Assembly (NCBI GenBank): GCA_964567265.1 | Contig: CAZMLK010000001.1 | Span: 331,723 to 395,722 of the forward strand | Length of the DNA stretch: 64,000 nt | Reading direction: 5' to 3' | From: an uncultured Candidatus Saccharibacteria bacterium | Lineage (GTDB): Bacteria > Patescibacteriota > Minisyncoccia > Phycocordibacterales > UBA12088 | Shown: one piece after another, positions 1 through 64,000 of the stretch | How positions within the stretch are numbered: the first letter of the stretch is position 1 | Layout of the letters: each line of letters opens with the position of its first letter | Made by a program: the position numbers and the translations under genes | Notes under the pieces: model-generated | Databases searched by the model: none | What the model was told of the DNA's origin: nothing | Seen by the model: only the letters and a program-made list of their open reading frames with translations

Positions 1-393
1 GCGGAACTTTTCCTCCAGGTGCGTCTCAGCCGCAAGATCGCGGCCGATTCGAATCACCGCCTTTCTGAGGCGTCCGTGTGGCAGATTATTCGCCACCTTC
101 TCACGAACCCTATACGGGTTGAGCACCACGGCGAGGAATGCCACGTCTACTTCGAAGGCTTGGTTTCCTATGCTGGTACGCTCGAGGACACGCTTCGCGA
201 CGTTCCCGCCGGTGCGCATATCCACCTTACGGAAAAGACTCTCTATGTATGCGCCGAGGCCATGAGCCGCATCCACGACTTCGTCGACCGTCATGGCGGC
301 GGCCTCATCATCCACGAGGCATTGGTTCCTTGTGGAAATAAAACCACTTCGGCACGTCGGTTTACTCCCGGTGTCGCCGAAAGCTTTGCCTAA
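1..393 (+). CDS. hypothetical protein (possibly 5'-partial; GTG at 19 is first possible start)
   Basis: Frame 1 is open from base 1 to stop at 391-393; no recognisable family motif; followed by hairpin + T-tract. Confidence 0.4.
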   Translation, partial: AELFLQVRLSRKIAADSNHRLSEASVWQIIRHLLTNPIRVEHHGEECHVYFEGLVSYAGTLEDTLRDVPAGAHIHLTEKTLYVCAEAMSRIHDFVDRHGGGLIIHEALVPCGNKTTSARRFTPGVAESFA

Positions 394-454
394 TCATACG
401 CATCGAATAGCGTAGCTTGGGTCAGTTCCTTCATTGTTTCGTCCTTCAAATGAA

Positions 455-492
455 CCCCCCGGATTTTATCCGTGAGGGGTTCTTCTTTTTTT
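455..492 (+). terminator. rho-independent terminator-like hairpin
   Basis: CCCCCCGGAT-TTT-ATCCG..GGGG stem-loop followed by TTCTTCTTTTTTT. Confidence 0.5.
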
Positions 493-536
493 GGGCTTTT
501 CTTGCTAGGATTCGTCGTATCGTTCTATCAACGCTG

Positions 537-607
537 GGGCCTATAGTTCAGCGGTAGAATGCATCCATGGCATGGATGAGGCCGGGGTCCGACTCCCCGT
601 AGGTCCA
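537..607 (+). tRNA. tRNA-Ala (anticodon GGC), atypical T-loop
   Basis: Cloverleaf read by hand: acceptor GGGCCTA/TAGGTCC with G3:U70 Ala identity pair, anticodon loop ATGGCAT, discriminator A; T-loop reads TCCGACT (C at position 55 instead of U). Confidence 0.75.
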
Positions 608-641
608 CAGGATTCGGGAGAAGGAAAAAATTGAACCCTTT

Positions 642-673
642 GTCGGGGTGTAGTACAGGGGTAGTATACACGC
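642..673 (+). repeat. 32-nt direct duplicate of tRNA-Pro 5' half (acceptor 5' strand + D arm + 5' anticodon stem)
   Basis: GTCGGGGTGTAGTACAGGGGTAGTATACACGC occurs identically at 642-673 and 691-722; second copy is the 5' part of the intact tRNA. Confidence 0.9.
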
Positions 674-692
674 GCGGGGTTGGATTTTGTGT

Positions 693-763
693 CGGGGTGT
701 AGTACAGGGGTAGTATACACGCTTCGGGTGCGTGAGACCCGAGTTCGATTCTCGGCACCCCGA
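693..763 (+). tRNA. tRNA-Pro (anticodon CGG)
   Basis: Acceptor CGGGGTG/CACCCCG (C1:G72 as in bacterial tRNA-Pro), D stem GTAC/GTAT, anticodon loop TTCGGGT (CGG, G37), T loop TTCGATT, discriminator A. Confidence 0.85.
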
Positions 764-777
764 CACAAAATCTAACC

Positions 778-797
778 AAAAGTCCTGCGGACTTTTG
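778..797 (+). terminator. rho-independent terminator after tRNA-Pro
   Basis: AAAAGTCC-TGC-GGACTTTT perfect 8-bp stem with U-tract. Confidence 0.6.
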
Positions 798-803
798 CGG
801 CAT

Positions 804-861
804 GTCGGAAGAGAGACCTGAGTTCCATTCTCCTACGAGAGGACAGGCCGGCACTCCGACA
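804..861 (+). pseudogene. decayed tRNA-Pro-like remnant (internally deleted copy)
   Basis: GTCGGAAG..GAGACCTGAGTTCCATTCTC..insert..GGCACTCCGACA parallels tRNA-Pro acceptor 5' strand and GAGACCCGAGTTCGATTCTCGGCACCCCGACA 3' half, with point changes and a ~17-nt insertion; D and anticodon arms missing. Confidence 0.5.
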
Positions 862-874
862 AAGAGTTTAAAAT

Positions 875-948
875 GGGCGCGTAGCTCAGTTGGTTAGAGC
901 GTACGCTTCACACGCGTAAGGTCACAGGTTCGATCCCTGTCGCGCCCA
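875..948 (+). tRNA. tRNA-Val (anticodon CAC)
   Basis: GGGCGCG acceptor, D arm GCTC-AGTTGGTTA-GAGC, anticodon loop TTCACAC, T loop TTCGATC, CGCGCCC-A 3' end. Confidence 0.9.
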
Positions 949-961
949 CAGGAAAAGATAT

Positions 962-1034
962 GGGCCTGTAGCTCAGCTGGTAGAGCGCTGCATTCGCATT
1001 GCAGAGGTCAGGGGTTCGACTCCCCTCAGGTCCA
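962..1034 (+). tRNA. tRNA-Ala (anticodon CGC)
   Basis: GGGCCTG acceptor with G3:U70, anticodon loop TTCGCAT, T loop TTCGACT, CAGGTCC-A. Confidence 0.9.
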
Positions 1035-1109
1035 CCGAGCAAGGCGAGGTACTGAGGGGGGGACGGCCGGAAGGAAATCTCCCCCGGACATTTTCTGGAG
1101 AATCAGTAT

Positions 1110-1118
1110 TGCTATACT
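1110..1118 (+). promoter_or_regulatory. extended -10 element TGCTATACT upstream of tag
   Basis: TGnTATACT motif; the same 9-mer precedes genes at 4746 and 39054. Confidence 0.4.
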
Positions 1119-1159
1119 GTTTCTCAGGTCGGGAGCGCTTAGTAATTTTCGAGCTTGCG

Positions 1160-1789
1160 ATGAAAAATACTTTGCAACTCGTGACTCGACCTCTCAGGTC
1201 CGCTACAGTGAATACAATCAAAAAAGACCATGCACGCCGATGCGACTGGGCTGGGGATGATCCGCTCATGCAGGAGTATCATGATACGGAGTGGGGAACT
1301 GCGGTGCATGACGACAAAAAGCTCTTTGAATTCCTAGTGCTCGAGAGTGCACAGGCGGGACTCAGCTGGAGGACCGTGCTTCACAAGCGAGAGAACTACC
1401 GAAAGGCATTTGCGAATTTTGATGTGCAGAAAGTGTCCAGGTTTACTGAAAAGGATGTCGGACGCTTGCTCCTCAATTCAGGCATCATCCGGAATCGCGC
1501 GAAGATTGCCGCCGTGATACGTAATGCAAAGCATTTTCTGGAAATCCAAAAGGAATTCGGAAGTTTCGCCGCGTACTCGTGGGGATTCGTGAAAGGGAAG
1601 CCGCTTCGCCATAAAATCAAGAAACAGTCTGACATTCCAGTGACCACTCCCGAAGCGCACTTGCTCGCGGCCGACCTCAGGCGAAGAGGATTCAAGTTCC
1701 TGGGCCCGACCATCGTGTACGCGCATATGCAAGCCGTCGGTATGGCGAATGACCACATGGCCCGCTGCTTCCGATCCCGAAAATCCTAG
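1160..1789 (+). CDS. tag: DNA-3-methyladenine glycosylase I
   Basis: RCDWAGDDPLMQEYHDTEWG, KKLFEFLVLESAQAGLSWRTVLHKRENYRKAF, GFKFLGPT..MQAVGMANDH match Tag family; ATG at 1160 preferred over TTG at 1109. Confidence 0.85.
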   Translation: MKNTLQLVTRPLRSATVNTIKKDHARRCDWAGDDPLMQEYHDTEWGTAVHDDKKLFEFLVLESAQAGLSWRTVLHKRENYRKAFANFDVQKVSRFTEKDVGRLLLNSGIIRNRAKIAAVIRNAKHFLEIQKEFGSFAAYSWGFVKGKPLRHKIKKQSDIPVTTPEAHLLAADLRRRGFKFLGPTIVYAHMQAVGMANDHMARCFRSRKS

Positions 1790-1885
1790 GAGGCATCCCG
1801 CGCAGGCGGTCGCCTTGCTAAAATTGTAAAATCATGCTATAACTCGGCGGGATCTATTCGTGATCTCGAATCTTGGAGAAACGAA

Positions 1886-3076
1886 GTGACGCTGTTTCGA
1901 CATCTGCGCAATTCGCTACTCGGTCTTTCGGTACTCTGTCAGCTGCTCTGGCCATCGGTCACACACGCAGCCGTGCCTGATCCACTTACGTACAAGTGGA
2001 AGGCTGGATCTACCTATCTTCGAGACAATTGGGATGCGCTGCTGGTCGATGGACTGACCGGATCGTATGTCAGCGTGTTTCAAGTCGGCACAGAGTGGTT
2101 TGGTTACAGCACTGAGTGGCCGCGCGATCCTGCTGCACCAGGGGTATGCCCGGGTACCAAGTGTCCCGGATTAATACGATTTGCTGGTGTTTCGCCGTAC
2201 AATCTATCCCAATCGCGGCAGATTGTACTGCCAAATGCGGCGATCAACGACGTGTTCGAGTGGAATTCGGCGACGCGAACCTACAGCGCAACTCTTGCTG
2301 CAAAGCGGATGTTCACCCGTCCGACCATCTTCAAGGTACGGAAGGCGGATGGTGGAGGTGACTATTGGGGGTTCATCTACGTCACCAACAGCTATCCACC
2401 TGTCGACGGGCGCGTATTTCCAGCAACGATCCACTCCAAGGACGGCATTAACTGGACCTACTTGGGGAAAGTTGCGGGTGATCTGGCTAGTCTCTTCCCG
2501 GACGGTGCGCCGTACTGGGGTAGCGGCCATGCGCTCGAAGTCCGTGCGGGTACGATCCCTCTCAACATGAATGTCCCGGCGGCAAATAAGTTTTTTGCCC
2601 TCATCGATGGGACGAGGATCGGGGTGCGGCTCGCTGCACTCTTCTCGTCAGATGGCCATACCTGGTATCTGGGGAGAAATCCCAACGGCACGGTCGAGGA
2701 ACTCTTGCCCGACGATCTCGCGCTCCGCATGATCGGCCCCGTCTTTCCTTCCGTACGAAGGGTAGGCACTGCGGGGTATATCGCGGCGGTGCCGGATGGC
2801 TGGTATACGACCGGTGCTTCGATTCGAAATGTCGCACTGATGCATTCCTGCGACGGAAAAAAATGGCAGGCACTCGGCGACCCCGACCGCCAGCACCCCA
2901 CGTTTATCGGGCAGAAGACCTCCAGCCTGACGTACTACGATCCAAGCGCTCGGAAACTGTACCTGTTCGCCTCCTGGGGTAGCGGCATTGATACTTCAAA
3001 CTTTACACAGATCTTGAACGAAGTCAGCGTGCCGAAAACAATCCCATGCCCCGTGGGAACGGTGGTCATCCCGTAA
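1886..3076 (+). CDS. secreted hypothetical protein (signal peptide; GTG start)
   Basis: N-terminal signal peptide ..LWPSVTHA|AVP; GGAG 8 nt upstream of GTG; rich in W/Y/G, beta-rich character; no assignable family. Confidence 0.7.
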   Translation: MTLFRHLRNSLLGLSVLCQLLWPSVTHAAVPDPLTYKWKAGSTYLRDNWDALLVDGLTGSYVSVFQVGTEWFGYSTEWPRDPAAPGVCPGTKCPGLIRFAGVSPYNLSQSRQIVLPNAAINDVFEWNSATRTYSATLAAKRMFTRPTIFKVRKADGGGDYWGFIYVTNSYPPVDGRVFPATIHSKDGINWTYLGKVAGDLASLFPDGAPYWGSGHALEVRAGTIPLNMNVPAANKFFALIDGTRIGVRLAALFSSDGHTWYLGRNPNGTVEELLPDDLALRMIGPVFPSVRRVGTAGYIAAVPDGWYTTGASIRNVALMHSCDGKKWQALGDPDRQHPTFIGQKTSSLTYYDPSARKLYLFASWGSGIDTSNFTQILNEVSVPKTIPCPVGTVVIP

Positions 3077-3111
3077 ACAAATACGCTCATCGCTGTACTT
3101 TCACCCTCTCA

Positions 3112-3147
3112 AGCGCCCGGACCCATAGGTCCGGGCGCTTTCCTTTT
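3112..3147 (+). terminator. rho-independent terminator
   Basis: AGCGCCCGGACC-CATA-GGTCCGGGCGCT 12-bp stem followed by TTCCTTTTG. Confidence 0.7.
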
Positions 3148-3190
3148 GAAGATGATGTTGAATTCAAATACGTTTGATACACTGTACGGC

Positions 3191-3886
3191 ATGAAGGGCG
3201 TTATTCTTGCAGGCGGACTTGGAACACGGCTCCGTCCCATCACGCTCGAGATTCCCAAGCCGCTTCTCACGGTGCACCGGAAACCGATTGTCGAGCACAT
3301 CGTCGATCGGTTTCGTGTCGCGGATATACAAGAGCTTTTTGTGATTGTAAATGAAGCTGATTTGCCTCTTTTCGAAAAATGGAAGCGAGATGCCGCTCCC
3401 GAAGTCACGCTAGTCACGGAAGTCGGAAGACTTGGTACATGGGGCGGGCTCATCAGATACCTCGGCCCTAGACTTACCGAGACGTTTGTAGTCGCAAATG
3501 GTGATGTGCTGAACGCGGTATCACTCGCGGATCTCGTCATCGCGCATCAATCGAGCGATGCTTCGATCACGCTCCATACAGTCGAAGTCCCGAACCCTTC
3601 GGATTTCGGCGTATTCGAGAGCGATGCGGAAGGAGTGATTCGAAAATTCCACTACAAGCCGGCAGAACCGCCCTCACGGTACATCATGTCGGGCGATTAT
3701 GTCGTCGAGCCGTCGGTGCTTCTCCGATGTCCTGATGCGGACGTCGTCTCTTTCGAAACGGATGTCCTGCCTAATGAAATCGCGGCAGGTACTGTTCGAG
3801 AATTCCAATCGGCAGGGCAGTGGCACGACTGCGGGACCTTCGACCGGTACGAAAAGGCGATTTTGGAATGGCCGAAAACAGTGTAG
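3191..3886 (+). CDS. sugar-phosphate nucleotidyltransferase (NTP_transferase family)
   Basis: MKGVILAGGLGTRLRPIT..KPLL glycine-rich nucleotide-binding motif; alternative upstream starts TTG 3146/ATG 3152 overlap the terminator. Confidence 0.8.
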   Translation: MKGVILAGGLGTRLRPITLEIPKPLLTVHRKPIVEHIVDRFRVADIQELFVIVNEADLPLFEKWKRDAAPEVTLVTEVGRLGTWGGLIRYLGPRLTETFVVANGDVLNAVSLADLVIAHQSSDASITLHTVEVPNPSDFGVFESDAEGVIRKFHYKPAEPPSRYIMSGDYVVEPSVLLRCPDADVVSFETDVLPNEIAAGTVREFQSAGQWHDCGTFDRYEKAILEWPKTV

Positions 3887-3897
3887 TATCAGAAGTT

Positions 3898-4728
3898 ATG
3901 CACGAACCATTCATCCAGAGGCAGGTCATCCCGCTCGCTTTGACGATCATCATATTCGGTATCCTCGTCGTGGTACTGGCTGGCGAGATCCTCGCACTCA
4001 ACCATTTCACGGATGCAGATATCCTTTTCCACATACGCCCATTCGATATTCTTATCGGGCTCACTATCTACCTGAAGACATCAATTGATTTCGCGATTTT
4101 CATGGGCAGGCTCATGGACCAGTTCGGCGGTTGGAAGAATCGTATCGCGATCGAGATCGGGACCGCGGTCGGTAATGCCGGCGGCACCATGATCGTGCTC
4201 GCGATCTGGGCCTTCTTCAAGGAAGTCGAGATTCTTCTTGCAGTGATGATCTTCCTTGCCGCACTCGTATTGTTCCGCCTTGCGGAAGAGGGGCTCGAGC
4301 ATGCTGATGCGGGAGACAACAAGTTCCCGAAATGGTTCCAATTCATCGTCACGGGCTTCAGCCACGCGCTTGCTGCGGTGAATGCGGTCATTGCGCCTGT
4401 TCTCAAATATGTCGTCCCGAACCTAAAGGCGAAAGTCGGCGTCCGGACGACCTTCTGGTCCTTGTTCGCATTCTCGTTCAGCGTCCCTTTCATCCTGGGC
4501 CTCGACGACTTCGCAGGGTACGTGCCGCTTTTCAGTATCGTAAGCGTGTTCGGATTCGCGATCGGCGTCTTCCTCGGGCACATGATCCTCAATATCTTCC
4601 TCTATCTAAATCCTGCGGTCACGATTCGCATCGTGAAGAATCCGATCATCTCATTCCTCGGAAGTGTCGCGTTCGTGGGCCTCGGTGTCTGGGGACTGAT
4701 AGAAGTGTTCAAAATTCTGATGCACTAG
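3898..4728 (+). CDS. multi-pass membrane protein, unknown function
   Basis: ~8 predicted hydrophobic helices; alternative starts at 3868/3820 overlap upstream gene. Confidence 0.6.
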   Translation: MHEPFIQRQVIPLALTIIIFGILVVVLAGEILALNHFTDADILFHIRPFDILIGLTIYLKTSIDFAIFMGRLMDQFGGWKNRIAIEIGTAVGNAGGTMIVLAIWAFFKEVEILLAVMIFLAALVLFRLAEEGLEHADAGDNKFPKWFQFIVTGFSHALAAVNAVIAPVLKYVVPNLKAKVGVRTTFWSLFAFSFSVPFILGLDDFAGYVPLFSIVSVFGFAIGVFLGHMILNIFLYLNPAVTIRIVKNPIISFLGSVAFVGLGVWGLIEVFKILMH

Positions 4729-4737
4729 TGCTATACT
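4729..4737 (+). promoter_or_regulatory. TGCTATACT extended -10; predicts leaderless mRNA for gene at 4746
   Basis: -10 hexamer ends 8 nt before ATG 4746. Confidence 0.4.
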
Positions 4738-4745
4738 CGAGCTAA

Positions 4746-5216
4746 ATGGCGAAGCGACCTCCACAAATCAAGACCAACACAGAACGTTTCACTGCCTGGG
4801 TCGGATCCCAAGAATCGGTCGTTGTGCATACGGTGGTATTCGCGTTCGCGCTGGTCTCTGGATTCCTGCACTTCGCTCCGTGGGACTTGGTGCTGCTGAT
4901 ACTCACGACTGCAGTCTCGCTTGAAGCGATCTATCTCGCGATATTCATCCAGATGTCGGTCAATAAGAACACCGAGAGCCTCCGCGAAGTCGAAGAGGAT
5001 GTTGAGGAAATCCAGGAAGACATCGAGGATATCAACGAGGACATCGAGGAGATCGAGAAGGATGTGGGCGAGATCGCCGAAGATGTCGAGGAAATGACCG
5101 AGGAGGAGGCGGAGGAAGAAGCGCGTGAGAAGCGCCATGATGTGACGCTTGAAGCAATTACCACGAATCTGCAACAGCTTCTCGCTGATGTCGAAAATCT
5201 TAAAAAAGGACGTTGA
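4746..5216 (+). CDS. membrane protein with acidic E/D-rich coiled-coil repeat tail
   Basis: Two N-terminal TM helices then EEDVEEIQEDIEDINEDIEEIEKDVGEIAEDVEEM repeats. Confidence 0.65.
   Translation: MAKRPPQIKTNTERFTAWVGSQESVVVHTVVFAFALVSGFLHFAPWDLVLLILTTAVSLEAIYLAIFIQMSVNKNTESLREVEEDVEEIQEDIEDINEDIEEIEKDVGEIAEDVEEMTEEEAEEEAREKRHDVTLEAITTNLQQLLADVENLKKGR
4992..5122 (+). repeat. in-frame imperfect tandem repeat (period ~9/18 nt) encoding ED(I/V)EEI units
   Basis: GAGGATATCAACGAGGACATCGAGGAGATCGAGAAGGATGTG.. repeated GA(G/A)GA(T/C)ATC units. Confidence 0.6.
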
Positions 5217-5226
5217 TAACTTCGCA

Positions 5227-5253
5227 TTGTCAAACGTTTTTGGATGCTATACT
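5227..5253 (+). promoter_or_regulatory. sigma70-like promoter TTGTCA-15-TGCTATACT
   Basis: -35 TTGTCA 5227-5232, extended -10 TGCTATACT 5245-5253. Confidence 0.45.
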
Positions 5254-5283
5254 AGCAGTATTACAAGTTATGTGACTTCGGAT

Positions 5284-5412
5284 ATGCACGGTGTATGCAA
5301 AGAGTGTGGGGTGGCCTCGGACAAGGCAATGGTCTGCAACAACGAAGAATGCAGCGCCAAAGGGCAGACACTTGATGCCTGCAACTGCGAGGATGGGTCG
5401 CACAGCGAGTAG
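5284..5412 (+). CDS. small cysteine-rich protein (42 aa, 6 Cys)
   Basis: MHGVCKECGVASDKAMVCNNEECSAKGQTLDACNCEDGSHSE; CxxC..C..C..CxC spacing; own promoter upstream; longer ORF from 5149 has no support. Confidence 0.45.
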   Translation: MHGVCKECGVASDKAMVCNNEECSAKGQTLDACNCEDGSHSE

Positions 5413-5490
5413 GATTTCCCCATATTACAAGTTCTTGAAGCCCGGATACGATTGCCGGGCGAGGTTTTTCGTTTCTAACTACCAGTACGT

Positions 5491-5739
5491 ATGTCTATTG
5501 AAAATCGAGCAAACGTTGAAGGGGCGGGGCATGGGGAGCCTACATTCGAGGAAGCTATTGAAATATTGAAGGGCAGCCAGCCAGAACTTGGTGACTTTGA
5601 GATCGTAAGCATCTCCCCAAGCCGTATCACGGATACCCCGTATTACCTGGTGAATATTCGGGCTGGGGAGGGAGAGGAGGCATTCCTCGTGGATTTCGAT
5701 TCCGGGGAGGTAAAAAAGTGGGCGACGGTAGAGCGATAG
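5491..5739 (+). CDS. small hypothetical protein, PepSY-like pattern
   Basis: ..YYLVNIRAGEGEEAFLVDFDSGEV.. resembles PepSY domain consensus; followed by strong terminator. Confidence 0.5.
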   Translation: MSIENRANVEGAGHGEPTFEEAIEILKGSQPELGDFEIVSISPSRITDTPYYLVNIRAGEGEEAFLVDFDSGEVKKWATVER

Positions 5740-5762
5740 GGGATTTCGGACTCAAATCACTC

Positions 5763-5811
5763 AAAAAAGCCCCGCCGGCATTCGCAAAGCGAATGCCGGC
5801 GGGGCTTTTTT
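5763..5811. terminator. strong bidirectional rho-independent terminator
   Basis: AAAAAAGCCCCGCCGGCATTCGC-AAA-GCGAATGCCGGCGGGGCTTTTTT. Confidence 0.85.
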
Positions 5812-5851
5812 GCCGAATCACGCATCCGCCTTTCATCTAAGCCAATATTCG

Positions 5852-5860
5852 TGTTACAAT
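5852..5860 (+). promoter_or_regulatory. atp operon promoter, extended -10 TGTTACAAT
   Basis: TGnTACAAT ending 10 nt before ATG 5871; implies very short or no leader. Confidence 0.45.
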
Positions 5861-5870
5861 GCGGGCGTTT

Positions 5871-6614
5871 ATGGAACACGGAATCCACATCGCGCTGGCA
5901 CCTGAGGTGCTTTTTCATATAGGGAGTTTGCCAGTGACGAATACCCTGGTGACCAGCTGGGCAGTCATCTTGCTTCTTGTTGGACTCGCGCTTCTCGTCG
6001 GAAGGCGGCTTTCCCTGATTCCGGGTCGCATTCAGACCCTCTTCGAAAGCGGAATCGGTTTTGTGTATGACTATGTAAGCGAGATCTTGGGTTCTGAGGC
6101 GCTTACGCGGCGTTTCTTCCCGCTCCTCATGACGCTCTTCCTCTTCATCTTTGTCTCGAACCTCCTCGAATTCACTCCTGGCATTGGAAGCATCGGATTC
6201 TTCCACGAGGGGGAATTCATCCCTCTCTTCCGGAGCGTCAATACCGACCTCAACGTGACCCTGGCGCTCACCATCATCGTCGTCACGATCATAGAGATCT
6301 CAGGAGTCATCGCGCTCGGTTTCTTCCGGTACGGAGGCAAGTTCCTTAACTTCTCGTCGCCAGTCAACTTCATCGTCGGCATTATCGAGCTCATCAGCGA
6401 GATCGCGCGCCTCATCACCTTCTCCTTCAGGCTTTTCGGGAACGTGTTCGCAGGCGAGGTGCTTATCGCAGTCGCGACCTTCTTCGTGCCCTACATCCTT
6501 CCGGTGCCGATCATGGCGTTCGAGATGTTCGTGGGCTTCGTGCAGGCAGCGATCTTCACGCTTTTAGCCCTGTTTTTTATCAAGCTCGCGGTCACGGACC
6601 CTCACGCTCACTAG
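5871..6614 (+). CDS. atpB: F0F1 ATP synthase subunit a
   Basis: SFRLFGNVFAGEVL (conserved Arg motif), multi-TM; upstream ATG 5859 lies inside the -10 element. Confidence 0.9.
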   Translation: MEHGIHIALAPEVLFHIGSLPVTNTLVTSWAVILLLVGLALLVGRRLSLIPGRIQTLFESGIGFVYDYVSEILGSEALTRRFFPLLMTLFLFIFVSNLLEFTPGIGSIGFFHEGEFIPLFRSVNTDLNVTLALTIIVVTIIEISGVIALGFFRYGGKFLNFSSPVNFIVGIIELISEIARLITFSFRLFGNVFAGEVLIAVATFFVPYILPVPIMAFEMFVGFVQAAIFTLLALFFIKLAVTDPHAH

Positions 6615-6676
6615 GGGCGGGAAGAGTGGGCACATGGCGGATTTTGTGTTACAGTACAGCCATAACTTATAAATAA

Positions 6677-6925
<249 letters not shown>

Positions 6926-6938
6926 CCCGACCGGTGTC

Positions 6939-7388
6939 ATGGGAGATCTCTTCTCGACATTTGGCATCAATGGCTATCTCCTCCTTACCCAGGCGGTGAA
7001 CTTTGCTGTTCTCTTGACGGCGCTCTGGTACTTCCTCTACAAGCCGGTGTTCAAGCTGCTCGATGAGCGGAGCCGTAAGATAGCTGAAGGTGTCCGCGAG
7101 GCAGAAGCGGCAAAGGAGAAATTGAGGGAGGCCGATAGCGAAAAGCAGAGCATCCTTAAGAGTGCGAACAGCGAGGCCGAAGGCATCGTCTCGAACGCGA
7201 AGGAATTCGCGGCTTCGAAGGGCGACCAGATGGTCAAGGAAGCGCAGGCAAAAAGCGAAGCGCTTCTTGCAGAAGCAAAAATGCGTGCCGAGGAAGCCAA
7301 GAAGAAAGCACTCCAGGAAAGCGAGGCGGAAGTCGCGCGCATGGCCATCCTTGCAGCTGAAAAGGTGCTTACTCAGAAACACGGCTAG
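6939..7388 (+). CDS. atpF: F0F1 ATP synthase subunit b
   Basis: single N-terminal TM then long charged coiled coil (AEGVREAEAAKEKLREA..). Confidence 0.9.
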   Translation: MGDLFSTFGINGYLLLTQAVNFAVLLTALWYFLYKPVFKLLDERSRKIAEGVREAEAAKEKLREADSEKQSILKSANSEAEGIVSNAKEFAASKGDQMVKEAQAKSEALLAEAKMRAEEAKKKALQESEAEVARMAILAAEKVLTQKHG

Positions 7389-7391
7389 CAT

Positions 7392-7769
7392 ATGGCACTT
7401 GCTTCTGAATATGCCGCGCTCCTCGTAGAGCTTTCAAAGTCCGCTGAGACTGCGAAGGTTGAGGAGGAGTTTCTCGCGCTTCTCGAGAGGCGAGGTCATC
7501 TGAAGCTGCTTCCGAGCATCGTGACTGCCTACGAGCGCCTCATCGCAAAAGAGAAGAGCGTCTCTGAGCCTGTGCTTACGATCGCACGTGAGTCGGACCG
7601 CCAGGGAGCGCTCGCCGCGGCAAAAGTGGAAATGGGCGGAGCGGTGAGTCCGCGCGTCGAGATCGACGCGAAGCAAGTCGGCGGATGGAGGCTCCAGAAT
7701 GGAAGCACGCTCATCGATCGCACGGAGAAGCGCATGCTCCTCGATCTCTACCGGAAAATGACTGCCTAA
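7392..7769 (+). CDS. atpH: F0F1 ATP synthase subunit delta (short, 125 aa)
   Basis: Position in operon and C-terminal [22 protein letters not shown] resembling OSCP/delta C-terminal motif; N-terminal domain shortened. Confidence 0.8.
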
Positions 7770-7782
7770 TTATTTAAATACC

Positions 7783-9357
7783 ATGTCACACACCACACTC
7801 ATCGAGCGGCTCAAGAAGGAAATCGACGGTTTCGTCCCGGACGGAGCGTCCGAGAATGTTGGTCGTGTCACCGCGGTCGGCGACGGGATCGCGGAAATCA
7901 GCGGTCTTTCGAATGCGGTCATGTCCGAAATGATCATCTTCGATGATTCGAGCGATAAGTCTCTTGCAGAGGCGACGAACGCGAGCGATCCGATCTACGG
8001 ACTTATTTTGAATCTTGAAGAAGACGTCGTCCGCGCCGTCATCCTTGGAGAGACGCGCCGCGTGCGCGAAGGCATGCTTGCGAAATCAACCGGCAAGGTG
8101 CTCTCGATTCCTGTTTCAGACGAGCTCCTCGGCCGTGTCGTTGACCCCTTGATGAATCCGATTGACGGCAAGGGCGCGATCAAGGCGGACAAGTGGAATC
8201 CGGTCGAGCGCGTCGCGTACGGCGTCATCGAGCGAAAGTCGGTGGATACGCCGCTTCACACCGGCATCAAGGCAATCGACGGCATGGTCCCGATCGGCCG
8301 CGGCCAGCGCGAACTCATCATCGGCGACCGCTTCACCGGAAAGACTACGATCGCGATCGATACCATCCTCAATCAGAAGAGCGAGCCGGAGGGGTCGCGC
8401 CCGATCTGTATCTATGTCGCGATCGGTCAGAAGGAATCCAAGACCGCCCAGCTCGTCGGGCTTCTCAAGGAGCGCGGCGCGATGGACTACACGATCGTGG
8501 TGTCCGCGCCGGCGTCGGCCCCAGCGGCACTCCAATTCCTTGCCCCATTCGCCGGCGCCGCTGTCGGAGAATATTTCATGCAGAAAGGGAAGGATGCGCT
8601 CATCATCTACGATGACCTCTCGAAGCACGCGATTGCGTACCGCCAGATGTCGCTCCTCCTTCGTCGCCCACCAGGACGCGAGGCATATCCGGGAGATATT
8701 TTTTACCTGCACTCACGCCTCCTCGAGCGTGCCGCGAAGCTTTCCGATGCCCTCGGCGGCGGCTCTCTGACCGCACTTCCGATCATCGAGACGCAGGAAG
8801 GTGACGTGTCCGCGTACATCGCGACCAACGTGATTTCGATCACGGACGGGCAGATTTTCCTCGTGACCGATCTTTTCAACAAAGGCATGCGCCCGGCAAT
8901 CGACGTCGGTATCTCCGTGTCGCGCGTCGGCTCAGCCGCACAGACAAAGGCGATGAAGAAGGTCGCTGGCAAGATCCGTCTCGAACTCGCGCAGTTCCGC
9001 GAACTCGAAGCATTCATGCAGTTCTCTTCCGATCTCGACGCGGGCACCAAGAAGCAGATCGACACTGGCATCCGCCTCACTGAGTCACTCCGCCAAGGCA
9101 AGAACATGCCGATCCCGTTCGAGAAGCAATCGGTGATCATCTACGCCGCAACCAAAGGATTCCTCGACACCGTCGCGGTCAAGGACGTCCTTCCTCTCGA
9201 GGAAAAGCTCTTCGCGTACCTTGAGCGTGAGCACGCGCATATCCTGAAAAACATCCGTTCGGAGAAGGCGATCTCTGATGCGACTGAGGCTGCGCTCACG
9301 GAGGCATTCGCGGGATTCAAGATCGCGCACGCTGAACTCTTCACAAGGACTCAATAA
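7783..9357 (+). CDS. atpA: F0F1 ATP synthase subunit alpha
   Basis: [18 protein letters not shown] Walker A, 524 aa, alpha-specific C-terminal region. Confidence 0.97.
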
Positions 9358-9366
9358 TATCCAAAC

Positions 9367-10179
9367 ATGAGTATCACGCAGAAGAAATTGTTCATCACGA
9401 GCGGATGTCTCTTTGCACTCATAATTGTTGCGGGATGTTACTTGATCGTGAGCGAAGCACGAACACGCCTTCTTTCGCAAGCAGAACTTGCGCGGTTGTC
9501 TACTGCTGATGAATCGGATGCGACTGTTGACTCTAGGTATACAGAGGGCGGCGGCGTATCGCGAAATACGCCAATGATGGAAGAGTATCTCAAAAGCATA
9601 CACGCAGCATACCTAGCAGAACCGAACGGCGCCTCAAAGGTGTATGTACTCCGCGACGGAAAAATTTATTTTGTCGCAAATCAGAACGTCGCCAACGAAA
9701 GCGGATTGAAGCAAATCATAGATGCGGATGCGAAATCGTTTACTGTGCTGTATGAGGCGGGGGAACATGATGCGTATGCAAAGGATGTGCATCATGCATA
9801 TTTTTTTGACAGGACCTTGCAAGGTGTCGATGCGGCCTCGTTTGAGCCGATTGTGTATTTCGGAAAGGAAGGAAACTCAACTTTTTTCAAGGACAAGAAC
9901 TACTTGTACAAGTGGAATGACGGAAAAACTGAATTTGCGCAGGTACCGAATGCGGACCCCGCAACCTTCACTCTCATTCCAAGCACTCGCATGACAGGTA
10001 ACGGTGAAGCCAACTATGCAAAAGACAAGAATCAGTTCTATTGCCAGGGAAATGTCAGCGTAATAGATCCTGCAACTGCTGTGGTGCACCCCATTGAGGA
10101 TACGAATACGGGCGGAGTGAATGACGAATACATTACGGATAAAAACGGTCAGTACTCAGGTACCTGCGTGAAAAAATAA
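9367..10179 (+). CDS. DKNYY-like repeat protein, N-terminal membrane anchor; inserted in atp operon
   Basis: N-terminal hydrophobic helix; 4-5 repeats of (Y/F)aKDKNy.Y..g...adpATF.l (FKDKNYLYKW, AKDKNQFYCQ, ITDKNGQYSG); markedly AT-richer than flanking atp genes. Confidence 0.7.
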   Translation: MSITQKKLFITSGCLFALIIVAGCYLIVSEARTRLLSQAELARLSTADESDATVDSRYTEGGGVSRNTPMMEEYLKSIHAAYLAEPNGASKVYVLRDGKIYFVANQNVANESGLKQIIDADAKSFTVLYEAGEHDAYAKDVHHAYFFDRTLQGVDAASFEPIVYFGKEGNSTFFKDKNYLYKWNDGKTEFAQVPNADPATFTLIPSTRMTGNGEANYAKDKNQFYCQGNVSVIDPATAVVHPIEDTNTGGVNDEYITDKNGQYSGTCVKK

Positions 10180-10186
10180 ATCGTAT

Positions 10187-12524
<2,338 letters not shown>

Positions 12525-12726
12525 CAAAATGAAAGGCCTGGTCTCCTAGGGAGCACAGGCCTTGAGGCTTCAGAATGTTCTGACTTCTAATATCGATTCA
12601 GAAATGCAACTCCTACCTGGATCGCAGGGAGATATAGGAAGAACGCTTTGCCGAAATCAAACCATGTTTCCATCGCACATCCTCCGACATTTCGCTCAGT
12701 CCATACGTTAGGTTTTTTAGATACAC

Positions 12727-12966
12727 ATGTCAACATTCCATATACACATCGCATCGGTGGACGACGTCCTTTTTAGCGGCGAGGGCGAGGCCGTTACGGT
12801 GCCTGGAAGCGAGGGGGTCATGACCATCCTCGCGCATCACAGCCCGATCGTCTCTGCCCTCAAGGAGGGTACCGTCATCGTACGGGCATCTGGAGGAGAG
12901 CAGCACTTCGAGATCAAGCGGGGCGTGCTCGAAGTCTCGAACGACGCCGCGACGATCCTTCTCTAG
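12727..12966 (+). CDS. atpC: F0F1 ATP synthase subunit epsilon (beta-sandwich domain only, 79 aa)
   Basis: Operon position; SGEGEAVTVPGSEGVMTILAHHSPIVSALKEGTV pattern of epsilon N-domain; C-terminal helical hairpin absent. Confidence 0.85.
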   Translation: MSTFHIHIASVDDVLFSGEGEAVTVPGSEGVMTILAHHSPIVSALKEGTVIVRASGGEQHFEIKRGVLEVSNDAATILL

Positions 12967-13022
12967 TGGGCAAGGCGTCCCCCAGTGCGTATACTGTTCT
13001 CATATCTGCTAATTGAACATCC

Positions 13023-13661
13023 ATGTACCGAGAAGGAGCGAATTTGAATGAAGCCGAAGCAGCTGAAGGCGAACAGCTTTCAGGCATTGAAGCCGGCGAA
13101 GGTTTGGCCGAAGGAGCGGCAGAGAAACGAAAGGCTTTTACTGAAGACATGGAGGCGGTGAGCAGTATCCAGGAGCTTGCGGATGTACTCATAAAGCATG
13201 CCGATGATGAAACGGCTCTTCTCACGCTCGGCGCCGGCGAGCATGCAATGCAAGTGCCGCTCCACGAGATTTTGAGATTGGTAAATGATAAGGATTGGAT
13301 GGCACTCCGTACGAACTACCAGGATGACGCGCTTGAACAGGTACTCTTCAAGCTCCGTTTGAGCGAGGAGACGGCGTCTGACGAGCGTGAGCGAGCTCAT
13401 TTTGAGAACAATCGCGCGGCGTTCATAAGCGCCGTCCAGGGAGCGGGGAGTCTCGAAGGCGTCGCGGATGTGCTGACCCAGTTTGCAAATCCGGATACCA
13501 ACATGGTCACTCTCGGCGTCTTCGACAATGCGCGGGAAGTGCCCCTTGATGAGCTTCTCGAGATCGTCAAAGAGGGCCAGTGGTCAGCGATCGGGCGAAA
13601 GTACGGCGGCATCGACGACATGCTCGAGAACGCGATATTCAAGCTGGCTACCGCAGAGTAG
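13023..13661 (+). CDS. hypothetical protein with internal ~65-aa tandem duplication
   Basis: Two similar segments (ELADVLIKHADDETALLTLGAGEHAMQVPLHEILRLVNDKDW.. and GVADVLTQFANPDTNMVTLGVFDNAREVPLDELLEIVKEGQW..); TGcgTATACT promoter upstream. Confidence 0.6.
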   Translation: MYREGANLNEAEAAEGEQLSGIEAGEGLAEGAAEKRKAFTEDMEAVSSIQELADVLIKHADDETALLTLGAGEHAMQVPLHEILRLVNDKDWMALRTNYQDDALEQVLFKLRLSEETASDERERAHFENNRAAFISAVQGAGSLEGVADVLTQFANPDTNMVTLGVFDNAREVPLDELLEIVKEGQWSAIGRKYGGIDDMLENAIFKLATAE

Positions 13662-13680
13662 GTTCGTAAAAGATCGCACA

Positions 13681-13720
13681 AACAAACCGCCGCTCCCTTC
13701 GGGAGCGGCGGTTTGTTTTG
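13681..13720. terminator. bidirectional rho-independent terminator between convergent genes
   Basis: AACAAACCGCCGCTCCC-TTCG-GGGAGCGGCGGTTTGTT with T/A tracts both sides. Confidence 0.85.
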
Positions 13721-13730
13721 ACTCGCCGTA

Positions 13731-16700
13731 TTAGAAGTGCAGCTTGCCTGGCTTCTGGACGTAGAGGATCGGCACGAGGAGGAGCGTGATGACTGCCGCA
13801 AACGCGAGACCGAACATGATCGCGATCGCGAGCGGCGCCCAAAGGCCTCCCGCCAAGGAGAGCGGGATCATGCCGATCACGGTCGTGATGTTGGTGAGTG
13901 TGATCGGGCGGAGGCGGATCGCGGCTCCTTCGATGACCACGTCGTGGATCGGCATGTCAGGGTGCTCGAGGCGGAGCTTGTTGATCACGTCGATGAGGAG
14001 AATGGTGTGGTTCACAATGATGCCCGCGAGCGCGATGAAGCCGAGAAGCGATGGGAATGAGAGCGGAAGGCGCGTGAGCGCGAGGCCGACCATGATGCCG
14101 ATCAATGTGAGCGGCACGATCGAGAGGACATAGAGTGAATGGCGCCATGAGTTGAAGTCGAACATGAGAACCGCGAGCATGAAGATGATGCCTGCGATGA
14201 GGGCGAAGAACATTTCCATGAACGACTGGTCCACTTCCTCATTCTCGCCTCCGATCACCATGCGGACTCCGCTCTGGATCGTGAGCGTCTCACCTGCCCG
14301 CTTCTTGAATTCGGCGGTGACGTCGCGAGCGTTTGCGCCCTCGAGCAGATCGCTTCCGACAGTCGCGACGCGATCGCCTTCCTCGTGGTTGATCGCAGCG
14401 CTTGCTTTCGCGACGCGCGAGGAAAGGAGCGAGCCGAGAAGGACCGCCCCCTGCGGCGTCGGCACTTGGATGGCCTCGATGGATTCGATGCCGGTCTTCG
14501 CGGCGTCATGCGGATCCGTATAGGACGGATTGAGGTTCGCGGAGACGATCACCTCTATGTCTCCGTTCGGTGTGCGGATCGTGGTCGCCTTCGTGCCCTG
14601 GACCGCCGTCCGCAGGATCGAAGCCACTGACGCGGAGTCGATGCCGAGCTCGGCAGCCTTCGCCTTGTCGATCGAGAGGATGAATTCCGTACCGTCGTCC
14701 TTGGTGGAGGTAGTGATATTCGAAGTTCCGTCGATGCCCGCAAGGATCTTTGCTGATGCGTCTGCGAGGCGCTCCATTGCCTCGAGATCCTCACCGAGGA
14801 ATTTCACGAGGATCGGACGGCCGACGGGCGGCCCGTTCTGCGGCTCGCTGATGCGGACTTCGCTGGTGTGGATGGTCCGGAACCGCTCGCGGAGGAGTGC
14901 GGAAAGCTCTGCGCTCGTGCGATCGCGATCTTTCGCTTTCTTGAGATTGATGAAGATGTTTCCGAGCTTGCTGTCGCTGCTTGGATTATTTCCAAACTGG
15001 CTCGATGCGCCCGCAGTGATAGAGAAGGAAGAAATTTCGGGGATGTCGTAGAGTGACTCCTCGATGCGGCGAAGCTCGAGATCGGTGACCTGTACCGGCG
15101 TGCCCTGCGGCATCTCGACTTCGGTAATGAGGTAGTCTACATCCTCGCCAGGGAAGAAGATGACCTTCACGACTCCGATGATCGGGAAGAGGAGCGAAAC
15201 GAAGAAGAGGCCGATCAAGGACCATTTGATCTGCCGCATGAGGCGCGGCTTGTAGAGGATGTCGCTCATCGTCTTCCGGTACCAGGCCTGGAAGCGATCC
15301 ATATAGCGATCCTGCCAAGTCTTTGCATTCTCGCCAGAATGGCCGGTCAATGTTGAGGCGCCGATGAGTGGCACAAACACGAGCGCGACCACGAGAGAGG
15401 CGATGAGGACGAAGATGATGGTGAAGGGGATGGTGGCGATAAACTGGCCCGTGACGCCCGAGATGAAGAAGAGTGGCACGAACACGGCGACCGTCGTGAG
15501 GATTCCGGTCGTAAGCGGCGCATGATAAGTCTTCACGGCGAGAAGCGCGGCCTCGGCACGAGAATGCCCCTTCGTGATGAAGGTGTACATGCTTTCGACG
15601 ATCACGATGCCGGCATCGACGAGGATACCGACCGCAAGGATGAGCGCGAACAGGGAGACGAAGTTGATTGTGTTCCCGGACTTGTAGAGGCCGATGAACG
15701 CGAGGATGAATGAAATCGGGATCGAGGAGCTCGCGACAAGGGCTTCACGCCAGCCAACGGTGAGGAAGAGGACGAGCATCACGAGAATGACGGTCTCGAA
15801 GCCGGTGCGGGTGAGCTCGGAAAGGCTCTTCTTGAGTTCCTCTCCTGAGTTGAATACGGAAATGACGGTGATGCCATCGAGAGACTCGCCCGGCTTCTGG
15901 AGCTCTACGAGCTTCGCATCCACCGCATCAGTGATTGTCGTGATATTCCCGCCGCTTCGTTTGAATACGGAAAGGGTGAGGGAGGAATTGGAAGGCTGGC
16001 CGCCGACGGAGATGCGGGAAATGCTGGTTTCCGGCGCAAGGCCGTCATAGACATCCGCGACGTCGCGGACATACACGGCGCGGCCGTTAATCGAGGTGAT
16101 CGCGAGGTCTCGGATCTCTGAAGGGTCATTGATATCGCCCTCGAACTGGATGCCGTAGCGGACGCCATCGAGCTCGATGGCTCCGACAGGGAGGTTCGCG
16201 TTGCCGCGTGCAAGGGCGCCGATCACGTCAGTGATGCGGATGCCGTAGGATGCGAGCGCTTCCTTGCGGACCACCACCTGCGTCTCGCGATCGCGCTTGC
16301 CGCCGATCTCGACACGGGAAACGCCGGGAACGGTGATCAGCTGGTCCTTCAGATTTTCAGCAAGCGTGCCGAGCTCTTCAGGCGGCGCGTCGCTTCCGAT
16401 CGCGAACGTATAAATAGGCTGGTTGACGAAATTGACGTCGGAGACGATCGGATCGTTCGCTTCATCAGGAAGTTCGGTCTTCACCTTATCCACTTCATCC
16501 TTGAGGTCTTGGATGGATTTATCGAGGTCTGCGCTCGCGGTGAATTCGACGACGACGGTCGAAACGCTCTCACGCGAGGTCGAGGTGACATTCTTCACGT
16601 TCTCAAGGCTTCCGGAGAGCTGATCCTCCACCTTGTTGGTGATGAGGGTCTCCACATCGAGTGCGGAGGCACCCGGCAAAAATACGGAAACAACGCCGAT

Positions 16701-16832
16701 CGGAATGCGCACTTCAGGTGCGGATTCCTTCGGGATGACGATCAGCGAATACAGTCCGGCAACCGCAAGGGCGCCGAGCAGCAAGTACGTGAAATTCTGC
16801 TTTTGAATGAAGAAGCTCCAGAGTCGGTACAT
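13731..16832 (-). CDS. RND family efflux transporter permease (AcrB/HAE1-like)
   Basis: 1033 aa, 12-TM RND architecture, N-terminal ..LIVIPKESAPEVRIPIGVVSVFLPGASALDVE.. Confidence 0.9.
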   Translation of the reverse strand: MYRLWSFFIQKQNFTYLLLGALAVAGLYSLIVIPKESAPEVRIPIGVVSVFLPGASALDVETLITNKVEDQLSGSLENVKNVTSTSRESVSTVVVEFTASADLDKSIQDLKDEVDKVKTELPDEANDPIVSDVNFVNQPIYTFAIGSDAPPEELGTLAENLKDQLITVPGVSRVEIGGKRDRETQVVVRKEALASYGIRITDVIGALARGNANLPVGAIELDGVRYGIQFEGDINDPSEIRDLAITSINGRAVYVRDVADVYDGLAPETSISRISVGGQPSNSSLTLSVFKRSGGNITTITDAVDAKLVELQKPGESLDGITVISVFNSGEELKKSLSELTRTGFETVILVMLVLFLTVGWREALVASSSIPISFILAFIGLYKSGNTINFVSLFALILAVGILVDAGIVIVESMYTFITKGHSRAEAALLAVKTYHAPLTTGILTTVAVFVPLFFISGVTGQFIATIPFTIIFVLIASLVVALVFVPLIGASTLTGHSGENAKTWQDRYMDRFQAWYRKTMSDILYKPRLMRQIKWSLIGLFFVSLLFPIIGVVKVIFFPGEDVDYLITEVEMPQGTPVQVTDLELRRIEESLYDIPEISSFSITAGASSQFGNNPSSDSKLGNIFINLKKAKDRDRTSAELSALLRERFRTIHTSEVRISEPQNGPPVGRPILVKFLGEDLEAMERLADASAKILAGIDGTSNITTSTKDDGTEFILSIDKAKAAELGIDSASVASILRTAVQGTKATTIRTPNGDIEVIVSANLNPSYTDPHDAAKTGIESIEAIQVPTPQGAVLLGSLLSSRVAKASAAINHEEGDRVATVGSDLLEGANARDVTAEFKKRAGETLTIQSGVRMVIGGENEEVDQSFMEMFFALIAGIIFMLAVLMFDFNSWRHSLYVLSIVPLTLIGIMVGLALTRLPLSFPSLLGFIALAGIIVNHTILLIDVINKLRLEHPDMPIHDVVIEGAAIRLRPITLTNITTVIGMIPLSLAGGLWAPLAIAIMFGLAFAAVITLLLVPILYVQKPGKLHF

Positions 16833-16841
16833 AGGATTGTT

Positions 16842-18491
16842 TTAGTTGGCAGCAGCTCCGGCTTCGACAACGACATCACCCGGCTTGAATCCGCGTGCAT
16901 CGGTCACGATGACCATGTCCGGGGTCGCGCCGGTGAGGAGAAGGACTTTTCCTCCGACCACAGATCCGAGAGTGACGACATGCGGGACGAGGGCCATGTT
17001 CTCATCAACGGTAAAGATTGTGGTTTCCGTGGCGCCTATCTTGACTGCGGTAAGCGGAACGAAAAGTTCAGTTGAGGTTGCGTTGCCGTTCGTTGAAGCA
17101 ACTGGCGTGCCGCCTGTTCGTTCAATATCGATGCGAACCGTAGAGCCCTGCGTAAGAACTGCAGCCTTGTCGGTGACACCGACCTTGATCTCGACCTTCT
17201 TTGTCGCTGGATCAAGTCCGGGAGCGACTGAGGTGACGACGCCCGCATACTTTCCTTCGATCTGCGCCTTGGCGCCGACAACAATGGAATTCTTCTCGCG
17301 ATCGCTGACATACGCCACGATCTCGAGGCCGCCGTTCGACGAGGATACGGTCGCCGCGGGCTCGAACGAGCCGACGAATGACCCCTTCGAGAGCGTGAGC
17401 GTGTTCACTTTTCCGGAGATCGGAGTGCGGACGACGCTCTTCTCGTAGTTGGCGCGCGCGAGCGCGAGCGAGGCTTCTGCCTGCTTGAGACCGGCATCTG
17501 CGGCACGCACATCCTCGCTCTGTCCGCCCACCTGGCCCTGGGTCAGATTCTTTTCCGCGATCTCGAGAGCGCTGCGGCGATTGCTCAGATTTTCTTCCGC
17601 AGCAGTCACGGCCGAAAGATTGGCGAGGATGGTGGTGCGGCCGGTCGCGGCGCTCACTTTATATCCGGCGATGTCGCTGTCGGAAACGGTGCCGGTGGAG
17701 ATTGCACGGTTCAGCGCTGCCGCAAGGGTGTCGAAGAATGCTTTCACCGTCTGGAGCTCTGCTTCGGTCGTCTTCAGTTCCGAATCGACATTGGATGCAG
17801 ACAGCGTGCCGCGGGCTCCCGCCTCGCGCTTCATGATGCCTTCGATCTTGATGCGTGCGGCAACGAGGTTGGTCGCGAGCTGTGAATCGGAAGCGGTGAT
17901 ATTGAAACTCGGATTCGAGGAACGCGGGTTCGAGAACATCTCATCCGCCAGGCGGGTGACCGTGTCATCGATCGCGGCGTATGCCGACTGGACCGTGGTC
18001 TGCGCGCCTGTCTCAGCATTCCGAAGGGAAGACTCCGCGTTGTCGCGGCTTATCGTGAGGACCGAGAGCTGCTCGTTCCGGACGCCGCGCGTGAGCTTGT
18101 CGTACGAGGCCTGTGCCTGCGCGACGAATGCTGCAGCCTGCGCGACGCTTGCACGTTCAGACGCATTCTCGATTTCAGCGAGAACCGCTCCCGCGCCGAC
18201 CGTATCTCCGACGTGCGCATAGACGGCAGTCACTTCGCCCGACTTCTCGGTGCGGAGGATTGCCTCAGACTGCGAGTGGACCGTTCCGATGACCGGAAGG
18301 GTCGCCTTTGATGACGCAAGCGCTGCAATCGAGGAGAGAGTGACCTGACGGGTGTGCGTGTCCGCGACGGCTGCATCGTCACCATTACCTCCGAAAATGA
18401 AATACGCACCGGCTGCAAGGAGGACGATCAGCAAAAGGGCGCCGAGAACGATCCGGTTTTTCGAAGCGAAGGTCATGTTCTTGAAATTCAT
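16842..18491 (-). CDS. efflux RND periplasmic adaptor / membrane fusion protein
   Basis: N-terminal TM, biotin-lipoyl-like hairpin (AVYAHVGDTVGAGAVLAEI), long coiled coil, beta-barrel C-terminus; 9 nt upstream of RND permease. Confidence 0.85.
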   Translation of the reverse strand: MNFKNMTFASKNRIVLGALLLIVLLAAGAYFIFGGNGDDAAVADTHTRQVTLSSIAALASSKATLPVIGTVHSQSEAILRTEKSGEVTAVYAHVGDTVGAGAVLAEIENASERASVAQAAAFVAQAQASYDKLTRGVRNEQLSVLTISRDNAESSLRNAETGAQTTVQSAYAAIDDTVTRLADEMFSNPRSSNPSFNITASDSQLATNLVAARIKIEGIMKREAGARGTLSASNVDSELKTTEAELQTVKAFFDTLAAALNRAISTGTVSDSDIAGYKVSAATGRTTILANLSAVTAAEENLSNRRSALEIAEKNLTQGQVGGQSEDVRAADAGLKQAEASLALARANYEKSVVRTPISGKVNTLTLSKGSFVGSFEPAATVSSSNGGLEIVAYVSDREKNSIVVGAKAQIEGKYAGVVTSVAPGLDPATKKVEIKVGVTDKAAVLTQGSTVRIDIERTGGTPVASTNGNATSTELFVPLTAVKIGATETTIFTVDENMALVPHVVTLGSVVGGKVLLLTGATPDMVIVTDARGFKPGDVVVEAGAAAN

Positions 18492-18519
18492 ACTAAATAT
18501 GAGCGGTTAATTGCTTGCC

Positions 18520-18548
18520 AGCATACGCGTTTCGAAGCGTACGGTCAA
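18520..18548 (-). promoter_or_regulatory. sigma70-like promoter for efflux operon (TTGACC-17-TATGCT on minus strand)
   Basis: Reverse complement of 18520-18548 reads TTGACC gtacgcttcgaaacgcg TATGCT. Confidence 0.5.
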
Positions 18549-18654
18549 AAGTACAGTAATGTCGAAGTAAAACACGCATTTCATAAAAGGTCAATGATTG
18601 GTTGGCCTTTCGGACATTCTTGGCGGGGTTCTGCTGGTGCGCTACAATACGGCA

Positions 18655-18882
18655 ATGATCAAAGAATTCCTGATGAAAAAAATGCTGGAGAAGCAGCTGA
18701 AGGCGCTTCCAAAAGACCAGCAAGAGAAGATTATGAAGATGGTCACGGAGAATCCTGATCTGTTCACTAAGATCGCCAAAGAAGTCGAGCAGGAGGTGAA
18801 GAGCGGCAAGGAGCAGACCTCGGCCGCCATGCTCGTCTTCTCGCGCCACAAGGCAGAGATCCAGAAGGTGATGGGCCAGTAG
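18655..18882 (+). CDS. small helical hypothetical protein (75 aa)
   Basis: TACAAT -10 at 18643-18648 ends 6 nt before ATG (leaderless); K/E-rich helical sequence; longer ORF from 18598 unsupported. Confidence 0.5.
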   Translation: MIKEFLMKKMLEKQLKALPKDQQEKIMKMVTENPDLFTKIAKEVEQEVKSGKEQTSAAMLVFSRHKAEIQKVMGQ

Positions 18883-18960
18883 TCCCCGTACCGCCTCTCG
18901 TCCCAAAGGGCGAGAGGCGGTAGACTTATATACGAATACATTATTCGTTCATCCCACCTC

Positions 18961-19482
18961 ATGAGCCTCCTAGTGTTCTTGTTCGTACTCCAGCAGCTCG
19001 CGCTTGCGCTTGCGATCGGTTCGTCCACCTTCTCGATCATCTTCTACTACAAGTCCATCCGTGACGGGAAGATCGACTCCGAGGAGCGGAGCTTCATGTC
19101 CATCGTGTACCGCGTGCTCAGGATCGGGCTCATGCTCATCGTCATCTCCGAGCTCCTCCTTCTCGCGGTCTTCACCTCAGAGAATTCATTGTCCTCGCTT
19201 CTCACAAACGGTTTCTGGTTCCGCTGGCTCCTCCTTGGCATCATTGTCATGAATGCCGTTCTCATGGACCTCCGGAAAATGCCGATGTGGCTCGGCCCGG
19301 CGCTCGCGGGCGCGTCGTGGTACATGTACGCCATCATCACCACGCTCGCTCGCGGCGGCATCGATACCAACTTCTTTGCCTGGGCCTACTATTACGTGAT
19401 CCTCGTTGCCGCATTTGTCGGACTTCTCTCACTGGTCCAGCGCATCTACGTCGATCGAAAGCCGGCCGAAGGCCTTCTTTAA
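18961..19482 (+). CDS. membrane protein, unknown function
   Basis: 5 predicted hydrophobic helices; no family motif recognised. Confidence 0.6.
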   Translation: MSLLVFLFVLQQLALALAIGSSTFSIIFYYKSIRDGKIDSEERSFMSIVYRVLRIGLMLIVISELLLLAVFTSENSLSSLLTNGFWFRWLLLGIIVMNAVLMDLRKMPMWLGPALAGASWYMYAIITTLARGGIDTNFFAWAYYYVILVAAFVGLLSLVQRIYVDRKPAEGLL

Positions 19483-19559
19483 ATGATGATAGCCACGGGA
19501 TTAGGCGCGACTCTACGGGGCCGCGCCTAACTGCTATATCTGTGGTATGGTGAAAACCT

Positions 19560-20657
19560 ATGGCACTCGCAATCGGCATCGTTGGGCTTCCAAACGTGGG
19601 CAAATCCACGCTTTTTAATGCACTGACCAAGAAATCCGTCCCTGCGGAGAACTTCCCATTCTGTACCATCGACCCATCGGTCGGCGTGGTCGCAGTCCCA
19701 GATCCGCGCCTCCAGAAGCTCACTGACTTCGCGCATTCCAAGAAGACTATTCCTGCGGCTGTTGAATTTGTCGACATCGCAGGACTTGTGAAAGGCGCAT
19801 CGGAGGGCGAAGGGTTGGGGAATCAGTTTCTCGCGCATATCCGAGAAGTGGATGCGATTGCAGAGGTGGTGCGTATCTTCGAAGATCCGAATGTCATCCA
19901 CGTGAATGGCGTTGTTGATCCACTTTCGGATATTGAAGTCATCAACCTCGAGCTTATCCTTGCCGATCTTGAAACGGTTGCGAAGCGTCTCGGTACGATT
20001 GAAAAAGAAGTGCGCCGCGGCGACAAGGCCGCACTCATCGAGCAGGAAGCGGCCAACAAGGTGCGGCAGGCTCTCGAATCAGGTCGCCTCGCGAGAAGCG
20101 TCGACCTCACTGAAGCCGAAGAGAAAGCGATCAAGACTCTCCACCTCCTCAGCATGAAATCGATCCTCTACGTGCTCAACAAGCAGGCGGGCGGACACAA
20201 TCTCGATGAGATGAAAGACGAACGCTTCACCAATCTCATTGAATTTCTTGAGATGTCCGGCTCAAGCTACGTGATTGTTGATGCGGGCGTTGAGAACGAG
20301 CTCAAGGATGTGAGCGACGATGACAAGTCTATGTTCCGTGAGGAATTCGGTGTTCTTGATGACGGCATCGATTCGCTCATCAAGAAAGGGTACGAGATGC
20401 TCGGCCTCATGACCTACTTCACGACCGGTGAAGACGAGACGCGTGCATGGACCATTCAGAAAAATTCAACCGCGCCGATTGCAGGAACCGCAATCCACAC
20501 AGACTTCAAAGATAAATTCATCCGCGCAGAGGTGATTCCCTGGGAAAAGCTCCTGGAAGCCGGCTCATACGGCGCCGCACGCGAGAAGGGATGGCTCAAG
20601 ACCGAAGGAAAGGAGTATATCGTTAAGGATGGCGACGTGATTGAGTTCAAAATTTAA
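19560..20657 (+). CDS. ychF: ribosome-binding ATPase YchF
   Basis: IGIVGLPNVGKSTLFNALT G1 motif, TGS C-terminal domain (..VIEFKI). Confidence 0.95.
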   Translation: MALAIGIVGLPNVGKSTLFNALTKKSVPAENFPFCTIDPSVGVVAVPDPRLQKLTDFAHSKKTIPAAVEFVDIAGLVKGASEGEGLGNQFLAHIREVDAIAEVVRIFEDPNVIHVNGVVDPLSDIEVINLELILADLETVAKRLGTIEKEVRRGDKAALIEQEAANKVRQALESGRLARSVDLTEAEEKAIKTLHLLSMKSILYVLNKQAGGHNLDEMKDERFTNLIEFLEMSGSSYVIVDAGVENELKDVSDDDKSMFREEFGVLDDGIDSLIKKGYEMLGLMTYFTTGEDETRAWTIQKNSTAPIAGTAIHTDFKDKFIRAEVIPWEKLLEAGSYGAAREKGWLKTEGKEYIVKDGDVIEFKI

Positions 20658-20660
20658 GAC

Positions 20661-20691
20661 AAAACCCCCGCGCCAAAGGCGCGGGGGTTTT
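20661..20691. terminator. bidirectional terminator
   Basis: AAAACCCCCGCGCC-AAA-GGCGCGGGGGTTTT. Confidence 0.85.
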
Positions 20692-20692
20692 G

Positions 20693-21784
20693 TTATTGCG
20701 ATACTCGAGACAATACGAACGTACAGAGCCTCTGAAATACGACCGCGATGCCGATAAGGAGTGGTAGGTATAGGAGTGTCGCTACTGCCGGCGGAAGTGC
20801 TTGATACAAGACTTCGTATCTTGAAATGAGTGGCCAGTGGAAGAGGTAGATTTCGTACGAATAAAGCCCGAAGAGTGCAAAAAAGCCAAATTCAAAACGC
20901 GAGAGAGCAAGGAGTGCGATTACCAGAAGCATGGTTACGATACTGATTGATTGCTCGAGCGTAATCGAACCACCGACGCCCGAATGGATCGCGAGATGGC
21001 TGATTCCGGCAGCAAGTAGAGTGACTGCAATGATTCTTGAAGGAATGGGCATGTCCGCAATCCGCTTGCCGAGCTCAAGCTTCCGTACCCGTGCCGATGA
21101 TATCGTCCAGGCAGCAAGCATCCCAAGAGGGAACGCAATCAGATGTACCGCATAGAGTCTGACAACATCGGCGATATATGCGGGCTCAATGAAGATGATG
21201 CCGTACGTGAATGCATAGAGCAAAAACGCTGAAAGCCACGGCCGTGGTCGGGAGAAAAACAAAGGGAATGCGATGTAGTAGAAGACGATGATGGTGAAGT
21301 ACCACATCGGCGAATTGATATCTGTGAAGGCGTTCGCGCTCGTGAATATGCCTAGCGCAGACTGTAGCAGGTATGAAAGCGAATAGTATTTTGAAAGTAT
21401 GAACCCATCGAGCGCTGTAAAGATCGCAAGCGCAAGCCAGAACGGGATGTAGAGCCGCGGCAACTGCTCTCGGTAAAATTTCAAAATCGAGTTGTCATGC
21501 GAAAGGGCATACAGCGTACGTCCGTATCCCGAAAGAAAGAGGAACAGATTGACTGCGACGCCTGCAAAGATTGAAAAAGGGAAGAGGAATGCGGGAGTAT
21601 CGGAAAGCAGATATCCGATATGGGCAAAGAAGACCGCAAGGATCGCAAATCCCTTAAGTTCCGTCGTCCGTTCAAGCGGTAAGAGGTCAACATCCGTCCG
21701 GCGCCTTGCAGAAAATAAAATCGCTAACACAAGCGCTGCGGTGACAACCATAGTCGACAACACTGGATTTTCTATATGAATCAT
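20693..21784 (-). CDS. acyltransferase family 3 membrane protein
   Basis: ~10 TM, LKGFAILAVFFAHIGYL motif typical of acyltransferase_3 (OafA/OpgC-like); possible upstream start at 21820. Confidence 0.8.
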   Translation of the reverse strand: MIHIENPVLSTMVVTAALVLAILFSARRRTDVDLLPLERTTELKGFAILAVFFAHIGYLLSDTPAFLFPFSIFAGVAVNLFLFLSGYGRTLYALSHDNSILKFYREQLPRLYIPFWLALAIFTALDGFILSKYYSLSYLLQSALGIFTSANAFTDINSPMWYFTIIVFYYIAFPLFFSRPRPWLSAFLLYAFTYGIIFIEPAYIADVVRLYAVHLIAFPLGMLAAWTISSARVRKLELGKRIADMPIPSRIIAVTLLAAGISHLAIHSGVGGSITLEQSISIVTMLLVIALLALSRFEFGFFALFGLYSYEIYLFHWPLISRYEVLYQALPPAVATLLYLPLLIGIAVVFQRLCTFVLSRVSQ

Positions 21785-21962
21785 GTCTCGACATCCTTTC
21801 ACATGCAGCATGGATTGCAAATGAATGGATGGCCAGCATCATTTTCTACGGACCAGAGTTGCCGCACTGTCAAACCCGTGTCCCCATTTGCGAAATGAGA
21901 CGCTTCATTTACAACACATGGATTCGTTGTACAATGCCTCTATTACGAGCTTAGCCAATCCT

Positions 21963-22934
21963 ATGGACTCAAGCATGCCGAAGCCGAAGCTGACGCCGAA
22001 GGACTTCGTCCTCTACGCCGGCGCGATGATCGCACTCTATGTCAGTGTCTTCTCCCTCCTCGCGCTTCTTTTTAATTACGTCGACTATTCGTTCCGCGAC
22101 GCCCTCGATTACATCGACCCATACAATGGCGCGATGCGTGCGGCCATGGCCTCGCTGATCGTCTTCTTCCCGCTGTTTGTGTGGCTCACCCGCGTACTCA
22201 ACCAGGGGATGCGTGCTGATTCATCGATGCGCGAGAGCGGTTTCCGCCGTTGGATCCTCTACATCACGCTTCTCATCGCTGGACTCGCTATGGCGATCGA
22301 CCTCGTTGTCCTCATCAATACCTTCCTCGGCGGCGAAATCACGACGCGGTTTATTCTTAAAGTGATCGCTGTCCTCGTTGTCGCTGCAAGCGTCTTCGGA
22401 TACTACCTTGCAGATCTCCGTGGCTACTGGCAGCAGAATGAGAGCAAGTCGAAAGCGGCCGGCGCGGTGGCACTTGCAGCAGTCATTATCTCGATCGTCG
22501 CTGGATTCTTCATCATGGGTTCTCCAGCTTCACAGCGCCTGCTCCGCTTCGATGAACAGCGCGTTTCCGATCTTCAGAACATGCAGTGGCAGCTGGTGAA
22601 CTACTGGCAGGCGAAGCAGAAGCTCCCGGAATCGCTCGGTGAGCTGACCAATTCCATTGCCGGATTCACCGTACCGAAGGATCCTGAGACGGGTGCCGAC
22701 TATACGTACAGCGTGGTCGGAGGAGGAGCTCCGAGCTTCAAGCTCTGCGCGACCTTCAGCACGGATTCAAGCAAGACTACTGGCCGCTCCAATCCGATCT
22801 ATGCGCCGATGGTTGATCAGGGCATCAAGGGCGGCAACACCTGGGATCATGGAACGGGAAATGTCTGCTTCGACCGGACCATCGATCCCGATTTCTACCC
22901 GCCGATCAACGCGCCGACGAAAGGAGTCCTCTAA
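21963..22934 (+). CDS. membrane protein (4 TM) with C-terminal type IV pilin-like globular domain, no prepilin leader
   Basis: After last TM: R.SDLQNMQWQLVNYWQAKQKLPESLGEL..DPETGADYTYSV..FKLCATF matches pilin alpha1-C/globular domain consensus; no G|FTLIE cleavage site; alternative starts 21825/21918/21975. Confidence 0.65.
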   Translation: MDSSMPKPKLTPKDFVLYAGAMIALYVSVFSLLALLFNYVDYSFRDALDYIDPYNGAMRAAMASLIVFFPLFVWLTRVLNQGMRADSSMRESGFRRWILYITLLIAGLAMAIDLVVLINTFLGGEITTRFILKVIAVLVVAASVFGYYLADLRGYWQQNESKSKAAGAVALAAVIISIVAGFFIMGSPASQRLLRFDEQRVSDLQNMQWQLVNYWQAKQKLPESLGELTNSIAGFTVPKDPETGADYTYSVVGGGAPSFKLCATFSTDSSKTTGRSNPIYAPMVDQGIKGGNTWDHGTGNVCFDRTIDPDFYPPINAPTKGVL

Positions 22935-22960
22935 GAGATCGTTCTCTAGCACGCCACTGA

Positions 22961-25405
22961 ATGGAATTCTACGACCACAAAAAAGTCGAGTCGAAATGGC
23001 AGTCCCGGTGGGATTCTGAAAAGCTGTACGCGGCCAGCGATGATCATTCAAGAAAAAAATACTTCGCACTCATAGAATTCCCGTACCCATCGGGCGCCGG
23101 ACTCCATGTGGGCCATCCGCGCCCGTACATCGGGCTCGACATCGTGGCGAGGAAGCGCCGCATGCAGGGATTCAACGTGCTCTATCCGATCGGATGGGAT
23201 GCCTTCGGCCTTCCGACCGAGAACTACGCGATCAAGACGGGCCGCAATCCGCGCGACATCACCAAGGAGAATTCCGACACCTTCCGCCGCCAGATCAAAT
23301 CCCTCGGCGTGTCGTTTGACTGGTCACGTGAGATCAACACCACTGATCCCAAGTACTACAAATGGACGCAGTGGATCTTCCTCCAGCTCCTGAAGCATGA
23401 CCTCGCGTACAAGGCGAAGACGCTCATCAATTGGTGCCCTAAGGATAAGATTGGGCTCGCGAACGAGGAAGTCGTCGACGGCAAGTGCGAGCGTTGCGGT
23501 ACGGTCGTCGAGAAACGTGAGAAAGAGCAATGGATGCTCGCGATCACGAAATACGCTGACCGCCTCTACAACGATCTCGATACCGTCGACTATATCGAGC
23601 GCGCGAAGATCCAGCAGCGCAATTGGATCGGCCCGTCCGAAGGCGCCGAGATTGATTTCGAACTTCTCTTCACGCATCAGCCATCAGCGAACGCGAACCG
23701 TGGACCGAATGGCGAGAAGGCCGCACTCAAAGTATTCACGACTCGGGCGGACACGCTCTTTGGCGTGACCTATCTTGTGCTGGCGCCCGAACATCCCTGG
23801 GTGACACTCGCGACCGACGCCGATCACGACGTGCTCGCGAACAAGGATGCCGTGAAAGCATATGTCGAAGCGGCAGGGAAGAAGACGGACTTCGAGCGTG
23901 GTGCTGACGCGAAAGAAAAGACAGGAATCAAGATCGAGGGCGTCGTTGCGATCAATCCCGCAACTAAGGAAGAGATCCCGATGTATGTTGCGGACTACGT
24001 GCTCGCGGGCTATGGCACCGGAGCGATCATGGCTGTTCCTGCCCATGATGAACGCGACTCTGCATTCGCGGCCGCCTTTGATATCCCTCGTCGGTCAGTC
24101 ATTTCTGGAGGCACCGAAGGCGAGCTTTTCACGGGCGAAGGGAGGCTCGTTGATTCCGGAGAATTCACCGGCATGGAGAGTGCCGAAGCGAAGGAAAAAA
24201 TCACGCTCTTCGTCGAAGGTAAGATCGCAAAATCCTACAAGCTCCGTGATTGGGTATTCTCGCGCCAGCGCTACTGGGGCGAGCCGATTCCGGTCGTCCA
24301 TTGTGAAAAGGATGGCATCGTGCCGCTTCCCGAAGACCAGCTCCCGCTCATCCTTCCAGACGTCGAGAACTATGTCCCGACCGACAACGGCGATTCACCT
24401 CTTGCGAATATTACTGATTGGGTCAACACGACCTGTCCGAAATGCGGCGGACCCGCGAAGCGCGAGACCGATACCATGCCCAATTGGGCGGGCTCTTCCT
24501 GGTACTACCTCCGGTATACCGATCCAACGAATGATACTGCGCTTGCATCCCCTGAAAATCTGAAGTACTGGACGCCGGTCGATTGGTACAACGGCGGCAT
24601 GGAGCATACGGTGCTCCATCTCCTATATTCGCGCTTCTGGCACAAGTTCCTCTTCGACATCGGCGTCGTGCCGACGTCAGAGCCATATATGAAGCGGACT
24701 TCGCATGGGCTTATCCTTGCAGAAGGGGGGGCGAAGATGTCGAAATCGGTCGGGAATGTCGTCAATCCCGATGAGATCGTCGAGCGCTTCGGCGCGGACA
24801 CGCTCCGCGTCTACGAGATGTTCATGGGACCGTTCGAGCAGGCGATCGCCTGGTCAACCGACAACCTCGTCGGTACGAAGCGCTTCTTGGAGCGCGTCGA
24901 GAAGACCTCACAGAAAGTCGGGGATGCCGCACTCTCGCCATCGCTCGAAATCCTTCTCAATCAGACGATCCGCAAGGTCGGGGAGGATATCGAGCAGCTG
25001 AAGATGAACACGGCGATCTCCGCGCTCATGATCCTCCACAATGAGCTTGAAAAACTCGAAGTCGTGCCGAAGAATGCATTCACCGTGTTCTTGCAGCTCC
25101 TCGCGCCGTTTGCACCGCATCTTGCCGATGAGCTGTATGAACGCATCGGGAACGGTGTCTCGATCCATGCGAGCCCTTGGCCTGTGTTTGACGAGTCGAA
25201 AACGGAATCCGAAACGGTAATGATTGCTGTCCAGATCAATGGCAAGGTCCGCGGAGAGCTGGGGGCTCCGCGCGGCGTTTCCGAAGCTGATGTGGTCACC
25301 GCCGTGCACGGAAAGCCGGAACTGATGCGCTATCTGGAAGGGAAGTCGGTTTCGAAAACCTTCTACGTCCCGAACCGCCTTATCAATTTCGTCCTTTCTG
25401 GTTGA
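22961..25405 (+). CDS. leuS: leucine--tRNA ligase
   Basis: PYPSGAGLHVGHPRPY HIGH motif, KMSKS, 814 aa. Confidence 0.97.
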   Translation: MEFYDHKKVESKWQSRWDSEKLYAASDDHSRKKYFALIEFPYPSGAGLHVGHPRPYIGLDIVARKRRMQGFNVLYPIGWDAFGLPTENYAIKTGRNPRDITKENSDTFRRQIKSLGVSFDWSREINTTDPKYYKWTQWIFLQLLKHDLAYKAKTLINWCPKDKIGLANEEVVDGKCERCGTVVEKREKEQWMLAITKYADRLYNDLDTVDYIERAKIQQRNWIGPSEGAEIDFELLFTHQPSANANRGPNGEKAALKVFTTRADTLFGVTYLVLAPEHPWVTLATDADHDVLANKDAVKAYVEAAGKKTDFERGADAKEKTGIKIEGVVAINPATKEEIPMYVADYVLAGYGTGAIMAVPAHDERDSAFAAAFDIPRRSVISGGTEGELFTGEGRLVDSGEFTGMESAEAKEKITLFVEGKIAKSYKLRDWVFSRQRYWGEPIPVVHCEKDGIVPLPEDQLPLILPDVENYVPTDNGDSPLANITDWVNTTCPKCGGPAKRETDTMPNWAGSSWYYLRYTDPTNDTALASPENLKYWTPVDWYNGGMEHTVLHLLYSRFWHKFLFDIGVVPTSEPYMKRTSHGLILAEGGAKMSKSVGNVVNPDEIVERFGADTLRVYEMFMGPFEQAIAWSTDNLVGTKRFLERVEKTSQKVGDAALSPSLEILLNQTIRKVGEDIEQLKMNTAISALMILHNELEKLEVVPKNAFTVFLQLLAPFAPHLADELYERIGNGVSIHASPWPVFDESKTESETVMIAVQINGKVRGELGAPRGVSEADVVTAVHGKPELMRYLEGKSVSKTFYVPNRLINFVLSG

Positions 25406-25418
25406 GAAGGAGCAGCAC

Positions 25419-25468
25419 TTGACACCCGTTTGACAAAACTTGACGCATCTCCCTTTACGTGATACAAA
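25419..25468 (+). promoter_or_regulatory. three helically phased TTGAC(A/G) direct repeats + TGaTACAAA -10
   Basis: TTGACA 25419, TTGACA 25430, TTGACG 25440 (spacing 11 and 10 bp); third repeat is 17 bp from TACAAA (25463-25468). Confidence 0.5.
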
Positions 25469-25486
25469 GAACCTATCGAAAAATAT

Positions 25487-26530
25487 ATGGCCAAACCAAG
25501 CCTCACATTCAAGCCGAAGCAGATCTCAAAGCGCCTCCTTTCCGCGCTTCCACCACGAGCCCGAGAAGTGATCGAAGGCCGCTACGGCCTCGGCACCACT
25601 TCCGAGCGTATTACGCTTGAAGGGATCGGTTCTACCTACGGCATCACCCGAGAGCGCGTGCGCCAGATCGAGAACTATGCCCTCGGATCCATCCGAAAGT
25701 CTCCTGCATTCAAGGCGGAGAAGGCTGCCTTTGACGAGCTCGAGAAGATCATCTCCGGTCTTGGCGGATTGGTTGCAGAAGAAGAGCTCCTTGCGCTTCT
25801 CGCGAAGGATCAGCCGACACGCAACCACATCCACTTCCTCCTTGTCCTCGGTGACGCATTCACGCGCGAGAAGGAAGACGAGGAATTCCAGCACCGCTGG
25901 TTCGTCGATCCGAAGCTCGCTGAGAGCATCCACGAATCGCTCCGCACGCTCTACAAGAGCCTTTCAGACAATGACCTCATCCCGGAATCAGAGCTTATCA
26001 ACCGGTTCCTTAACGAGATCGAGGACCTGAACGAGAAATTCCGAAACGATGAGATCGCGAAGCGTTGGCTCGGACTCTCGAAGACGCTCGGGAAGAACCC
26101 GCTCGGAGAATGGGGACGTGCCGCCTCTCCGAATGTCCGCGTGAAGGGCATGCGCGATTACGCATACCTCGTCATCAAGCGCCATGGATCCCCGATGCAC
26201 TTCCGCGAGGTCGCGAAGGCTATCACGACCGTCTTCAACAAGAAGGCGCATGAGGCGACCACCCACAATGAACTCATCAAGGACAAGCGCTTTGTGCTCG
26301 TCGGCCGCGGCCTCTACGCGCTCGCAGAATGGGGCTACACCAACGGCGTCGTGAAGGATGTCATCGCCGGTATTCTCAAGAAGAACGGCCCGCTCTCAAA
26401 GGACGACATCATCGAGAAGGTACGGAACGAGCGCTATGTGAAGAACAATACGATCGTCGTGAACTTGCAGGACGGGAAAGTGTTCAAGCGCGACAAGAAT
26501 GGGCTCTATACGCTCGCGAAGGGCCAGTAA
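25487..26530 (+). CDS. sigma-70 region 4 HTH domain protein with C-terminal extension
   Basis: N-terminal LSALPPRAREVIEGRYGL..ITLEGIGSTYGITRERVRQIENYAL = sigma70 region 4 HTH; no region 2; 347 aa. Confidence 0.8.
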   Translation: MAKPSLTFKPKQISKRLLSALPPRAREVIEGRYGLGTTSERITLEGIGSTYGITRERVRQIENYALGSIRKSPAFKAEKAAFDELEKIISGLGGLVAEEELLALLAKDQPTRNHIHFLLVLGDAFTREKEDEEFQHRWFVDPKLAESIHESLRTLYKSLSDNDLIPESELINRFLNEIEDLNEKFRNDEIAKRWLGLSKTLGKNPLGEWGRAASPNVRVKGMRDYAYLVIKRHGSPMHFREVAKAITTVFNKKAHEATTHNELIKDKRFVLVGRGLYALAEWGYTNGVVKDVIAGILKKNGPLSKDDIIEKVRNERYVKNNTIVVNLQDGKVFKRDKNGLYTLAKGQ

Positions 26531-26552
26531 TAATTAAAGATCGAAAGGGAAA

Positions 26553-26581
26553 CGCGCCGCATGCTTGCATGCGGCGTTTTT
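26553..26581 (+). terminator. rho-independent terminator
   Basis: GCCGCATG-CTTG-CATGCGGC followed by GTTTTT. Confidence 0.75.
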
Positions 26582-26669
26582 CGATATGGCACATTCGAGA
26601 GGAACAACTGTGCACACGGATTCTGCTCTGGTTTGGTACAATGGCAGGGATTCATCCTACATCTGAACG

Positions 26670-27971
26670 ATGGGCAAATTAATTGAAAATCTTGAAAAAA
26701 TCGGGGTCCTGCCCTATGTCATCGGAACCCTGTTCGTTGGCATTCTTGGATTCTATTTGTACAAAGTACCGTTCACTGTCTTTGGCGCATTCCCGCTCAT
26801 TTTCCAGCTTATGCCGATCTGGCTGCCGCCCATCCTGGTCGCCACCATCTGGAAGCTTTGGATGCGATACATCCGCTTCTATGAATACACCAACCGCCAG
26901 TACACGCTTCTTGAGATCAAGCTTCCAGCCGACGTGACGCAATCGCCGCGCGCCATGGAAGTCATCCTGAACGTGATGTACCACACGGATGAGTCCGGCA
27001 ACTTCTTCGAGAAGTACTGGGACGGCAAGACCGCGCCTTGGTTCTCGCTCGAGATCGCCTCGATGGAAGGCCGCATCCATTTCTATATCTGGATGCGTTC
27101 GAACTATAAGAACATCGTCGAGTCCCAGATCTATGCGCACTACCCGACCGTTGAGGTCAACGAGGTCCCGGACTACACGCAGGATGTCGTATATGACGAG
27201 AAGACCATGGATCTCTGGGGAATCGAGCAGAAGCTCCAGAATCCCGATCCGTATCCCATCATGACCTACGTCGACTTCGGCCTAGATAAGGATCCGAAGG
27301 AAGAGTTCAAGATCGATCCATTGCATTCCGTGATCGAATTCCTCGGCTCGATCGGGCAAGGAGAGTATTGCTGGGTCCAGATCGGTATCCGCGCGCACTC
27401 AAAACTCTATCCGAAGCCGGGAGCGCGCTTCGAGAAGATGCATTGGAACGGCGTCGTTGAATCTGAGATCAAGAAGATTCTTGCCCGTACAGTTGATGAC
27501 AAGGGCCGCACCAACGCGATGCAGCTCACCGAAGGGGAGCGGGACAAGCTGAAAGCCATGCAGCGGAATGCGAACAAGAAGCCGTTCGATACCGGCATGC
27601 GCATTATTTATATCGACAAGAAGATCGCCCAGCATCCGAGCCGCAACAACGGCATCCCCACCATGTTCCGTTCATTCGAGCATGCGTCCGAAGGCATGGG
27701 GTACAATGGACTTCGCCCGGTATTCGTCATCGGATACTCATACAAGCTCCGGGATCCATCAGGAGCCGAGAAGCGGGCGCACAAGCGTGCGTTGTATCGC
27801 TTCTACCGCATGCGATCCTTCTTCCACTGGCCGCGCGCGAAGAATATATTCGTGATGAGCAGCGAGGAACTGGCGACCTTGTATCACTTCCCGGGACGCG
27901 CAAGCATGACGCCGACACTCGAACGCATCCCGTCGAAGCGCAGCTCTGCACCTCCGAATCTCCCGATCTAG
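26670..27971 (+). CDS. hypothetical membrane-anchored protein (2 N-terminal TM + ~340-aa domain)
   Basis: No recognisable motif; W/Y-rich; 11 bp upstream of mltG, so co-transcribed. Confidence 0.65.
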   Translation: MGKLIENLEKIGVLPYVIGTLFVGILGFYLYKVPFTVFGAFPLIFQLMPIWLPPILVATIWKLWMRYIRFYEYTNRQYTLLEIKLPADVTQSPRAMEVILNVMYHTDESGNFFEKYWDGKTAPWFSLEIASMEGRIHFYIWMRSNYKNIVESQIYAHYPTVEVNEVPDYTQDVVYDEKTMDLWGIEQKLQNPDPYPIMTYVDFGLDKDPKEEFKIDPLHSVIEFLGSIGQGEYCWVQIGIRAHSKLYPKPGARFEKMHWNGVVESEIKKILARTVDDKGRTNAMQLTEGERDKLKAMQRNANKKPFDTGMRIIYIDKKIAQHPSRNNGIPTMFRSFEHASEGMGYNGLRPVFVIGYSYKLRDPSGAEKRAHKRALYRFYRMRSFFHWPRAKNIFVMSSEELATLYHFPGRASMTPTLERIPSKRSSAPPNLPI

Positions 27972-27982
27972 AACCCTCGCCC

Positions 27983-29011
27983 ATGTTCTTTCGAAACCCC
28001 ATGTCCTCAAAGAAAACCGAACAGACTGAAATCAAAACCGCCTGGTATCAGGTCGGCTGGAAATGGTATCTGCTTGGTGCGGCCAGTGCGGCATTTCTTT
28101 GCATGATCGGTACCGCGTATGCTTTCCGGCCCGGAAGCACGCTTCCGCGCGGACCAGCGGAACCTGCAATCATCGAGGTGAAGAAGGGCGAGACGCTTTC
28201 CGAGATCGGCATGTCGCTCCGTGACGCCGGCGTAGTGAAGTTCGCGACGCCCGCCACGCTCGCGCTCCGCGTCCTTTCCGGAAGCGATGGTGTGCTCGCA
28301 GGCGACTATGTCATTCATCCCGATTGGAATCCGATACGCGCGCTCTTCCAGATCGCTCGGGGTGACTTCGGCGTTGAGCCGATAAAGATCACCATTCCCG
28401 AAGGGACGACTTCTTTTGAAATGGCTGAGATATTGAAAGGGAAGCTCCTCACCTTCGATACACACACTTTTGAGGGGCTGGCACGCACCTACGAGGGATA
28501 CCTGTTCCCGGATACCTATTTCTTCCTGCCGACGATGAATGAGCAGGAGGTCGTCACGGTCATGAATGCGGCATTCCGCAAGCAGATCGCGACGCTTTCT
28601 TCGGATGTCGAGGCGTCGAAGCGCCCACTCTCCGATGTCATCATCGTCGCATCACTCCTGGAAAAAGAGGCACGTACCTTCGAGTCGAAGCAGATGATCG
28701 CAGGCATCATCTATAATCGGCTTGCCATCAACATGCCGCTCCAGATAGATGCCGTCTTCGGATACATCCAAGAGCGTGACACCTTCAATCCATCTTTGAA
28801 GGACCTTGCGACCGATTCTCCCTACAATACCTATACGAACAAGTCGCTGCCGCCGGGTCCGATCGCGAATCCGGGCCTCACGTCGATCATGGCAGCGCTC
28901 CATCCGACTGAATCGAAATATCTGTACTATCTGACCGGCCGCGACGGGAAGATGCATTATGCAAAGACATTCGAGGAGCATATCGCGAACCGGAAGAAAT
29001 ACCTGGATTAA
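27983..29011 (+). CDS. mltG: endolytic murein transglycosylase MltG (YceG family)
   Basis: N-terminal TM; ..DSPYNTYTNKSLPPGPIANPGLTSIMAAL conserved YceG motif. Confidence 0.9.
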   Translation: MFFRNPMSSKKTEQTEIKTAWYQVGWKWYLLGAASAAFLCMIGTAYAFRPGSTLPRGPAEPAIIEVKKGETLSEIGMSLRDAGVVKFATPATLALRVLSGSDGVLAGDYVIHPDWNPIRALFQIARGDFGVEPIKITIPEGTTSFEMAEILKGKLLTFDTHTFEGLARTYEGYLFPDTYFFLPTMNEQEVVTVMNAAFRKQIATLSSDVEASKRPLSDVIIVASLLEKEARTFESKQMIAGIIYNRLAINMPLQIDAVFGYIQERDTFNPSLKDLATDSPYNTYTNKSLPPGPIANPGLTSIMAALHPTESKYLYYLTGRDGKMHYAKTFEEHIANRKKYLD

Positions 29012-29030
29012 GTCATGGGGGTATTTTAGG

Positions 29031-29063
29031 AAACCCCTGCGAAGGCAATGCCTTCGCAGGGGT
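29031..29063. terminator. 16-bp hairpin; U-tract only on minus-strand side
   Basis: AACCCCTGCGAAGGCA-A-TGCCTTCGCAGGGGTT; minus-strand read has TTTCCTAAAAT after the stem. Confidence 0.5.
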
Positions 29064-29068
29064 TCGTG

Positions 29069-29284
29069 CTACCACAACAAGCTCGGCGGTTCTGCGCTCT
29101 TTGCACACCTTCGGATCCGGCTGCACGCATTTCCGGCATTGAGAAGCATTCTCCAAGCCAGTACGTACAGGAACTCAAGGAACGTCAGATCGTCGTAGTC
29201 AATCGCCCCCACGTCCTCGGGCCCTAGTCCATCTTCTGAGGCTGCTTTTTTCCGATGCGCCGATAGCGGCACAGGATCGCACAT
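29069..29284 (-). CDS. candidate small minus-strand ORF (71 aa), weak
   Basis: ORF present, hairpin downstream on its strand; no motif; listed start at 29344 is produced by an ACATGT palindrome shared with mnmA ATG. Confidence 0.2.
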   Translation of the reverse strand: MCDPVPLSAHRKKAASEDGLGPEDVGAIDYDDLTFLEFLYVLAWRMLLNAGNACSRIRRCAKSAEPPSLLW

Positions 29285-29342
29285 GGGTCCAAACTCCAGC
29301 TGAAAGTTGCGTTCCTCGTGACATTCCCATACATTGGGATAC

Positions 29343-30431
29343 ATGTCAAAAGGGAAAGTCTATCTCGGGATGTCGGGCGGTGTTGATTCCTCGGTGTCCG
29401 CAGCGCTGCTTCAAGAACAGGGCTACGACGTCACCGGCATCTTCATCACGGTCTGGCAACCTGATTTCATCGTCTGTACGGCAACTGCCGACCGCCTGGA
29501 CGCGATGCGCGTCTGCGCCGCGCTCGGAATCCCGTTCCGTGACCTCGATCTCACCGACGTATACAAGCGCGAGGTCGTCGATTACATGGTCAGGGAATAT
29601 TCAAGAGGACGTACCCCGAACCCCGACGTGATGTGCAACCAACACGTGAAATTCGGAGCCTTCTTCGAGTGGGCGATCAGGGAGGGTGCTGATTTCGTCG
29701 CGACTGGCCACTACGCGCAGTCGGTCCAGAATCCTGCATCCAAAGCGCACGAACTCCAGGTAAGCAAGGACGTCAACAAGGATCAGACGTATTTCTTGTG
29801 GACGCTCACAATGGCACAGCTCGCGAAGACGCTATTTCCCGTGGGCGGGATGCAAAAAGCAGAAGTGCGCCAGGAGGCGGAGCGGTTCCATCTTCCGACT
29901 GCCACGAAGAAGGATAGCCAAGGCCTGTGCTTCATCGGCAAGCTCGACCTGAAGGAATTCCTCTCGCACTTCGTCGAATCGAAGCAGGGAGAAGTTTTGT
30001 CCGTTGCAGGCGCAGTCATCGGTACGCACGACGGCGCGCTATTCTACACGCTCGGGCAGCGACACGGCTTCCACGTTGACGCGAAGACCCCGAGTGATCA
30101 GCCTCTCTACGTCGTCGCCAAGGATGTCGTGGCGAATACCATCACCGTCGGAGACAAGGGGCCCGGGAGCACCGCGGGCGTCACGCATGGCGCGCTCCTG
30201 TCTTCGATCTCGTGGATCAGCGGCGCAGCACCAGATCTTGAGACGCCGATCGAGGCTCGTTTTCGGTACCGACAAAAGCTTTTGCCTGTCACAGTGCATC
30301 CGCGCGGATCAGGCAGCCTTTCTGTCAGGTTCAATGAGGGTGCGGAGTACGTCCCTGTCGGCCAATCCGTTGTCTTTTATCGAGAAGATACTTGCCTCGG
30401 TGGCGGCATCATCGAAGAAACAACAGGCTAG
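29343..30431 (+). CDS. mnmA: tRNA 2-thiouridine(34) synthase MnmA
   Basis: MSKGKVYLGMSGGVDSSV PP-loop, CNQHVKFGAF; ATG 29343 preferred over TTG 29334. Confidence 0.93.
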   Translation: MSKGKVYLGMSGGVDSSVSAALLQEQGYDVTGIFITVWQPDFIVCTATADRLDAMRVCAALGIPFRDLDLTDVYKREVVDYMVREYSRGRTPNPDVMCNQHVKFGAFFEWAIREGADFVATGHYAQSVQNPASKAHELQVSKDVNKDQTYFLWTLTMAQLAKTLFPVGGMQKAEVRQEAERFHLPTATKKDSQGLCFIGKLDLKEFLSHFVESKQGEVLSVAGAVIGTHDGALFYTLGQRHGFHVDAKTPSDQPLYVVAKDVVANTITVGDKGPGSTAGVTHGALLSSISWISGAAPDLETPIEARFRYRQKLLPVTVHPRGSGSLSVRFNEGAEYVPVGQSVVFYREDTCLGGGIIEETTG

Positions 30432-30504
30432 GACTGCCAACAACAGCGCCTTTTCATGGAAAATGCATTCGCGTATACTGTAGCTAACCTACTAGCAACA
30501 GTAT

Positions 30505-30969
30505 ATGACCCAGGAAAATAAACCATTCATCATTCTCGTCGTGCTCGGAGTCGTCGGTGTGCTCTTCTGGATGTATGGGCCGACCATCAAGAATATGAAT
30601 GTCGCTCGGACCGGCGATCTTCCTGCAAGCGCGGTTGACCAGCTCCCGCCACCGCCACCTCCTCCGAGCATCCCCATGACGCCTGCGATCGAGATAGAGG
30701 CAACGCACGTATACGCTGCCGGAACGCACACGATCACCGGTGTCATACACAAGGAAGCCCCATGTGACACGGTCACGACAGGCGTCGTCGTCGGAAAGTC
30801 AGTACCGGAGCAAGTGCTCGTGACGATCACGGATACTCCGTCCAAGAAGGCGTGTGCCGCAAAGACGAGCGATGAGAAATTCACGGTCTCGTTCGCTGCA
30901 GGGCCGGATGCGATGATCAAGCCGGCGTTCAACGGACAGTCAGCCGTCTTCAAGTTCGAAGGCGAATAA
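30505..30969 (+). CDS. membrane-anchored hypothetical protein with poly-Pro linker
   Basis: N-terminal TM, PPPPPPPS linker, C-terminal ~100-aa domain; TATACT promoter at 30473. Confidence 0.6.
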   Translation: MTQENKPFIILVVLGVVGVLFWMYGPTIKNMNVARTGDLPASAVDQLPPPPPPPSIPMTPAIEIEATHVYAAGTHTITGVIHKEAPCDTVTTGVVVGKSVPEQVLVTITDTPSKKACAAKTSDEKFTVSFAAGPDAMIKPAFNGQSAVFKFEGE

Positions 30970-30973
30970 TCTC

Positions 30974-31822
30974 ATGGAAGGAACATTCTTGGTTACAAAA
31001 GCGGACGGCTCTACTGAGCCGTTTGTGGTTGATAAGCTTCGATCCTCGCTTCAGCGCTCCGGGGCGAGTTCTGAGATGATATCGACAATCATCGAGGAGC
31101 TGGATCCGGTTTTCCAGAACGGCATCACGACAGAAGAAATTTATCGCCGCGCATTCCAGCTTTTGAAAAAAGAAGAGCGCGTCACCGCGTCGCGCTACTC
31201 ACTTCGCCGCGCGCTTTTCGGTTTCGGACCGACAGGATTTCCGTTCGAGGATTTCGTTGCCGCCATCTTCAAGGCGAAAGGGTATGAAACGAAGACGCGC
31301 GTGATGCTGAAAGGCCGGTGTGTCGAGCATGAAGTGGACGTTCTCGCGCAAAAGGATGGCAAGACTATCGGCGCTGAGCTCAAGTTCCACAACGACAGTG
31401 CAGTCAAATCGGATGTGAAGATCGCGCTCTACGTGCATGCACGCTTCGAGGACATCCGGCTCGGCTCGGAGGAGGAGCATACGCAGGCACCGGTCACTGA
31501 GCCCTGGCTCATCACGAATACAAAATTCACCGGGCAGGCGATCCAATTCGGCAAATGCGCAGGGCTTACCATGATCGGATGGAGTTATCCCGAGAAGGGC
31601 AATCTGCAGGACCTTATAGAGGAATCCGGCATCCACCCGCTCACCTGCCTCACGACACTCTCGAAGAGCGAGAAAGTCCAATTGTTGTCCCAGGATGTCG
31701 TCCTCTGCAAGGCGCTTCCTGATAATCCTGATCTGCTCCGCAAGATCGGGATGCCGGAGGCAAAGATCAAGAAAGTCCTGGAAGAGAGCACGCTCTTGTG
31801 CCAGCCAGGAGCGGCGCGGTAA
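30974..31822 (+). CDS. ATP-cone domain + restriction endonuclease-fold (Mrr-like PD-(D/E)XK) protein
   Basis: N-terminal LVTKADGSTEPFVVDKLRSSLQRSG..EEIYRRAFQLL (ATP-cone); middle FEDFVAAIFKAKGY..HEVDVLAQKDGKTIGAELKF (D..E.K nuclease core). Confidence 0.8.
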   Translation: MEGTFLVTKADGSTEPFVVDKLRSSLQRSGASSEMISTIIEELDPVFQNGITTEEIYRRAFQLLKKEERVTASRYSLRRALFGFGPTGFPFEDFVAAIFKAKGYETKTRVMLKGRCVEHEVDVLAQKDGKTIGAELKFHNDSAVKSDVKIALYVHARFEDIRLGSEEEHTQAPVTEPWLITNTKFTGQAIQFGKCAGLTMIGWSYPEKGNLQDLIEESGIHPLTCLTTLSKSEKVQLLSQDVVLCKALPDNPDLLRKIGMPEAKIKKVLEESTLLCQPGAAR

Positions 31823-31853
31823 ACTAGGGTATTAGCAATAGTAGGCGTTCCGT

Positions 31854-32417
31854 ATGAACACACAAGCAGTTTCAGGTACGGTTCAGGATGCGGGCACGTC
31901 ATGGGGAATGACTGCGAAGATTGGTGCAGGTTTTGTCGCAGGATTGGTGGTCGGAGGAGTCCTTGGCTGGATGATTTGGCACAATAGCGATGCAGACGGG
32001 ACGACGAATACGGGTTCAAGCGTGCCACGCGGCACCGTGACGGACACCGGAAGCAACACTTCGACGAATACCAGCACGGCAAGCGGACTGGTCCCGGATG
32101 GGTCATTCGTCGTCTCGAAGCAGAAGGCAGGAGACGTCGTTGCCGTTGAGAAAGTTGCATTTGGCGCAGGCGGCGGCTGGGTCGTGATCCGCGATGATGT
32201 CTCCGGCGCAGTCGGGAACGCGCTGGGCGCCCACTGGTTCCCGGAAGGAGCATCGACCGGCGATGTGACCCTGCTTCGAAATACCGAGGCTGGAAAAAGC
32301 TACCACGCGATTTTGTACACCGACGATGGCAATAAGACGTTTTCTCTCCAGGAAGACAAGCCGCTCGTCTCATCCGTGAATGGGAAGCCAATCGAGATAC
32401 TTTTTACAGCTGAATAA
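31854..32417 (+). CDS. membrane-anchored hypothetical protein with Thr/Ser-rich linker
   Basis: TM at ~20-40, TNTGSSVPRGTVTDTGSNTSTNTSTASG linker, beta-rich C-domain. Confidence 0.6.
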   Translation: MNTQAVSGTVQDAGTSWGMTAKIGAGFVAGLVVGGVLGWMIWHNSDADGTTNTGSSVPRGTVTDTGSNTSTNTSTASGLVPDGSFVVSKQKAGDVVAVEKVAFGAGGGWVVIRDDVSGAVGNALGAHWFPEGASTGDVTLLRNTEAGKSYHAILYTDDGNKTFSLQEDKPLVSSVNGKPIEILFTAE

Positions 32418-32419
32418 GC

Positions 32420-32917
32420 ATGGAGCCCTACATCGGCACAACTGAAATCCAGATTTTCCTCCAGCTCATCCTTGCCGTGACGCTTGGACTCCTCCTCGGA
32501 GCAGAGCGCACGCTTGCGGGGAAGAATGCAGGTATGCGGACACACGCGCTTGTCGCACTCGCATCGACGCTCCTCGTCTCGGTCTCAGTTGCGTTGATTT
32601 CCGTCGCGGACGTGAATCCGAATGTTAAATTCGACGTATTCAATGTCGTAAGTGGCATCGTGACGGGTATGGGCTTCATCGGTGCCGGCGCGATCCTTTT
32701 CCGCGACCAGACGCTGAAAGGCCTCACGACTGCAGCCGGCCTCTGGGTGACGGCTGCAATAGGCATCAGCATCGGATTCGGATTCTATGCGGTCGGCATC
32801 TTTGCCGCGTTCCTCACCCTGTTTGTCTTCCGAGTGCTCTGGTTCCTCGAGGATCGCATCAAGGTGCTGGTAAAGCATGACGATATTGAGCCGACAAATG
32901 GATCCGCAAGCAGTTAA
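32420..32917 (+). CDS. MgtC/SapB family membrane protein
   Basis: LGLLLGAERTLAGKNAGMRTHALVAL signature of MgtC family. Confidence 0.8.
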   Translation: MEPYIGTTEIQIFLQLILAVTLGLLLGAERTLAGKNAGMRTHALVALASTLLVSVSVALISVADVNPNVKFDVFNVVSGIVTGMGFIGAGAILFRDQTLKGLTTAAGLWVTAAIGISIGFGFYAVGIFAAFLTLFVFRVLWFLEDRIKVLVKHDDIEPTNGSASS

Positions 32918-32946
32918 GGAAGAAGCGGGTTATTGATACAAATGAA

Positions 32947-32982
32947 CAGAACCCCTGTCTGCGAACGCGGACAGGGGTTCTG
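32947..32982 (+). terminator. terminator hairpin immediately followed by TATACT promoter
   Basis: CAGAACCCCTGTCTGCG-AAC-GCGGACAGGGGTTCTG then GTATACT. Confidence 0.7.
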
Positions 32983-32997
32983 GTATACTGCAGTCAC

Positions 32998-33795
32998 ATG
33001 GCATACGAAAAGAAGAAGGGGCCGCGGAGTGCGGACTGGAATTACGGCGGGCCGAAGTGGCGGCTGTCACGTTCGAAGATAGATGTATTCATGGAGTGCC
33101 AGCGCTGCTTCTATTTAGACAACAAGCTCGGGGTCGCGCGTCCGCGCGGACCTTCATTCACGCTGAATGTCGCCGTAGACGCGCTCCTCAAGAAGGAGTT
33201 CGACATCCTCCGGAAAAACAAGAAGCCGCATCCGCTCATGGAGAAGTATGGCGTCGATGCCATCCCGTTCACGCACAAGGAGCTGGATACCTGGCGCGAG
33301 AACTTCGAGGGCATCCGATATCTCCACGAGCCCACCGGGCTTACCGTATCAGGCGCAGTCGACGATCTCTGGGTGAATCCGAAAGGGGAGCTCCATATCG
33401 TCGATTACAAGGCGACGAGCAAGGAAGAGGGGCCATCGACCGTTGAGGCCCTCTACCCTTCGTACAAGCGCCAGATGGAAATCTACCAGTGGCTGTTCCG
33501 CCAGAACGGATTCCAGGTCTCGCCAATTGCATATTTCGTCTACGTGAACGGGAAATCAGACGCTGCCTCATTCGACGGCAAGCTTGAATTCGACACCGTC
33601 CTCATTCCGTACGAGGGCAACGATTACTGGGTTGAAGGAGTGCTTCCCGAGATCAAGGCACTTCTCGAGTCGGATGCGATCCCTCCTGCGGGAACGGGAT
33701 TCGGCGGCGGCCCGTGCGAATTCTGCGCATATCGCGAGATGGCCGGCAAGATACTCATGCAGAAGCACTATGCAGAAAAAGCAAAAAACAAGTAA
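32998..33795 (+). CDS. PD-(D/E)XK nuclease family protein, Cas4/RecB-like with flanking Cys pairs
   Basis: N-terminal SRSKIDVFMECQRCFY, core IVDYKAT (D..K), C-terminal GGGPCEFCAY. Confidence 0.8.
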   Translation: MAYEKKKGPRSADWNYGGPKWRLSRSKIDVFMECQRCFYLDNKLGVARPRGPSFTLNVAVDALLKKEFDILRKNKKPHPLMEKYGVDAIPFTHKELDTWRENFEGIRYLHEPTGLTVSGAVDDLWVNPKGELHIVDYKATSKEEGPSTVEALYPSYKRQMEIYQWLFRQNGFQVSPIAYFVYVNGKSDAASFDGKLEFDTVLIPYEGNDYWVEGVLPEIKALLESDAIPPAGTGFGGGPCEFCAYREMAGKILMQKHYAEKAKNK

Positions 33796-34063
33796 GGAAG
33801 ATTCATTCACCGAGCGCGTCCGTGCAGTGGTTCGGAAGATCCCGAGGGGAAAGACAATGACGTACGCTGCGGTGGCATCGAAAGTGGGTGCGCCCGGTGC
33901 ATCACGCGCGGTCGGCACTATCATGGCGAGGAACTTCGACCCCGACATCCCGTGCCATCGCGTCATCCGCTCCGACGGCAAGATCGGGCAGTACAACCGC
34001 GGCGGCCCGGCGAAGAAGCGCGCGCTCCTCATCGCTGAGGGAGCACTTCTGGCGGACGCATAA
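33770..34063 (+). CDS. MGMT-family protein (methylated-DNA-protein-cysteine methyltransferase DNA-binding domain only)
   Basis: IPCHRVIRSDG active-site PCHR motif, helix-turn-helix YAAVASKVGAPGASRAVG; overlaps preceding gene by 26 nt in another frame. Confidence 0.8.
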   Translation: MQKKQKTSKEDSFTERVRAVVRKIPRGKTMTYAAVASKVGAPGASRAVGTIMARNFDPDIPCHRVIRSDGKIGQYNRGGPAKKRALLIAEGALLADA

Positions 34064-34164
34064 CCACAGCCCAAGAAGCGATACTGGAGCATCCGCGCCC
34101 AAGTTCGCAAAAAGCGAAGCACATGCTAGGCTTTTTGGTATTGCCAGCACTCACATAATCCCGC

Positions 34165-36132
34165 ATGACCACGAAAAAACACACCATTCCGAGCCTCAAG
34201 GATGTCGACACGAGCGTCCGTCCACAGGATGATTTCTACGCCTACGCGGTCGGCAAGTGGCTCGCGAAGAACCCCATTCCGAAGACGGAGTCGCGCTGGG
34301 GAAGCTTCCATATTCTCCGCGAGAACAGCAAGGACCAGCTCCATGCGATCGCGCTCGAGGTCGCGAAGGACGCACGTGCCAAGAAGGGATCGCCCGAGCA
34401 GCTGGTTCGGGATTTTTGGATATCTGGGATGGACGAAGCTGCGCGTGAGAAGCTCGGGAGCGCACCGCTCATTCCGATCTTCAAGAAGATAGACGCGCTC
34501 AAGAGTGAAAAAGACATCGTGCCATTCATCGCCGAAGCCCACAAGATGGGCATTGATGCGCTCTGGGGCGCGTACGTGGGGCCTGATGACAAGCGGAGCG
34601 AGCGGAATATCTTCCACCTCTACCAGTCCGGCATCTCACTTCCGGACCGCGATTACTATATAAAGACCGATCCTGATTCGATCCGCATCCGCGAGGCCTA
34701 TCTGAAGCACGGCACCAAGATGTTCGAGTTGGTCGGGCTCTCCAGGAAGGAGGCCGCCATGGCGATGCGGATCGTCCTCCAGATCGAGACCTCGCTCGCG
34801 GAAGCGTCGATGACCGGCGTCGAGCGCCGGGATGTCGAGAAGCAGTACAACAAGCGGAGCGTGAAGAAGCTCGTCTCCGAAGCGCCGCTCGATTGGGCAA
34901 CCTATCTGAAGCGTCTCGGCGCCGGTTCGGTCAAGGAACTGATCGTCGCGCAGCCGTTGTTTATGAAGCGCGCAAGCGAGCTCCTCCAGACCATATCGCT
35001 TCCGGAGTGGAAGATATACTTGAAATGGCAGGCGATCGATGAGTTCGCACCCTTTCTCAGCACACCGTTCCTAACGGAGCACTTCAATTTCTACGGAAGG
35101 ACGCTTTCCGGCACCAAGGAGATACAGCCACTCTGGAAGCGAACCATCGCGGTCATCGACGCATCCGTCGGGGATGCGCTCGGGAAGCTCTACGTCGCGA
35201 AGCACTTCAACGCCGAAGCGGAGCGGAAAATCAACGCGCTCGTTGATAATCTCTTCGACACCTATGCCGCGCGCATCAAGACGCTCGACTGGATGAGCGC
35301 GCCCACCAAGAAGAAGGCGCTCGCGAAGCTCTGGCAGATCAACCGCAAGCTCGGGCACACGAAGAAATGGAAGACCTATGCGGGCCTCGACATCAAGCCG
35401 AATGATTTCATCGGCAATCTCTCACGTTCTCACACGCTCGCGCTCAAGCGGATGCTCAAGAAGATCGGAAAGGCACCTGATCGCACGGAATGGCACATGA
35501 CGCCGCCGACCGTGAATGCCTACTATTGGCCGAACATGAATGAGATCGCTTTTCCTGCGGGCATCATGCAGCCCCCGTTCTTCGATCCGGCTGCTCCCGA
35601 CGCCATCAATTACGGCGCGATCGGTTCCGTGATCGGGCACGAGCTCACACATGGATTCGACGACCAGGGCTGCCAATTCGACGGCAAGGGGAACTTCAAG
35701 AACTGGTGGACCGCGGATGATGCTGCGAAGTTCGCAAAGAAAACAAAGATGCTCGTGAAGCAGTACGATGATTTCGTTGCTGTCGGGGACATGCATGTCA
35801 ACGGGAAGCTGACGCTCGGCGAAAACATCGCAGACCTCGGGGGCGTCGTCATCGCATTCGAAGCCATGCAGCGCGCTCTCAAAGGCAAGAAGATTGAACT
35901 CGTGAACGGCTTCACGCCAGAACAACTGTTCTTCATAGGATACTCCTTCACTGAAGCCACGAACACGCGGCCGGAGGCCCTGAAGCGCCAGGTCATCACG
36001 GATCCGCACTCGCCGTCACCCTTCCGGGTAAATGGACCCTTGGCGCACGCTGAGGAGTTCTACAAGGCATTCGATGTGAAATCCGGAGACAAGCTTTTCC
36101 GCAAGCCAAGCGATCGCGTGAAGATCTGGTAA
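34165..36132 (+). CDS. M13 family zinc metallopeptidase (neprilysin/PepO-like)
   Basis: HELTHGFDDQG HExxH, GENIADLGG, 655 aa. Confidence 0.92.
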   Translation: MTTKKHTIPSLKDVDTSVRPQDDFYAYAVGKWLAKNPIPKTESRWGSFHILRENSKDQLHAIALEVAKDARAKKGSPEQLVRDFWISGMDEAAREKLGSAPLIPIFKKIDALKSEKDIVPFIAEAHKMGIDALWGAYVGPDDKRSERNIFHLYQSGISLPDRDYYIKTDPDSIRIREAYLKHGTKMFELVGLSRKEAAMAMRIVLQIETSLAEASMTGVERRDVEKQYNKRSVKKLVSEAPLDWATYLKRLGAGSVKELIVAQPLFMKRASELLQTISLPEWKIYLKWQAIDEFAPFLSTPFLTEHFNFYGRTLSGTKEIQPLWKRTIAVIDASVGDALGKLYVAKHFNAEAERKINALVDNLFDTYAARIKTLDWMSAPTKKKALAKLWQINRKLGHTKKWKTYAGLDIKPNDFIGNLSRSHTLALKRMLKKIGKAPDRTEWHMTPPTVNAYYWPNMNEIAFPAGIMQPPFFDPAAPDAINYGAIGSVIGHELTHGFDDQGCQFDGKGNFKNWWTADDAAKFAKKTKMLVKQYDDFVAVGDMHVNGKLTLGENIADLGGVVIAFEAMQRALKGKKIELVNGFTPEQLFFIGYSFTEATNTRPEALKRQVITDPHSPSPFRVNGPLAHAEEFYKAFDVKSGDKLFRKPSDRVKIW

Positions 36133-36192
36133 GAAATTGACTCTCTTCCTCCGCTCCACTAGGCTGAGTACAGCAGAAACCAGTTCGAAAGG

Positions 36193-36549
36193 GTGCGTAT
36201 CGTGGAAAGACGCAGAGGCTACTGTGCACCGATGTCTGAATCAGACGGCGTCCCGAATCCGGGATCCGCGCGCTTCGTGCTCGATTTACGGGACGGCAGC
36301 TCCGTCGTGGCAAGCGAGCAACACGTAGGGTTGATCGAGTATTCGCTTGATGCCAACGGATGCGTGATCGATGCGAAGCCATGCACCGTCGATGACCTGA
36401 CCGCCGATGAGCGATATTTTTACGAGGAGATGATTACGGAGCCCATGACAACGGAGCAGCACACCATTTTTGACGCTATTTGGGGCGACGAAGTCGCTCC
36501 AGACTATGGCAGTGAACACGGTGGAGGATTACTCGGTCCAATAAAATAG
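36193..36549 (+). CDS. small hypothetical protein
   Basis: GTG start at 36193 or ATG at 36232; acidic C-terminus; no family motif. Confidence 0.45.
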   Translation: MRIVERRRGYCAPMSESDGVPNPGSARFVLDLRDGSSVVASEQHVGLIEYSLDANGCVIDAKPCTVDDLTADERYFYEEMITEPMTTEQHTIFDAIWGDEVAPDYGSEHGGGLLGPIK

Positions 36550-36557
36550 TGTCGCAT

Positions 36558-36596
36558 ATCGCCGAGGGCTCGTGCCCTCGGCGATCATCGTTTTTC
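36558..36596 (+). terminator. rho-independent terminator
   Basis: ATCGCCGAGGGC-TCGT-GCCCTCGGCGAT then CATCGTTTTTC. Confidence 0.8.
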
Positions 36597-36623
36597 AGAA
36601 AAAGATATGCTAGACTCGCGAGT

Positions 36624-38540
36624 ATGACAGTCGACGAGATACGTACGAAATATCTGGCTTTCTATAAGGCGCGCGGGCACGCAGTCCTCCCGTCTGCTTC
36701 GCTTGTGCCGGCAAATGACCCGACCACGCTGTTTACCGGAAGCGGCATGCAGCCGCTAGTCCCATATCTCCTCGGCAAGGATCATTCGGAGGGAACGCGG
36801 CTCGTGAACTCGCAGAAGGCATTCCGCTCCGGCGACATCGAGGAAGTCGGCGACAATCGCCATACGACTTTTTTCGAGATGCTTGGCAACTGGTCGCTCG
36901 GCGATTATTTCAAGCAGGAGCAGCTGCCATGGGTCTTCGAGTTCCTCACGAATGCGGATGAGGGAGTCGGACTTGACCCACGCAAGCTCTACGTCACCGT
37001 TTTCAGAGGAGATGAGAAGAACGAGGTGCCGCGCGACACTGAATCAGTGGACATCTGGAAAATGCTTTTTGCGGAGAAGGGGATCGAGGCGAACGTCGTC
37101 GAGATTGGCTCCGAGGAGCATGGCTACGAGGTCGGCATGCAGGGCGGCCGCATCTTCTATTACGATGCAAAGAAGAACTGGTGGAGCCGCGCAGGAGTCC
37201 CGGAAAAGATGCCGGCCGGCGAGCCCGGCGGCCCGGACTCCGAGATCTTCTATGATTTTGGAACGCCGCATGATCCGAAATGGGGCGCGGAATGCCATCC
37301 GAACTGCGATTGCGGGCGCTTTCTCGAGATCGGCAACTCGGTGTTCATGCAGTACATCAAGAAAGAAGACGGCTCCTTCGCGCTTCTTCCCAAGCAGAAT
37401 GTCGACTTTGGCGGCGGCTTGGAGCGTATCGCGGCGGCTTCGAACGGGAATCCTGATGTATTCCTCGCTGATATCTTTGAAAGCGTGATTGGGGATCTAG
37501 AGGCGAAGTCCGGAAAGAAATATGGGATATCAGATAAGGACACGAAAGCCTTCCGCGTCGTCGCGGATCATATCCGTGCCGCCGTATTCCTGATCGTTGA
37601 CGGCGTCCAGCCTTCAAACTCGGACCAGGGCTATTTCGTCCGCCGCCTGCTTCGGCGGGCGGTCCGGTTCGCGGATGCACTTGGAGTCCCGGAAAACCAG
37701 CTTTCAGAAATCGCTGGCATGGTCGTGCACGCCTATGGTCACGCCTATTTCATTTTGGATATTCATCTGCCGCTTGTCATCGGCACCGTAAGCGCTGAGG
37801 AAGAGCGCTTCCGCCAGACGCTCAAGCAGGGGATGCGTGAATTCGAAAAACTGTCGAAAGGAGACACGGTTTCGGGCCAGGATGCGTACGTGCTCTTCAC
37901 GACGCATGGCTTCCCGATCGAGCTCACGGAAGAAATCGCCCTCGAGCGCGGCGCGAAAGTAGATATGGATGCATTCAAGGCAGCGATGACGAAGCATCGC
38001 GACGATTCTCGTGCAGGCGCGGAGCAGAAGTTCAAGGGCGGACTCGCCGATACTTCCGAGGCCACCACACGCCTCCACACCGCGCATCATCTCCTCCTTA
38101 AGGCGCTTCAACAGGTCCTCGGAGATCACGTCCACCAGCGCGGCTCCAATATCACGGCTGAACGGCTTCGCATCGATTTCTCACACAGCGAGAAAATGAC
38201 TCCGGAACAGATCGCCGAGGTTGAAAAGATCGTAAATGAGAAAATCGAAGAGGGGATTCCGATGATCCGTTCGGTCTTGCCGAAGGAAGAAGCTGAAAAA
38301 TTGGGAGCTGAGCACGAATTCGGCGCTAAATATCCTGATACGGTATCAGTCTATTCCCTCGGTCCCATCGATGCGACTGAAACAAATCCTCGTTTTGAGC
38401 AGGCATTCTCTATTGAATTCTGCGGAGGCCCGCACGTTGCAAACACTTCTGAGCTCGCAGAATCAGGCCGCTTCAAGATCCAGAAGGAAGAAGCATCGTC
38501 GGCAGGCATTCGTCGCATCAAAGCCGTGTTGACAAAGTAG
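36624..38540 (+). CDS. alaS: alanine--tRNA ligase (short form, ~638 aa)
   Basis: MTVDEIRTKYLAFYKARGHAVLPSASLVPANDPTTLFTGSGM class II AlaRS N-terminus; editing-domain HxxxH (TAHHLLLKAL..GDHVHQRGS); listed ORF start 36549 spans the upstream terminator. Confidence 0.92.
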   Translation: MTVDEIRTKYLAFYKARGHAVLPSASLVPANDPTTLFTGSGMQPLVPYLLGKDHSEGTRLVNSQKAFRSGDIEEVGDNRHTTFFEMLGNWSLGDYFKQEQLPWVFEFLTNADEGVGLDPRKLYVTVFRGDEKNEVPRDTESVDIWKMLFAEKGIEANVVEIGSEEHGYEVGMQGGRIFYYDAKKNWWSRAGVPEKMPAGEPGGPDSEIFYDFGTPHDPKWGAECHPNCDCGRFLEIGNSVFMQYIKKEDGSFALLPKQNVDFGGGLERIAAASNGNPDVFLADIFESVIGDLEAKSGKKYGISDKDTKAFRVVADHIRAAVFLIVDGVQPSNSDQGYFVRRLLRRAVRFADALGVPENQLSEIAGMVVHAYGHAYFILDIHLPLVIGTVSAEEERFRQTLKQGMREFEKLSKGDTVSGQDAYVLFTTHGFPIELTEEIALERGAKVDMDAFKAAMTKHRDDSRAGAEQKFKGGLADTSEATTRLHTAHHLLLKALQQVLGDHVHQRGSNITAERLRIDFSHSEKMTPEQIAEVEKIVNEKIEEGIPMIRSVLPKEEAEKLGAEHEFGAKYPDTVSVYSLGPIDATETNPRFEQAFSIEFCGGPHVANTSELAESGRFKIQKEEASSAGIRRIKAVLTK

Positions 38541-38593
38541 CCGTTCACTATAGATTTGAGATAGAGATTCACAACCCTAGAGGGAGAATTCTG

Positions 38594-38959
38594 ATGGACG
38601 GAGCACTCGCTTCGGCCGATGCGAACGGGCGTGCTGGGGATATACCAGTACACGGACCACTGGCTGATACGCTGAGGCGGGAGCGTGTCAGACATGGAAC
38701 GCTCAAAAATATCCACCGTCTTGAAATGTACCTCGATCAACGGATCGGAGTACTTTTCCTCACAGCGGGAAATCTGACGGAAACCCAGCGCGAAGTGGTC
38801 CTTCGATATCGAGACCACTCCACCCTCGATCTCCTGTGCATTGCAATGCAAAGTACAGAATCAAGCCAAGTGTTCCTGGATTACAACGTGCTTGCCAGCA
38901 TCTATCTGGCTCCGTTCAATCCGCTCGATGCGCTCTGGGATGTGGCGGAAGAGAACTGA
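38594..38959 (+). CDS. hypothetical protein (121 aa)
   Basis: Strong AGAGGGAGAA ribosome-binding site 8 nt upstream of ATG; no family motif. Confidence 0.5.
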   Translation: MDGALASADANGRAGDIPVHGPLADTLRRERVRHGTLKNIHRLEMYLDQRIGVLFLTAGNLTETQREVVLRYRDHSTLDLLCIAMQSTESSQVFLDYNVLASIYLAPFNPLDALWDVAEEN

Positions 38960-39038
38960 CGCCGGTCGGATGCGGCGAGCCCCCAGGCTCGCCGCATTTC
39001 TTTTTCACAGCCTCGCCAAAAGTTTTGAAAACACTGCA

Positions 39039-39047
39039 TGCTATACT
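39039..39047 (+). promoter_or_regulatory. TGCTATACT extended -10, leaderless start at 39054
   Basis: -10 ends 6 nt before ATG 39054. Confidence 0.45.
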
Positions 39048-39053
39048 TTTTTC

Positions 39054-40256
39054 ATGATTTCTTCGTGGCTCTTTCCGAACAGCGCGCCGCGTGCAGTGGC
39101 AGTTTTTGATATTGGAAGCAGCAGCATCGGCACCGCGCTGGTGCTTGTCGGGAAAGGCTTGCCCGAAATTCTTTATGGCAACCGGACACCGATCCCGTTC
39201 CAGAAGGACCTTGAGATTGAGAAGTTCACCAAAGCGACGCTGACCGCCCTCATGGATGCTGCGCTCGATCTCCAGAGCGTCGGGCTCCTCCGTATGCAGG
39301 GTAGGGGAGTGAGGCACGTAAGCGATACCTGTGTCATTTTTGCATCACCCTGGTCGGAGTCCCGGAGTACCAATATTGAGCTCCAGAAGGACAAGGCATT
39401 TGCGATAACCCGGGAGCTCGTTGATGAGACCGTCCAAACAGAAGCAGACAAGCTGAACGATGCTGATACGGGCGATGCGGAGAAGCCAGTCTTGATTGAA
39501 AGGCATGCGGTCGGAATCACGCTGAATGGCTACCGTTTTGATAATCCCTATGGCAAGAAGACGAAGTCGGTATCTATCCGTTCCTTTTTCAGCTTCATTC
39601 CGAGTGATTTGGAGGCGAAGGCACGGGAAATCATCACGGGCGCGATCCCGGGAGCGCGTATCGTCGCGCATTCCTTCGGCATGGTGCTTTTCTCCGGAAC
39701 ACGAGATATCCACCAGGATATCGATGCCGCACTCCTCATCGATATACGCGGAGAAATGACGGACATCTCCCTCATGCGGAACGGTATCCTCGAGACGACC
39801 GTTTCCTTCCCGATTGGAGAACGGACACTCATGCGCATGCTTTTTGAACGCGGAAGCAATCGCCTTCCAGAAGAGGAACATTCGCGGCTCCGGATGTATC
39901 TCGAAGGACGGGCTGGTGAGGAACTGACCGGATCCTTGGCTGCCGAGCTTGCCGCAGCGAGCGGCGTCTTCGAGATGTCACTCAAGAAAACGCTTGAACC
40001 CCTCGTCGCATCCGGCATGCTCCCGAGCCAGGCTGTTATTGTGACGGAAGGAGATGTCGGTCCTTGGTTCCAAGAGCTCATCGGCAAACTCGACATGAGC
40101 GCCCTCATCCTTGGGGGAGGATCACTCCAAGTCTATCCGCTCACGAGCGACTCACTCAAGAACACGACGATAGCCGGCGGCAATGTCAAGCCGGATCCTT
40201 TCCTTATGCTCGATGCCATATTCGTGGACAAGATCCTGAAGATATCCACCGCATGA
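39054..40256 (+). CDS. actin-like ATPase (ASKHA fold), FtsA/PilM-like
   Basis: AVFDIGSSSIGTALV phosphate-1, ALLIDIRGEMTDISLMRNG phosphate-2, C-terminal ALILGGGSLQ adenosine motif; listed ORF from 38841 overlaps upstream gene. Confidence 0.75.
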   Translation: MISSWLFPNSAPRAVAVFDIGSSSIGTALVLVGKGLPEILYGNRTPIPFQKDLEIEKFTKATLTALMDAALDLQSVGLLRMQGRGVRHVSDTCVIFASPWSESRSTNIELQKDKAFAITRELVDETVQTEADKLNDADTGDAEKPVLIERHAVGITLNGYRFDNPYGKKTKSVSIRSFFSFIPSDLEAKAREIITGAIPGARIVAHSFGMVLFSGTRDIHQDIDAALLIDIRGEMTDISLMRNGILETTVSFPIGERTLMRMLFERGSNRLPEEEHSRLRMYLEGRAGEELTGSLAAELAAASGVFEMSLKKTLEPLVASGMLPSQAVIVTEGDVGPWFQELIGKLDMSALILGGGSLQVYPLTSDSLKNTTIAGGNVKPDPFLMLDAIFVDKILKISTA

Positions 40257-40312
40257 CAGCCGCCTTTGTGGTATAAATAAGGCATTAACGAAGCCCGCTA
40301 TCAGCGACAACT

Positions 40313-41623
40313 ATGAAAAAAATGCCTCTCCAAGATGTTGTTTCCCGGCCGCCTGTGCCGCCAAGGATGTCCCGCCAGACCGTACCAATGACTCCGCAGA
40401 ACCCGCCTGAAGATGAACCACCACGACGTATGAACCCCGAACCAATGCGAACACACGAAGGACGGAAACGAGGCCATGGGCTCCGCACCATCGGCATCAT
40501 CTTGGCGCTCATAATATTGGCAGTCGGCATCGGCTCGGTCTTCTTCTTCGCAGGAGCTGACGTCAATGTGACCCCCAAGCAGGCGACCACCCCGGTCGAT
40601 GCCACATTTACTGGCCACATCTCCGGTGGTCCAGCGGTAGCGGGCGTTCTTCCTTATGATATCCTCACGCTTGAGGAATCACGTTCAAAGACCCTTCCAT
40701 CAACTGGCTCTGAGCAGGTCTCGGAACCAGCATCCGGAACAATCGTCGTATACAACAACTATAGCGACAAGAGCCAAGAGCTCGTGAAGAACACGCGTTT
40801 CCAGACGCCGGAAGGGCAGATCTTCCGAATACGTAATTCAATCTCCGTTCCTGGCCAAAAGACTGACGGCGGCAAAAAGGTTCCGGGAAGCGTAGAGGTC
40901 ATGGTGTACGCGGAGGAAGCGGGTGATAAGTACAATATCGGACTCACCGACTTTACCATCCCTGGATTCAAGGGTGGGCCTCGTTTCGAGGCATTCTACG
41001 CACGCTCGAAGACCCCAATGACGGGCGGATTTGTAGGAGTACGGAAGGTTGTCTCGAAGGCGGATGAGGAAAAGGCACGCCAGGAACTCCAGACGGAGCT
41101 CCGAAGCGTCCTTGCCGAATCTGCGGTGACGAAGACCCCCGAGGGCTTCCTCTTGCCACTGAAGGGCGTATTCCTTTCATTCGAATCACCTGCAAGCGCT
41201 CCAGACGGAGACCAGGTAACCATCACCGAAAAGGGTATTCTCCATGGAATCATCTTGAATCAAGGTGACGTAGCGAAGGCCATCGCGGAAAAGAATATCC
41301 CTAGTTACGATGAATCGCCGGTCATGCTGAAGGACCCTAAGGCCGTGACCATCGAACCCCTCATCACAGCAACCTCAAGCTCGCCTTGGATCGAAGAAAC
41401 TCTCGAGTTCTCAATAAAGGGCAGTGCAACCATTAATTGGGTCGTTGATACAGGCAAATTGGCCGCAGACCTCGCTGGAAAGCCCGAGGAGGCGCTGAAT
41501 ACGGTGCTTGGCGGGTATCCCGGCGTAGAGCGTGCAAAAGCCGTCCTCCGGCCGATCTGGAGGAAAACCTTCCCCTCAAAAGCGGAGGATATCAAGGTTA
41601 TCCTAGAGGAACCGGCCAGCTAG
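40313..41623 (+). CDS. bitopic membrane protein with Pro-rich cytoplasmic N-terminus and large external domain
   Basis: ~65-aa Pro-rich N-terminus, single TM (IGIILALIILAVGIGSVFFFAG), ~350-aa C-terminal domain; directly downstream of actin-like ATPase. Confidence 0.65.
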   Translation: MKKMPLQDVVSRPPVPPRMSRQTVPMTPQNPPEDEPPRRMNPEPMRTHEGRKRGHGLRTIGIILALIILAVGIGSVFFFAGADVNVTPKQATTPVDATFTGHISGGPAVAGVLPYDILTLEESRSKTLPSTGSEQVSEPASGTIVVYNNYSDKSQELVKNTRFQTPEGQIFRIRNSISVPGQKTDGGKKVPGSVEVMVYAEEAGDKYNIGLTDFTIPGFKGGPRFEAFYARSKTPMTGGFVGVRKVVSKADEEKARQELQTELRSVLAESAVTKTPEGFLLPLKGVFLSFESPASAPDGDQVTITEKGILHGIILNQGDVAKAIAEKNIPSYDESPVMLKDPKAVTIEPLITATSSSPWIEETLEFSIKGSATINWVVDTGKLAADLAGKPEEALNTVLGGYPGVERAKAVLRPIWRKTFPSKAEDIKVILEEPAS

Positions 41624-41705
41624 TCGGTGACTCTATGAAGGCTGTCTGAAGCTATTATTTGACGGAAAAGCAAAGCTTTGGTAGTGTATTCGAGCATCTT
41701 CAGGA

Positions 41706-41918
41706 ATGGGTAAGGTAGAACAAGCAACAGTCGGTGGTGTGGTCGAAGAGGCCCTGCCGAACACTCTTTTTCGAGTGACCCTCGAAGACGGGTCGACCGT
41801 GTTGTCATACCTTTCCGGAAAGATGCGCATGCACCGCATCAAGGTTCTTGTAGGCGATTCGGTACGGCTCGAAATCGAACCGTATGGCGGAAAAGCGCGA
41901 ATCGTGAAGAGGCTTTAG
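41706..41918 (+). CDS. infA: translation initiation factor IF-1
   Basis: 70 aa S1-like; [24 protein letters not shown]. Confidence 0.95.
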
Positions 41919-42001
41919 CGGGGAGATTCGCCATATCGGCGTTTTGTATTTTCAGAATCAAAGACGACGTTCGCAGAGAGGAAACCGCACGACCACCAGG
42001 T

Positions 42002-42115
42002 ATGAAAGTTCGATCAGCAATTGCGCCACGATGCGCGAAATGTACTACCGTACGCCGGAGGGGTGTTGTCTATGTCCTCTGCGAGAATCCGCGTCATAAG
42101 CAGCGCCAGGGCTAA
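42002..42115 (+). CDS. rpmJ: 50S ribosomal protein L36
   Basis: [37 protein letters not shown] (37 aa, zinc-ribbon Cys pattern); not in ORF track. Confidence 0.9.
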
Positions 42116-42123
42116 ATATACAT

Positions 42124-42504
42124 ATGCGTATCGCAGGTATCACAATTCCAGACGGAAAGCGGCTTGAAATCGGCCTCACGGCCATTTATGGCATCGGACG
42201 ACCGCGTGCGCAGAAGATTCTTGCACTCGCAAAGATCGATGGCAGCAAGAAGCCGACCGAGCTCTCGGGAGATGAGGAAAACATCATCCGAAAGGCGATC
42301 GAGGAAACCGGCATCATCGAAGGCGAGCTCCGCCGCGATGTCGGTACCAACATCAAGCGCCTCAAGGACATCAACGCGTACCGCGGATCGCGCCACGCGA
42401 AGAAGCTCCCGGCCCGCGGCCAGCGCACCAAGACCAACGCGCGTACCCTCAAAGGCGCGAAGAAGACCATGGGTTCTGGTCGCCGCAAGCTCGAGAAGAC
42501 CTAG
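42124..42504 (+). CDS. rpsM: 30S ribosomal protein S13
   Basis: MRIAGITIP..GIGRPRAQKIL..RGSRHAKKLPARGQRTKTNARTLKG. Confidence 0.97.
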   Translation: MRIAGITIPDGKRLEIGLTAIYGIGRPRAQKILALAKIDGSKKPTELSGDEENIIRKAIEETGIIEGELRRDVGTNIKRLKDINAYRGSRHAKKLPARGQRTKTNARTLKGAKKTMGSGRRKLEKT

Positions 42505-42542
42505 CAGCCAGATGATGACGCTATCGGAAGTCTGATAAATAC

Positions 42543-42977
42543 ATGGGAAAGAAAAGAATCGTAAAAAAACAGGGTGGCAGCGTAGATAACGGACTCAAGT
42601 CACGTTCTCTTTCGAAGGCTGTGAAGCGCAAGGTGGAGCTCGGCACCCTTTTCGTGCAGTCTACCTACAACAACACCCTTATCTCGCTCGGCGACCGGAA
42701 CGGGAACATCATCTGCGCATCGTCTTCAGGCGCGCTCGGTTTCAGCGGCGCAAAGAAGTCTACGCCGTTTGCTGCGGCGAAGGTTGCAGAACTCATCGCT
42801 GAAAAGGCGATGCAGGTCGGCATGAAGGAAGTGGATGTCGTCGTTACCGGCGTTGGTGCCGGCCGCGAGTCCTCGATCCGCGCATTCGCTGGAAAGGGAA
42901 TCGGCGTCAATTCGATTGTCGACAAGACCCCGGTCCCGCATAACGGTCCGCGTCCGAAGAAGGCGCGCCGCGTATAA
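42543..42977 (+). CDS. rpsK: 30S ribosomal protein S11
   Basis: ..GTLFVQSTYNNTLISLGDRNGN..TGVGAGRESSIRA.. Confidence 0.97.
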   Translation: MGKKRIVKKQGGSVDNGLKSRSLSKAVKRKVELGTLFVQSTYNNTLISLGDRNGNIICASSSGALGFSGAKKSTPFAAAKVAELIAEKAMQVGMKEVDVVVTGVGAGRESSIRAFAGKGIGVNSIVDKTPVPHNGPRPKKARRV

Positions 42978-42987
42978 AATTTGATAT

Positions 42988-43590
42988 ATGAAAATTGGCC
43001 CTAAATACAAGATTTGCAAGAGACTCGGAAGCGGGGTCTTTGAGAAGTGCCAGACTGCGCGCTACACCATTTCGGAAGCCCGCAAGAAGATGACCAGCCG
43101 CCGCCCGAAGCCGCTCTCAGATTACGGAAAACAGCTTCTCGAGAAGCAGAAGCTTCGCTATACCTATGGCCTTTCGGAGCGCCAGTTCCGCGGATACGTC
43201 GATAAGGCGATGGAAGCTGCAAAGCCTTCTGACGCCCTCTACATCTCACTCGAAAGTCGTCTCGACAACGTCGTCTACCGCGTCGGGCTCGCGAATACCC
43301 GCCGTCTCGCACGCCAGCTTGTTTCTCATGGACACATCACCGTTGATGGCCAGAAAGTGACCATTCCTTCATTCCGCGTCCAGAAAGGCGAGAAAATTTC
43401 AGTACGAGAGGGGAGCCGCACGAAGGGCCCCTTCACAGCCGCTGTTGAAAAAGAACTTCCAACCGCTCCCGCATGGATCACGTTCGACGGAAAGACCCTG
43501 AACGGGGAAGTGACTGCGAACCCAGACCGCGCCCTTGCCACCGACATGTCGGCAGACATCCGCGCAGTGCTTGAGTTCTACAGCCGTTAA
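42988..43590 (+). CDS. rpsD: 30S ribosomal protein S4
   Basis: MKIGPKYKICKRLG.. S4 N-terminus and S4 RNA-binding domain (VSHGHITVDGQKV). Confidence 0.97.
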   Translation: MKIGPKYKICKRLGSGVFEKCQTARYTISEARKKMTSRRPKPLSDYGKQLLEKQKLRYTYGLSERQFRGYVDKAMEAAKPSDALYISLESRLDNVVYRVGLANTRRLARQLVSHGHITVDGQKVTIPSFRVQKGEKISVREGSRTKGPFTAAVEKELPTAPAWITFDGKTLNGEVTANPDRALATDMSADIRAVLEFYSR

Positions 43591-43626
43591 CAGAGCCTTA
43601 CCAGTATTATTCACTCACTATTCCAT

Positions 43627-44601
43627 ATGGAGCATAACGTTGCACTGCCGTCCAAGCCGCGCATCGTCTCCGAGAAGGATTTCTCGGGCACGTATGAGAT
43701 CGATGGGCTCTACCCGGGCTACGGCCACACACTGGGTAACAGCCTTCGCCGCATCATCCTTTCCTCCCTCCCGGGTGCGGCTATTACGTCTGTAAAGATC
43801 GACGGCGTTTCGCATGAATTTTCAACGATGGAAGGCGTGAAGGAAGATGTCATCACCATCCTCCTCAACCTGAAGCGCATCCGCCTCTCGATGGCGACCG
43901 ACGAGCCGCAGACGCTTACACTTGAATTCAAGGGCCCAGGCATCGCGACCGCGGGCGATATCAAGGTTCCTGGCCAGGTCACTATCCTCAATCCAGAGCA
44001 GCCGATCGCAGAACTTACCAAGAAAGTAGACCTCACGATCGAAGTACAGGCAGAGATGGGTCTCGGCTACGTGCCACGGGAAGTACTCCAGGAAGAGAAG
44101 GTGGATATCGGCACCATCGCCGTCGATGCAACCTTCACTCCGATCCGTCGCGTAAACTACGAAGTAGAGAACATGCGTATTGGCAACCGCACTGACTTCA
44201 ACCGCCTTCGCGTATTCATCGAGACCGACGGCACCCTCACCCCTCGCGAAGCGCTCGAGAAGTCAATCGAGATCATGATCCACCAGCTCAAGGCCGTCAT
44301 CGGCTTCAAGGAGGAGGAGGCGCCAGCTGCACCGGTGCTTGCAATGCCATCAGCACGCGACGAGGCAGAGCGCGGTGAGAAGCCCATGGATCAGGGTGAT
44401 GCAGAGGCCATGAAGACCCGCATCGACTCGCTCAACCTTTCCGCTCGCACCGTGAACGCCCTTTCGACCGCCGGCATCCGGACGATCGGAGGACTTGCGC
44501 GAAAGAAAGAAGAGGATATATTGTCCATTGAAGGACTTGGCGTCAAAGGGCTCCAGGAAATTCGCCGTGCACTCAGTAACTTCGGCATCACCCTCAAATA
44601 A
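43627..44601 (+). CDS. rpoA: DNA-directed RNA polymerase subunit alpha
   Basis: GYGHTLGNSLRRIILSSLPGAAITSVKIDGV.. N-terminal domain and C-terminal domain HhH. Confidence 0.97.
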   Translation: MEHNVALPSKPRIVSEKDFSGTYEIDGLYPGYGHTLGNSLRRIILSSLPGAAITSVKIDGVSHEFSTMEGVKEDVITILLNLKRIRLSMATDEPQTLTLEFKGPGIATAGDIKVPGQVTILNPEQPIAELTKKVDLTIEVQAEMGLGYVPREVLQEEKVDIGTIAVDATFTPIRRVNYEVENMRIGNRTDFNRLRVFIETDGTLTPREALEKSIEIMIHQLKAVIGFKEEEAPAAPVLAMPSARDEAERGEKPMDQGDAEAMKTRIDSLNLSARTVNALSTAGIRTIGGLARKKEEDILSIEGLGVKGLQEIRRALSNFGITLK

Positions 44602-44607
44602 ACCTTT

Positions 44608-44961
44608 ATGAAGCACCACGACAGCGTACGAAAATTCGGCAGAGAGAAAAACGCCCGTCAGGCGCTTATTAAGTCGTTGCTCCGCTCCGTGATCCTTCAC
44701 GAGCAGATCGAGACGACCGAGGCGAAGGCCAAGGAAATCCGTCCGATACTCGAGAAGCTCGTTACCCGCGGCCGCACCGACACGGTAGCAAACCGCCGCA
44801 TCGTAGCAGCCCGCGTCTCATCTGAGGACAAGGTTGTAAAGAAGCTCTTCGAGGAGATTGCTCCTCGCTACAAGGATCGCATGGGTGGATACACTCGCGT
44901 CGTCCGCAGTGGCCGCAAGGGAAGCGATGCCCGCTCGATGGCCGTCATTTCCTTCGTATAG
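44608..44961 (+). CDS. rplQ: 50S ribosomal protein L17
   Basis: ..LLRSVILHEQIETTEAKAKEIRP..GGYTRVVRSGRKGSDA.. Confidence 0.95.
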   Translation: MKHHDSVRKFGREKNARQALIKSLLRSVILHEQIETTEAKAKEIRPILEKLVTRGRTDTVANRRIVAARVSSEDKVVKKLFEEIAPRYKDRMGGYTRVVRSGRKGSDARSMAVISFV

Positions 44962-44965
44962 GCAT

Positions 44966-45337
44966 ATGAAAAAAGAAATTACAGAAAAGACGAAGGTCTA
45001 CAAGATCGATGCGACAGGAAAGTCGATGGGCCGCATTGCGTCCGAAGCGGCTAATTACCTTTCTGGCAAGAATCTCGTCACCTACGCGCGCAACATCTAC
45101 CCAGACGTGTCGGTCACGATCTCGCACGCTTCGAAGATCACGCTCCGCGACACGAAGCGTCAGCAGAAGCAGTACGAGAAGTACTCCGGATACCCGGGAG
45201 GACTCACCTTCGACAACCTTGATCGCATCATCGCGCGCAAGGGTCACAAGGAAGCGATCCGCCTCGCGGTCTACGGCATGCTCCCGTCGAACCGCCTCCG
45301 TGCACGCATGATGAAGAATATCGAAATCACCGACTAA
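44966..45337 (+). CDS. rplM: 50S ribosomal protein L13
   Basis: MKKEITEKTKVYKIDATGKSMGRIASEAANYLSGK..; listed ORF start 44858 lies inside rplQ. Confidence 0.93.
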   Translation: MKKEITEKTKVYKIDATGKSMGRIASEAANYLSGKNLVTYARNIYPDVSVTISHASKITLRDTKRQQKQYEKYSGYPGGLTFDNLDRIIARKGHKEAIRLAVYGMLPSNRLRARMMKNIEITD

Positions 45338-45342
45338 CCTGT

Positions 45343-45747
45343 ATGACAAAGACAGACAGCAAATATTTTGAAGCAGTCGGACGCCGCAAGACGGCCATCG
45401 CACGTGTGCGTCTCTTCGAGACGACCAAGCCGCACCATGTCTGCAACGACAAGCCGCTTGATGTCTATTTCGCAACCAAGGACCTCCAGGGTCTCGCGCT
45501 CGAGTCGCTCACGAAGGCTGGACTCCAGGACAAGTTTTCAATCTCAGCCAAGCTGAATGGCGGTGGTACGTCGTCCCAGGCAGAGTCAGTCCGTCTCGGC
45601 GTCGCGCGTGCACTCCTCAAGTACGATCTCACCCTCCGCGGAGACTTGAAGAAGGCCGGCTACCTCAAGCGCGATCCGCGCGCAGTGGAACGCAAGCACT
45701 TCGGTCTCAAGAAGGCCCGCCGCGCTCCGCAGTGGAGCAAGCGATAG
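45343..45747 (+). CDS. rpsI: 30S ribosomal protein S9
   Basis: ..AVGRRKTAIARVRL..LNGGGTSSQAESVRLGVARAL..RKHFGLKKARRAPQWSKR. Confidence 0.95.
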   Translation: MTKTDSKYFEAVGRRKTAIARVRLFETTKPHHVCNDKPLDVYFATKDLQGLALESLTKAGLQDKFSISAKLNGGGTSSQAESVRLGVARALLKYDLTLRGDLKKAGYLKRDPRAVERKHFGLKKARRAPQWSKR

Positions 45748-45755
45748 TCGCCTTG

Positions 45756-45788
45756 CAAGTCCGCATCTCTGCGGACTTGTTGCTTTAT
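45756..45788 (+). terminator. rho-independent terminator
   Basis: CAAGTCCGC-ATCTCT-GCGGACTTG then TTGCTTTATG. Confidence 0.7.
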
Positions 45789-45841
45789 GTCCCTCTACTG
45801 CTAGTATGCATCGTAGTCATTTTTGAAAGGAAAGTAGGACA

Positions 45842-46222
45842 ATGCCGAGACACCAGGTGTCTCCCCGAGACAAACTCCGCAACCGCATGCTGCGTCTTAT
45901 CAAACAAGACCCAGAACTTGCTGCGGAAGTACTCCTCCAACACCCTTTCTGGCCACCTTCTCTAAAGGGTGCCGATGCGGACCAGGTTCGTTACAGTGAC
46001 GATCAACGATTGGGCATCATTCAGGTCATGTTCTCTCACGACAGCGATGCTTGGATTCACATACTATCCATTCCAGATCCAGATGAGATGTCAGTCACCC
46101 ATCGATTTCGTACATATTTCGGTGGAGGTGAGAGCCCGTGCACCTGGCAAGCGTTACTCATTCTCGCCCTCGCAATGCGACTGGACAACATGCATCGTCC
46201 CCAGAATAGGGGTCCTGCATGA
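45842..46222 (+). CDS. hypothetical protein (126 aa) with palindrome at its 5' end
   Basis: TGCTAGTAT -10-like and AAAGGAAAGTAGGACA ribosome-binding site upstream; GAGACACC-A-GGTGTCTC inverted repeat at codons 3-8; no family motif. Confidence 0.5.
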   Translation: MPRHQVSPRDKLRNRMLRLIKQDPELAAEVLLQHPFWPPSLKGADADQVRYSDDQRLGIIQVMFSHDSDAWIHILSIPDPDEMSVTHRFRTYFGGGESPCTWQALLILALAMRLDNMHRPQNRGPA

Positions 46223-46226
46223 TTTA

Positions 46227-46258
46227 AGACCGCGGCTCACACCGCGGTCTCTCTATTT
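46227..46258 (+). terminator. rho-independent terminator
   Basis: AGACCGCGG-CTCACA-CCGCGGTCT then CTCTATTTTAAAA. Confidence 0.75.
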
Positions 46259-46311
46259 TAAAACCTCCTTTTGACAGCAGCGAAAAATTACGCGATAATA
46301 CGCACCTAAGT

Positions 46312-46914
46312 TTGAAATACATGCACGATGATATGAACACTGACGATACAGAAATCCGGAATGACTCGGATGCACCCGAGAACTTAGACGCTGTTGTCAT
46401 GGAAGATGATTCGATGGCGCCTGCGGAAAAACTGAAAGAACTTCGCGAAAAGCTAAAAGCGGTCCAAAAGGAAAAAGACGACAACCTGGCCGGCTGGCAG
46501 CGCGCGAAAGCGGATCTCGTCAACTTCAAGCGCGACATGGGAACACGGAGCGCCGAAGAGGCGAAGTACGCAGCGAAGCAAGTACTTCTCGACCTGCTTC
46601 CGGTTCTCGATAGCTTCGATATGGCGATTGCATCGCCTTCGTGGCAAGAAATCGACGCCACGTGGCGGAAGGGAATGGAAGGCGTGTATCAGCAGGCACT
46701 GAGCGCTGCGAAAGGTCACGGTCTTGAGCAGTATGCCCCGAAAGCAGGAGACGCCTTCGATCTCAGCACGCAGGAGCCTGTAGGGACTGAAGCAGCGCCG
46801 ACTGAAACAGATGACCATACGGTGGCGAAAGTTCTCCAGAAGGGATACGCGCTCCATGGAACCAACATACGCCCGGCAAAAGTTATCATTTATGTCGCGG
46901 AAGAATCAAAATAA
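46312..46914 (+). CDS. grpE: nucleotide exchange factor GrpE
   Basis: ..AGWQRAKADLVNFKRDMGTRSAEEAKYAAKQVLLDLLPVLDSFDMA.. GrpE family. Confidence 0.9.
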   Translation: MKYMHDDMNTDDTEIRNDSDAPENLDAVVMEDDSMAPAEKLKELREKLKAVQKEKDDNLAGWQRAKADLVNFKRDMGTRSAEEAKYAAKQVLLDLLPVLDSFDMAIASPSWQEIDATWRKGMEGVYQQALSAAKGHGLEQYAPKAGDAFDLSTQEPVGTEAAPTETDDHTVAKVLQKGYALHGTNIRPAKVIIYVAEESK

Positions 46915-46943
46915 CTAGTCTTTAAAATTTAACTAAAAAACGT

Positions 46944-48848
46944 ATGTCAAAAATTCTTGGAATCGACCTCGGCACCACGAATTCGGCGATGGCAATCGTT
47001 GAAGGCGGTGAGCCGCGCATTATTGAAAATGCGGAAGGCGTTCGCACGACCCCATCGGTCGTTGCTATTTCAAAGACGGCCGAGCGACTGGTCGGTCTTA
47101 TCGCGCGCCGGCAGGCGGTGACGAACCCGAAGAACACTGTGTACGGTATCAAGCGCTTCATCGGCCACACCTTCAATGAGGAGGCGGTCCAGAAGGACAA
47201 GGCCTCGGTCCCGTATGAAATCCAGGCCGGAAAGGATGGCGGTGTCGAAGTGAAGATGGGCGACCGTTTTTACCGACCAGAAGAAATTTCTGCAATGATC
47301 CTCGGTAAACTCAAGGCGGATGCAGAAGCACGCCTTGGAGAAACGATCACGGAGGCAGTCATTACAGTCCCTGCCTACTTCAATGACTCACAGAGACAGG
47401 CAACAAAGGACGCCGGCAAGATCGCGGGGCTCGATGTGAAGCGCATCATCAACGAGCCGACCGCAGCCGCGCTCGCGTATGGCATCAACAAGAAGAAGGA
47501 TGAGAAGATCGCTGTCTTCGACTTCGGCGGCGGCACCTTCGACATTTCTATCCTTGAAGTCGGCATGGCTGCAGAAGGCGAGGCATCGATTGAAGTCAAA
47601 TCGACTGACGGCGATGCGCACCTCGGTGGCAAGGATCTTGACCAGAAGATCATGACCTGGCTCGGAGATGAGTTCAAAAAGGAAAGCGGCATCGATATCC
47701 TGAACGACCCCCTCGCGCGCCAGCGCCTCGACGAGGCCGCAGAAAAGGCGAAGATCGAGCTCTCGAGCGCCGCGCAGACTGAAATCAACATCCCGTTCAT
47801 CACCTCGGACGCATCGGGCCCGCGCCACCTCCTCATCACGATGACCCGCGCGAAGCTCGAAGAGCTCGCACGCGAATTCGTCGACAAGGCCATGGCGATC
47901 ACGAAGCGGGCGATGGAATCGTCGCCATTCAAGGTGGCTGAGATCAACGAGGTCATCCTTGTCGGCGGCCAGACACGCATGCCGATGATCCAGGCAGCCG
48001 TGAAGGAGTTCTTCGGCAAGGAGCCGAACATGAGCGTGAACCCTGACGAAGTCGTCGCGATCGGCGCAGCGATCCAGGGAGGCATCCTCCAGGGCGACGT
48101 CAAGGACGTGCTCCTTCTTGACGTGATTCCACTTTCCCTCGGCATCGAGACCATGGGCGGCGTCGCGACCAAGCTTGTCGAGCGGAACACCACCATCCCA
48201 ACCTCACGTTCCCAGACATTCTCGACCGCAGCCGACAACCAAACCTCGGTAGAAATCCACGTCGTCCAAGGCGAGCGCGCGATGGCAGCTGACAACAAGT
48301 CGCTTGGGCAGTTCATCCTCGAAGGAATTCCTCCAGCACCGCGCGGCATGCCGCAGGTAGAAGTCTCATTCGATGTGGACGCGAACGGCATCGTGAACGT
48401 GACCGCGAAGGACAAGACCAGCGGCAAGGCACAGACCATTCGCATCGAAGCACGTGGCAGCCTGAGCGAAGAAGATATTGCAAAAATGACCGCTGATGCG
48501 GCATCCCACGAGGCTGACGACAAGGCCAAGCGTGAGCTTGTTGAGGCCAAGAATATGGCTGAGCAGCTTATCTACACCGCAGAGAAGTCGGTGAAGGACT
48601 ACGCGGATAAGGTTGCAGCTGAAGTGAAAACGGAGGTTGAAACCGCCATTGCGACTCTTAAGACCGCTAAGGAGGGAACTGACCTCGCGGCCATCAAGTC
48701 TGCAACCGAAAAGCTTTCAGAGGCACTCTCGAAGATTGGCGAAGCGATGTCGAAAGCTGCACCAGAATCCGCTCCGAATCCGAATCCAGCAGGCGAGAAG
48801 CCGCCAGAAGGCGAAGGACCAAAGGTCCATGATGCAGAGACGCAGTAA
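46944..48848 (+). CDS. dnaK: molecular chaperone DnaK (Hsp70)
   Basis: [35 protein letters not shown] Hsp70 signatures. Confidence 0.98.
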
Positions 48849-48857
48849 TATAAAAAA

Positions 48858-48884
48858 TGAGCCGTCCTGAACATGGACGGCTCA
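48858..48884 (-). terminator. hairpin with U-tract on the minus strand (terminator for minus-strand small gene)
   Basis: TGAGCCGTCC-TGAACAT-GGACGGCTCA; + strand has A6 before stem, so T6 follows it on the minus strand. Confidence 0.6.
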
Positions 48885-48899
48885 AATCGGGGATCGCAA

Positions 48900-49163
48900 T
48901 TATCGTTCTTCGATAGCCAGCATACTGGTAAGTGCGGGGTTATGTGCGCCATCGTCATAAGAGAAAGGTATGAAATGAAAATCCCTGCCAGGATACCTTT
49001 CGTATAACCTCTTCATTCCACTGGAAAATTCAACAGCGGCCTCCCACCTACCAGGTGTACATCCATCAGGCAGCGTAATCATGATGACGAGCGGTTCCTC
49101 ACTTACGAGTTGTACAGTATCCGACGCATTGATCGAGTCAGGCATAGCCAGAACTCCATTCAT
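48900..49163 (-). CDS. small hypothetical protein (87 aa) between dnaK and dnaJ, antisense orientation
   Basis: AT-richer segment; ATG at 49161-49163 (rc) preceded by AAGGCA ribosome-binding site; own TTGACA-17-TTTATA promoter and terminator; no family motif. Confidence 0.45.
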   Translation of the reverse strand: MNGVLAMPDSINASDTVQLVSEEPLVIMITLPDGCTPGRWEAAVEFSSGMKRLYERYPGRDFHFIPFSYDDGAHNPALTSMLAIEER

Positions 49164-49187
49164 GATTGCCTTAATGTTCCAAGGCAA

Positions 49188-49229
49188 TATAAAACATTAA
49201 TTTACAACTCTGTCAACTAGGAGTACATT
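49188..49229. promoter_or_regulatory. divergent promoters: minus-strand TTGACA-17-TTTATA (small gene) and plus-strand TTTACA-17-TACATT (dnaJ)
   Basis: rc of 49188-49216 gives TTGACA..17..TTTATA; + strand 49201-49229 gives TTTACA..17..TACATT. Confidence 0.45.
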
Positions 49230-49237
49230 AGGAATCT

Positions 49238-50293
49238 ATGGCGAAGGACTACTACAAAACGCTAGGGCTTGAAAAAGGTGCCTCGAAGGAGGAGATCAAG
49301 AAGGCTTTCCACAAGCTGGCCCACAAGTACCACCCGGACAAGAAGACGGGCGACGAGGCCAAGTTCAAGGAGGTCTCTGAGGCGTACAGCATCCTCTCCG
49401 ACGACAAGAAGCGCGCAGAGTACGATTCGTATGGCCGTACCTTCACTGGCGCCGGCGGGCCAGACGGCTTCGACTTCTCTGGCTTCCAGGGCGGCAATCC
49501 GTTCCAGGGCTTCGAGTTCGATCTCGGGGATATTTTCGGCGACATCTTCGGGCAGAGCGGCGGGCGCGAGCGCCGCGGCCGGGATATCTCGATCGATCTC
49601 CAGCTTCCGCTGAAGGATATCGTCTTCGGGACCGAGCGGACCGTCATGCTCACCAAGACAAGTTCGTGTCCGCTGTGCGCCGGTTCTGGTGCGGAGCCGG
49701 GTACCGAACTCATCACCTGCAAGACATGCAATGGGAAGGGAAAGATCCATGAGAGCCGCAATTCGTTCTTCGGCTCGATCGCGACGACCCGCGTCTGTCC
49801 TGATTGTTCAGGGACCGGTACTGTTCCCAAGACCCCATGTTCTGAATGCCACGGCGTCGGCGTCGTGAAGCGACAGGACGATATCGTCATCAAGGTCCCG
49901 CCCGGCATCAACGACGGCGAGATGATCCGGCTTGCCGGCATGGGCGAAGCGGTTCCGAAGGGAACGACTGGCGATCTGTACGTGAAGATCCGCGTCGAGC
50001 GCGATACGACCTTCACTCGCGAAGGCTCGAATCTGATCATGAACCACACCATCAAGCTTTCGGATGCGCTCCTTGGCTCCAAATACACCATCAAGACATT
50101 CGACGGCGATGTCCAAGTAACCGTGCCTCCTGGCATCGGCTTCGGCGAATTCCTCCGCGTAAAAGGGAAGGGTGTCGTCATTCCACAGGGCGGCCGCGGC
50201 GACCTCCTTATCCGCATCGTTATCCAGCTCCCGAACAAGCTTTCCCGGAAAGCACGTGAGGCTGTGGAAAAGCTCCAGGAAGAAGGCATATAG
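49238..50293 (+). CDS. dnaJ: molecular chaperone DnaJ
   Basis: J domain HPD (KYHPDKK), G/F region, four CxxCxGxG zinc-finger repeats. Confidence 0.97.
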   Translation: MAKDYYKTLGLEKGASKEEIKKAFHKLAHKYHPDKKTGDEAKFKEVSEAYSILSDDKKRAEYDSYGRTFTGAGGPDGFDFSGFQGGNPFQGFEFDLGDIFGDIFGQSGGRERRGRDISIDLQLPLKDIVFGTERTVMLTKTSSCPLCAGSGAEPGTELITCKTCNGKGKIHESRNSFFGSIATTRVCPDCSGTGTVPKTPCSECHGVGVVKRQDDIVIKVPPGINDGEMIRLAGMGEAVPKGTTGDLYVKIRVERDTTFTREGSNLIMNHTIKLSDALLGSKYTIKTFDGDVQVTVPPGIGFGEFLRVKGKGVVIPQGGRGDLLIRIVIQLPNKLSRKAREAVEKLQEEGI

Positions 50294-50368
50294 CGGAAAG
50301 CGCATCTGCGGTATACTGGGGCAGTGCCTCAAGCACTGCAAACAGCGCAAGCCGCGGGTGAAAATGCC

Positions 50369-50827
50369 GTGACCTCACTCGGTTCGGTGCCAACGGACAT
50401 TTTCGTCATACTCGCGCTTTTCCTCGTCCTGTTCGTCTGGACCAAGATGAAAGGATTCAACGGTCCCGTCGCACTCCTTGTCTCGTTGATCGCCTCGACT
50501 GCACTTTTCAATGCATTCCCGTATGTGAGCATATTTTCAAGCTCGCCCTTCGTCCCGCTCGCACTCTTTGCAGTACTCACGGGTGCACTCACCTACGTGC
50601 TCTCAGGAATCATTTCGATATTCTCGTTCCAGGGCGGGGCGATGGATTGGCTGAAGACCGCAGTGCTCGCGTTCCTGTTGACCGCGCTCATTGTCGGGAT
50701 TTCATATCATGTCGTTTCGATCGCACCCGTATACACCTGGAGCGGAGCTGTTGACTTCGTCTTCAAGCCGGATGCATACTTCTTCTGGCTGCTGCTGGCG
50801 CCGTTCGGATTATTATTACTGCTCTAG
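50369..50827 (+). CDS. membrane protein, unknown function (first gene of speH cluster)
   Basis: 4 hydrophobic helices; GTG 50369 has GGTGA ribosome-binding site 8 nt upstream; alternative GTG 50324 directly follows TATACT -10. Confidence 0.55.
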   Translation: MTSLGSVPTDIFVILALFLVLFVWTKMKGFNGPVALLVSLIASTALFNAFPYVSIFSSSPFVPLALFAVLTGALTYVLSGIISIFSFQGGAMDWLKTAVLAFLLTALIVGISYHVVSIAPVYTWSGAVDFVFKPDAYFFWLLLAPFGLLLLL

Positions 50828-50845
50828 GACACTAATTACCACGTC

Positions 50846-51262
50846 ATGAGCCCTGTCGAAGAAGAGACGCCTCAAACATATTTTGGAGAGCACATTACGA
50901 TTGACGGTTATGGAGGTGACGCCGCGCGACTCAACGACAAAGACCTTGTACTTTCGATACTGAATGAATTGCCGAGCCTTCTTGAGATGAAGAAGCTTTC
51001 GGAGCCGGAGATTTATTTTGCTGAGGGCAATGGCGCGAAGGATCCAGGTGGCTGGAGCGGTTTCGTGGTGATCGCCGAAAGCCACATCAGTGTGCACACT
51101 TTTCCAGGGCGCCAGTTCGTGAGCGCCGATGTATACACGTGCAAGAACCGCATGGATGTGGCGTTCGTAGAACGGTTTTTTGCCGAGAAGTTCCTGCTCG
51201 CGGACATCGAGACCAATTTCATTAAACGCGGGACACGGTACCCGAACCATAACACCGCATAG
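50846..51262 (+). CDS. speH: S-adenosylmethionine decarboxylase proenzyme (pyruvoyl-dependent, class 1b)
   Basis: GWSGFVVIAESHISVHTFP (ES|S self-cleavage/pyruvoyl site) and DVYTC match SpeH family. Confidence 0.9.
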   Translation: MSPVEEETPQTYFGEHITIDGYGGDAARLNDKDLVLSILNELPSLLEMKKLSEPEIYFAEGNGAKDPGGWSGFVVIAESHISVHTFPGRQFVSADVYTCKNRMDVAFVERFFAEKFLLADIETNFIKRGTRYPNHNTA

Positions 51263-51814
51263 ATGACACGGGTTGCACTCAATACGCTGATCGAATCGGT
51301 ACGCAGATGGGCAATCACCATTGCAGCCAATGTCGGATCTATTTACATTCTCGACGTCACGGCGACCGCATTCGGACTCGGGTTAGTCGCCCTCTTGCAG
51401 ATCTTCGCGCCAGGTATTCTTGGTATGCCCATTGCATATATTGCCTTATTCCTGGCGTGCTCATACGCCATTTGGGGCTATTCGCTTTCCCAGAACCTGA
51501 AAGCAAATTGGCGCCTCCTTGAGGAAACGGAGACAAGCACGAATGTCCTCTCAAAAGCGATGCATGACCTGGCCACTTCCTATACCCGGAATCTTGCCGT
51601 CCGAAAATTCGCGACCGGTGCCGGGTATGCGGTTACGGAGCTTGCAAAAGAGATTCCATACTATGTGGCCGCATTCGGGGCCGCAGCCGCGAGCGAGACC
51701 ATCACGGTGAATGCCTCCCTCCTGTTTCTCGCGGGCGCGAATCTGGGTGCCGCGGTATACGAATATGTCCTCGCGCTTGGTACGATCCGAGTCCTTTCTT
51801 TTATACATAAATAA
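51263..51814 (+). CDS. membrane protein, unknown function
   Basis: Starts 1 nt after speH stop; 4-5 hydrophobic helices. Confidence 0.6.
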   Translation: MTRVALNTLIESVRRWAITIAANVGSIYILDVTATAFGLGLVALLQIFAPGILGMPIAYIALFLACSYAIWGYSLSQNLKANWRLLEETETSTNVLSKAMHDLATSYTRNLAVRKFATGAGYAVTELAKEIPYYVAAFGAAAASETITVNASLLFLAGANLGAAVYEYVLALGTIRVLSFIHK

Positions 51815-51820
51815 AACACC

Positions 51821-52606
51821 GTGAATACCGAGCAACAGTCGCACTACGACACCTACGAGGACGACTGGGTCCCGCAGGATTATCTGAAGTACTACTACTC
51901 GGCGGTAAACGCCGACGAGGAGCATACGATGCGTTTCTTCGCGGATACCGTCCGTGAGATCGGAGACCTTGGCAACGTTCTGTATTTCGGCTGCGGCCCG
52001 ACCCTCCACCACGTTTTTCTTGCAGCGCCGAAGGCTCGGACCATCCATCTTGCCGACTACCTCAAGAACAACATGGACGAGGTGCAGAAGTGGCTGAACG
52101 GGGATGCCGAGGCGCACGACTGGCGGCCGTTCGTGCGCTATACGCTCATCTGCGAAGGTATCAGTAACCCATCGGAAGAGGATATTTCAGAGCGCGAACA
52201 GCTGACCCGGAGCAAGATCACCAAGCTTCTCTCAGACACTGATGTCAACGATGCGGATCCGCTTGGTGAGGAGGGTGCGGGAAGATATACGACAATCATC
52301 AGCGCGTACTGTGCCGATGCCGTGACGACAGACAAGGACGTGTGGCGTCAGTACATGCGGAACATCGCGTCCATGCTCGCGCCGGGCGGACACCTTCTTG
52401 TGTCAGCACTCGGGAACACCAAGGAATATCGCGTCAACGGCAAGATTTTTCCCTGCGTGAACCTCAGCAAGCAAGACATGGAGGACGCTTTGAAGCTCGA
52501 CTTCGCGCATGATAGTATCAAGGTCATAGAAGTGACCAGTCTTGGCGAGCAGGAGGAACTCGGATACACGGGTATTATTCTGGCTCGAGCAAGCAAAACA
52601 ATATGA
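51821..52606 (+). CDS. NNMT/PNMT/TEMT-family SAM-dependent N-methyltransferase homolog
   Basis: PQDYLKYYY, LYFGCGPTLHH, EVQKWLNGDAEAHDWRPFV, LAPGGHLLVSAL align with nicotinamide N-methyltransferase family (PRDYLEKYY, LIDIGSGPTIYQ, ELEKWLKKEPEAFDWSPVV, LKPGGFLVIMDAL). Confidence 0.85.
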   Translation: MNTEQQSHYDTYEDDWVPQDYLKYYYSAVNADEEHTMRFFADTVREIGDLGNVLYFGCGPTLHHVFLAAPKARTIHLADYLKNNMDEVQKWLNGDAEAHDWRPFVRYTLICEGISNPSEEDISEREQLTRSKITKLLSDTDVNDADPLGEEGAGRYTTIISAYCADAVTTDKDVWRQYMRNIASMLAPGGHLLVSALGNTKEYRVNGKIFPCVNLSKQDMEDALKLDFAHDSIKVIEVTSLGEQEELGYTGIILARASKTI

Positions 52607-53481
52607 AAGAAACGCATCTGAACCTGACTAGCAGTTCAGCAATCATTGGCGGATTTTTTAGTTGTCTCCTGGTCCTCTGGTTCTCCGTCTCGATCGCGCT
52701 TACCCAGATGGGTGCGCTCGAAGGATCATCCTACTTATTAGCGGGTGTTCCGACTGCACCATACAGTTACATATTCGCGTTTCTCTACGGCCTCATCCCC
52801 CTCGCAGGAGGCATCATGGGCCTCTCCAAGGCGCGGAAGTGGGGCATGTTCGGAAGCCTGATGGGGAAGGCGCTCTTCTTCTTGTCAGTCGGACTCATCA
52901 CATGGGGCGTCGGGGAAGCTATCTGGTCCTACTACAATTTTTTCCTTGACCAGGAGATTCCGTATCCGTCCCTCGCAGACGCGAGTTTCATGCTCAGCTG
53001 GCCGCTCTGGGCCATCGGGACGTTCTATCTTTCCCACGCTACGGGACTCAAATACGCGCTCAAGCAGCGGAGCGGACGCTTCCTAGCATTTGCCATTCCC
53101 GTATTTGCAGCCGCGGTCACGTACTACCTTCTCGTGGTCGTCGCGCGAGGCGGTTCGTTTGAATTCGAAGGCGGGGCGGCAAAGGTATTCTTCGATCTCG
53201 GATATCCGATCGGTGACGCGGTCATCCTCGCGCTGGCGCTTCTGGTATATGGGCTATCATTCCGCTATCTCGGTGGCCGTTTCAAGTGGCCGGTACTCCT
53301 CTTGCTGTTCGGATTCGTCCTCAATTACATCGCTGATTTCGGATTCTCCTACACCACGACCGTCGGCACTTTTTACAATGGCAACTGGGTTGATCTGATT
53401 TTCGCGACAGCCATGTTCTTCCTTAGCTTCGCTGTTAACAGTTTCGATATCGCTGATGGCACATCAGCCACACTTAAATGA
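52603..53481 (+). CDS. membrane protein (7-8 TM), unknown function
   Basis: ATGA overlap with upstream gene; polytopic. Confidence 0.65.
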   Translation: MKETHLNLTSSSAIIGGFFSCLLVLWFSVSIALTQMGALEGSSYLLAGVPTAPYSYIFAFLYGLIPLAGGIMGLSKARKWGMFGSLMGKALFFLSVGLITWGVGEAIWSYYNFFLDQEIPYPSLADASFMLSWPLWAIGTFYLSHATGLKYALKQRSGRFLAFAIPVFAAAVTYYLLVVVARGGSFEFEGGAAKVFFDLGYPIGDAVILALALLVYGLSFRYLGGRFKWPVLLLLFGFVLNYIADFGFSYTTTVGTFYNGNWVDLIFATAMFFLSFAVNSFDIADGTSATLK

Positions 53482-53762
53482 GCGCGCTCGACCAAGTAGC
53501 TGGACAGATAATAAAGGAGCAAGGGCTCATCATCGGTCCGATTGCTTGGAGCACGGCGCGGCGGGTGACTGGACTCCAAGTCATCGATGAGGGTGTGGGG
53601 CAAGTCGTCCTCGATCAGAATCGGAGCAGGGAAGTAGTAGACGCGCTCGTGCACGAATATGAATCCCTCTTCGGGCTCGCTGCGCGGGAGGCCTGCCGAG
53701 AAGCGGTCGTGTCCCTGATCGCGGATCTTCCGAAGGATCAGGTTCCGTCGAGCCTCCAGTAA
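53478..53762 (+). CDS. small hypothetical protein (94 aa)
   Basis: ATGA overlap with upstream membrane protein gene (translational coupling); no motif. Confidence 0.45.
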   Translation: MSALDQVAGQIIKEQGLIIGPIAWSTARRVTGLQVIDEGVGQVVLDQNRSREVVDALVHEYESLFGLAAREACREAVVSLIADLPKDQVPSSLQ

Positions 53763-53787
53763 TTAATGCATCAATTCCAATAGACAC

Positions 53788-55182
53788 ATGGGTATATTCT
53801 CGCGCCGAACAACCGCCCCTCCCCAGAGCGACGGTGCACCCGTAGACAAATCAAAGGAGGTTGCCGAGAGCTTGTACCGGCAGAATCTGGAGCTGGCGGT
53901 TACCAACAAGACGCTGTCTCTTCTTGAGAAGCTTTACGGCATCAGCATTCTCAGCCTCGACTCGAAGGAAATCGCGAAGCGGATCAGCGAAACGATCCGC
54001 GAGGACTTCAATTTCGCGGAAGTCAGCATTCTCAGTTTTGACCAAAAGACGGACGGACTTACAGAACTCGCTTCCGCCATGTCTCAGAAATTCGAGAGCG
54101 TGCGCGGAGCCCTCGCGGATTGTTACCCGAAGGCATCGGAAACGCCCTTCTTCCGCACCGCAATTACGGACCGTAAAATGGGCTATACGGAGGATCTTCG
54201 GGAAGTATTCGGAAGCAAGCCGGACAGAGCACTCCTTGAGAAGCTGATTACCGAAGGACATGCACGCTCTGCGATCAGCTTCCCGCTCATCACCGATGAT
54301 GCAGTGATCGGGGTCTGCCTCCTCATTCTTAATCGCGTGTATGCCGAGCTTGCTGCGTATGAAAAAGATTCGATGGCAAGCTTCACGAACGTGATCGCAG
54401 TCGCGCTCGACAAGGCGCGACTTTATGAGCAGCTGAAGACGAGCAACGAGCAGCTCGGGAAGACGAATGAGCGTCTGCGCATCCTTGACCAGCAGAAGAC
54501 AGAATTCGTTTCGATCGCCTCGCACCAGCTCCGCGCTCCAGTGACGGCGCTCAAGGGCTATGCATCTCTGATTCTTGAAGGCTCCTTTGGGGCAGTCCCG
54601 GAAACCATGAAGGAGGCAGTATCCCGCATCTTCGAGTCGAGCAAATACATGGCAGCCTCGATCGATGACTTCCTCAGCATCACGCGCATCGAGCAGGGGC
54701 AGATGAAATATGACTACAAGACGTTCAACGCCGTGAAATTGGGCAAGCAGACCTACGAGGAATACATCCCGCTCGCGGAAAAGAAGAAGCTCGAGCTCAC
54801 ATTCACCGGCGACGGCGAACTCAACGTGAACGCGGACGAGAACAAGATCAAGCAGGTCATGACGAACCTCGTTGATAATGCAGTCAAGTATACGATCCAA
54901 GGCTTCGTAGCGATCAGCGTGACCATGGATCCATCCGGCACGAAGGTCCTGTTCGCAGTCAAGGATTCAGGCATCGGTATCTCGGAAGAGGACCGCCAGA
55001 AGCTGTTCACAAAATTCGGCCGGGCATCGAATGCCAATACTGCGAATGTGCAGGGAACCGGGCTCGGCCTCTTCGTGGCGGAACAGATGGTGAAGGCGCA
55101 AGGCGGCGCGATCACCATTTTCTCTGAGGGGGCAGGGAAGGGGACGACCTTCACGATGGAGCTTCCCACGGCGAGGAAATAG
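53788..55182 (+). CDS. cytoplasmic sensor histidine kinase (GAF + HisKA + HATPase_c)
   Basis: H-box FVSIASHQLRAP, N-box NLVDNAVKYT, G1 DSGIGI, G2 GTGLGL; no TM; no adjacent response regulator. Confidence 0.9.
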   Translation: MGIFSRRTTAPPQSDGAPVDKSKEVAESLYRQNLELAVTNKTLSLLEKLYGISILSLDSKEIAKRISETIREDFNFAEVSILSFDQKTDGLTELASAMSQKFESVRGALADCYPKASETPFFRTAITDRKMGYTEDLREVFGSKPDRALLEKLITEGHARSAISFPLITDDAVIGVCLLILNRVYAELAAYEKDSMASFTNVIAVALDKARLYEQLKTSNEQLGKTNERLRILDQQKTEFVSIASHQLRAPVTALKGYASLILEGSFGAVPETMKEAVSRIFESSKYMAASIDDFLSITRIEQGQMKYDYKTFNAVKLGKQTYEEYIPLAEKKKLELTFTGDGELNVNADENKIKQVMTNLVDNAVKYTIQGFVAISVTMDPSGTKVLFAVKDSGIGISEEDRQKLFTKFGRASNANTANVQGTGLGLFVAEQMVKAQGGAITIFSEGAGKGTTFTMELPTARK

Positions 55183-55231
55183 GCCGGCTCGGAACTGTTC
55201 GAATAAGCCGTTTTCTGCTAGAATTCGCGTC

Positions 55232-56188
55232 ATGACGTCTCAAAATACACGTCGGCTTATCTCAGGCGTCAAGCCGACCGGCCGCCCTCATATCGGCAAC
55301 TATTTCGGCGCGATGCGCCAGTTTGTCGATCAGCAAAGCAATTTCGAGGCATTCTATTTCATTGCTGATTACCATGCACTGAACGGCATCCAGGATGCGG
55401 CCGAAATGCGGGAAAACATTCTCGGAGTCGCGATGGACTACCTTGCGGTCGGACTTGACCCGAAGAACAGCGTAATCTTCAAGCAGTCAGATATCAGCGC
55501 GCACACGGAGCTCGCATGGATTTTCGACACCTTCACGACGATGCCGTATCTCATGCGCGCGCATGCGTTCAAGGACGCGGAAGCGAAGAACAAGGAGATC
55601 AGTGTCGGCACCTTCAACTATCCGATACTCATGGCAGCCGACATCCTCCTCTACGACGCCGATGTGGTTCCGGTTGGCCAAGACCAGAAGCAGCATATCG
55701 AGTACGCGCGCGATACAGCAGAGAAATTCAATCGCATTTTCGGCCAAACCTTCAAGCTTCCTGAGCCGCTCATCATCGAAGATGTCGCGATCGTTCCGGG
55801 CCTCGATGGCCAGAAGATGTCGAAAAGCTATGGCAACACCATCCCGCTCTTCGCCGAAGAGGAAGAGATCCGTAAGTGCGCGATGGGCATCGTCACCGAC
55901 TCGTCGGGAGACTTTCCGACCAATGTGTATGCCATCCACAAGCTCTTCAAGACCGAGGAAGAGTTGAAGCCGCTCTACGAGGAGAACAAGAAAAATTACA
56001 AGGCGCTCAAGGAGGCACTGGCTGCGGACATCAATACATTCATCGCTCCGCTTCGCGAGAAACGGAAGGAATTCGCAGCGAATCCTGAGTCGGTAAAGGA
56101 AATGTTGCGAGAGGGAGGGGATCGCGCGCGAGCGGTCGCGGATGCGAAGATGGATGCGGTCCGCAAACATATCGGCGTTAGTCTTTAA
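55232..56188 (+). CDS. trpS: tryptophan--tRNA ligase
   Basis: GVKPTGRPHIGNYFGA HIGH-class motif, KMSKS. Confidence 0.95.
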   Translation: MTSQNTRRLISGVKPTGRPHIGNYFGAMRQFVDQQSNFEAFYFIADYHALNGIQDAAEMRENILGVAMDYLAVGLDPKNSVIFKQSDISAHTELAWIFDTFTTMPYLMRAHAFKDAEAKNKEISVGTFNYPILMAADILLYDADVVPVGQDQKQHIEYARDTAEKFNRIFGQTFKLPEPLIIEDVAIVPGLDGQKMSKSYGNTIPLFAEEEEIRKCAMGIVTDSSGDFPTNVYAIHKLFKTEEELKPLYEENKKNYKALKEALAADINTFIAPLREKRKEFAANPESVKEMLREGGDRARAVADAKMDAVRKHIGVSL

Positions 56189-56197
56189 ATAAAAATC

Positions 56198-57544
56198 ATG
56201 GAACGGATACTGATCAAGGATCTCCACGAACATATTGGAAGCGATGTAACCATTCAAGGATGGGTGGACGTCGCACGTGACCAGGGAAAGATGGCCTTTT
56301 TTGATTTCCGGGACCGTTCAGGAAAGGTGCAGGGCGTCGTCTTCGGCAAGCCGGAACTCCTTGAGACGGCGAAGAGGTTGCGATCAGAGTGGGTGGTGTC
56401 AGTTCGCGGGAAGGTGAATGCGCGCCCTGAGAAGATGGTGAAGGCGGGGGATCCGAACGGCGATATCGAGCTCGAGATCATCGAAATCACGGTCCTTTCT
56501 GCCGCGGCAGAGCTCCCATTCCACAGCGAGGCCGAGCTCAACCTCGACACGCTCCTCGACTATCGTCCACTCACACTCCGTCGGAAGCGCGAACAGGCCA
56601 TTTTCAAGGTCCAGCATCACATCATCCAGGCATACCGCGATTTCCTGGTTGCCGAAGGATTCACTGAATTTGAGGCACCAAAGCTCGTCGGCGATGATGC
56701 CGAGGGCGGCGGCAACGTCTTCAAGCTCGACTATTTCAATGGAAAATCAGCCTTCCTCGCGACCAGTCCCCAGCTCTACAAGCAGATCATGGTCGGCGTA
56801 TTTGAACGCGTCTTCGCGATCGGCAATGTCTTCCGCGCGGAAAAGCATGCGACCACGCGCCACATCAACGAATACACCTCGCTCGACATCGAGTGCGGAT
56901 TCATCACGGATCACATGGACCTGATGCGGCTCGAGACCCGACTTCTCCGATGTATCTTCGATCGCCTCAAGACCACCTGCGCAGATGCGTTTGCCGCAGT
57001 CGGCGCTGAATTCCCACTCATTCCTGAGGGTGACACCATGCCGTACATGAAGTTGCGGGAAGCGCAGGCGCTCATCTCAAAGGAGACCGGGGTTGATTGC
57101 ACGACCGAGCCCGATCTTGAGCCGGAGCACGAGCGCTGGCTCTGTGCATATGCAAAAGAGCATCTGGGAAGTGACTTCATCTTCATCACCCACTATCCTG
57201 TCTCAAAGCGTCCGTTCTACACCATGGAAGACCCCGCAGACGTCGGATTCACCAAGAGCTTCGACCTGTTGTTCCGGGGCATCGAGATCACGACCGGCGG
57301 ACAGCGCGTGCATACCTATGACATGATGATCGCGAAGCTCCAGTCGAAAGGGCTCGACCCGGAAAATTTCTCATTCTACCTCCAGGCCTTCAAATTCGGC
57401 ATGCCGCCGCATGGAGGATGGGGAATGGGGCTTGAGCGGCTCACAGAGAAATTCCTCGGCATCGCGAACGTGAAGGAGGCGACGTTGTTCCCGCGCGACA
57501 TCAACCGCATAGATACGTTGCTCTCAAATAATGCCTCCAAGTAG
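56198..57544 (+). CDS. aspS: aspartate--tRNA ligase, archaeal/eukaryal-type (probably non-discriminating)
   Basis: 448 aa class IIb; SPQLYKQIMV..FRAEKHATTRHINEYTSLDIE motif 2; no bacterial GAD insertion. Confidence 0.88.
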   Translation: MERILIKDLHEHIGSDVTIQGWVDVARDQGKMAFFDFRDRSGKVQGVVFGKPELLETAKRLRSEWVVSVRGKVNARPEKMVKAGDPNGDIELEIIEITVLSAAAELPFHSEAELNLDTLLDYRPLTLRRKREQAIFKVQHHIIQAYRDFLVAEGFTEFEAPKLVGDDAEGGGNVFKLDYFNGKSAFLATSPQLYKQIMVGVFERVFAIGNVFRAEKHATTRHINEYTSLDIECGFITDHMDLMRLETRLLRCIFDRLKTTCADAFAAVGAEFPLIPEGDTMPYMKLREAQALISKETGVDCTTEPDLEPEHERWLCAYAKEHLGSDFIFITHYPVSKRPFYTMEDPADVGFTKSFDLLFRGIEITTGGQRVHTYDMMIAKLQSKGLDPENFSFYLQAFKFGMPPHGGWGMGLERLTEKFLGIANVKEATLFPRDINRIDTLLSNNASK

Positions 57545-58271
57545 CTACCAACTGAAGCTCGACGTGTTCGAAGGTCCGCTTGACCTTCTGCTGACGCTTA
57601 TCGAGAAGCGGCGGCTTGTCATCAACGACATCTCGCTCGCATCGGTCGCCGATGATTTCATCGAGTACGTGAGCGGGCACAAGGAGTTTCCGGTTCCGGA
57701 GGCAGCGCATTTCGTGCTGATTGCCTCGACGCTCCTGCTCATCAAATCGAAGTCGCTTCTGCCGGTCCTCGAGCTTACCACCGAAGAAGTCGCGACGATC
57801 GACGATCTTGAGAAGCGACTCTCGTTATATCGCTACTATCGCGAGCTCTCTGGCATGCTCCGGAATGTCTTCGGGAAGTCATTCTTGTTTTCTCGCGACA
57901 CCAACCGCCGCATCGAGCATCCAGTCTTCTCGCCGCACGCCGCGATCACGAAGGAGGGGATCCTCGCGGCTGCTCGCCGTGTCTTCGAGGACGCCCCCGC
58001 AGAGGAAACCGCGCTCCCGAAGGCGATGGTCAAGAAGGTGATGAGCCTCGAGGAGATGATCTCCACGCTTGCGGGACGAATCCAGGCCAGCATGCAGCTC
58101 TCATTCAAGGAATTCGCCGGGCTCGGGAAGGCCGAGAAAGTGCACGTCATCGTCGGATTCCTCGCGATGCTCGAGCTCGTGAAGCAGGGCGTCATCGCGG
58201 TCGAGCAGCAGGGGCGTTTTTCTGATATCATCATGGAAACAGATACGATCGGGACGCCGAAATATGCATAG
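57531..58271 (+). CDS. scpA: segregation and condensation protein A
   Basis: LKLDVFEGPLDLLLTLIEKRRLVINDISLASV ScpA N-terminus; overlaps aspS by 14 nt. Confidence 0.9.
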   Translation: MPPSSYQLKLDVFEGPLDLLLTLIEKRRLVINDISLASVADDFIEYVSGHKEFPVPEAAHFVLIASTLLLIKSKSLLPVLELTTEEVATIDDLEKRLSLYRYYRELSGMLRNVFGKSFLFSRDTNRRIEHPVFSPHAAITKEGILAAARRVFEDAPAEETALPKAMVKKVMSLEEMISTLAGRIQASMQLSFKEFAGLGKAEKVHVIVGFLAMLELVKQGVIAVEQQGRFSDIIMETDTIGTPKYA

Positions 58272-58274
58272 CGT

Positions 58275-58826
58275 ATGAATCTTGAACAGCACATTGAAGC
58301 GCTCCTTTTTTATCGCGGCGAGCCCGTCAGCATTGCAGCGCTCCAAAAGACGTTCGAAGTAGATGAGGCAACGATCATGACTGCGTTGAACGCGCTCGGC
58401 CTGTCGCTCGCAAGCCGCGGCATCCGCCTCATGGAACTGAACGGCGATGTCGAACTCCGGACCGCGCCCGAAAGCGCCGAGATCATACGGAACATCCGGA
58501 AAGAGGAGCTTTCGAAGGATCTGGGCAAGGCAGGCATGGAAACACTCTCCATCATCCTCTACCAGGGGCCTCTTTCACGTGCAGACATCGACTACATCCG
58601 CGGGGTCAATTCCTCATTCATCCTTCGAAATCTCTTGATCCGGAACCTCATCGATCGCGTCCCGAATCCCAAGGACGAGCGGAGCTTCCTCTATCGTGGT
58701 ACGGTAGACCTTCTTGCATTCATGGGCGTATCCCGGATCGAGGAGCTGCCAGACTATGAAAAGGTCAGGGCGGAACTCCGGGCAATTTCAGAAAAACAAG
58801 CTGGTGAACATGACGGAATCGTATAA
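58275..58826 (+). CDS. scpB: segregation and condensation protein B
   Basis: IEALLFYRGEPVSIAALQK, winged-helix tandem. Confidence 0.9.
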   Translation: MNLEQHIEALLFYRGEPVSIAALQKTFEVDEATIMTALNALGLSLASRGIRLMELNGDVELRTAPESAEIIRNIRKEELSKDLGKAGMETLSIILYQGPLSRADIDYIRGVNSSFILRNLLIRNLIDRVPNPKDERSFLYRGTVDLLAFMGVSRIEELPDYEKVRAELRAISEKQAGEHDGIV

Positions 58827-59811
58827 CAACCCTCAAGAAGAAAAAATCTCACTGATACAGACGAAATCCCTTCGTCCGTGGATTGTTTTTTTCGTATTCA
58901 TCGGAGCCATCATGGCGCTCGCGCTTGTCGCGATCTGGTACTTGAAGGAAGAGCCCGCGGCTCCGATCGAGACGCCTCCTATGGTAACGCCGCCGGTCGC
59001 GACCGTGACCCTGAAGACGCCGATCCAGGGCAGGGCAGCGTATGTGTATGACGCCGTGACCGGCCAGATGCTCTATGAGAAGAATCCGGAGCTCCAACTG
59101 CCACTGGCATCACTTACGAAAGTGATGACCGCGCTGGTAGCATCCGACAGCCTTGAGGATGATGATACCGTTACCATAACGGACGAGTCCCTCCACGAAG
59201 ATGGTTCGAGCGGACTCGGTGCAGGCGAAACATGGCTGTTCCGCAACCTTCTCAATCTCACGCTCATCTCTTCATCTAATGATGCCGCACATGCCATCGC
59301 GGGTGCAGCAGGGGCGATCGAGCGCATGAGCCCGCCAGGCGAGAGCGATGACCATGCGAATGTGACCACCTTTGTTGCCTCGATGAACGAAAAAGCTGCC
59401 GAGCTCGGGCTCGCGAAGACGTATTTCCTGAATCCGACAGGACTCGATGAGACGACTGAAAAAAGCGGTGCCTATGGCTCCGCAAAAGATGTAGCGAAAC
59501 TGCTTGCGTACATCATCGCGACGAAACCGGAACTTCTTGAGGAGACACGACTTACCGATCTCAAGGTCACCGACATGGCGGGCCATGAGAAGACTGCGAA
59601 GAATACAAACAAGAACATCAGCAATCTGCCCGGCCTGATGGCTTCGAAGACCGGACTTACCGATCTCGCCGGCGGGAATCTCGCCATCGCATTCGATGCC
59701 GGCCTCGGCCACCCAATAGTCGTTGTCGTCCTTGGCTCCACTGAGGACGGCCGCCTTACCGATGTCGAGAATCTCGTTGACGCGACCTTGGCCAGCTTCA
59801 CCCACGAATAG
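58810..59811 (+). CDS. D-alanyl-D-alanine carboxypeptidase (peptidase S11, low-molecular-weight penicillin-binding protein)
   Basis: N-terminal TM; SLTK (SxxK), SSSND (SxN), KTGLT (KTG) motifs; overlaps scpB by 17 nt. Confidence 0.85.
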   Translation: MTESYNNPQEEKISLIQTKSLRPWIVFFVFIGAIMALALVAIWYLKEEPAAPIETPPMVTPPVATVTLKTPIQGRAAYVYDAVTGQMLYEKNPELQLPLASLTKVMTALVASDSLEDDDTVTITDESLHEDGSSGLGAGETWLFRNLLNLTLISSSNDAAHAIAGAAGAIERMSPPGESDDHANVTTFVASMNEKAAELGLAKTYFLNPTGLDETTEKSGAYGSAKDVAKLLAYIIATKPELLEETRLTDLKVTDMAGHEKTAKNTNKNISNLPGLMASKTGLTDLAGGNLAIAFDAGLGHPIVVVVLGSTEDGRLTDVENLVDATLASFTHE

Positions 59812-59865
59812 GGGATAGCCGGCCGACGTTCTCTTGCTCTGAACGCGGTATACTAGCCACAATCC

Positions 59866-60927
59866 ATGTCCCCAGATATCGTTAAAGTTATCGTTCCCTT
59901 GGCTGCGGCCTTTTTTGTCGGCATCAGCATCACGCCAATCGTCACGCACTATCTTTTCAAATACAAAGTCTGGAAGAAGAAGGGCGGCAAGGAGGCCCTC
60001 GACGGAAACGTTGCCACCGAATTCAACAAGCTCCACGGGGCAGGGGAGCTCCACACCCCACGGATGGGCGGCATCGTCGTCTGGGCGAGCGCGCTCCTCA
60101 CCACCTTCGGCCTGTCCGCGCTCGCCCATTTCTTTCCATCATCAACAACGCTGAAGCTTGATTTCCTCAGCCGTGACCAGACCTGGATCCCGCTCTTCGC
60201 GCTCATAACGGGTGCTCTGGTCGGCTTCCTCAATGACGTCTTCGACATTCATGAGGACGGCCCACGCGGGATACCGCTCCGCATACGCCTTCTCATAATC
60301 GGCGGACTCTCCCTATTCATCGGCTGGTGGTTCTATACCAAACTCGCGGTCACGACCATCGGCATCCCGTTCGGCATGCCGCTTGAGATCGGCTGGCTCA
60401 TCATCCCGTTCTTCATGCTCGTATCCTTGGGGCTCTACGCGAGCGGTGTCATCGATGGCATCGACGGGCTTTCCGGCGGAGTCTTCGCGTCCATATTCAC
60501 GGCATATGCAATCATCGCGTTCCACCAGAGCCAGATCAACATCGCCGCATTTTGCGCGATGATGGTCGGCGCGCTCCTCGCATTCCTCTGGTTCAACATA
60601 CCGCCCGCGCGCTTCTGGATGACCGAGACCGGAACCATGGGCATCACGCTCGCGATCGCTGTCATTGCCTTCATGACGGACACCCCCGGGGAAGGGATCG
60701 GTGTCGCGGTGCTTCCGATCGTCGCAGCACTCCTTGTAGCGACCGTGTTTTCAAACATCCTGCAGGTCCTCTCGAAGAAGCTCCGCGGCAAGAAGCTTTT
60801 TCGCATCGCGCCCCTGCATCACCACTTCGAGGCGCTCGGCTGGCCTGGATACAAGGTCACGATGCGCTACTGGGTACTCTCAATCATCTTCGCCTTTGTC
60901 GGGATCATAATCGCCTTAATCGGATAG
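59866..60927 (+). CDS. mraY: phospho-N-acetylmuramoyl-pentapeptide transferase
   Basis: 10-TM MraY family, GIDGLSGG motif region. Confidence 0.95.
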   Translation: MSPDIVKVIVPLAAAFFVGISITPIVTHYLFKYKVWKKKGGKEALDGNVATEFNKLHGAGELHTPRMGGIVVWASALLTTFGLSALAHFFPSSTTLKLDFLSRDQTWIPLFALITGALVGFLNDVFDIHEDGPRGIPLRIRLLIIGGLSLFIGWWFYTKLAVTTIGIPFGMPLEIGWLIIPFFMLVSLGLYASGVIDGIDGLSGGVFASIFTAYAIIAFHQSQINIAAFCAMMVGALLAFLWFNIPPARFWMTETGTMGITLAIAVIAFMTDTPGEGIGVAVLPIVAALLVATVFSNILQVLSKKLRGKKLFRIAPLHHHFEALGWPGYKVTMRYWVLSIIFAFVGIIIALIG

Positions 60928-60931
60928 CGGT

Positions 60932-62029
60932 ATGCGGAAGGGAATCGATCGCACGTTCTTTTTCACCGTCCTGGTCCTCGTGTCCTGCGGTTTTTTCATA
61001 TTCCTCTCGGCATCGCTCGGTCTCCTCGCCCGTGAAGGCGCCGCGTTCACGAGCGTAGCGTTCAATCAGATCATCCTCGGCCTTTTTGGAGGCAGCATCG
61101 CACTCTTCACGCTATCCCGGTTCTCATACAAGCTTTACCGGCCGTATGTACTCCATTTTCTGGTTGGATCAGTGTTCGCAACGCTTCTGGTATTCGTTCC
61201 GGGCATCGGTTTCGGGCACAACGGCGCCCATCGCTGGCTCGACCTCCGGGTAACATCCTTCCAGCCCTCCGAGCTCCTGAAGATCGCCGTGATCCTCTAT
61301 TTCGCCGCCTACCTCTCGTCTCACCGGGATAAGCTCAAATATCTCAAATTCGGCTTCCTGCCGCTTCTCGGGGTCCTTGGCCTTGTAGCGGGCGTACTTC
61401 TTCTCCAGCCTGATACCGGGACCTTCCTAGTCCTGGCATCGGCCGTTGTTGCCATGTATTTGGCCGCAGGAGCCCCCTGGAGGGACATTCTGCTCCTGGT
61501 GCTCATGGCCTTCATGGGAATCGCCGTTTTGGCCTTTTTCAGGCCGTATGTCATGGACCGCTTCACCACCTTCCTCGACCCCGCAAGCGATCCTCTCGGT
61601 TCCGGCTATCAGATCCAGCAATCCCTGATTGCTATCGGATCCGGCAAGATCACTGGTCGCGGATTCGGCCAGAGCATCCAGAAATTCGACTTTCTGCCGG
61701 AGCCGATCGGCGATTCGGTCTTTTCGGTGTATGCCGAGGAATTCGGTTTCGTCGGTGCTGCCGCGCTCATCGTACTCTATCTCTTTGTAGCGCTTCGAGG
61801 CCTCCGAATCGCAAGCAGATCGCCAGATTTGTTCGGTGGACTCATCGCGGTCGGGATTGTTATACTGATAATGTCTCAATCGTTCATTAATATTGGATCG
61901 ATGCTCGGAGTATTGCCGCTGACCGGCGTCCCGCTCGTGTTCGTGAGTCACGGCGGTACCGCCCTCTTCTTCTCGCTCGCGGAAATAGGCATCCTCCTTA
62001 ACATCTCTTCCTACATCAAGCGCGTATAG
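60932..62029 (+). CDS. ftsW: SEDS family peptidoglycan glycosyltransferase FtsW/RodA
   Basis: 10-TM SEDS protein between mraY and murG. Confidence 0.9.
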   Translation: MRKGIDRTFFFTVLVLVSCGFFIFLSASLGLLAREGAAFTSVAFNQIILGLFGGSIALFTLSRFSYKLYRPYVLHFLVGSVFATLLVFVPGIGFGHNGAHRWLDLRVTSFQPSELLKIAVILYFAAYLSSHRDKLKYLKFGFLPLLGVLGLVAGVLLLQPDTGTFLVLASAVVAMYLAAGAPWRDILLLVLMAFMGIAVLAFFRPYVMDRFTTFLDPASDPLGSGYQIQQSLIAIGSGKITGRGFGQSIQKFDFLPEPIGDSVFSVYAEEFGFVGAAALIVLYLFVALRGLRIASRSPDLFGGLIAVGIVILIMSQSFINIGSMLGVLPLTGVPLVFVSHGGTALFFSLAEIGILLNISSYIKRV

Positions 62030-62044
62030 CGCTATCCCGAACAC

Positions 62045-63190
62045 ATGAAAATCGTATTTGCAGGCGGCGGGAGCGGTGGACATTTTTATCCTATCGTTGC
62101 AGTCGCCGAAGAGCTTGAACGCATCATAGACAATGAAGGACTCCTGAAAGCGAAGCTGTTTTACATAGCGCCGCATCCTTTTGATAAGCGCCTCCTTTTC
62201 GAGAATGATATCGAATTCATCCCGGCACCCTCGGGCAAGATGCGTGTCGGATACGGCTCATTCCTTAATTTTCTCGATTCTTTCAAGATTGCTGCCGGTA
62301 TTGTGAAGTCGGTCTTCGTGCTGTTTCGCATCTACCCTGATGTGATTTTCAGCAAGGGCGGGTACGCGAGCGTTCCGATCCTCGTCGCGGCGCGCATCCT
62401 CCGCATCCCCGTATTCATCCATGATTCCGACGCGGTCCCGGGACGTACTACGCTGTGGGCGGCCAAGTTCGCGGCGCGCATCGCGATCTCATACCCTGAA
62501 GCAGCTGATAAGTTCACAGAAAAGCAGCGTGAAAAGATTGCATTCACCGGCAACCCGGTCCGACGCGGCGTCGCGACGCCTGCCACTGAAGGGGTGTTCG
62601 AGTATCTCGAGCTCGCGCGCGACGTGCCCACCATCTTCGTGATCGGCGGATCACAGGGAGCGCTCCACATCAATGATGTGATCCTCGAGGCGCTTCCCAT
62701 TCTGCTTGAGAAGTACCAGGTCATCCATCAGACAGGCGAGCACAACTTCGCTGAGGCAAGCGGAGCCGCATCAATCGCCCTCGAGAATAATCCGTATCGC
62801 AATCGGTACAAGCCATTTCCATACCTGAGCGATCTCGCGCTCCGCATGGCCGCAGGCGCCGCGACCCTGATCGTCTCACGTGCAGGTTCGGGCTCCATTT
62901 TCGAGATCGCTGCCTGGGGCAAGCCATCTATCATGATCCCGATTCCAGAGGAAATCTCGAGGGATCAGCGTGAGAATGCCTTCGCGTTCGCGCGCGCAGG
63001 CGCTGCCGTCGTGATCGAGGAAGTGAACCTGAGTCCGCACGTGCTCGCGGCCGAAATAGACCGCCTGGTAGACAATCCGACCGCATGCGCGCAGATGGCC
63101 GCGGCTGCGGTCGCCTTCCGAAAGCCAGACGCTGCTGAAGTGATCGCGCGGGAAATCATGCGCATTGCGCTCAAACATGAGGTAGAGTAA
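62045..63190 (+). CDS. murG: undecaprenyldiphospho-muramoylpentapeptide beta-N-acetylglucosaminyltransferase
   Basis: MKIVFAGGGSGGHFYPIVAVAEEL G-loop, GT28 two-domain. Confidence 0.93.
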   Translation: MKIVFAGGGSGGHFYPIVAVAEELERIIDNEGLLKAKLFYIAPHPFDKRLLFENDIEFIPAPSGKMRVGYGSFLNFLDSFKIAAGIVKSVFVLFRIYPDVIFSKGGYASVPILVAARILRIPVFIHDSDAVPGRTTLWAAKFAARIAISYPEAADKFTEKQREKIAFTGNPVRRGVATPATEGVFEYLELARDVPTIFVIGGSQGALHINDVILEALPILLEKYQVIHQTGEHNFAEASGAASIALENNPYRNRYKPFPYLSDLALRMAAGAATLIVSRAGSGSIFEIAAWGKPSIMIPIPEEISRDQRENAFAFARAGAAVVIEEVNLSPHVLAAEIDRLVDNPTACAQMAAAAVAFRKPDAAEVIAREIMRIALKHEVE

Positions 63191-63197
63191 GGAAGCC

Positions 63198-64000
63198 ATG
63201 CATACACCAGTCGTCACACGTTTTCCGCCATCGCCAACAGGCAATCTCCAAATCGGCAATATCCGTACGGCATTGTTCAATTACTTGTATGCGCGCAAGC
63301 ATGGCGGCAAGTTCGTCGTGCGCATCGAAGATACCGACCGCGAGCGCTCGAAGCCGGAATACGAAGCTTCGATCCTTGCGGACCTCGAGTGGCTCGGCTT
63401 CGCGCATGATGCGTTTGCCAGGCAGTCGGATCGGACCGCCATCCACCAGAAATACCTGGAAATGCTCGTCTCGAGCGATAAAGCGTATGTCTCGAAAGAA
63501 CCGGCAGAGGAAGGGAAGCGCGACAGCGTGATCCGTTTCCGCAATCCGAACCGCAAGGTCACGTTTACCGATCTCGTGCGCGGAGAGATCACGATGGATA
63601 CGACCGATCTCGGCGACTTCGTGATCGCGAAGGATTTCACCGAACCGCTGTACCATCTGGCGGTCGTCGTTGATGACTACGAGATGGGCATCACGCATGT
63701 CATCCGCGGCGAAGATCATATTTCGAATACGCCACGCCAGATCCTTTTTCTCGAAGCTATCGGCGCGCCGATTCCGACCTATGCGCACCTGCCGCTCGTG
63801 CTTGCTGCGGATCGGTCGAAGCTGTCCAAACGAAACGGATCGGTCTCGCTCGAGCATCTCAAGAACCAAGGCTACCTGAAGGATGCTGTCATCAACTTCC
63901 TCGCGCTCCTCGGATGGAATCCGGGAACGGAGCAGGAGCTCTTCACGCTTGATGAGCTCATAGAAGCCTTCGATTTATCCGGAATCCAGAAAAGCGGTGG
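63198..64000 (+). CDS. gltX: glutamate--tRNA ligase (3'-partial, runs off window)
   Basis: VVTRFPPSPTGNLQIGNIRTALFNYLYAR HIGH region, ..VRIEDTDRERS.., HVIRGEDHISNT; frame 3 open to window end, so not in ORF track. Confidence 0.93.
   Translation, partial: MHTPVVTRFPPSPTGNLQIGNIRTALFNYLYARKHGGKFVVRIEDTDRERSKPEYEASILADLEWLGFAHDAFARQSDRTAIHQKYLEMLVSSDKAYVSKEPAEEGKRDSVIRFRNPNRKVTFTDLVRGEITMDTTDLGDFVIAKDFTEPLYHLAVVVDDYEMGITHVIRGEDHISNTPRQILFLEAIGAPIPTYAHLPLVLAADRSKLSKRNGSVSLEHLKNQGYLKDAVINFLALLGWNPGTEQELFTLDELIEAFDLSGIQKSG

What the first reader, a model, noticed from the sequence alone, without database searches (positions are those of the whole stretch)
32998..34063. Cas4/RecB-like PD-(D/E)XK nuclease with Cys pairs, translationally overlapping an MGMT DNA-binding-domain protein
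The 265-aa nuclease has CxxC near the N-terminus, a DYK core and CxxC at the C-terminus. It overlaps by 26 nt with a 97-aa protein that has the PCHR alkyl-acceptor motif but no N-terminal Ogt domain. A tight nuclease + alkyl-lesion-binding pair with its own promoter and preceding terminator suggests either a dedicated alkylation-damage incision pathway or a DNA-modification-sensing defence module.
Basis: partly seen in the sequence, partly recalled or inferred. Interest (0 to 1): 0.6.

Follow-up and report, generated by a model that had tools for sequence, protein, structure and literature searches.

The report
Cas4-like nuclease plus minimal alkyltransferase pair
Two real, overlapping DNA-maintenance genes, an unusual Cas4-like nuclease and a half-size O6-alkylguanine repair enzyme, sit side by side in most relatives of this tiny-genome bacterium, but nothing shows they work as one machine.

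Summary
Window 32998-33795 encodes a 265-aa PD-(D/E)XK nuclease with CxxC...DYK...CxxC. Window 33770-34063 encodes a 97-aa protein that is only the C-terminal domain of an O6-alkylguanine alkyltransferase (AGT), with PCHR. The genes overlap by 26 nt, and no later start keeps the conserved first helix.

Both families are very large in Patescibacteria (Paceibacteria). The pair is linked in both directions: the mini-AGT follows the nuclease in 47 of 80 species genomes, and the nuclease precedes the mini-AGT in 44-46 of 68 informative metagenome loci.

- The pair occurs only inside one inherited housekeeping block (YceG/MltG, MnmA, ATP-cone/Mrr, NUC, MGMT, UDG, HD, AlaRS).
- Every gene pair in that block is equally tightly packed.
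- Wherever the nuclease has moved, the AGT is absent.
- The only fusion found is a frameshift artefact.

The most likely reading is two independent, co-transcribed genome-maintenance enzymes. One is a Cas4/AddB-fold nuclease with a family-wide 2+2 cysteine metal site instead of the usual 1+3. The other is a minimal but catalytically complete suicide alkyltransferase.

A physical nuclease-AGT partnership, like the known AGT-EndoV fusions, is not excluded (about 0.2). A defence module is unlikely at this locus.

The parts
32947..32982 (+). Strong RNA hairpin (16-bp stem, 4-nt loop) between the MgtC stop and the nuclease start. It looks like a terminator but has no U-tract.
   Evidence: -37.6 kcal/mol, z=-6.27, and 0 of 200 shuffles fold as well. 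The consensus terminator scan did not call it.
32981..32989 (+). TGGTATACT, an extended -10-like element 8 nt upstream of the nuclease ATG. No Shine-Dalgarno sequence lies between them, so the mRNA may be leaderless (inference only).
   Evidence: Read directly from the sequence. The two-hexamer promoter scan did not report it.
32998..33795 (+). NUC: a 265-aa stand-alone Cas4/AddB-fold PD-(D/E)XK nuclease. It has catalytic D122/D123, D136-x-K138 and Q159-x3-Y163, and a four-Cys metal site arranged 2+2 (C34, C37, C240, C243).
   Evidence: The AF2 model has pLDDT 86 and pTM 0.84. The best Foldseek hits are Cas4, AdnA/B nuclease, RecE, Exo5, MGME1 and lambda exonuclease.
33770..33795 (+). The 26-nt overlap between the end of the nuclease gene and the start of the mini-AGT gene, in different reading frames.
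   Evidence: The same 26-nt overlap occurs in L005. Across 43 adjacent pairs the median spacing is -4 nt.
33770..34063 (+). Mini-AGT: a 97-aa single-domain O6-alkylguanine-DNA alkyltransferase consisting of the C-terminal domain only. It has PCHR (C62) and conserved Y32, R46, N55, H63, Y75 and E90.
   Evidence: The AF2 model has pLDDT 85. It superposes on AGT C-domains at 1.2-2.4 A over 81-88 residues.
30974..31822 (+). Context gene: a 282-aa ATP-cone + Mrr_cat (PD-(D/E)XK-type) protein. It is a conserved upstream neighbour of the nuclease, present in 58 of 80 related loci and often directly adjacent.

Best explanation
These are two separate genome-maintenance enzymes, probably transcribed together, in a conserved housekeeping block of a Paceibacteria (CPR/Patescibacteria) chromosome.

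**The nuclease.**
- It is an active, metal-dependent RecB/Cas4-fold nuclease.
- Four invariant cysteines tie its N-terminal helix to its C-terminal helix, as the iron-sulfur 'staple' does in AddB, Cas4, Dna2 and Exo5. Here the ligands are arranged 2+2, so the metal could be Fe-S or zinc.
- By analogy with its structural relatives it most likely threads and cuts free 5' ends, flaps or single-stranded DNA during repair or recombination.
- About 30-45% of family members carry a C-terminal ...[ST]LF or ...TLGI tail that looks like a sliding-clamp-binding motif. The window copy does not.

**The mini-AGT.**
- It is a minimal suicide alkyltransferase. It binds the minor groove through its helix-turn-helix, flips out O6-alkylguanine and moves the alkyl group onto Cys62 (PCHR). 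It works without the N-terminal domain that canonical AGTs have.

**Why they are adjacent.**
- The adjacency and overlap reflect an ancestral operon-like arrangement in very compact genomes: NUC, then MGMT, then usually a uracil-DNA glycosylase and an HD_4 hydrolase. It is not an obligatory partnership.

**Shown and inferred.**
- Shown: domains, conserved catalytic residues, folds, synteny and spacing.
- Inferred: substrates, metal, co-transcription and independence of the two activities.
For: **Nuclease identity.**
- Domain matches are above threshold.
- The catalytic residues and four Cys are invariant in 25 close homologues and in 108 of 108 full-length cluster representatives.
- The fold matches Cas4, AdnAB, RecE, Exo5, MGME1 and lambda exonuclease.

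**Mini-AGT identity.**
- PCHR is kept in 46 of 46 complete locus copies and in 120 of 120 database homologues.
- Y32, R46, N55, H63, Y75 and E90 are invariant.
- These residues align with the functional residues of M. tuberculosis OGT and of Ada.
- The model superposes on AGT C-domains with 40-48% identity, against 34-36% for ATLs.

**Housekeeping context.**
- The window carries YceG, MnmA, ATP-cone/Mrr, DUF7282, MgtC, NUC, MGMT, an M13 peptidase and AlaRS.
- The same order recurs across 80 species genomes.
- G+C content equals that of the flanks.

**Repair theme of the neighbourhood.**
- UDG superfamily genes and an HD_4 gene lie downstream in many loci.
- Natural NUC-NUDIX and NUC-HD_4 fusions exist.
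- A Nudix gene overlaps the mini-AGT in L087 and L133.

**Independence of the two genes.**
- The nuclease occurs without the AGT in 33 of 80 loci and in all rearranged contexts.
- The mini-AGT occurs without the nuclease in about 22 of 68 loci, beside varied genes.
- There is no real fusion.
- Tight spacing is generic to the block.

**Literature.**
- The AGT N-domain is not strictly required for activity (review PMC10779285).
- Solo Cas4-like genes are over-represented in CPR, and their function is uncharacterised (PMC5704561).
Against: - Reciprocal adjacency of 60-65% with frequent overlap (22 of 43 pairs) is also what a functional pair would show.
- Canonical human AGT needs its N-domain for stability and full activity (my knowledge; PMC10779285 says it stabilises DNA binding and caps the pocket). 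A stand-alone C-domain may therefore need a partner, and the nuclease is the obvious candidate.
- Known AGT-C and ATL fusions to the nuclease EndoV show that nuclease-alkyltransferase coupling has evolved before (PMC10779285).
- No activity, metal content, transcript or interaction has been measured.
- Both locus samples are the best 80 of about 590 or more hits, so they are biased towards close relatives.
Confidence: 0.6

Rival explanations
1. The two proteins form a two-component alkylation-repair unit, a non-covalent analogue of the archaeal AGT-EndoV and ATL-EndoV fusions. The nuclease binds the mini-AGT and stands in for the missing N-terminal domain.
For: - The genes are adjacent in 47 of 80 nuclease-centred loci and in 44-46 of 68 informative mini-AGT-centred loci.
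- Median spacing is -4 nt and 22 of 43 pairs overlap.
- The AGT lacks the N-domain that normally caps the active-site pocket (PMC10779285).
- AGT-C and ATL fusions to EndoV set a precedent (PMC10779285).
- Some nuclease family members have clamp-binding-like tails, which would place them at replication or repair sites.
Against: - The pair is found only inside one inherited syntenic block.
- The nuclease loses the AGT whenever its context changes.
- Unrelated neighbours in the block are spaced just as tightly.
- The only fusion is a frameshift artefact.
- The full catalytic set argues for simple direct reversal.
- Cas4-, AddB- and Exo5-type enzymes act on DNA ends or single-stranded DNA, not at internal base lesions (my knowledge).
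- ATLs and the mini-AGTs beside other genes manage without this nuclease.
Confidence: 0.2
2. The locus is an anti-phage or DNA-modification-sensing defence module. The nuclease would degrade foreign or modified DNA, with the AGT-like protein (and perhaps the upstream Mrr-like protein) acting as the modification sensor.
For: - In IMG/VR contigs, homologues 41-57% identical to the nuclease lie directly next to varied defence genes. These include type I, III and IIG restriction-modification systems, GmrSD, a ThsB-like TIR, a SMODS cyclase, and OLD-like, HerA, UvrD and PIF1 helicases.
- A GYF-TIR-nuclease fusion exists.
- An Mrr_cat-domain protein is a conserved upstream neighbour.
- PMC5704561 suggests a defence or repair role for solo Cas4.
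Against: - None of those defence-context loci carries the mini-AGT.
- The IMG/VR collection is selected for sequence that resembles mobile elements, so that sample is biased.
- In the window and in 80 species genomes the pair sits among YceG, MnmA and AlaRS, is inherited vertically at 55-75% identity, and has the same G+C as its flanks.
- PADLOC gives only weak Cas4 matches for the nuclease and nothing for the AGT.
- Genes inserted into the canonical block are miscellaneous, not defence genes.
Confidence: 0.04
3. The 97-aa protein acts like an alkyltransferase-like (ATL) damage sensor. It binds O6-alkylguanine without productive transfer and hands the lesion to excision repair. The neighbouring nuclease or UvrABC would then do the cutting.
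For: - It has the single-domain architecture and size of ATLs. The model covers whole ATL structures (TM normalised to the target 0.67-0.73 for 3gva and 2kif).
- The loop between N55 and PCHR is one residue shorter than in OGT and Ada.
Against: - The defining ATL feature, replacement of the acceptor Cys by Trp or Ala, is absent. PCHR is invariant in 166 of 166 sequences checked.
- The His and Glu of the catalytic network are invariant too.
- Identity is higher to true AGTs (40-48%) than to ATLs (34-36%).
Confidence: 0.06

Closest known systems
Cas4 / AddB / Dna2 / Exo5 'iron-staple' RecB-family nucleases, including solo-Cas4 of CPR and DPANN (PMC5704561, PMC3378879, PMC12501428)
   Same: - It shares the PD-(D/E)XK core, with D...D-x-K and QxxxY motifs.
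- An N-terminal ...S-x-S-x-I...C-P-R-x-F-Y-L... helix is tied to a C-terminal Cys-containing helix by four cysteines.
- The fold matches Cas4, AdnAB and Exo5.
- It is stand-alone, sits outside any CRISPR locus, and is inherited vertically in small genomes.
   Different: - The cysteines are arranged 2+2 (C-x2-C ... C-x2-C) across the whole family, not 1+3 (C ... C-x2-C-x5-C).
- It scores below the curated Cas4 thresholds.
- TM-scores to solved structures are only 0.35-0.46.
- An extra, highly conserved helix (N57, D61, K65, E67, D69, R72) has no assigned role.
- There are no cas genes nearby.
O6-alkylguanine-DNA alkyltransferases (Ogt, Ada-C, human MGMT, M. tuberculosis OGT)
   Same: - It has a C-terminal domain with a helix-turn-helix, an Arg finger, an Asn hinge and the PCHR acceptor.
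- The Tyr, His and Glu catalytic residues are conserved.
- It is 40-48% identical to solved AGT C-domains and superposes at 1.2-2.4 A rmsd.
   Different: - It has no N-terminal domain at all (97 aa against about 165-207 aa).
- The Asn-to-Cys loop is one residue shorter.
Alkyltransferase-like proteins (S. pombe Atl1, E. coli YbaZ, V. parahaemolyticus vpAtl)
   Same: It has the same single-domain architecture and size, and the same fold.
   Different: ATLs have lost the acceptor cysteine and signal to nucleotide excision repair. This protein keeps Cys, His and Glu.
AGT-EndoV (Ferroplasma acidarmanus) and ATL-EndoV fusions; C. elegans AGT-2 (PMC10779285)
   Same: An AGT C-domain without the normal N-domain is associated with a nuclease or another DNA-binding module.
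   Different: - Here the two are separate polypeptides, and no genuine fusion was found.
- The nuclease is Cas4-like, not EndoV.
- Cooperation between them is unproven.

Membership tests
PD-(D/E)XK nuclease superfamily, PDDEXK_1 (PF12705) | The profile match exceeds the curated cut-off. | tested here: met
   46 bits against a cut-off of 22, E=8.4e-12.
PD-(D/E)XK nuclease superfamily, PDDEXK_1 (PF12705) | RecB-type catalytic motifs are present: an acidic residue, D-x-K and QxxxY. | tested here: met
   D122/D123, D136, K138, Q159 and Y163 are invariant in A1 and in at least 141 of 148 cluster representatives.
Cas4 (CRISPR-associated; PF01930 / TIGR00372) | The match reaches the curated family score. 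| tested here: not met
   PF01930 scores 14.8 bits against 22.7. TIGR00372 scores 22.2 against 65. PADLOC Cas4 models match only weakly, at E=1e-7 or worse.
Cas4 (CRISPR-associated; PF01930 / TIGR00372) | Four cysteines are arranged C...C-x2-C-x5-C (one N-terminal, three C-terminal) and bind an Fe-S cluster. | tested here: not met
   Four invariant Cys are present but arranged 2+2 (C34, C37, C240, C243). The x5 position (249) is never Cys. Metal content cannot be tested here.
Cas4 (CRISPR-associated; PF01930 / TIGR00372) | The gene is encoded next to cas1/cas2 or a CRISPR array. | tested here: not met
   The neighbours are MgtC, DUF7282, ATP-cone/Mrr, MGMT and an M13 peptidase. No cas genes appear in the 80 related loci.
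O6-alkylguanine-DNA alkyltransferase (AGT/Ogt/MGMT) | The DNA_binding_1 (PF01035) or TIGR00589 domain scores above its cut-off. | tested here: met
   100 bits against 27, and 73.5 bits against 46.4.
O6-alkylguanine-DNA alkyltransferase (AGT/Ogt/MGMT) | The PCHR acceptor cysteine is present, together with the conserved Tyr, Arg finger, Asn hinge, His, Tyr and Glu. | tested here: met
   P61-C62-H63-R64, Y32, R46, N55, Y75 and E90 are invariant. They align to M. tuberculosis OGT and to Ada. The mapping to human Y114, R128, N137, C145, H146, Y158 and E172 comes from my own knowledge.
O6-alkylguanine-DNA alkyltransferase (AGT/Ogt/MGMT) | The protein has two domains, with an N-terminal ribonuclease-like domain. 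| tested here: not met
   The protein is 97 aa and the domain spans residues 13-91, with no other Pfam hit. Family members are 84-113 aa long.
O6-alkylguanine-DNA alkyltransferase (AGT/Ogt/MGMT) | The protein carries out stoichiometric alkyl transfer from O6-alkylguanine to its cysteine. | not testable with these tools
   This needs a biochemical assay.
Alkyltransferase-like (ATL) proteins | The protein consists of a single AGT-C-like domain. | tested here: met
   It is 97 aa, and the model covers whole ATL structures (TM normalised to the target 0.67-0.73).
Alkyltransferase-like (ATL) proteins | The acceptor Cys is replaced (PWHR or PAHR), so there is no transferase activity. | tested here: not met
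   PCHR is kept in 46 of 46 locus copies and 120 of 120 database homologues.
AGT/ATL-nuclease fusion proteins (AGTendoV type) | The alkyltransferase domain and the nuclease lie in one polypeptide. | tested here: not met
   There is no MGMT domain in the 150 nuclease representatives. A search with the concatenated query found only P0391, whose nuclease C-terminus is frameshifted.
Anti-phage defence system (PADLOC catalogue / defence island) | Components match known defence models, and the locus sits in a variable, horizontally mobile context. | tested here: not met
   PADLOC gives weak Cas4 hits only and none for the AGT. The context is conserved and housekeeping, with flank-like G+C. Some distant family members do lie in defence-rich contexts, but without the AGT.

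The most novel reading that the evidence does not exclude
The Cas4-like nuclease and the N-domain-less alkyltransferase form a complex. This would be a split, bacterial counterpart of AGT-EndoV. In it, the nuclease scaffolds the minimal AGT, and the AGT's lesion recognition directs strand cutting or resection at alkylation damage that cannot be reversed. That would give CPR bacteria a compact alkylation-repair route not described in any organism.
Probability: 0.15. Interest if true: 0.7.

Novelty: new variant of a known kind. Interest (0 to 1): 0.35.

Why it matters
CPR/Patescibacteria have tiny genomes and pared-down repair toolkits, so the maintenance genes they keep are informative. Three things at this locus are worth an experiment:

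- **A stand-alone AGT C-domain with a complete catalytic set.** It is about half the size of any characterised alkyltransferase and occurs in thousands of lineages. If it is active alone it would define the minimal alkyltransferase, and it could serve as a very small SNAP-tag-like scaffold.
- **A very large, uncharacterised branch of Cas4/AddB-like nucleases.** Its metal-site ligands have moved from 1+3 to 2+2, which raises the question of whether it binds Fe-S or zinc. Many members carry clamp-binding-like tails.
- **A recurring neighbourhood of genome-hygiene genes** (nuclease, AGT, UDG, HD_4, Nudix). This may be the core repair operon of these organisms.

The stronger claim, a nuclease-AGT machine, would be new biology, but the present evidence does not favour it.

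Tried and rejected
- **Clustering error, corrected.** ORF clustering first suggested MGMT in 54 of 80 loci and a pair kept in rearranged contexts (L015, L024). An hmmsearch check showed that 8 of those ORFs were spurious alternative-frame ORFs inside the nuclease gene. The true count is 46-47 of 80, and no rearranged locus keeps the pair.
- **Overlap as evidence of coupling.** Rejected after the control showing that all neighbours in the block are packed within a few nucleotides.
- **Fusion search.** There was no MGMT domain in the 150 nuclease representatives. A search with the concatenated query gave only P0391, a frameshifted singleton.
- **Solved structures.** A sequence search of the PDB with the nuclease profile found nothing meaningful.
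- **Source contig.** The look-up for the 100%-identical AGT (P0121) failed, so the organism is inferred only from homologues named Paceibacterota, Parcubacteria or Kaiserbacteria.
- **Cysteine geometry.** Model coordinates are not exposed, so I could not measure whether the four Cys converge.
- **Literature.** Searches found no paper on this pair or on stand-alone Cys-bearing AGT C-domains.
- **Hotspot idea.** I considered that the region upstream of the nuclease is a defence-island hotspot in the canonical block. The inserted genes there are miscellaneous (SLOG, NADAR, SAICAR synthetase), so this is not supported.
Full report
**1. What is in the sequence**

The ORF list and the raw sequence show two genes on the + strand. 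One is an ATG-initiated ORF at 32998-33795 (265 aa). The other, in a different frame, runs from an ATG at 33770 to a stop at 34063 (97 aa). They overlap by 26 nt.

- The nuclease (NUC) matches Pfam PDDEXK_1 at E=8.4e-12 (46 bits, cut-off 22). Its Cas4 match is below threshold.
- The 97-aa protein matches the MGMT DNA_binding_1 domain at E=6.8e-29 over residues 13-91 and nothing else. NCBIfam agrees.
- The overlap is forced. No start codon lies between 33770 and the invariant F13, so any product that keeps the conserved first helix starts inside the NUC ORF. The nearest species-level relative (L005) also overlaps by 26 nt.

Between the MgtC stop and the NUC start lies a 16-bp hairpin at 32947-32982 (-37.6 kcal/mol, z=-6.3). 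It has no U-tract. The consensus scans called neither a terminator nor a promoter there. By eye, TGGTATACT at 32981-32989 looks like an extended -10 element, 8 nt before the ATG, with no Shine-Dalgarno sequence. A leaderless transcript is possible but unproven.

**2. The two proteins**

*NUC.* This is a very large family.
- The word-index search saturated at 8000 hits. These were mostly unnamed, or named 'PD-(D/E)XK nuclease family protein' or 'Cas4 (RecB family)', and came from Paceibacterota, Parcubacteria, Kaiserbacteria and Patescibacteria metagenome-assembled genomes.
- The exhaustive representative search found 2555 clusters at 50% identity with E<=1e-3, of which 417 had E<=1e-30.
- The catalytic residues D122/D123, D136, K138, Q159 and Y163 are invariant.
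- Four cysteines are invariant in a 2+2 arrangement. All 108 full-length representatives were 'CCCC', and Cys never occupied the x5 position. AddB, Dna2 and Cas4 instead have one N-terminal and three C-terminal ligands (PMC3378879, PMC5704561).
- A second set of family-specific invariant residues (N57, D61, K65, E67, D69, R72) lies on a helix with no assigned role.
- The AF2 model is confident (pLDDT 86, pTM 0.84). Its best PDB matches are Cas4, AdnA/AdnB nuclease domains, RecE, Exo5, MGME1, lambda exonuclease and ACE1, at TM-scores of only 0.35-0.46.
- No solved structure is detectable by sequence.

NUC is therefore a divergent branch of the Cas4/AddB-fold, end-processing nucleases. It is not a Cas4 by the curated criteria.

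*Mini-AGT.* The family members are 84-113 aa long and abundant in the same organisms.
- PCHR is present in 46 of 46 complete locus copies and in 120 of 120 database homologues.
- Y32, R46, N55, H63, Y75 and E90 are invariant. They align with the functional residues of M. tuberculosis OGT and of Ada.
- The only difference seen is a loop one residue shorter between the Asn hinge and PCHR.
- The model (pLDDT 85) superposes on AGT C-domains at 1.2-2.4 A over 81-88 residues, with 40-48% identity. It covers whole ATL structures at 34-36% identity.

The protein thus has the architecture of an ATL but the chemistry of a true alkyltransferase. The review PMC10779285 states that the N-domain is not strictly required. 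It cites AGT-C fusions to EndoV and to a histone-like domain, but it describes no stand-alone Cys-bearing C-domains.

**3. Are the genes linked?**

- *From the nuclease side.* I took 80 species-representative loci, the best of at least 591 hits. Of these, 47 carry the mini-AGT downstream on the same strand, 43 of them within 200 nt.
- *From the AGT side.* I took 80 metagenome loci, the best of at least 573 hits. Of the 68 with at least 300 bp upstream, 44 have the nuclease immediately upstream and 46 have it within 500 nt.
- *Spacing.* The median is -4 nt. Of 43 pairs, 22 overlap and 39 are separated by 30 nt or less.

**4. Controls that limit what the linkage means**

a) *One inherited block.* The whole neighbourhood is conserved:
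- The order is: a 433-aa membrane protein, YceG/MltG, MnmA, (a small ORF), ATP-cone+Mrr_cat, (DUF7282), (MgtC), NUC, (MGMT), UDG family 1 or 4, HD_4, and on to AlaRS. The window has this order, with an M13 peptidase in place of UDG and HD.
- Functionally unrelated neighbours such as YceG and MnmA are conserved about as often as MGMT is.
- Of the 61 NUC-MGMT pairs with enough upstream sequence to judge, all lie in this block: 59 scored directly and 2 are canonical with an insertion.

b) *My own error, corrected.* An early clustering result suggested the pair survives in rearranged contexts (L015, L024). That was wrong. Those 'MGMT' ORFs are alternative-frame ORFs inside the nuclease gene. In every rearranged context the nuclease has other neighbours, such as a pyrimidine nucleotidase, a P-type ATPase, SerRS or a methyltransferase, and no AGT.

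c) *Tight packing is generic.* Median gaps are 7 nt for MnmA to ATP-cone/Mrr, about 3 nt for ATP-cone/Mrr to NUC, and 2-5 nt for MGMT to UDG.

d) *No real fusion.* The 150 nuclease representatives contain no MGMT domain. A search with the concatenated NUC+MGMT query found only P0391, a singleton on a 1.6-kb contig. Its nuclease C-terminus, including the CxxC, is replaced by frameshifted sequence.

e) *The mini-AGT occurs elsewhere.* When it is not beside the nuclease it sits next to varied genes, such as Nudix (twice) and SMC (twice).

The linkage can be explained by a single ancestral juxtaposition retained in compact, slowly rearranging genomes. It does not by itself show cooperation.

**5. 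What the neighbourhood does suggest**

The genes that recur around the nuclease are genome-hygiene enzymes: the AGT, UDG-superfamily glycosylases and an HD_4 hydrolase.
- Natural NUC-NUDIX and NUC-HD_4 fusions exist.
- The nuclease is followed directly by UDG in about 8 loci that lack the AGT.
- About 30% of close homologues and 34 of 78 species loci end in a Lys-rich linker followed by ...[ST]LF or ...TLGI/SLGL. I read this as a beta-clamp-binding motif, from my own knowledge of the QL[SD]LF and QLxLxL consensus; it is untested. The window copy has the short tail ...AEKAKNK.

Together these points favour a repair- or replication-associated, end- or flap-processing nuclease.

**6. The defence alternative**

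- IMG/VR contigs hold 14 relatives, 35-57% identical to NUC.
- In about ten of them, homologues 41-57% identical lie directly next to a changing cast of defence genes. These include type I, III and IIG restriction-modification systems, GmrSD, a ThsB-like TIR, a SMODS/AGS-C cyclase, an OLD-like ATPase, and HerA, UvrD and PIF1 helicases.
- A GYF-TIR-nuclease fusion exists.
- Other distant members lie in phage-like contigs, and the family matches phrog_31195.

This fits the earlier remark that solo Cas4-like genes may serve defence or repair (PMC5704561). Three things limit its relevance here:
- None of these loci has the AGT.
- The IMG/VR collection is selected for sequence that resembles mobile elements.
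- In the window, the context, the base composition and PADLOC do not look like a defence island.

**7. Verdict**

- *Best explanation (0.6).* Two independent, probably co-transcribed maintenance enzymes. One is a Cas4/AddB-fold nuclease with a relocated four-Cys metal site. The other is a minimal, catalytically complete suicide alkyltransferase. They sit together in an ancestral repair-flavoured operon.
- *Main rival (0.2).* A non-covalent nuclease-AGT unit analogous to AGT-EndoV, with the nuclease compensating for the missing N-domain.
- *Minor rivals.* An ATL-like sensor (0.06) and a defence module (0.04).

On novelty, both proteins are variants of known kinds, and databases already label them generically. 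The 2+2 Cys pattern, the stand-alone active-site-bearing AGT C-domain and the conserved pairing do not appear in the papers I could search. Interest is moderate.

Noticed in passing
NUC homologues P0018, P0023, P0040, P0061 and others; loci L003, L004, L011, L020, L026, L040 and others (C-termini): About 30% of close homologues and 34 of 78 species loci end in a Lys-rich low-complexity linker followed by ...[ST]LF(x) or ...TLGI/SLGL. This resembles a beta-sliding-clamp-binding motif. The window nuclease has the short tail ...AEKAKNK instead.
   Followed up: partly
window 30974-31822 (+): A 282-aa protein with an ATP-cone, an Mrr_cat restriction-endonuclease-like domain and a weak AF1548-like C-terminal match. 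It is a conserved upstream neighbour of the nuclease in 58 of 80 related loci and is often directly adjacent. Its function is unknown, and it is a second PD-(D/E)XK-type protein in the block.
   Followed up: partly
L162-L171 (IMG/VR contigs), nuclease at about 5938-6690 in each: Homologues 48-57% identical to the window nuclease lie immediately next to highly variable defence genes. These include type I, III and IIG restriction-modification systems, GmrSD, a ThsB-like TIR, SMODS/AGS-C, an OLD-like ATPase, and HerA, UvrD and PIF1 helicases. None has the mini-AGT. The nuclease may be an anchor gene beside a defence hotspot, or an accessory to defence, in those lineages.
   Followed up: partly
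P0244, P0259, P0284, P0291, P0242 (representative library): Natural fusions of the nuclease family include NUC-NUDIX, NUC-HD_4, GYF-TIR_2-NUC and DUF2779-NUC. There is also a 749-aa protein with a long low-complexity N-terminus and two tandem nuclease copies.
   Followed up: partly
L004 6834-7292 (+): A NADAR-domain gene is inserted between the nuclease and the mini-AGT in one species. SLOG-cluster4 and other genes are inserted upstream of the nuclease in the same locus.
   Followed up: no
L087 4592-5029 and L133 4508-5032: Where the mini-AGT is not next to the nuclease, two loci have a Nudix hydrolase gene overlapping its start. This echoes the NUC-NUDIX fusion.
   Followed up: no
window 32947-32989: A very stable hairpin without a U-tract overlaps an extended -10-like TGGTATACT that lies 8 nt before the nuclease ATG, and there is no Shine-Dalgarno sequence. 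This could be a combined terminator and leaderless-promoter arrangement.
   Followed up: partly
window 537-1036 (+): A cluster of four tRNA genes: Ala-GGC, Pro-CGG, Val-CAC and Ala-CGC.
   Followed up: no
window 33584-34063 (+) and the equivalent alternative-frame ORFs in L007, L015, L018, L021, L024, L039, L043, L070: Long alternative-frame ORFs inside the 3' half of the nuclease gene are conserved enough to cluster with the real mini-AGT ORFs by BLASTP. They inflated the synteny counts until checked with an HMM, which is a caution for ORF-clustering pipelines on high-GC CPR genomes.
   Followed up: yes

Follow-up and report, generated by a model that had tools for sequence, protein, structure and literature searches.

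A conserved gene pair of Parcubacteria, a proposed envelope module, encoding an FtsA/PilM-class actin-fold protein and a bitopic protein with a baseplate wedge-like ectodomain

In the PilM-PilN pair (PDB 2YCH, 5EOU) an anchorless actin-fold protein with a 1C domain is encoded directly 5' of its bitopic partner. FtsA, whose bitopic partners are FtsN and ZipA, likewise binds FtsN through an N-terminal peptide in the cytoplasm, and in both PilM and FtsA it is the surface of the 1C domain that binds the partner peptides. The type II secretion protein GspL, a fusion of a PilM-like and a PilN-like part, follows the same principle of an actin-like domain, one transmembrane helix and an ectodomain. 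Two further relatives concern the ectodomain of the pair analyzed here. These are the baseplate J family (P2 gpJ, Mu gp47, T4 gp6 core) and GlxA, a radical copper oxidase of Streptomyces, which is an N-terminally anchored, extracytoplasmic protein.

The gene pair described here has the PilM-PilN arrangement: the gene for an anchorless actin-like protein with a 1C-like domain lies directly 5' of the gene for a bitopic protein, here named the partner. The sequence I-N-L-L-P, the PilN motif in 2YCH, and the Q-D-[IV]-[IV]-P of the partner are alike in position and pattern. However, the linker has about 10 aa in PilN, whereas that of the partner is disordered and 30-200 aa long, and the ectodomain is ferredoxin-like in PilN and PilO but baseplate-J-like in the partner. 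GspL differs in that our pair consists of two polypeptides with another ectodomain and without secretion-system genes, according to Pfam and Foldseek rankings, and the SPOR domain of FtsN is unrelated to the partner ectodomain. In the literature searched, no description of the gene pair was found.

Gene order and transcription of the locus

The window, which is the whole 64-kb stretch of DNA that was analyzed, contained the three ORFs of the original prediction at the positions given there, all on the + strand. These were: a small gene for 121 aa (38594..38959, here named ORF121), the gene for the actin-like protein of 400 aa (39054..40256) and the gene for the partner of 436 aa (40313..41623). 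No fewer than 454 species genomes encode the partner. As predicted, ftsZ does not follow; the genes 3' of the partner are infA, rpsM, rpsK, rpsD and rpoA. The gene is absent from the rest of the window as well, and a phmmer search with E. coli FtsZ gave no match in orthologous loci of ~1 Mb.

The order alaS, actin-like gene, partner gene, infA, rpsM was retained down to 25% identity. The neighbors were housekeeping genes in all loci examined, and the chromosomal position was fixed in at least 454 species. alaS and infA are conserved neighbors too, with no functional link implied. Of 80 genome loci, 66 had the actin-like gene directly 5' of the partner gene and on the same strand. The median gap was 48 nt, and no terminator was predicted between the two genes. 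This linkage was tight and asymmetric. Among the 69 informative metagenome loci found with the actin-like query, the partner came directly 3' in 68 and an actin-like gene without the partner was never clearly seen. In one clade (11-12 loci), on the other hand, alaS was followed directly by the partner gene, with no actin-like gene between them. The partners of this clade kept the N-terminal peptide (LQDVTPPKRSIQDIPIP), and therefore another ligand is possible, or the actin-like gene has been relocated there.

The two genes probably form an envelope module, which occurs throughout the Parcubacteria/Paceibacteria, a lineage of the Patescibacteria (CPR). It is improbable, in our opinion, that they are mere neighbors in an exceptionally stable housekeeping array which act independently. 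Such an explanation could draw on the equal conservation of alaS and infA, on the clade in which the partner persists alone, on the missing covariation signal (see below) and on a possible internal -10 element (TGGTATAAA, 40269-40277) upstream of the partner gene. It is at odds with the nearly constant adjacency, the shared strand, the short gap and the absence of a predicted terminator described above, as well as with the complementary architectures of an anchorless FtsA/PilM-class protein and a bitopic protein with a cytoplasmic peptide.

ORF121 had been predicted as a gene with a ribosome-binding site preceding the pair. A Shine-Dalgarno-like GAGGGAG is present in the sequence 7 nt before its ATG (38580..38586, +) and is conserved in the related locus L003. 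However, ORF121 is a separate orphan transcription unit and not part of the module. An intrinsic terminator with a 14-bp stem, 9 G-C pairs and a T-tract (38968..39009, +) is predicted to end the alaS/ORF121 transcript ahead of the actin-like gene, and its stem is maintained in L003 via compensatory changes. The small gene is also lineage-specific: its sole match in the database search was itself, no match was obtained in Pfam, NCBIfam, PHROG or PADLOC, and a counterpart (120 aa) was present only in the 93%-identical relatives L003 and L004. The two versions differ by an in-frame indel and by 39/30/62 substitutions at the three codon positions. Locus L001 carried no ORF121, and its gap between alaS and the actin-like gene was 54 bp.

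The start of the actin-like gene at 39054 is backed by the N-termini of its homologs (MISSWLF...), and a Shine-Dalgarno sequence is absent before this ATG. An extended -10 promoter element, TGCTATACT (TG-n-TATACT; 39039..39047, +), ends 6 nt before the ATG and gives a leaderless mRNA. The same arrangement recurs in the family: in 45 of 69 orthologs the last base of a TA[TC]A[AC]T lies 5-9 nt ahead of the start codon, whereas the figure for every ATG of these loci taken together is 1.2%, and an SD-like sequence preceded the start in a single one of the 69. The actin-like gene is typically leaderless across the family, which agrees with what had been proposed for the window alone.

Fold and family of the actin-like protein

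The AF2 model of the actin-like protein (pLDDT 89) was compared with known structures by Foldseek. The top 29 matches were all FtsA or PilM (E 7.6e-19 to 1.5e-13, TMt up to 0.70). FtsA 1e4g was the best of them (7.6e-19, TM 0.66-0.69 over about 415 columns), and the PilM structures of P. aeruginosa, T. thermophilus and M. xanthus ranged from 1.5e-17 to 1.5e-13. The matches included the PilM:PilN complexes 5eou and 2ych and the FtsA-FtsN structure PDB 7Q6I. The next ASKHA classes reached 1e-9 or worse with TMq of 0.45 or lower. Since Ppx/GppA, MreB and ParM were about ten orders of magnitude worse, the protein is assigned to the FtsA/PilM class of actin-fold (ASKHA) proteins.

Sequence profiles gave a different picture, as neither the FtsA nor the PilM family claims the protein. 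For the window protein there was no significant match in Pfam or NCBIfam, no FtsA match at E<=1 and no NCBIfam pilM match, and PilM_2 (PF11104) was found in 0 of 113 family members at E<=0.01. Searched against PDB sequences, the family profile matched M. xanthus PilM best (6.4e-4; FtsA 0.098), and hhalign placed residues 9-284 collinear with residues 3-257 of E. coli FtsA (E 1.4e-4). With 3,877 cluster representatives at 50% identity this is a large unannotated family of Parcubacteria, of which the window protein is the founding member here.

This collinearity includes the 1C region as well as the two phosphate motifs. The phosphate-1 motif FDIGSSSIG (39108..39134, +), in which D19, G21 and S24 are nearly invariant, is aligned to LEIGTAKVA in E. 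coli FtsA. The modified phosphate-2 motif D230-I-R-G-E234-M-T236-D237 (39741..39764, +; D230, E234 and T236 nearly invariant) aligns with VDIGGGTMD. However, where FtsA has the expected Gly-Gly adenosine motif, an acidic-x-acidic sequence, T-[AV]-[DE]-x-D, apparently takes its place, which leaves it uncertain whether the protein binds nucleotide and acts as an ATPase. The 1C-like insertion was delimited by the secondary structure of the model, by conservation and by the FtsA alignment to residues ~97-197 (39342..39644, +) and is modeled as beta-alpha-beta-beta-alpha, in line with the FtsA type of actin fold, where subdomain 1C replaces 1B. It carries family-specific residues, namely S-P-W (98-100), E149, L-N-G-Y (157-160) and P165, and also PYGK. 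SPW, LNGY and PYGK thus occupy the region whose surface binds partner peptides in PilM and FtsA. The prediction of an actin-fold ATPase of the FtsA/PilM type was borne out for the fold with its 1C-like insertion, while the enzymatic part of the name remains in doubt for the reason given.

The last core helix of the model comprises residues 382-399 and the chain ends at 400. Relatives have 385-415 aa, and the profile covers them nearly up to the final residue. Since no more than a few residues follow the last core helix in the family, a tail of the FtsA type is lacking: the flexible C-terminal linker and amphipathic helix of FtsA are absent, and the actin-like protein is soluble, without a membrane anchor of its own.

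The actin-like protein could still be a highly divergent but real FtsA which tethers FtsZ to the membrane and uses the bitopic protein as an anchor in place of the amphipathic helix. FtsA itself binds the C-terminal peptide of FtsZ via subdomain 2B. The leading position of FtsA structures in the Foldseek ranking, the hhalign result and the housekeeping context are in favor of it. PF14450 (FtsA) gave weak matches in 52 of the 113 family members (best 4.3e-8), but this model does not discriminate FtsA, since it also matches MreB at 1e-12. Downstream of mraY-ftsW-murG in the same genome come gltX and an M23 peptidase gene instead of ftsQ/ftsA/ftsZ, and no canonical FtsA was seen in the orthologous loci of ~1 Mb. 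On the other side, the actin-like gene lies away from ftsZ and ftsQ, ftsZ linkage was found in no locus, NCBIfam ftsA was not matched, and PilM scores close to FtsA in the fold comparison and ahead of it in the profile search of PDB sequences. Altogether, we consider a divergent FtsA rather unlikely.

An assignment to the Ppx/GppA-type phosphatases or to other metabolic ASKHA enzymes was checked as well. Ppx-GppA (PF02541) was matched weakly by 17 of the 113 family members and by the window protein at E 0.014 (15.3 bits, cutoff 27). Ppx structures aligned with the model at E about 1e-8 and TMq 0.31-0.38, compared with 0.66 for FtsA. The protein is not a member of Ppx/GppA.

The bitopic partner

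The long partner start at 40313 is correct, and the N-terminal peptide added in this way is conserved family-wide. Some gene callers took a form of 392 aa. Residues 1-55 (40313..40477, +) form a Pro/Arg/Lys-rich cytoplasmic tail with 13 Pro and many Arg and Lys, which is disordered in the model (pLDDT 42-58). Across orthologs the tail varies in sequence and ranges from 36 to 220 aa. Its conserved part is the N-terminal peptide LQDVVSRPP (40328..40354, +), with the family motif [LFI]-Q-D-[IVM]-[VIT]-P-P-x-[KR]-R-[ST]-I-R, whose Asp is found in about 99% of aligned sequences. We propose this peptide as the docking site for the actin-like protein. A single transmembrane helix is modeled at residues 56-79 (40478..40549, +), and the basic residues on its N-side place the N-terminus inside. 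The partner is therefore bitopic as predicted, with a cytoplasmic tail of about 55 rather than ~65 aa.

The extracytoplasmic domain (residues 80-436, 357 aa; 40550..41620, +), folded from residue 82 to 436 in the model, resembles a phage baseplate wedge protein of the baseplate J/gp47/gp6 architecture with a GlxA-type beta-barrel. The best Foldseek match in the PDB was the GlxA barrel (PDB 4UNM, 6.9e-7), and further matches were 8kea_b (1.2e-6), 9b45_j (7.7e-6), 7kh1 (1.2e-5), Mu 9ki1_H (2.3e-5) and phi812 9euf_C (1.5e-4). The whole ectodomain aligns over 345-390 columns with several solved wedge proteins (E 1e-6 to 1e-4), and also with many predicted phage proteins named 'Baseplate J-like'. 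For the multi-domain wedge fold with its central beta-barrel, Foldseek gave a probability of 0.99-1.0 and E 1e-7 to 1e-4 over almost the entire length, but a global TM of only about 0.2; the likeness lies in local 3Di/sequence similarity and in the barrel domain. Among the best 30 matches in BFVD many were unnamed, and all named entries were baseplate J/wedge/assembly or virion-structural proteins.

The beta-barrel core comprises residues 140-222 (40730..40978, +). PF21110, the GlxA barrel, matched exactly these residues (E 1.6e-6, 29.2 bits vs a cutoff of 27). It was the sole Pfam match above the curated cutoff in the window partner and was found in 38 of 40 family members. PHROG_6 (baseplate wedge) matched the window partner at E 1.7e-4 and PF04865 matched one of the 40 members (E 0.0025). 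The core contains 17 of the 24 invariant residues, e.g. N160-T-R-F163, P180-G181, E195, D213-F214 and P217-G218; S232 and G239/G242 are located just C-terminal to it. The likeness to GlxA is confined to the barrel, as the Kelch propeller and the copper site are lacking and the NCBIfam GlxA equivalog, which has a cutoff of 800 bits, scored 19.6. Compared with the baseplate J proteins, the partner is membrane-anchored, extracytoplasmic and chromosomal, and its core and nearby loops are far more conserved than a purely structural role requires.

The baseplate J-like fold and the PHROG_6 match could suggest the remnant of a prophage or a contractile injection system. However, besides the partner no phage, tail or sheath genes were found in any locus examined, PADLOC gave no matches, and the position of the pair is fixed in the species mentioned above. 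A remnant of this kind, or a Ppx/GppA-type or other metabolic enzyme as the actin-fold protein, is so improbable as to be practically negligible, as the context and the ranking of folds effectively rule out both.

The original prediction had pointed to a type IV pilus or a related filament machine, with the pair as its PilM-PilN/O-type alignment platform in the inner membrane. PilM structures are indeed among the best folds for the actin-like protein and M. xanthus PilM is its best profile match, and the layout of peptide, linker and one transmembrane helix in the partner is like that of PilN and FtsN. What did not hold up is the PilN/PilO-like fold, whose absence the original prediction had itself named as a refutation, given that the ectodomain matches the baseplate wedge and the GlxA barrel instead. 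The surroundings of the pair also differ: pilO, pilB, pilC or pilin genes are not found near it, infA being the next gene. A Walker A motif of the pilB/pilT type (GxTGSGK[ST]T) and a prepilin motif were found neither in the window nor in 88 related loci (~1 Mb), and no pilus Pfam families appeared among the genes of five loci with annotation. The pilin-like protein assumed elsewhere in the window could not be confirmed, since the class-III prepilin motif is absent from every frame. CPR genomes carry recognizable pilus genes elsewhere, with separate and co-localised PilM, PilN, PilO, PilB, PilC and PilT genes (PMC6744442). With the ectodomain, the lack of PilM_2 matches and the gene content of the loci against it, a pilus platform is largely refuted and very unlikely.

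Possible role of the gene pair

We favor, by a slight margin, the reading that the pair makes up a new trans-membrane module and that the actin-like protein binds to the N-terminal peptide of the partner, much as PilM docks on PilN. A leaderless mRNA of the first gene yields the soluble FtsA/PilM-class protein, with a 1C-like domain but no membrane-targeting tail. The second gene provides the N-in bitopic protein, whose first ~20 residues are the conserved cytoplasmic peptide, spaced from the membrane by the variable, disordered, basic and Pro-rich linker. Through this peptide the actin-like protein may be recruited to the membrane, comparable to PilM-PilN or to FtsA and the FtsN tail, and docking would couple its nucleotide- or polymer-dependent state in the cytoplasm to the extracytoplasmic scaffold. 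The analysis shows the folds, the domain layout, the conservation of the peptide, the leaderless promoter and the tight linkage, and the physical docking, an oligomerisation and the cellular role of the pair are what we infer from here. A mutual-information scan of 119 non-redundant pairs revealed no signal above the ectodomain control. The placement between alaS and the infA-rps-rpoA genes suggests a constitutive role in division or in envelope/surface assembly rather than in type IV pili.

Few uncultured ultrasmall bacteria are as abundant as the Parcubacteria/Paceibacteria. To our knowledge almost nothing is known about how Parcubacteria build their envelope, divide or contact their hosts. 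The module is present in hundreds of species and fixed in a core housekeeping array, and 'hypothetical' is its sole annotation. With it the FtsA/PilM class of membrane-associated bacterial actins gains a third branch, paired with an ectodomain otherwise found in phage baseplates and in one morphogenesis enzyme of Streptomyces. If docking took place as described, the cell biology of the CPR could be approached through two proteins whose interaction, dependence on nucleotide, polymerisation and localisation can be tested, and the pair would be an example of a phage structural fold at work in the cell envelope.

A more far-reaching reading, which we put forward only tentatively and regard as rather unlikely, is that Parcubacteria have domesticated a phage baseplate-wedge protein as an extracellular scaffold anchored in the membrane, driven or organized from the cytoplasm, driven or organized by the docking FtsA/PilM-class actin, in a previously unknown trans-envelope machine that would be essential in a major branch of the CPR. 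Such a scaffold could be a divisome anchor replacing the amphipathic helix of FtsA, or a surface or host-contact apparatus.

Arrangement, linkage and expression of the gene pair

The window belongs to a Patescibacteria (CPR) genome, has a G+C content of about 55% and covers a housekeeping region. On the forward strand a gene for an M13 peptidase (34165-36132) and alaS (36549-38540) are followed by ORF121, a 121-aa ORF (38594-38959), the ORF of the 400-aa actin-like protein (39054-40256) and the ORF of its 436-aa partner (40313-41623). The genes infA, rpsM, rpsK, rpsD, rpoA and rplQ follow in this order on the same strand. The original prediction had placed the three ORFs correctly, including their coordinates. 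The start of the actin-like gene at 39054 was confirmed since the N-termini of the homologues agree. The start of the partner was confirmed because the N-terminal peptide added in this way is conserved throughout the family; some automatic gene calls chose a shorter form of 392 aa.

Both proteins were found solely in records labelled Patescibacteria/Parcubacteria, comprising Kaiser-, Campbell-, Wolfe-, Taylor- and Zambryskibacteria as well as Paceibacterota. The partner was encoded in at least 454 species genomes. The order alaS, actin-like gene, partner gene, infA, rpsM, rpsK, rpsD and rpoA persisted even at 25-27% identity of the actin-like protein. Of the 80 genome loci that a search with the partner gave, 66 carried the actin-like gene directly upstream on the same strand, and the median gap between the two genes was 48 nt. 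A set of 11-12 loci, which essentially represent a single clade whose peptide variant reads LQDVTPPKRSIQDIPIP, had alaS abutting the partner gene and lacked a local actin-like gene. When metagenome loci were collected with the actin-like protein, the partner gene was located directly downstream in 68/80; in the others the available sequence ended less than 400 bp downstream (11 loci) or after only 486 bp (one locus). The pair thus shows an asymmetric dependence: partner genes can occur alone, and an actin-like gene without partner was not clearly seen.

In three loci of the LQDVTPPKRSIQDIPIP clade (L037 168-1244, L046 212-1249 and L070 3-1070) an mreB gene (PF06723, E 1e-127) was located 1.6-3.7 kb upstream of alaS. 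It was followed by holB-like and UDG genes and not by mreCD. An analogy of the pair to MreB-MreC was rejected, as mreB lies near the partner without mreCD downstream. No mreB was present among the about 43 ORFs of the window that were scanned.

The actin-like gene has an extended -10 element (TG-n-TATACT) whose end lies 6 nt ahead of its ATG. A strict -10 hexamer with its end 5-9 nt ahead of the start was present in 45 of 69 actin-like orthologues, compared to 1.2% of all ATGs, and a Shine-Dalgarno-like sequence in one of the 69. The leaderless arrangement predicted for the gene is thus a conserved trait. No predicted terminator separates the two genes. Inside the pair a possible extended -10 element (TGGTATAAA, 40269-40277) is situated 35 nt ahead of the partner ATG and 13 nt past the stop codon of the actin-like gene, which suggests that the partner may also be transcribed alone. 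A -10 hexamer at 5-9 nt before the start was found in 13 of 84 partner genes.

ORF121 is preceded by the Shine-Dalgarno sequence GAGGGAG at a distance of 7 nt and by a promoter-like site (38529-38556). A strong intrinsic terminator with a 14-bp stem (38968-38999, forward strand) follows. In a relative with 93% identity the stem was retained via compensatory changes. ORF121 itself was kept there with an in-frame indel and substitutions of 39/30/62 by codon position, which makes a real gene probable. ORF121 matched solely itself among 5.8 billion clusters and gave no match in any family library searched. It was missing from the next relative (51% identity), where only 54 bp separate alaS from the actin-like gene. 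Because ORF121 is an orphan, has a terminator of its own and is not found in relatives with 51% identity, it was rejected as a part of the module; it forms a transcription unit of its own, specific to the lineage and inserted into a variable spacer.

This alaS/actin-like spacer (38541-39053) is a variable insertion site. In the related locus L007 (5813-7955) it contained four small unannotated genes of 134, 127, 73 and 294 aa. A structured RNA in the spacer was also rejected: the sole Rfam matches in the 64 kb were four tightly clustered tRNA genes at 537-1034.

The actin-like protein

The AlphaFold2 model of the actin-like protein, built with 19 homologues, was confident (pLDDT 89, pTM 0.88). 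In a Foldseek search against the PDB it matched FtsA structures (7.6e-19 to 1e-15, TM 0.66-0.69, about 415 columns) and PilM (1.5e-17 to 1.5e-13), PilM:PilN complexes among them. After a clear gap BT_3980, EutJ, Ppx/GppA, MreB and ParM followed at 1e-9 or weaker with TMq of at most 0.45. A beta-alpha-beta-beta-alpha insertion at residues ~97-197 of the model occupies the position of the 1C subdomain of FtsA and PilM. Direct sequence search against PDB sequences gave nothing meaningful. Against the same PDB sequences the family profile matched M. xanthus PilM (6.4e-4) and T. maritima FtsA (0.098), and with hhalign the family was collinear with E. coli FtsA over residues 9-284 (E 1.4e-4) with both phosphate motifs aligned.

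In agreement with the original prediction, the actin-like protein is therefore of the FtsA/PilM class. An assignment to Ppx/GppA or another metabolic ASKHA enzyme was ruled out by the fold ranking together with the profile score: the lone Pfam match was Ppx-GppA below threshold (E 0.014, 15.3 bits at a cutoff of 27).

By sequence models the protein belongs to neither the FtsA nor the PilM family. There was no match to the NCBIfam ftsA or pilM models, and none of 113 actin-like relatives matched the PilM_2 profile. The PF14450 'FtsA' profile matched 52 of the 113 weakly; as it also matches MreB at 1e-12, it does not discriminate FtsA. The family comprised 3,877 representatives of 50%-identity clusters, of which 1,986 were found at E<=1e-30. 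A non-significant NCBIfam match to the Mycoplasma MPN316 family (E 0.13) was located at residues 221-266.

Conserved residues of phosphate-1 were D19, G21 and S24. Phosphate-2 was present in a modified form (D230-x-x-G-E234-x-T236-D237). Family-specific residues of the 1C-like domain were S-P-W (98-100), E149, L-N-G-Y (157-160) and P165. Judged by position, T-[AV]-[DE]-x-D would stand where the topology leads one to expect the Gly-Gly adenosine motif, and ATPase activity is for this reason only putative.

The partner protein

In the model of the partner, residues 1-55 were disordered, a transmembrane helix spanned residues 56-79 and a confident fold residues 82-436 (ectodomain pLDDT about 95). 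The predicted Pro-rich cytoplasmic tail and single transmembrane helix were thus recovered; the length of the tail, given as ~65 aa, was corrected to about 55 aa, including 13 prolines.

One Pfam match exceeded the cutoff, the GlxA beta-barrel domain at residues 140-222 (E 1.6e-6), which was also matched by 38 of 40 partner relatives. The partner and its profile gave nothing meaningful when compared directly to PDB sequences. In Foldseek against the PDB, the ectodomain matched the GlxA barrel (6.9e-7) and the wedge proteins of cyanophage A-1(L), Pa193, XM1, Mu and phi812 (1.2e-6 to 1.5e-4, 345-390 columns). Among the best 30 BFVD matches all named entries were of the baseplate J, wedge or assembly type or otherwise virion-structural; many were unnamed. 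PHROG_6 'baseplate wedge subunit' matched the partner as well (1.7e-4). Global TM-scores of the ectodomain to baseplate proteins were only about 0.2. According to the model, the ectodomain and the baseplate wedges would therefore have the domain set and the barrel in common, not a rigid-body superposition.

Of 24 invariant partner residues 17 were located in the barrel core (N160-T-R-F163, P180-G181, E195, D213-F214 and P217-G218 among them); S232 and G239/G242 lie just C-terminal to it. This degree of conservation exceeds the need of a passive structural role.

None of the Foldseek PDB and BFVD matches was PilN or PilO, so that a PilN/PilO-like ectodomain was rejected. The original prediction of a type IV pilus-like platform fails with it, as the ectodomain gave baseplate and GlxA matches and pilus genes were absent from the window, from ~1 Mb of loci that were derived from genomes or neighbour the pair, and from the annotated loci. 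In CPR bacteria the PilM/N/O/B/C/T genes are separately recognisable and co-localised (PMC6744442). A pilin-like gene suspected elsewhere in the window could not be corroborated either, since the 64 kb contained no class-III prepilin motif.

The first ~20 residues of 146 non-identical partners shared the consensus [LFI]-Q-D-[IVM]-[VIT]-P-P-x-[KR]-R-[ST]-I-R-[DN]-I, with the Asp in about 99% of the aligned sequences. The linker between this peptide and the membrane was of low complexity and comprised 36 to 220 residues. In locus L047 (4365-6233) a partner orthologue carried a cytoplasmic tail of 220 aa with His/Ala/Pro repeats between peptide and transmembrane helix; linker length is therefore essentially unconstrained. 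PilM clamps the I-N-L-L-P peptide of PilN, and FtsA binds the tail of FtsN. In position and pattern the partner peptide recalls both, and PilM:PilN and FtsA-FtsN complexes were both among the Foldseek matches of the actin-like model. Mutual information (APC-corrected, 119 pairs) between the peptide and the actin-like protein was no better than for an ectodomain control, and the top signals sat in a gap-rich loop column.

Proposed module and its genomic context

In the best-supported reading, both proteins make up a trans-membrane module of two components. The partner, through its conserved N-terminal peptide, would recruit the soluble FtsA/PilM-class protein to the membrane. A nucleotide or polymer state in the cytoplasm would thereby be tied to an extracellular scaffold resembling a baseplate wedge. 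The housekeeping context points to a role in division or in envelope and surface assembly. What the analysis shows are the folds, the architecture, the conserved peptide, the gene linkage and the leaderless promoter, and what it infers are binding, oligomerisation and the cellular role. A prophage or contractile-system remnant was rejected because of the fixed chromosomal position and the housekeeping neighbours, and a defence system because there were no PADLOC matches.

In the main functional rival, the actin-like protein would be a divergent FtsA that belongs to this lineage, with the partner as its anchor instead of an amphipathic helix. Among the matches listed, relatives were mostly 374-418 aa long and matched nearly end to end, and hence lack an FtsA-type C-terminal linker and amphipathic helix. 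The mraY-ftsW-murG order in the window genome without ftsQAZ downstream speaks in favour of this rival. Canonical FtsA or FtsZ, searched with the E. coli proteins, was not found in about 1 Mb of neighbourhood loci.

The proposed two-component module follows a known design principle, in which an FtsA/PilM-class actin is paired with a bitopic partner that carries a docking peptide at its N-terminus. New are the actin family, the genomic setting and an ectodomain of the baseplate-J/GlxA type. The published literature searched on CPR/Patescibacteria actin-like, PilM, baseplate J and dcw themes did not describe the pair, and databases name both proteins 'hypothetical protein' throughout.

A fragmented cell-wall cluster with D-Ala-D-Ala carboxypeptidase, mraY, ftsW and murG was present at 58714-63190 of the window and in the related locus L088 (11154-13838). 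In both, gltX and an M23 peptidase gene lie directly downstream of murG, without murC, ftsQ, ftsA or ftsZ. The ATP synthase region (7783-12524) contained an alpha-type (7783-9357) and a beta-type gene (10983-12524). The 270-aa ORF between them matched the DKNYY family (E 2.6e-14) and not the gamma subunit. The about 800 bp ahead of the beta-type gene carried no long forward-strand ORF, and the beta-type protein had an N-terminal extension of ~60 aa. On the reverse strand (13731-18491) a full-length AcrB-type RND transporter (1033 aa, E 8e-179) adjoins a HlyD-like membrane-fusion protein of 549 aa, which is unexpected in an organism thought to have no outer membrane.
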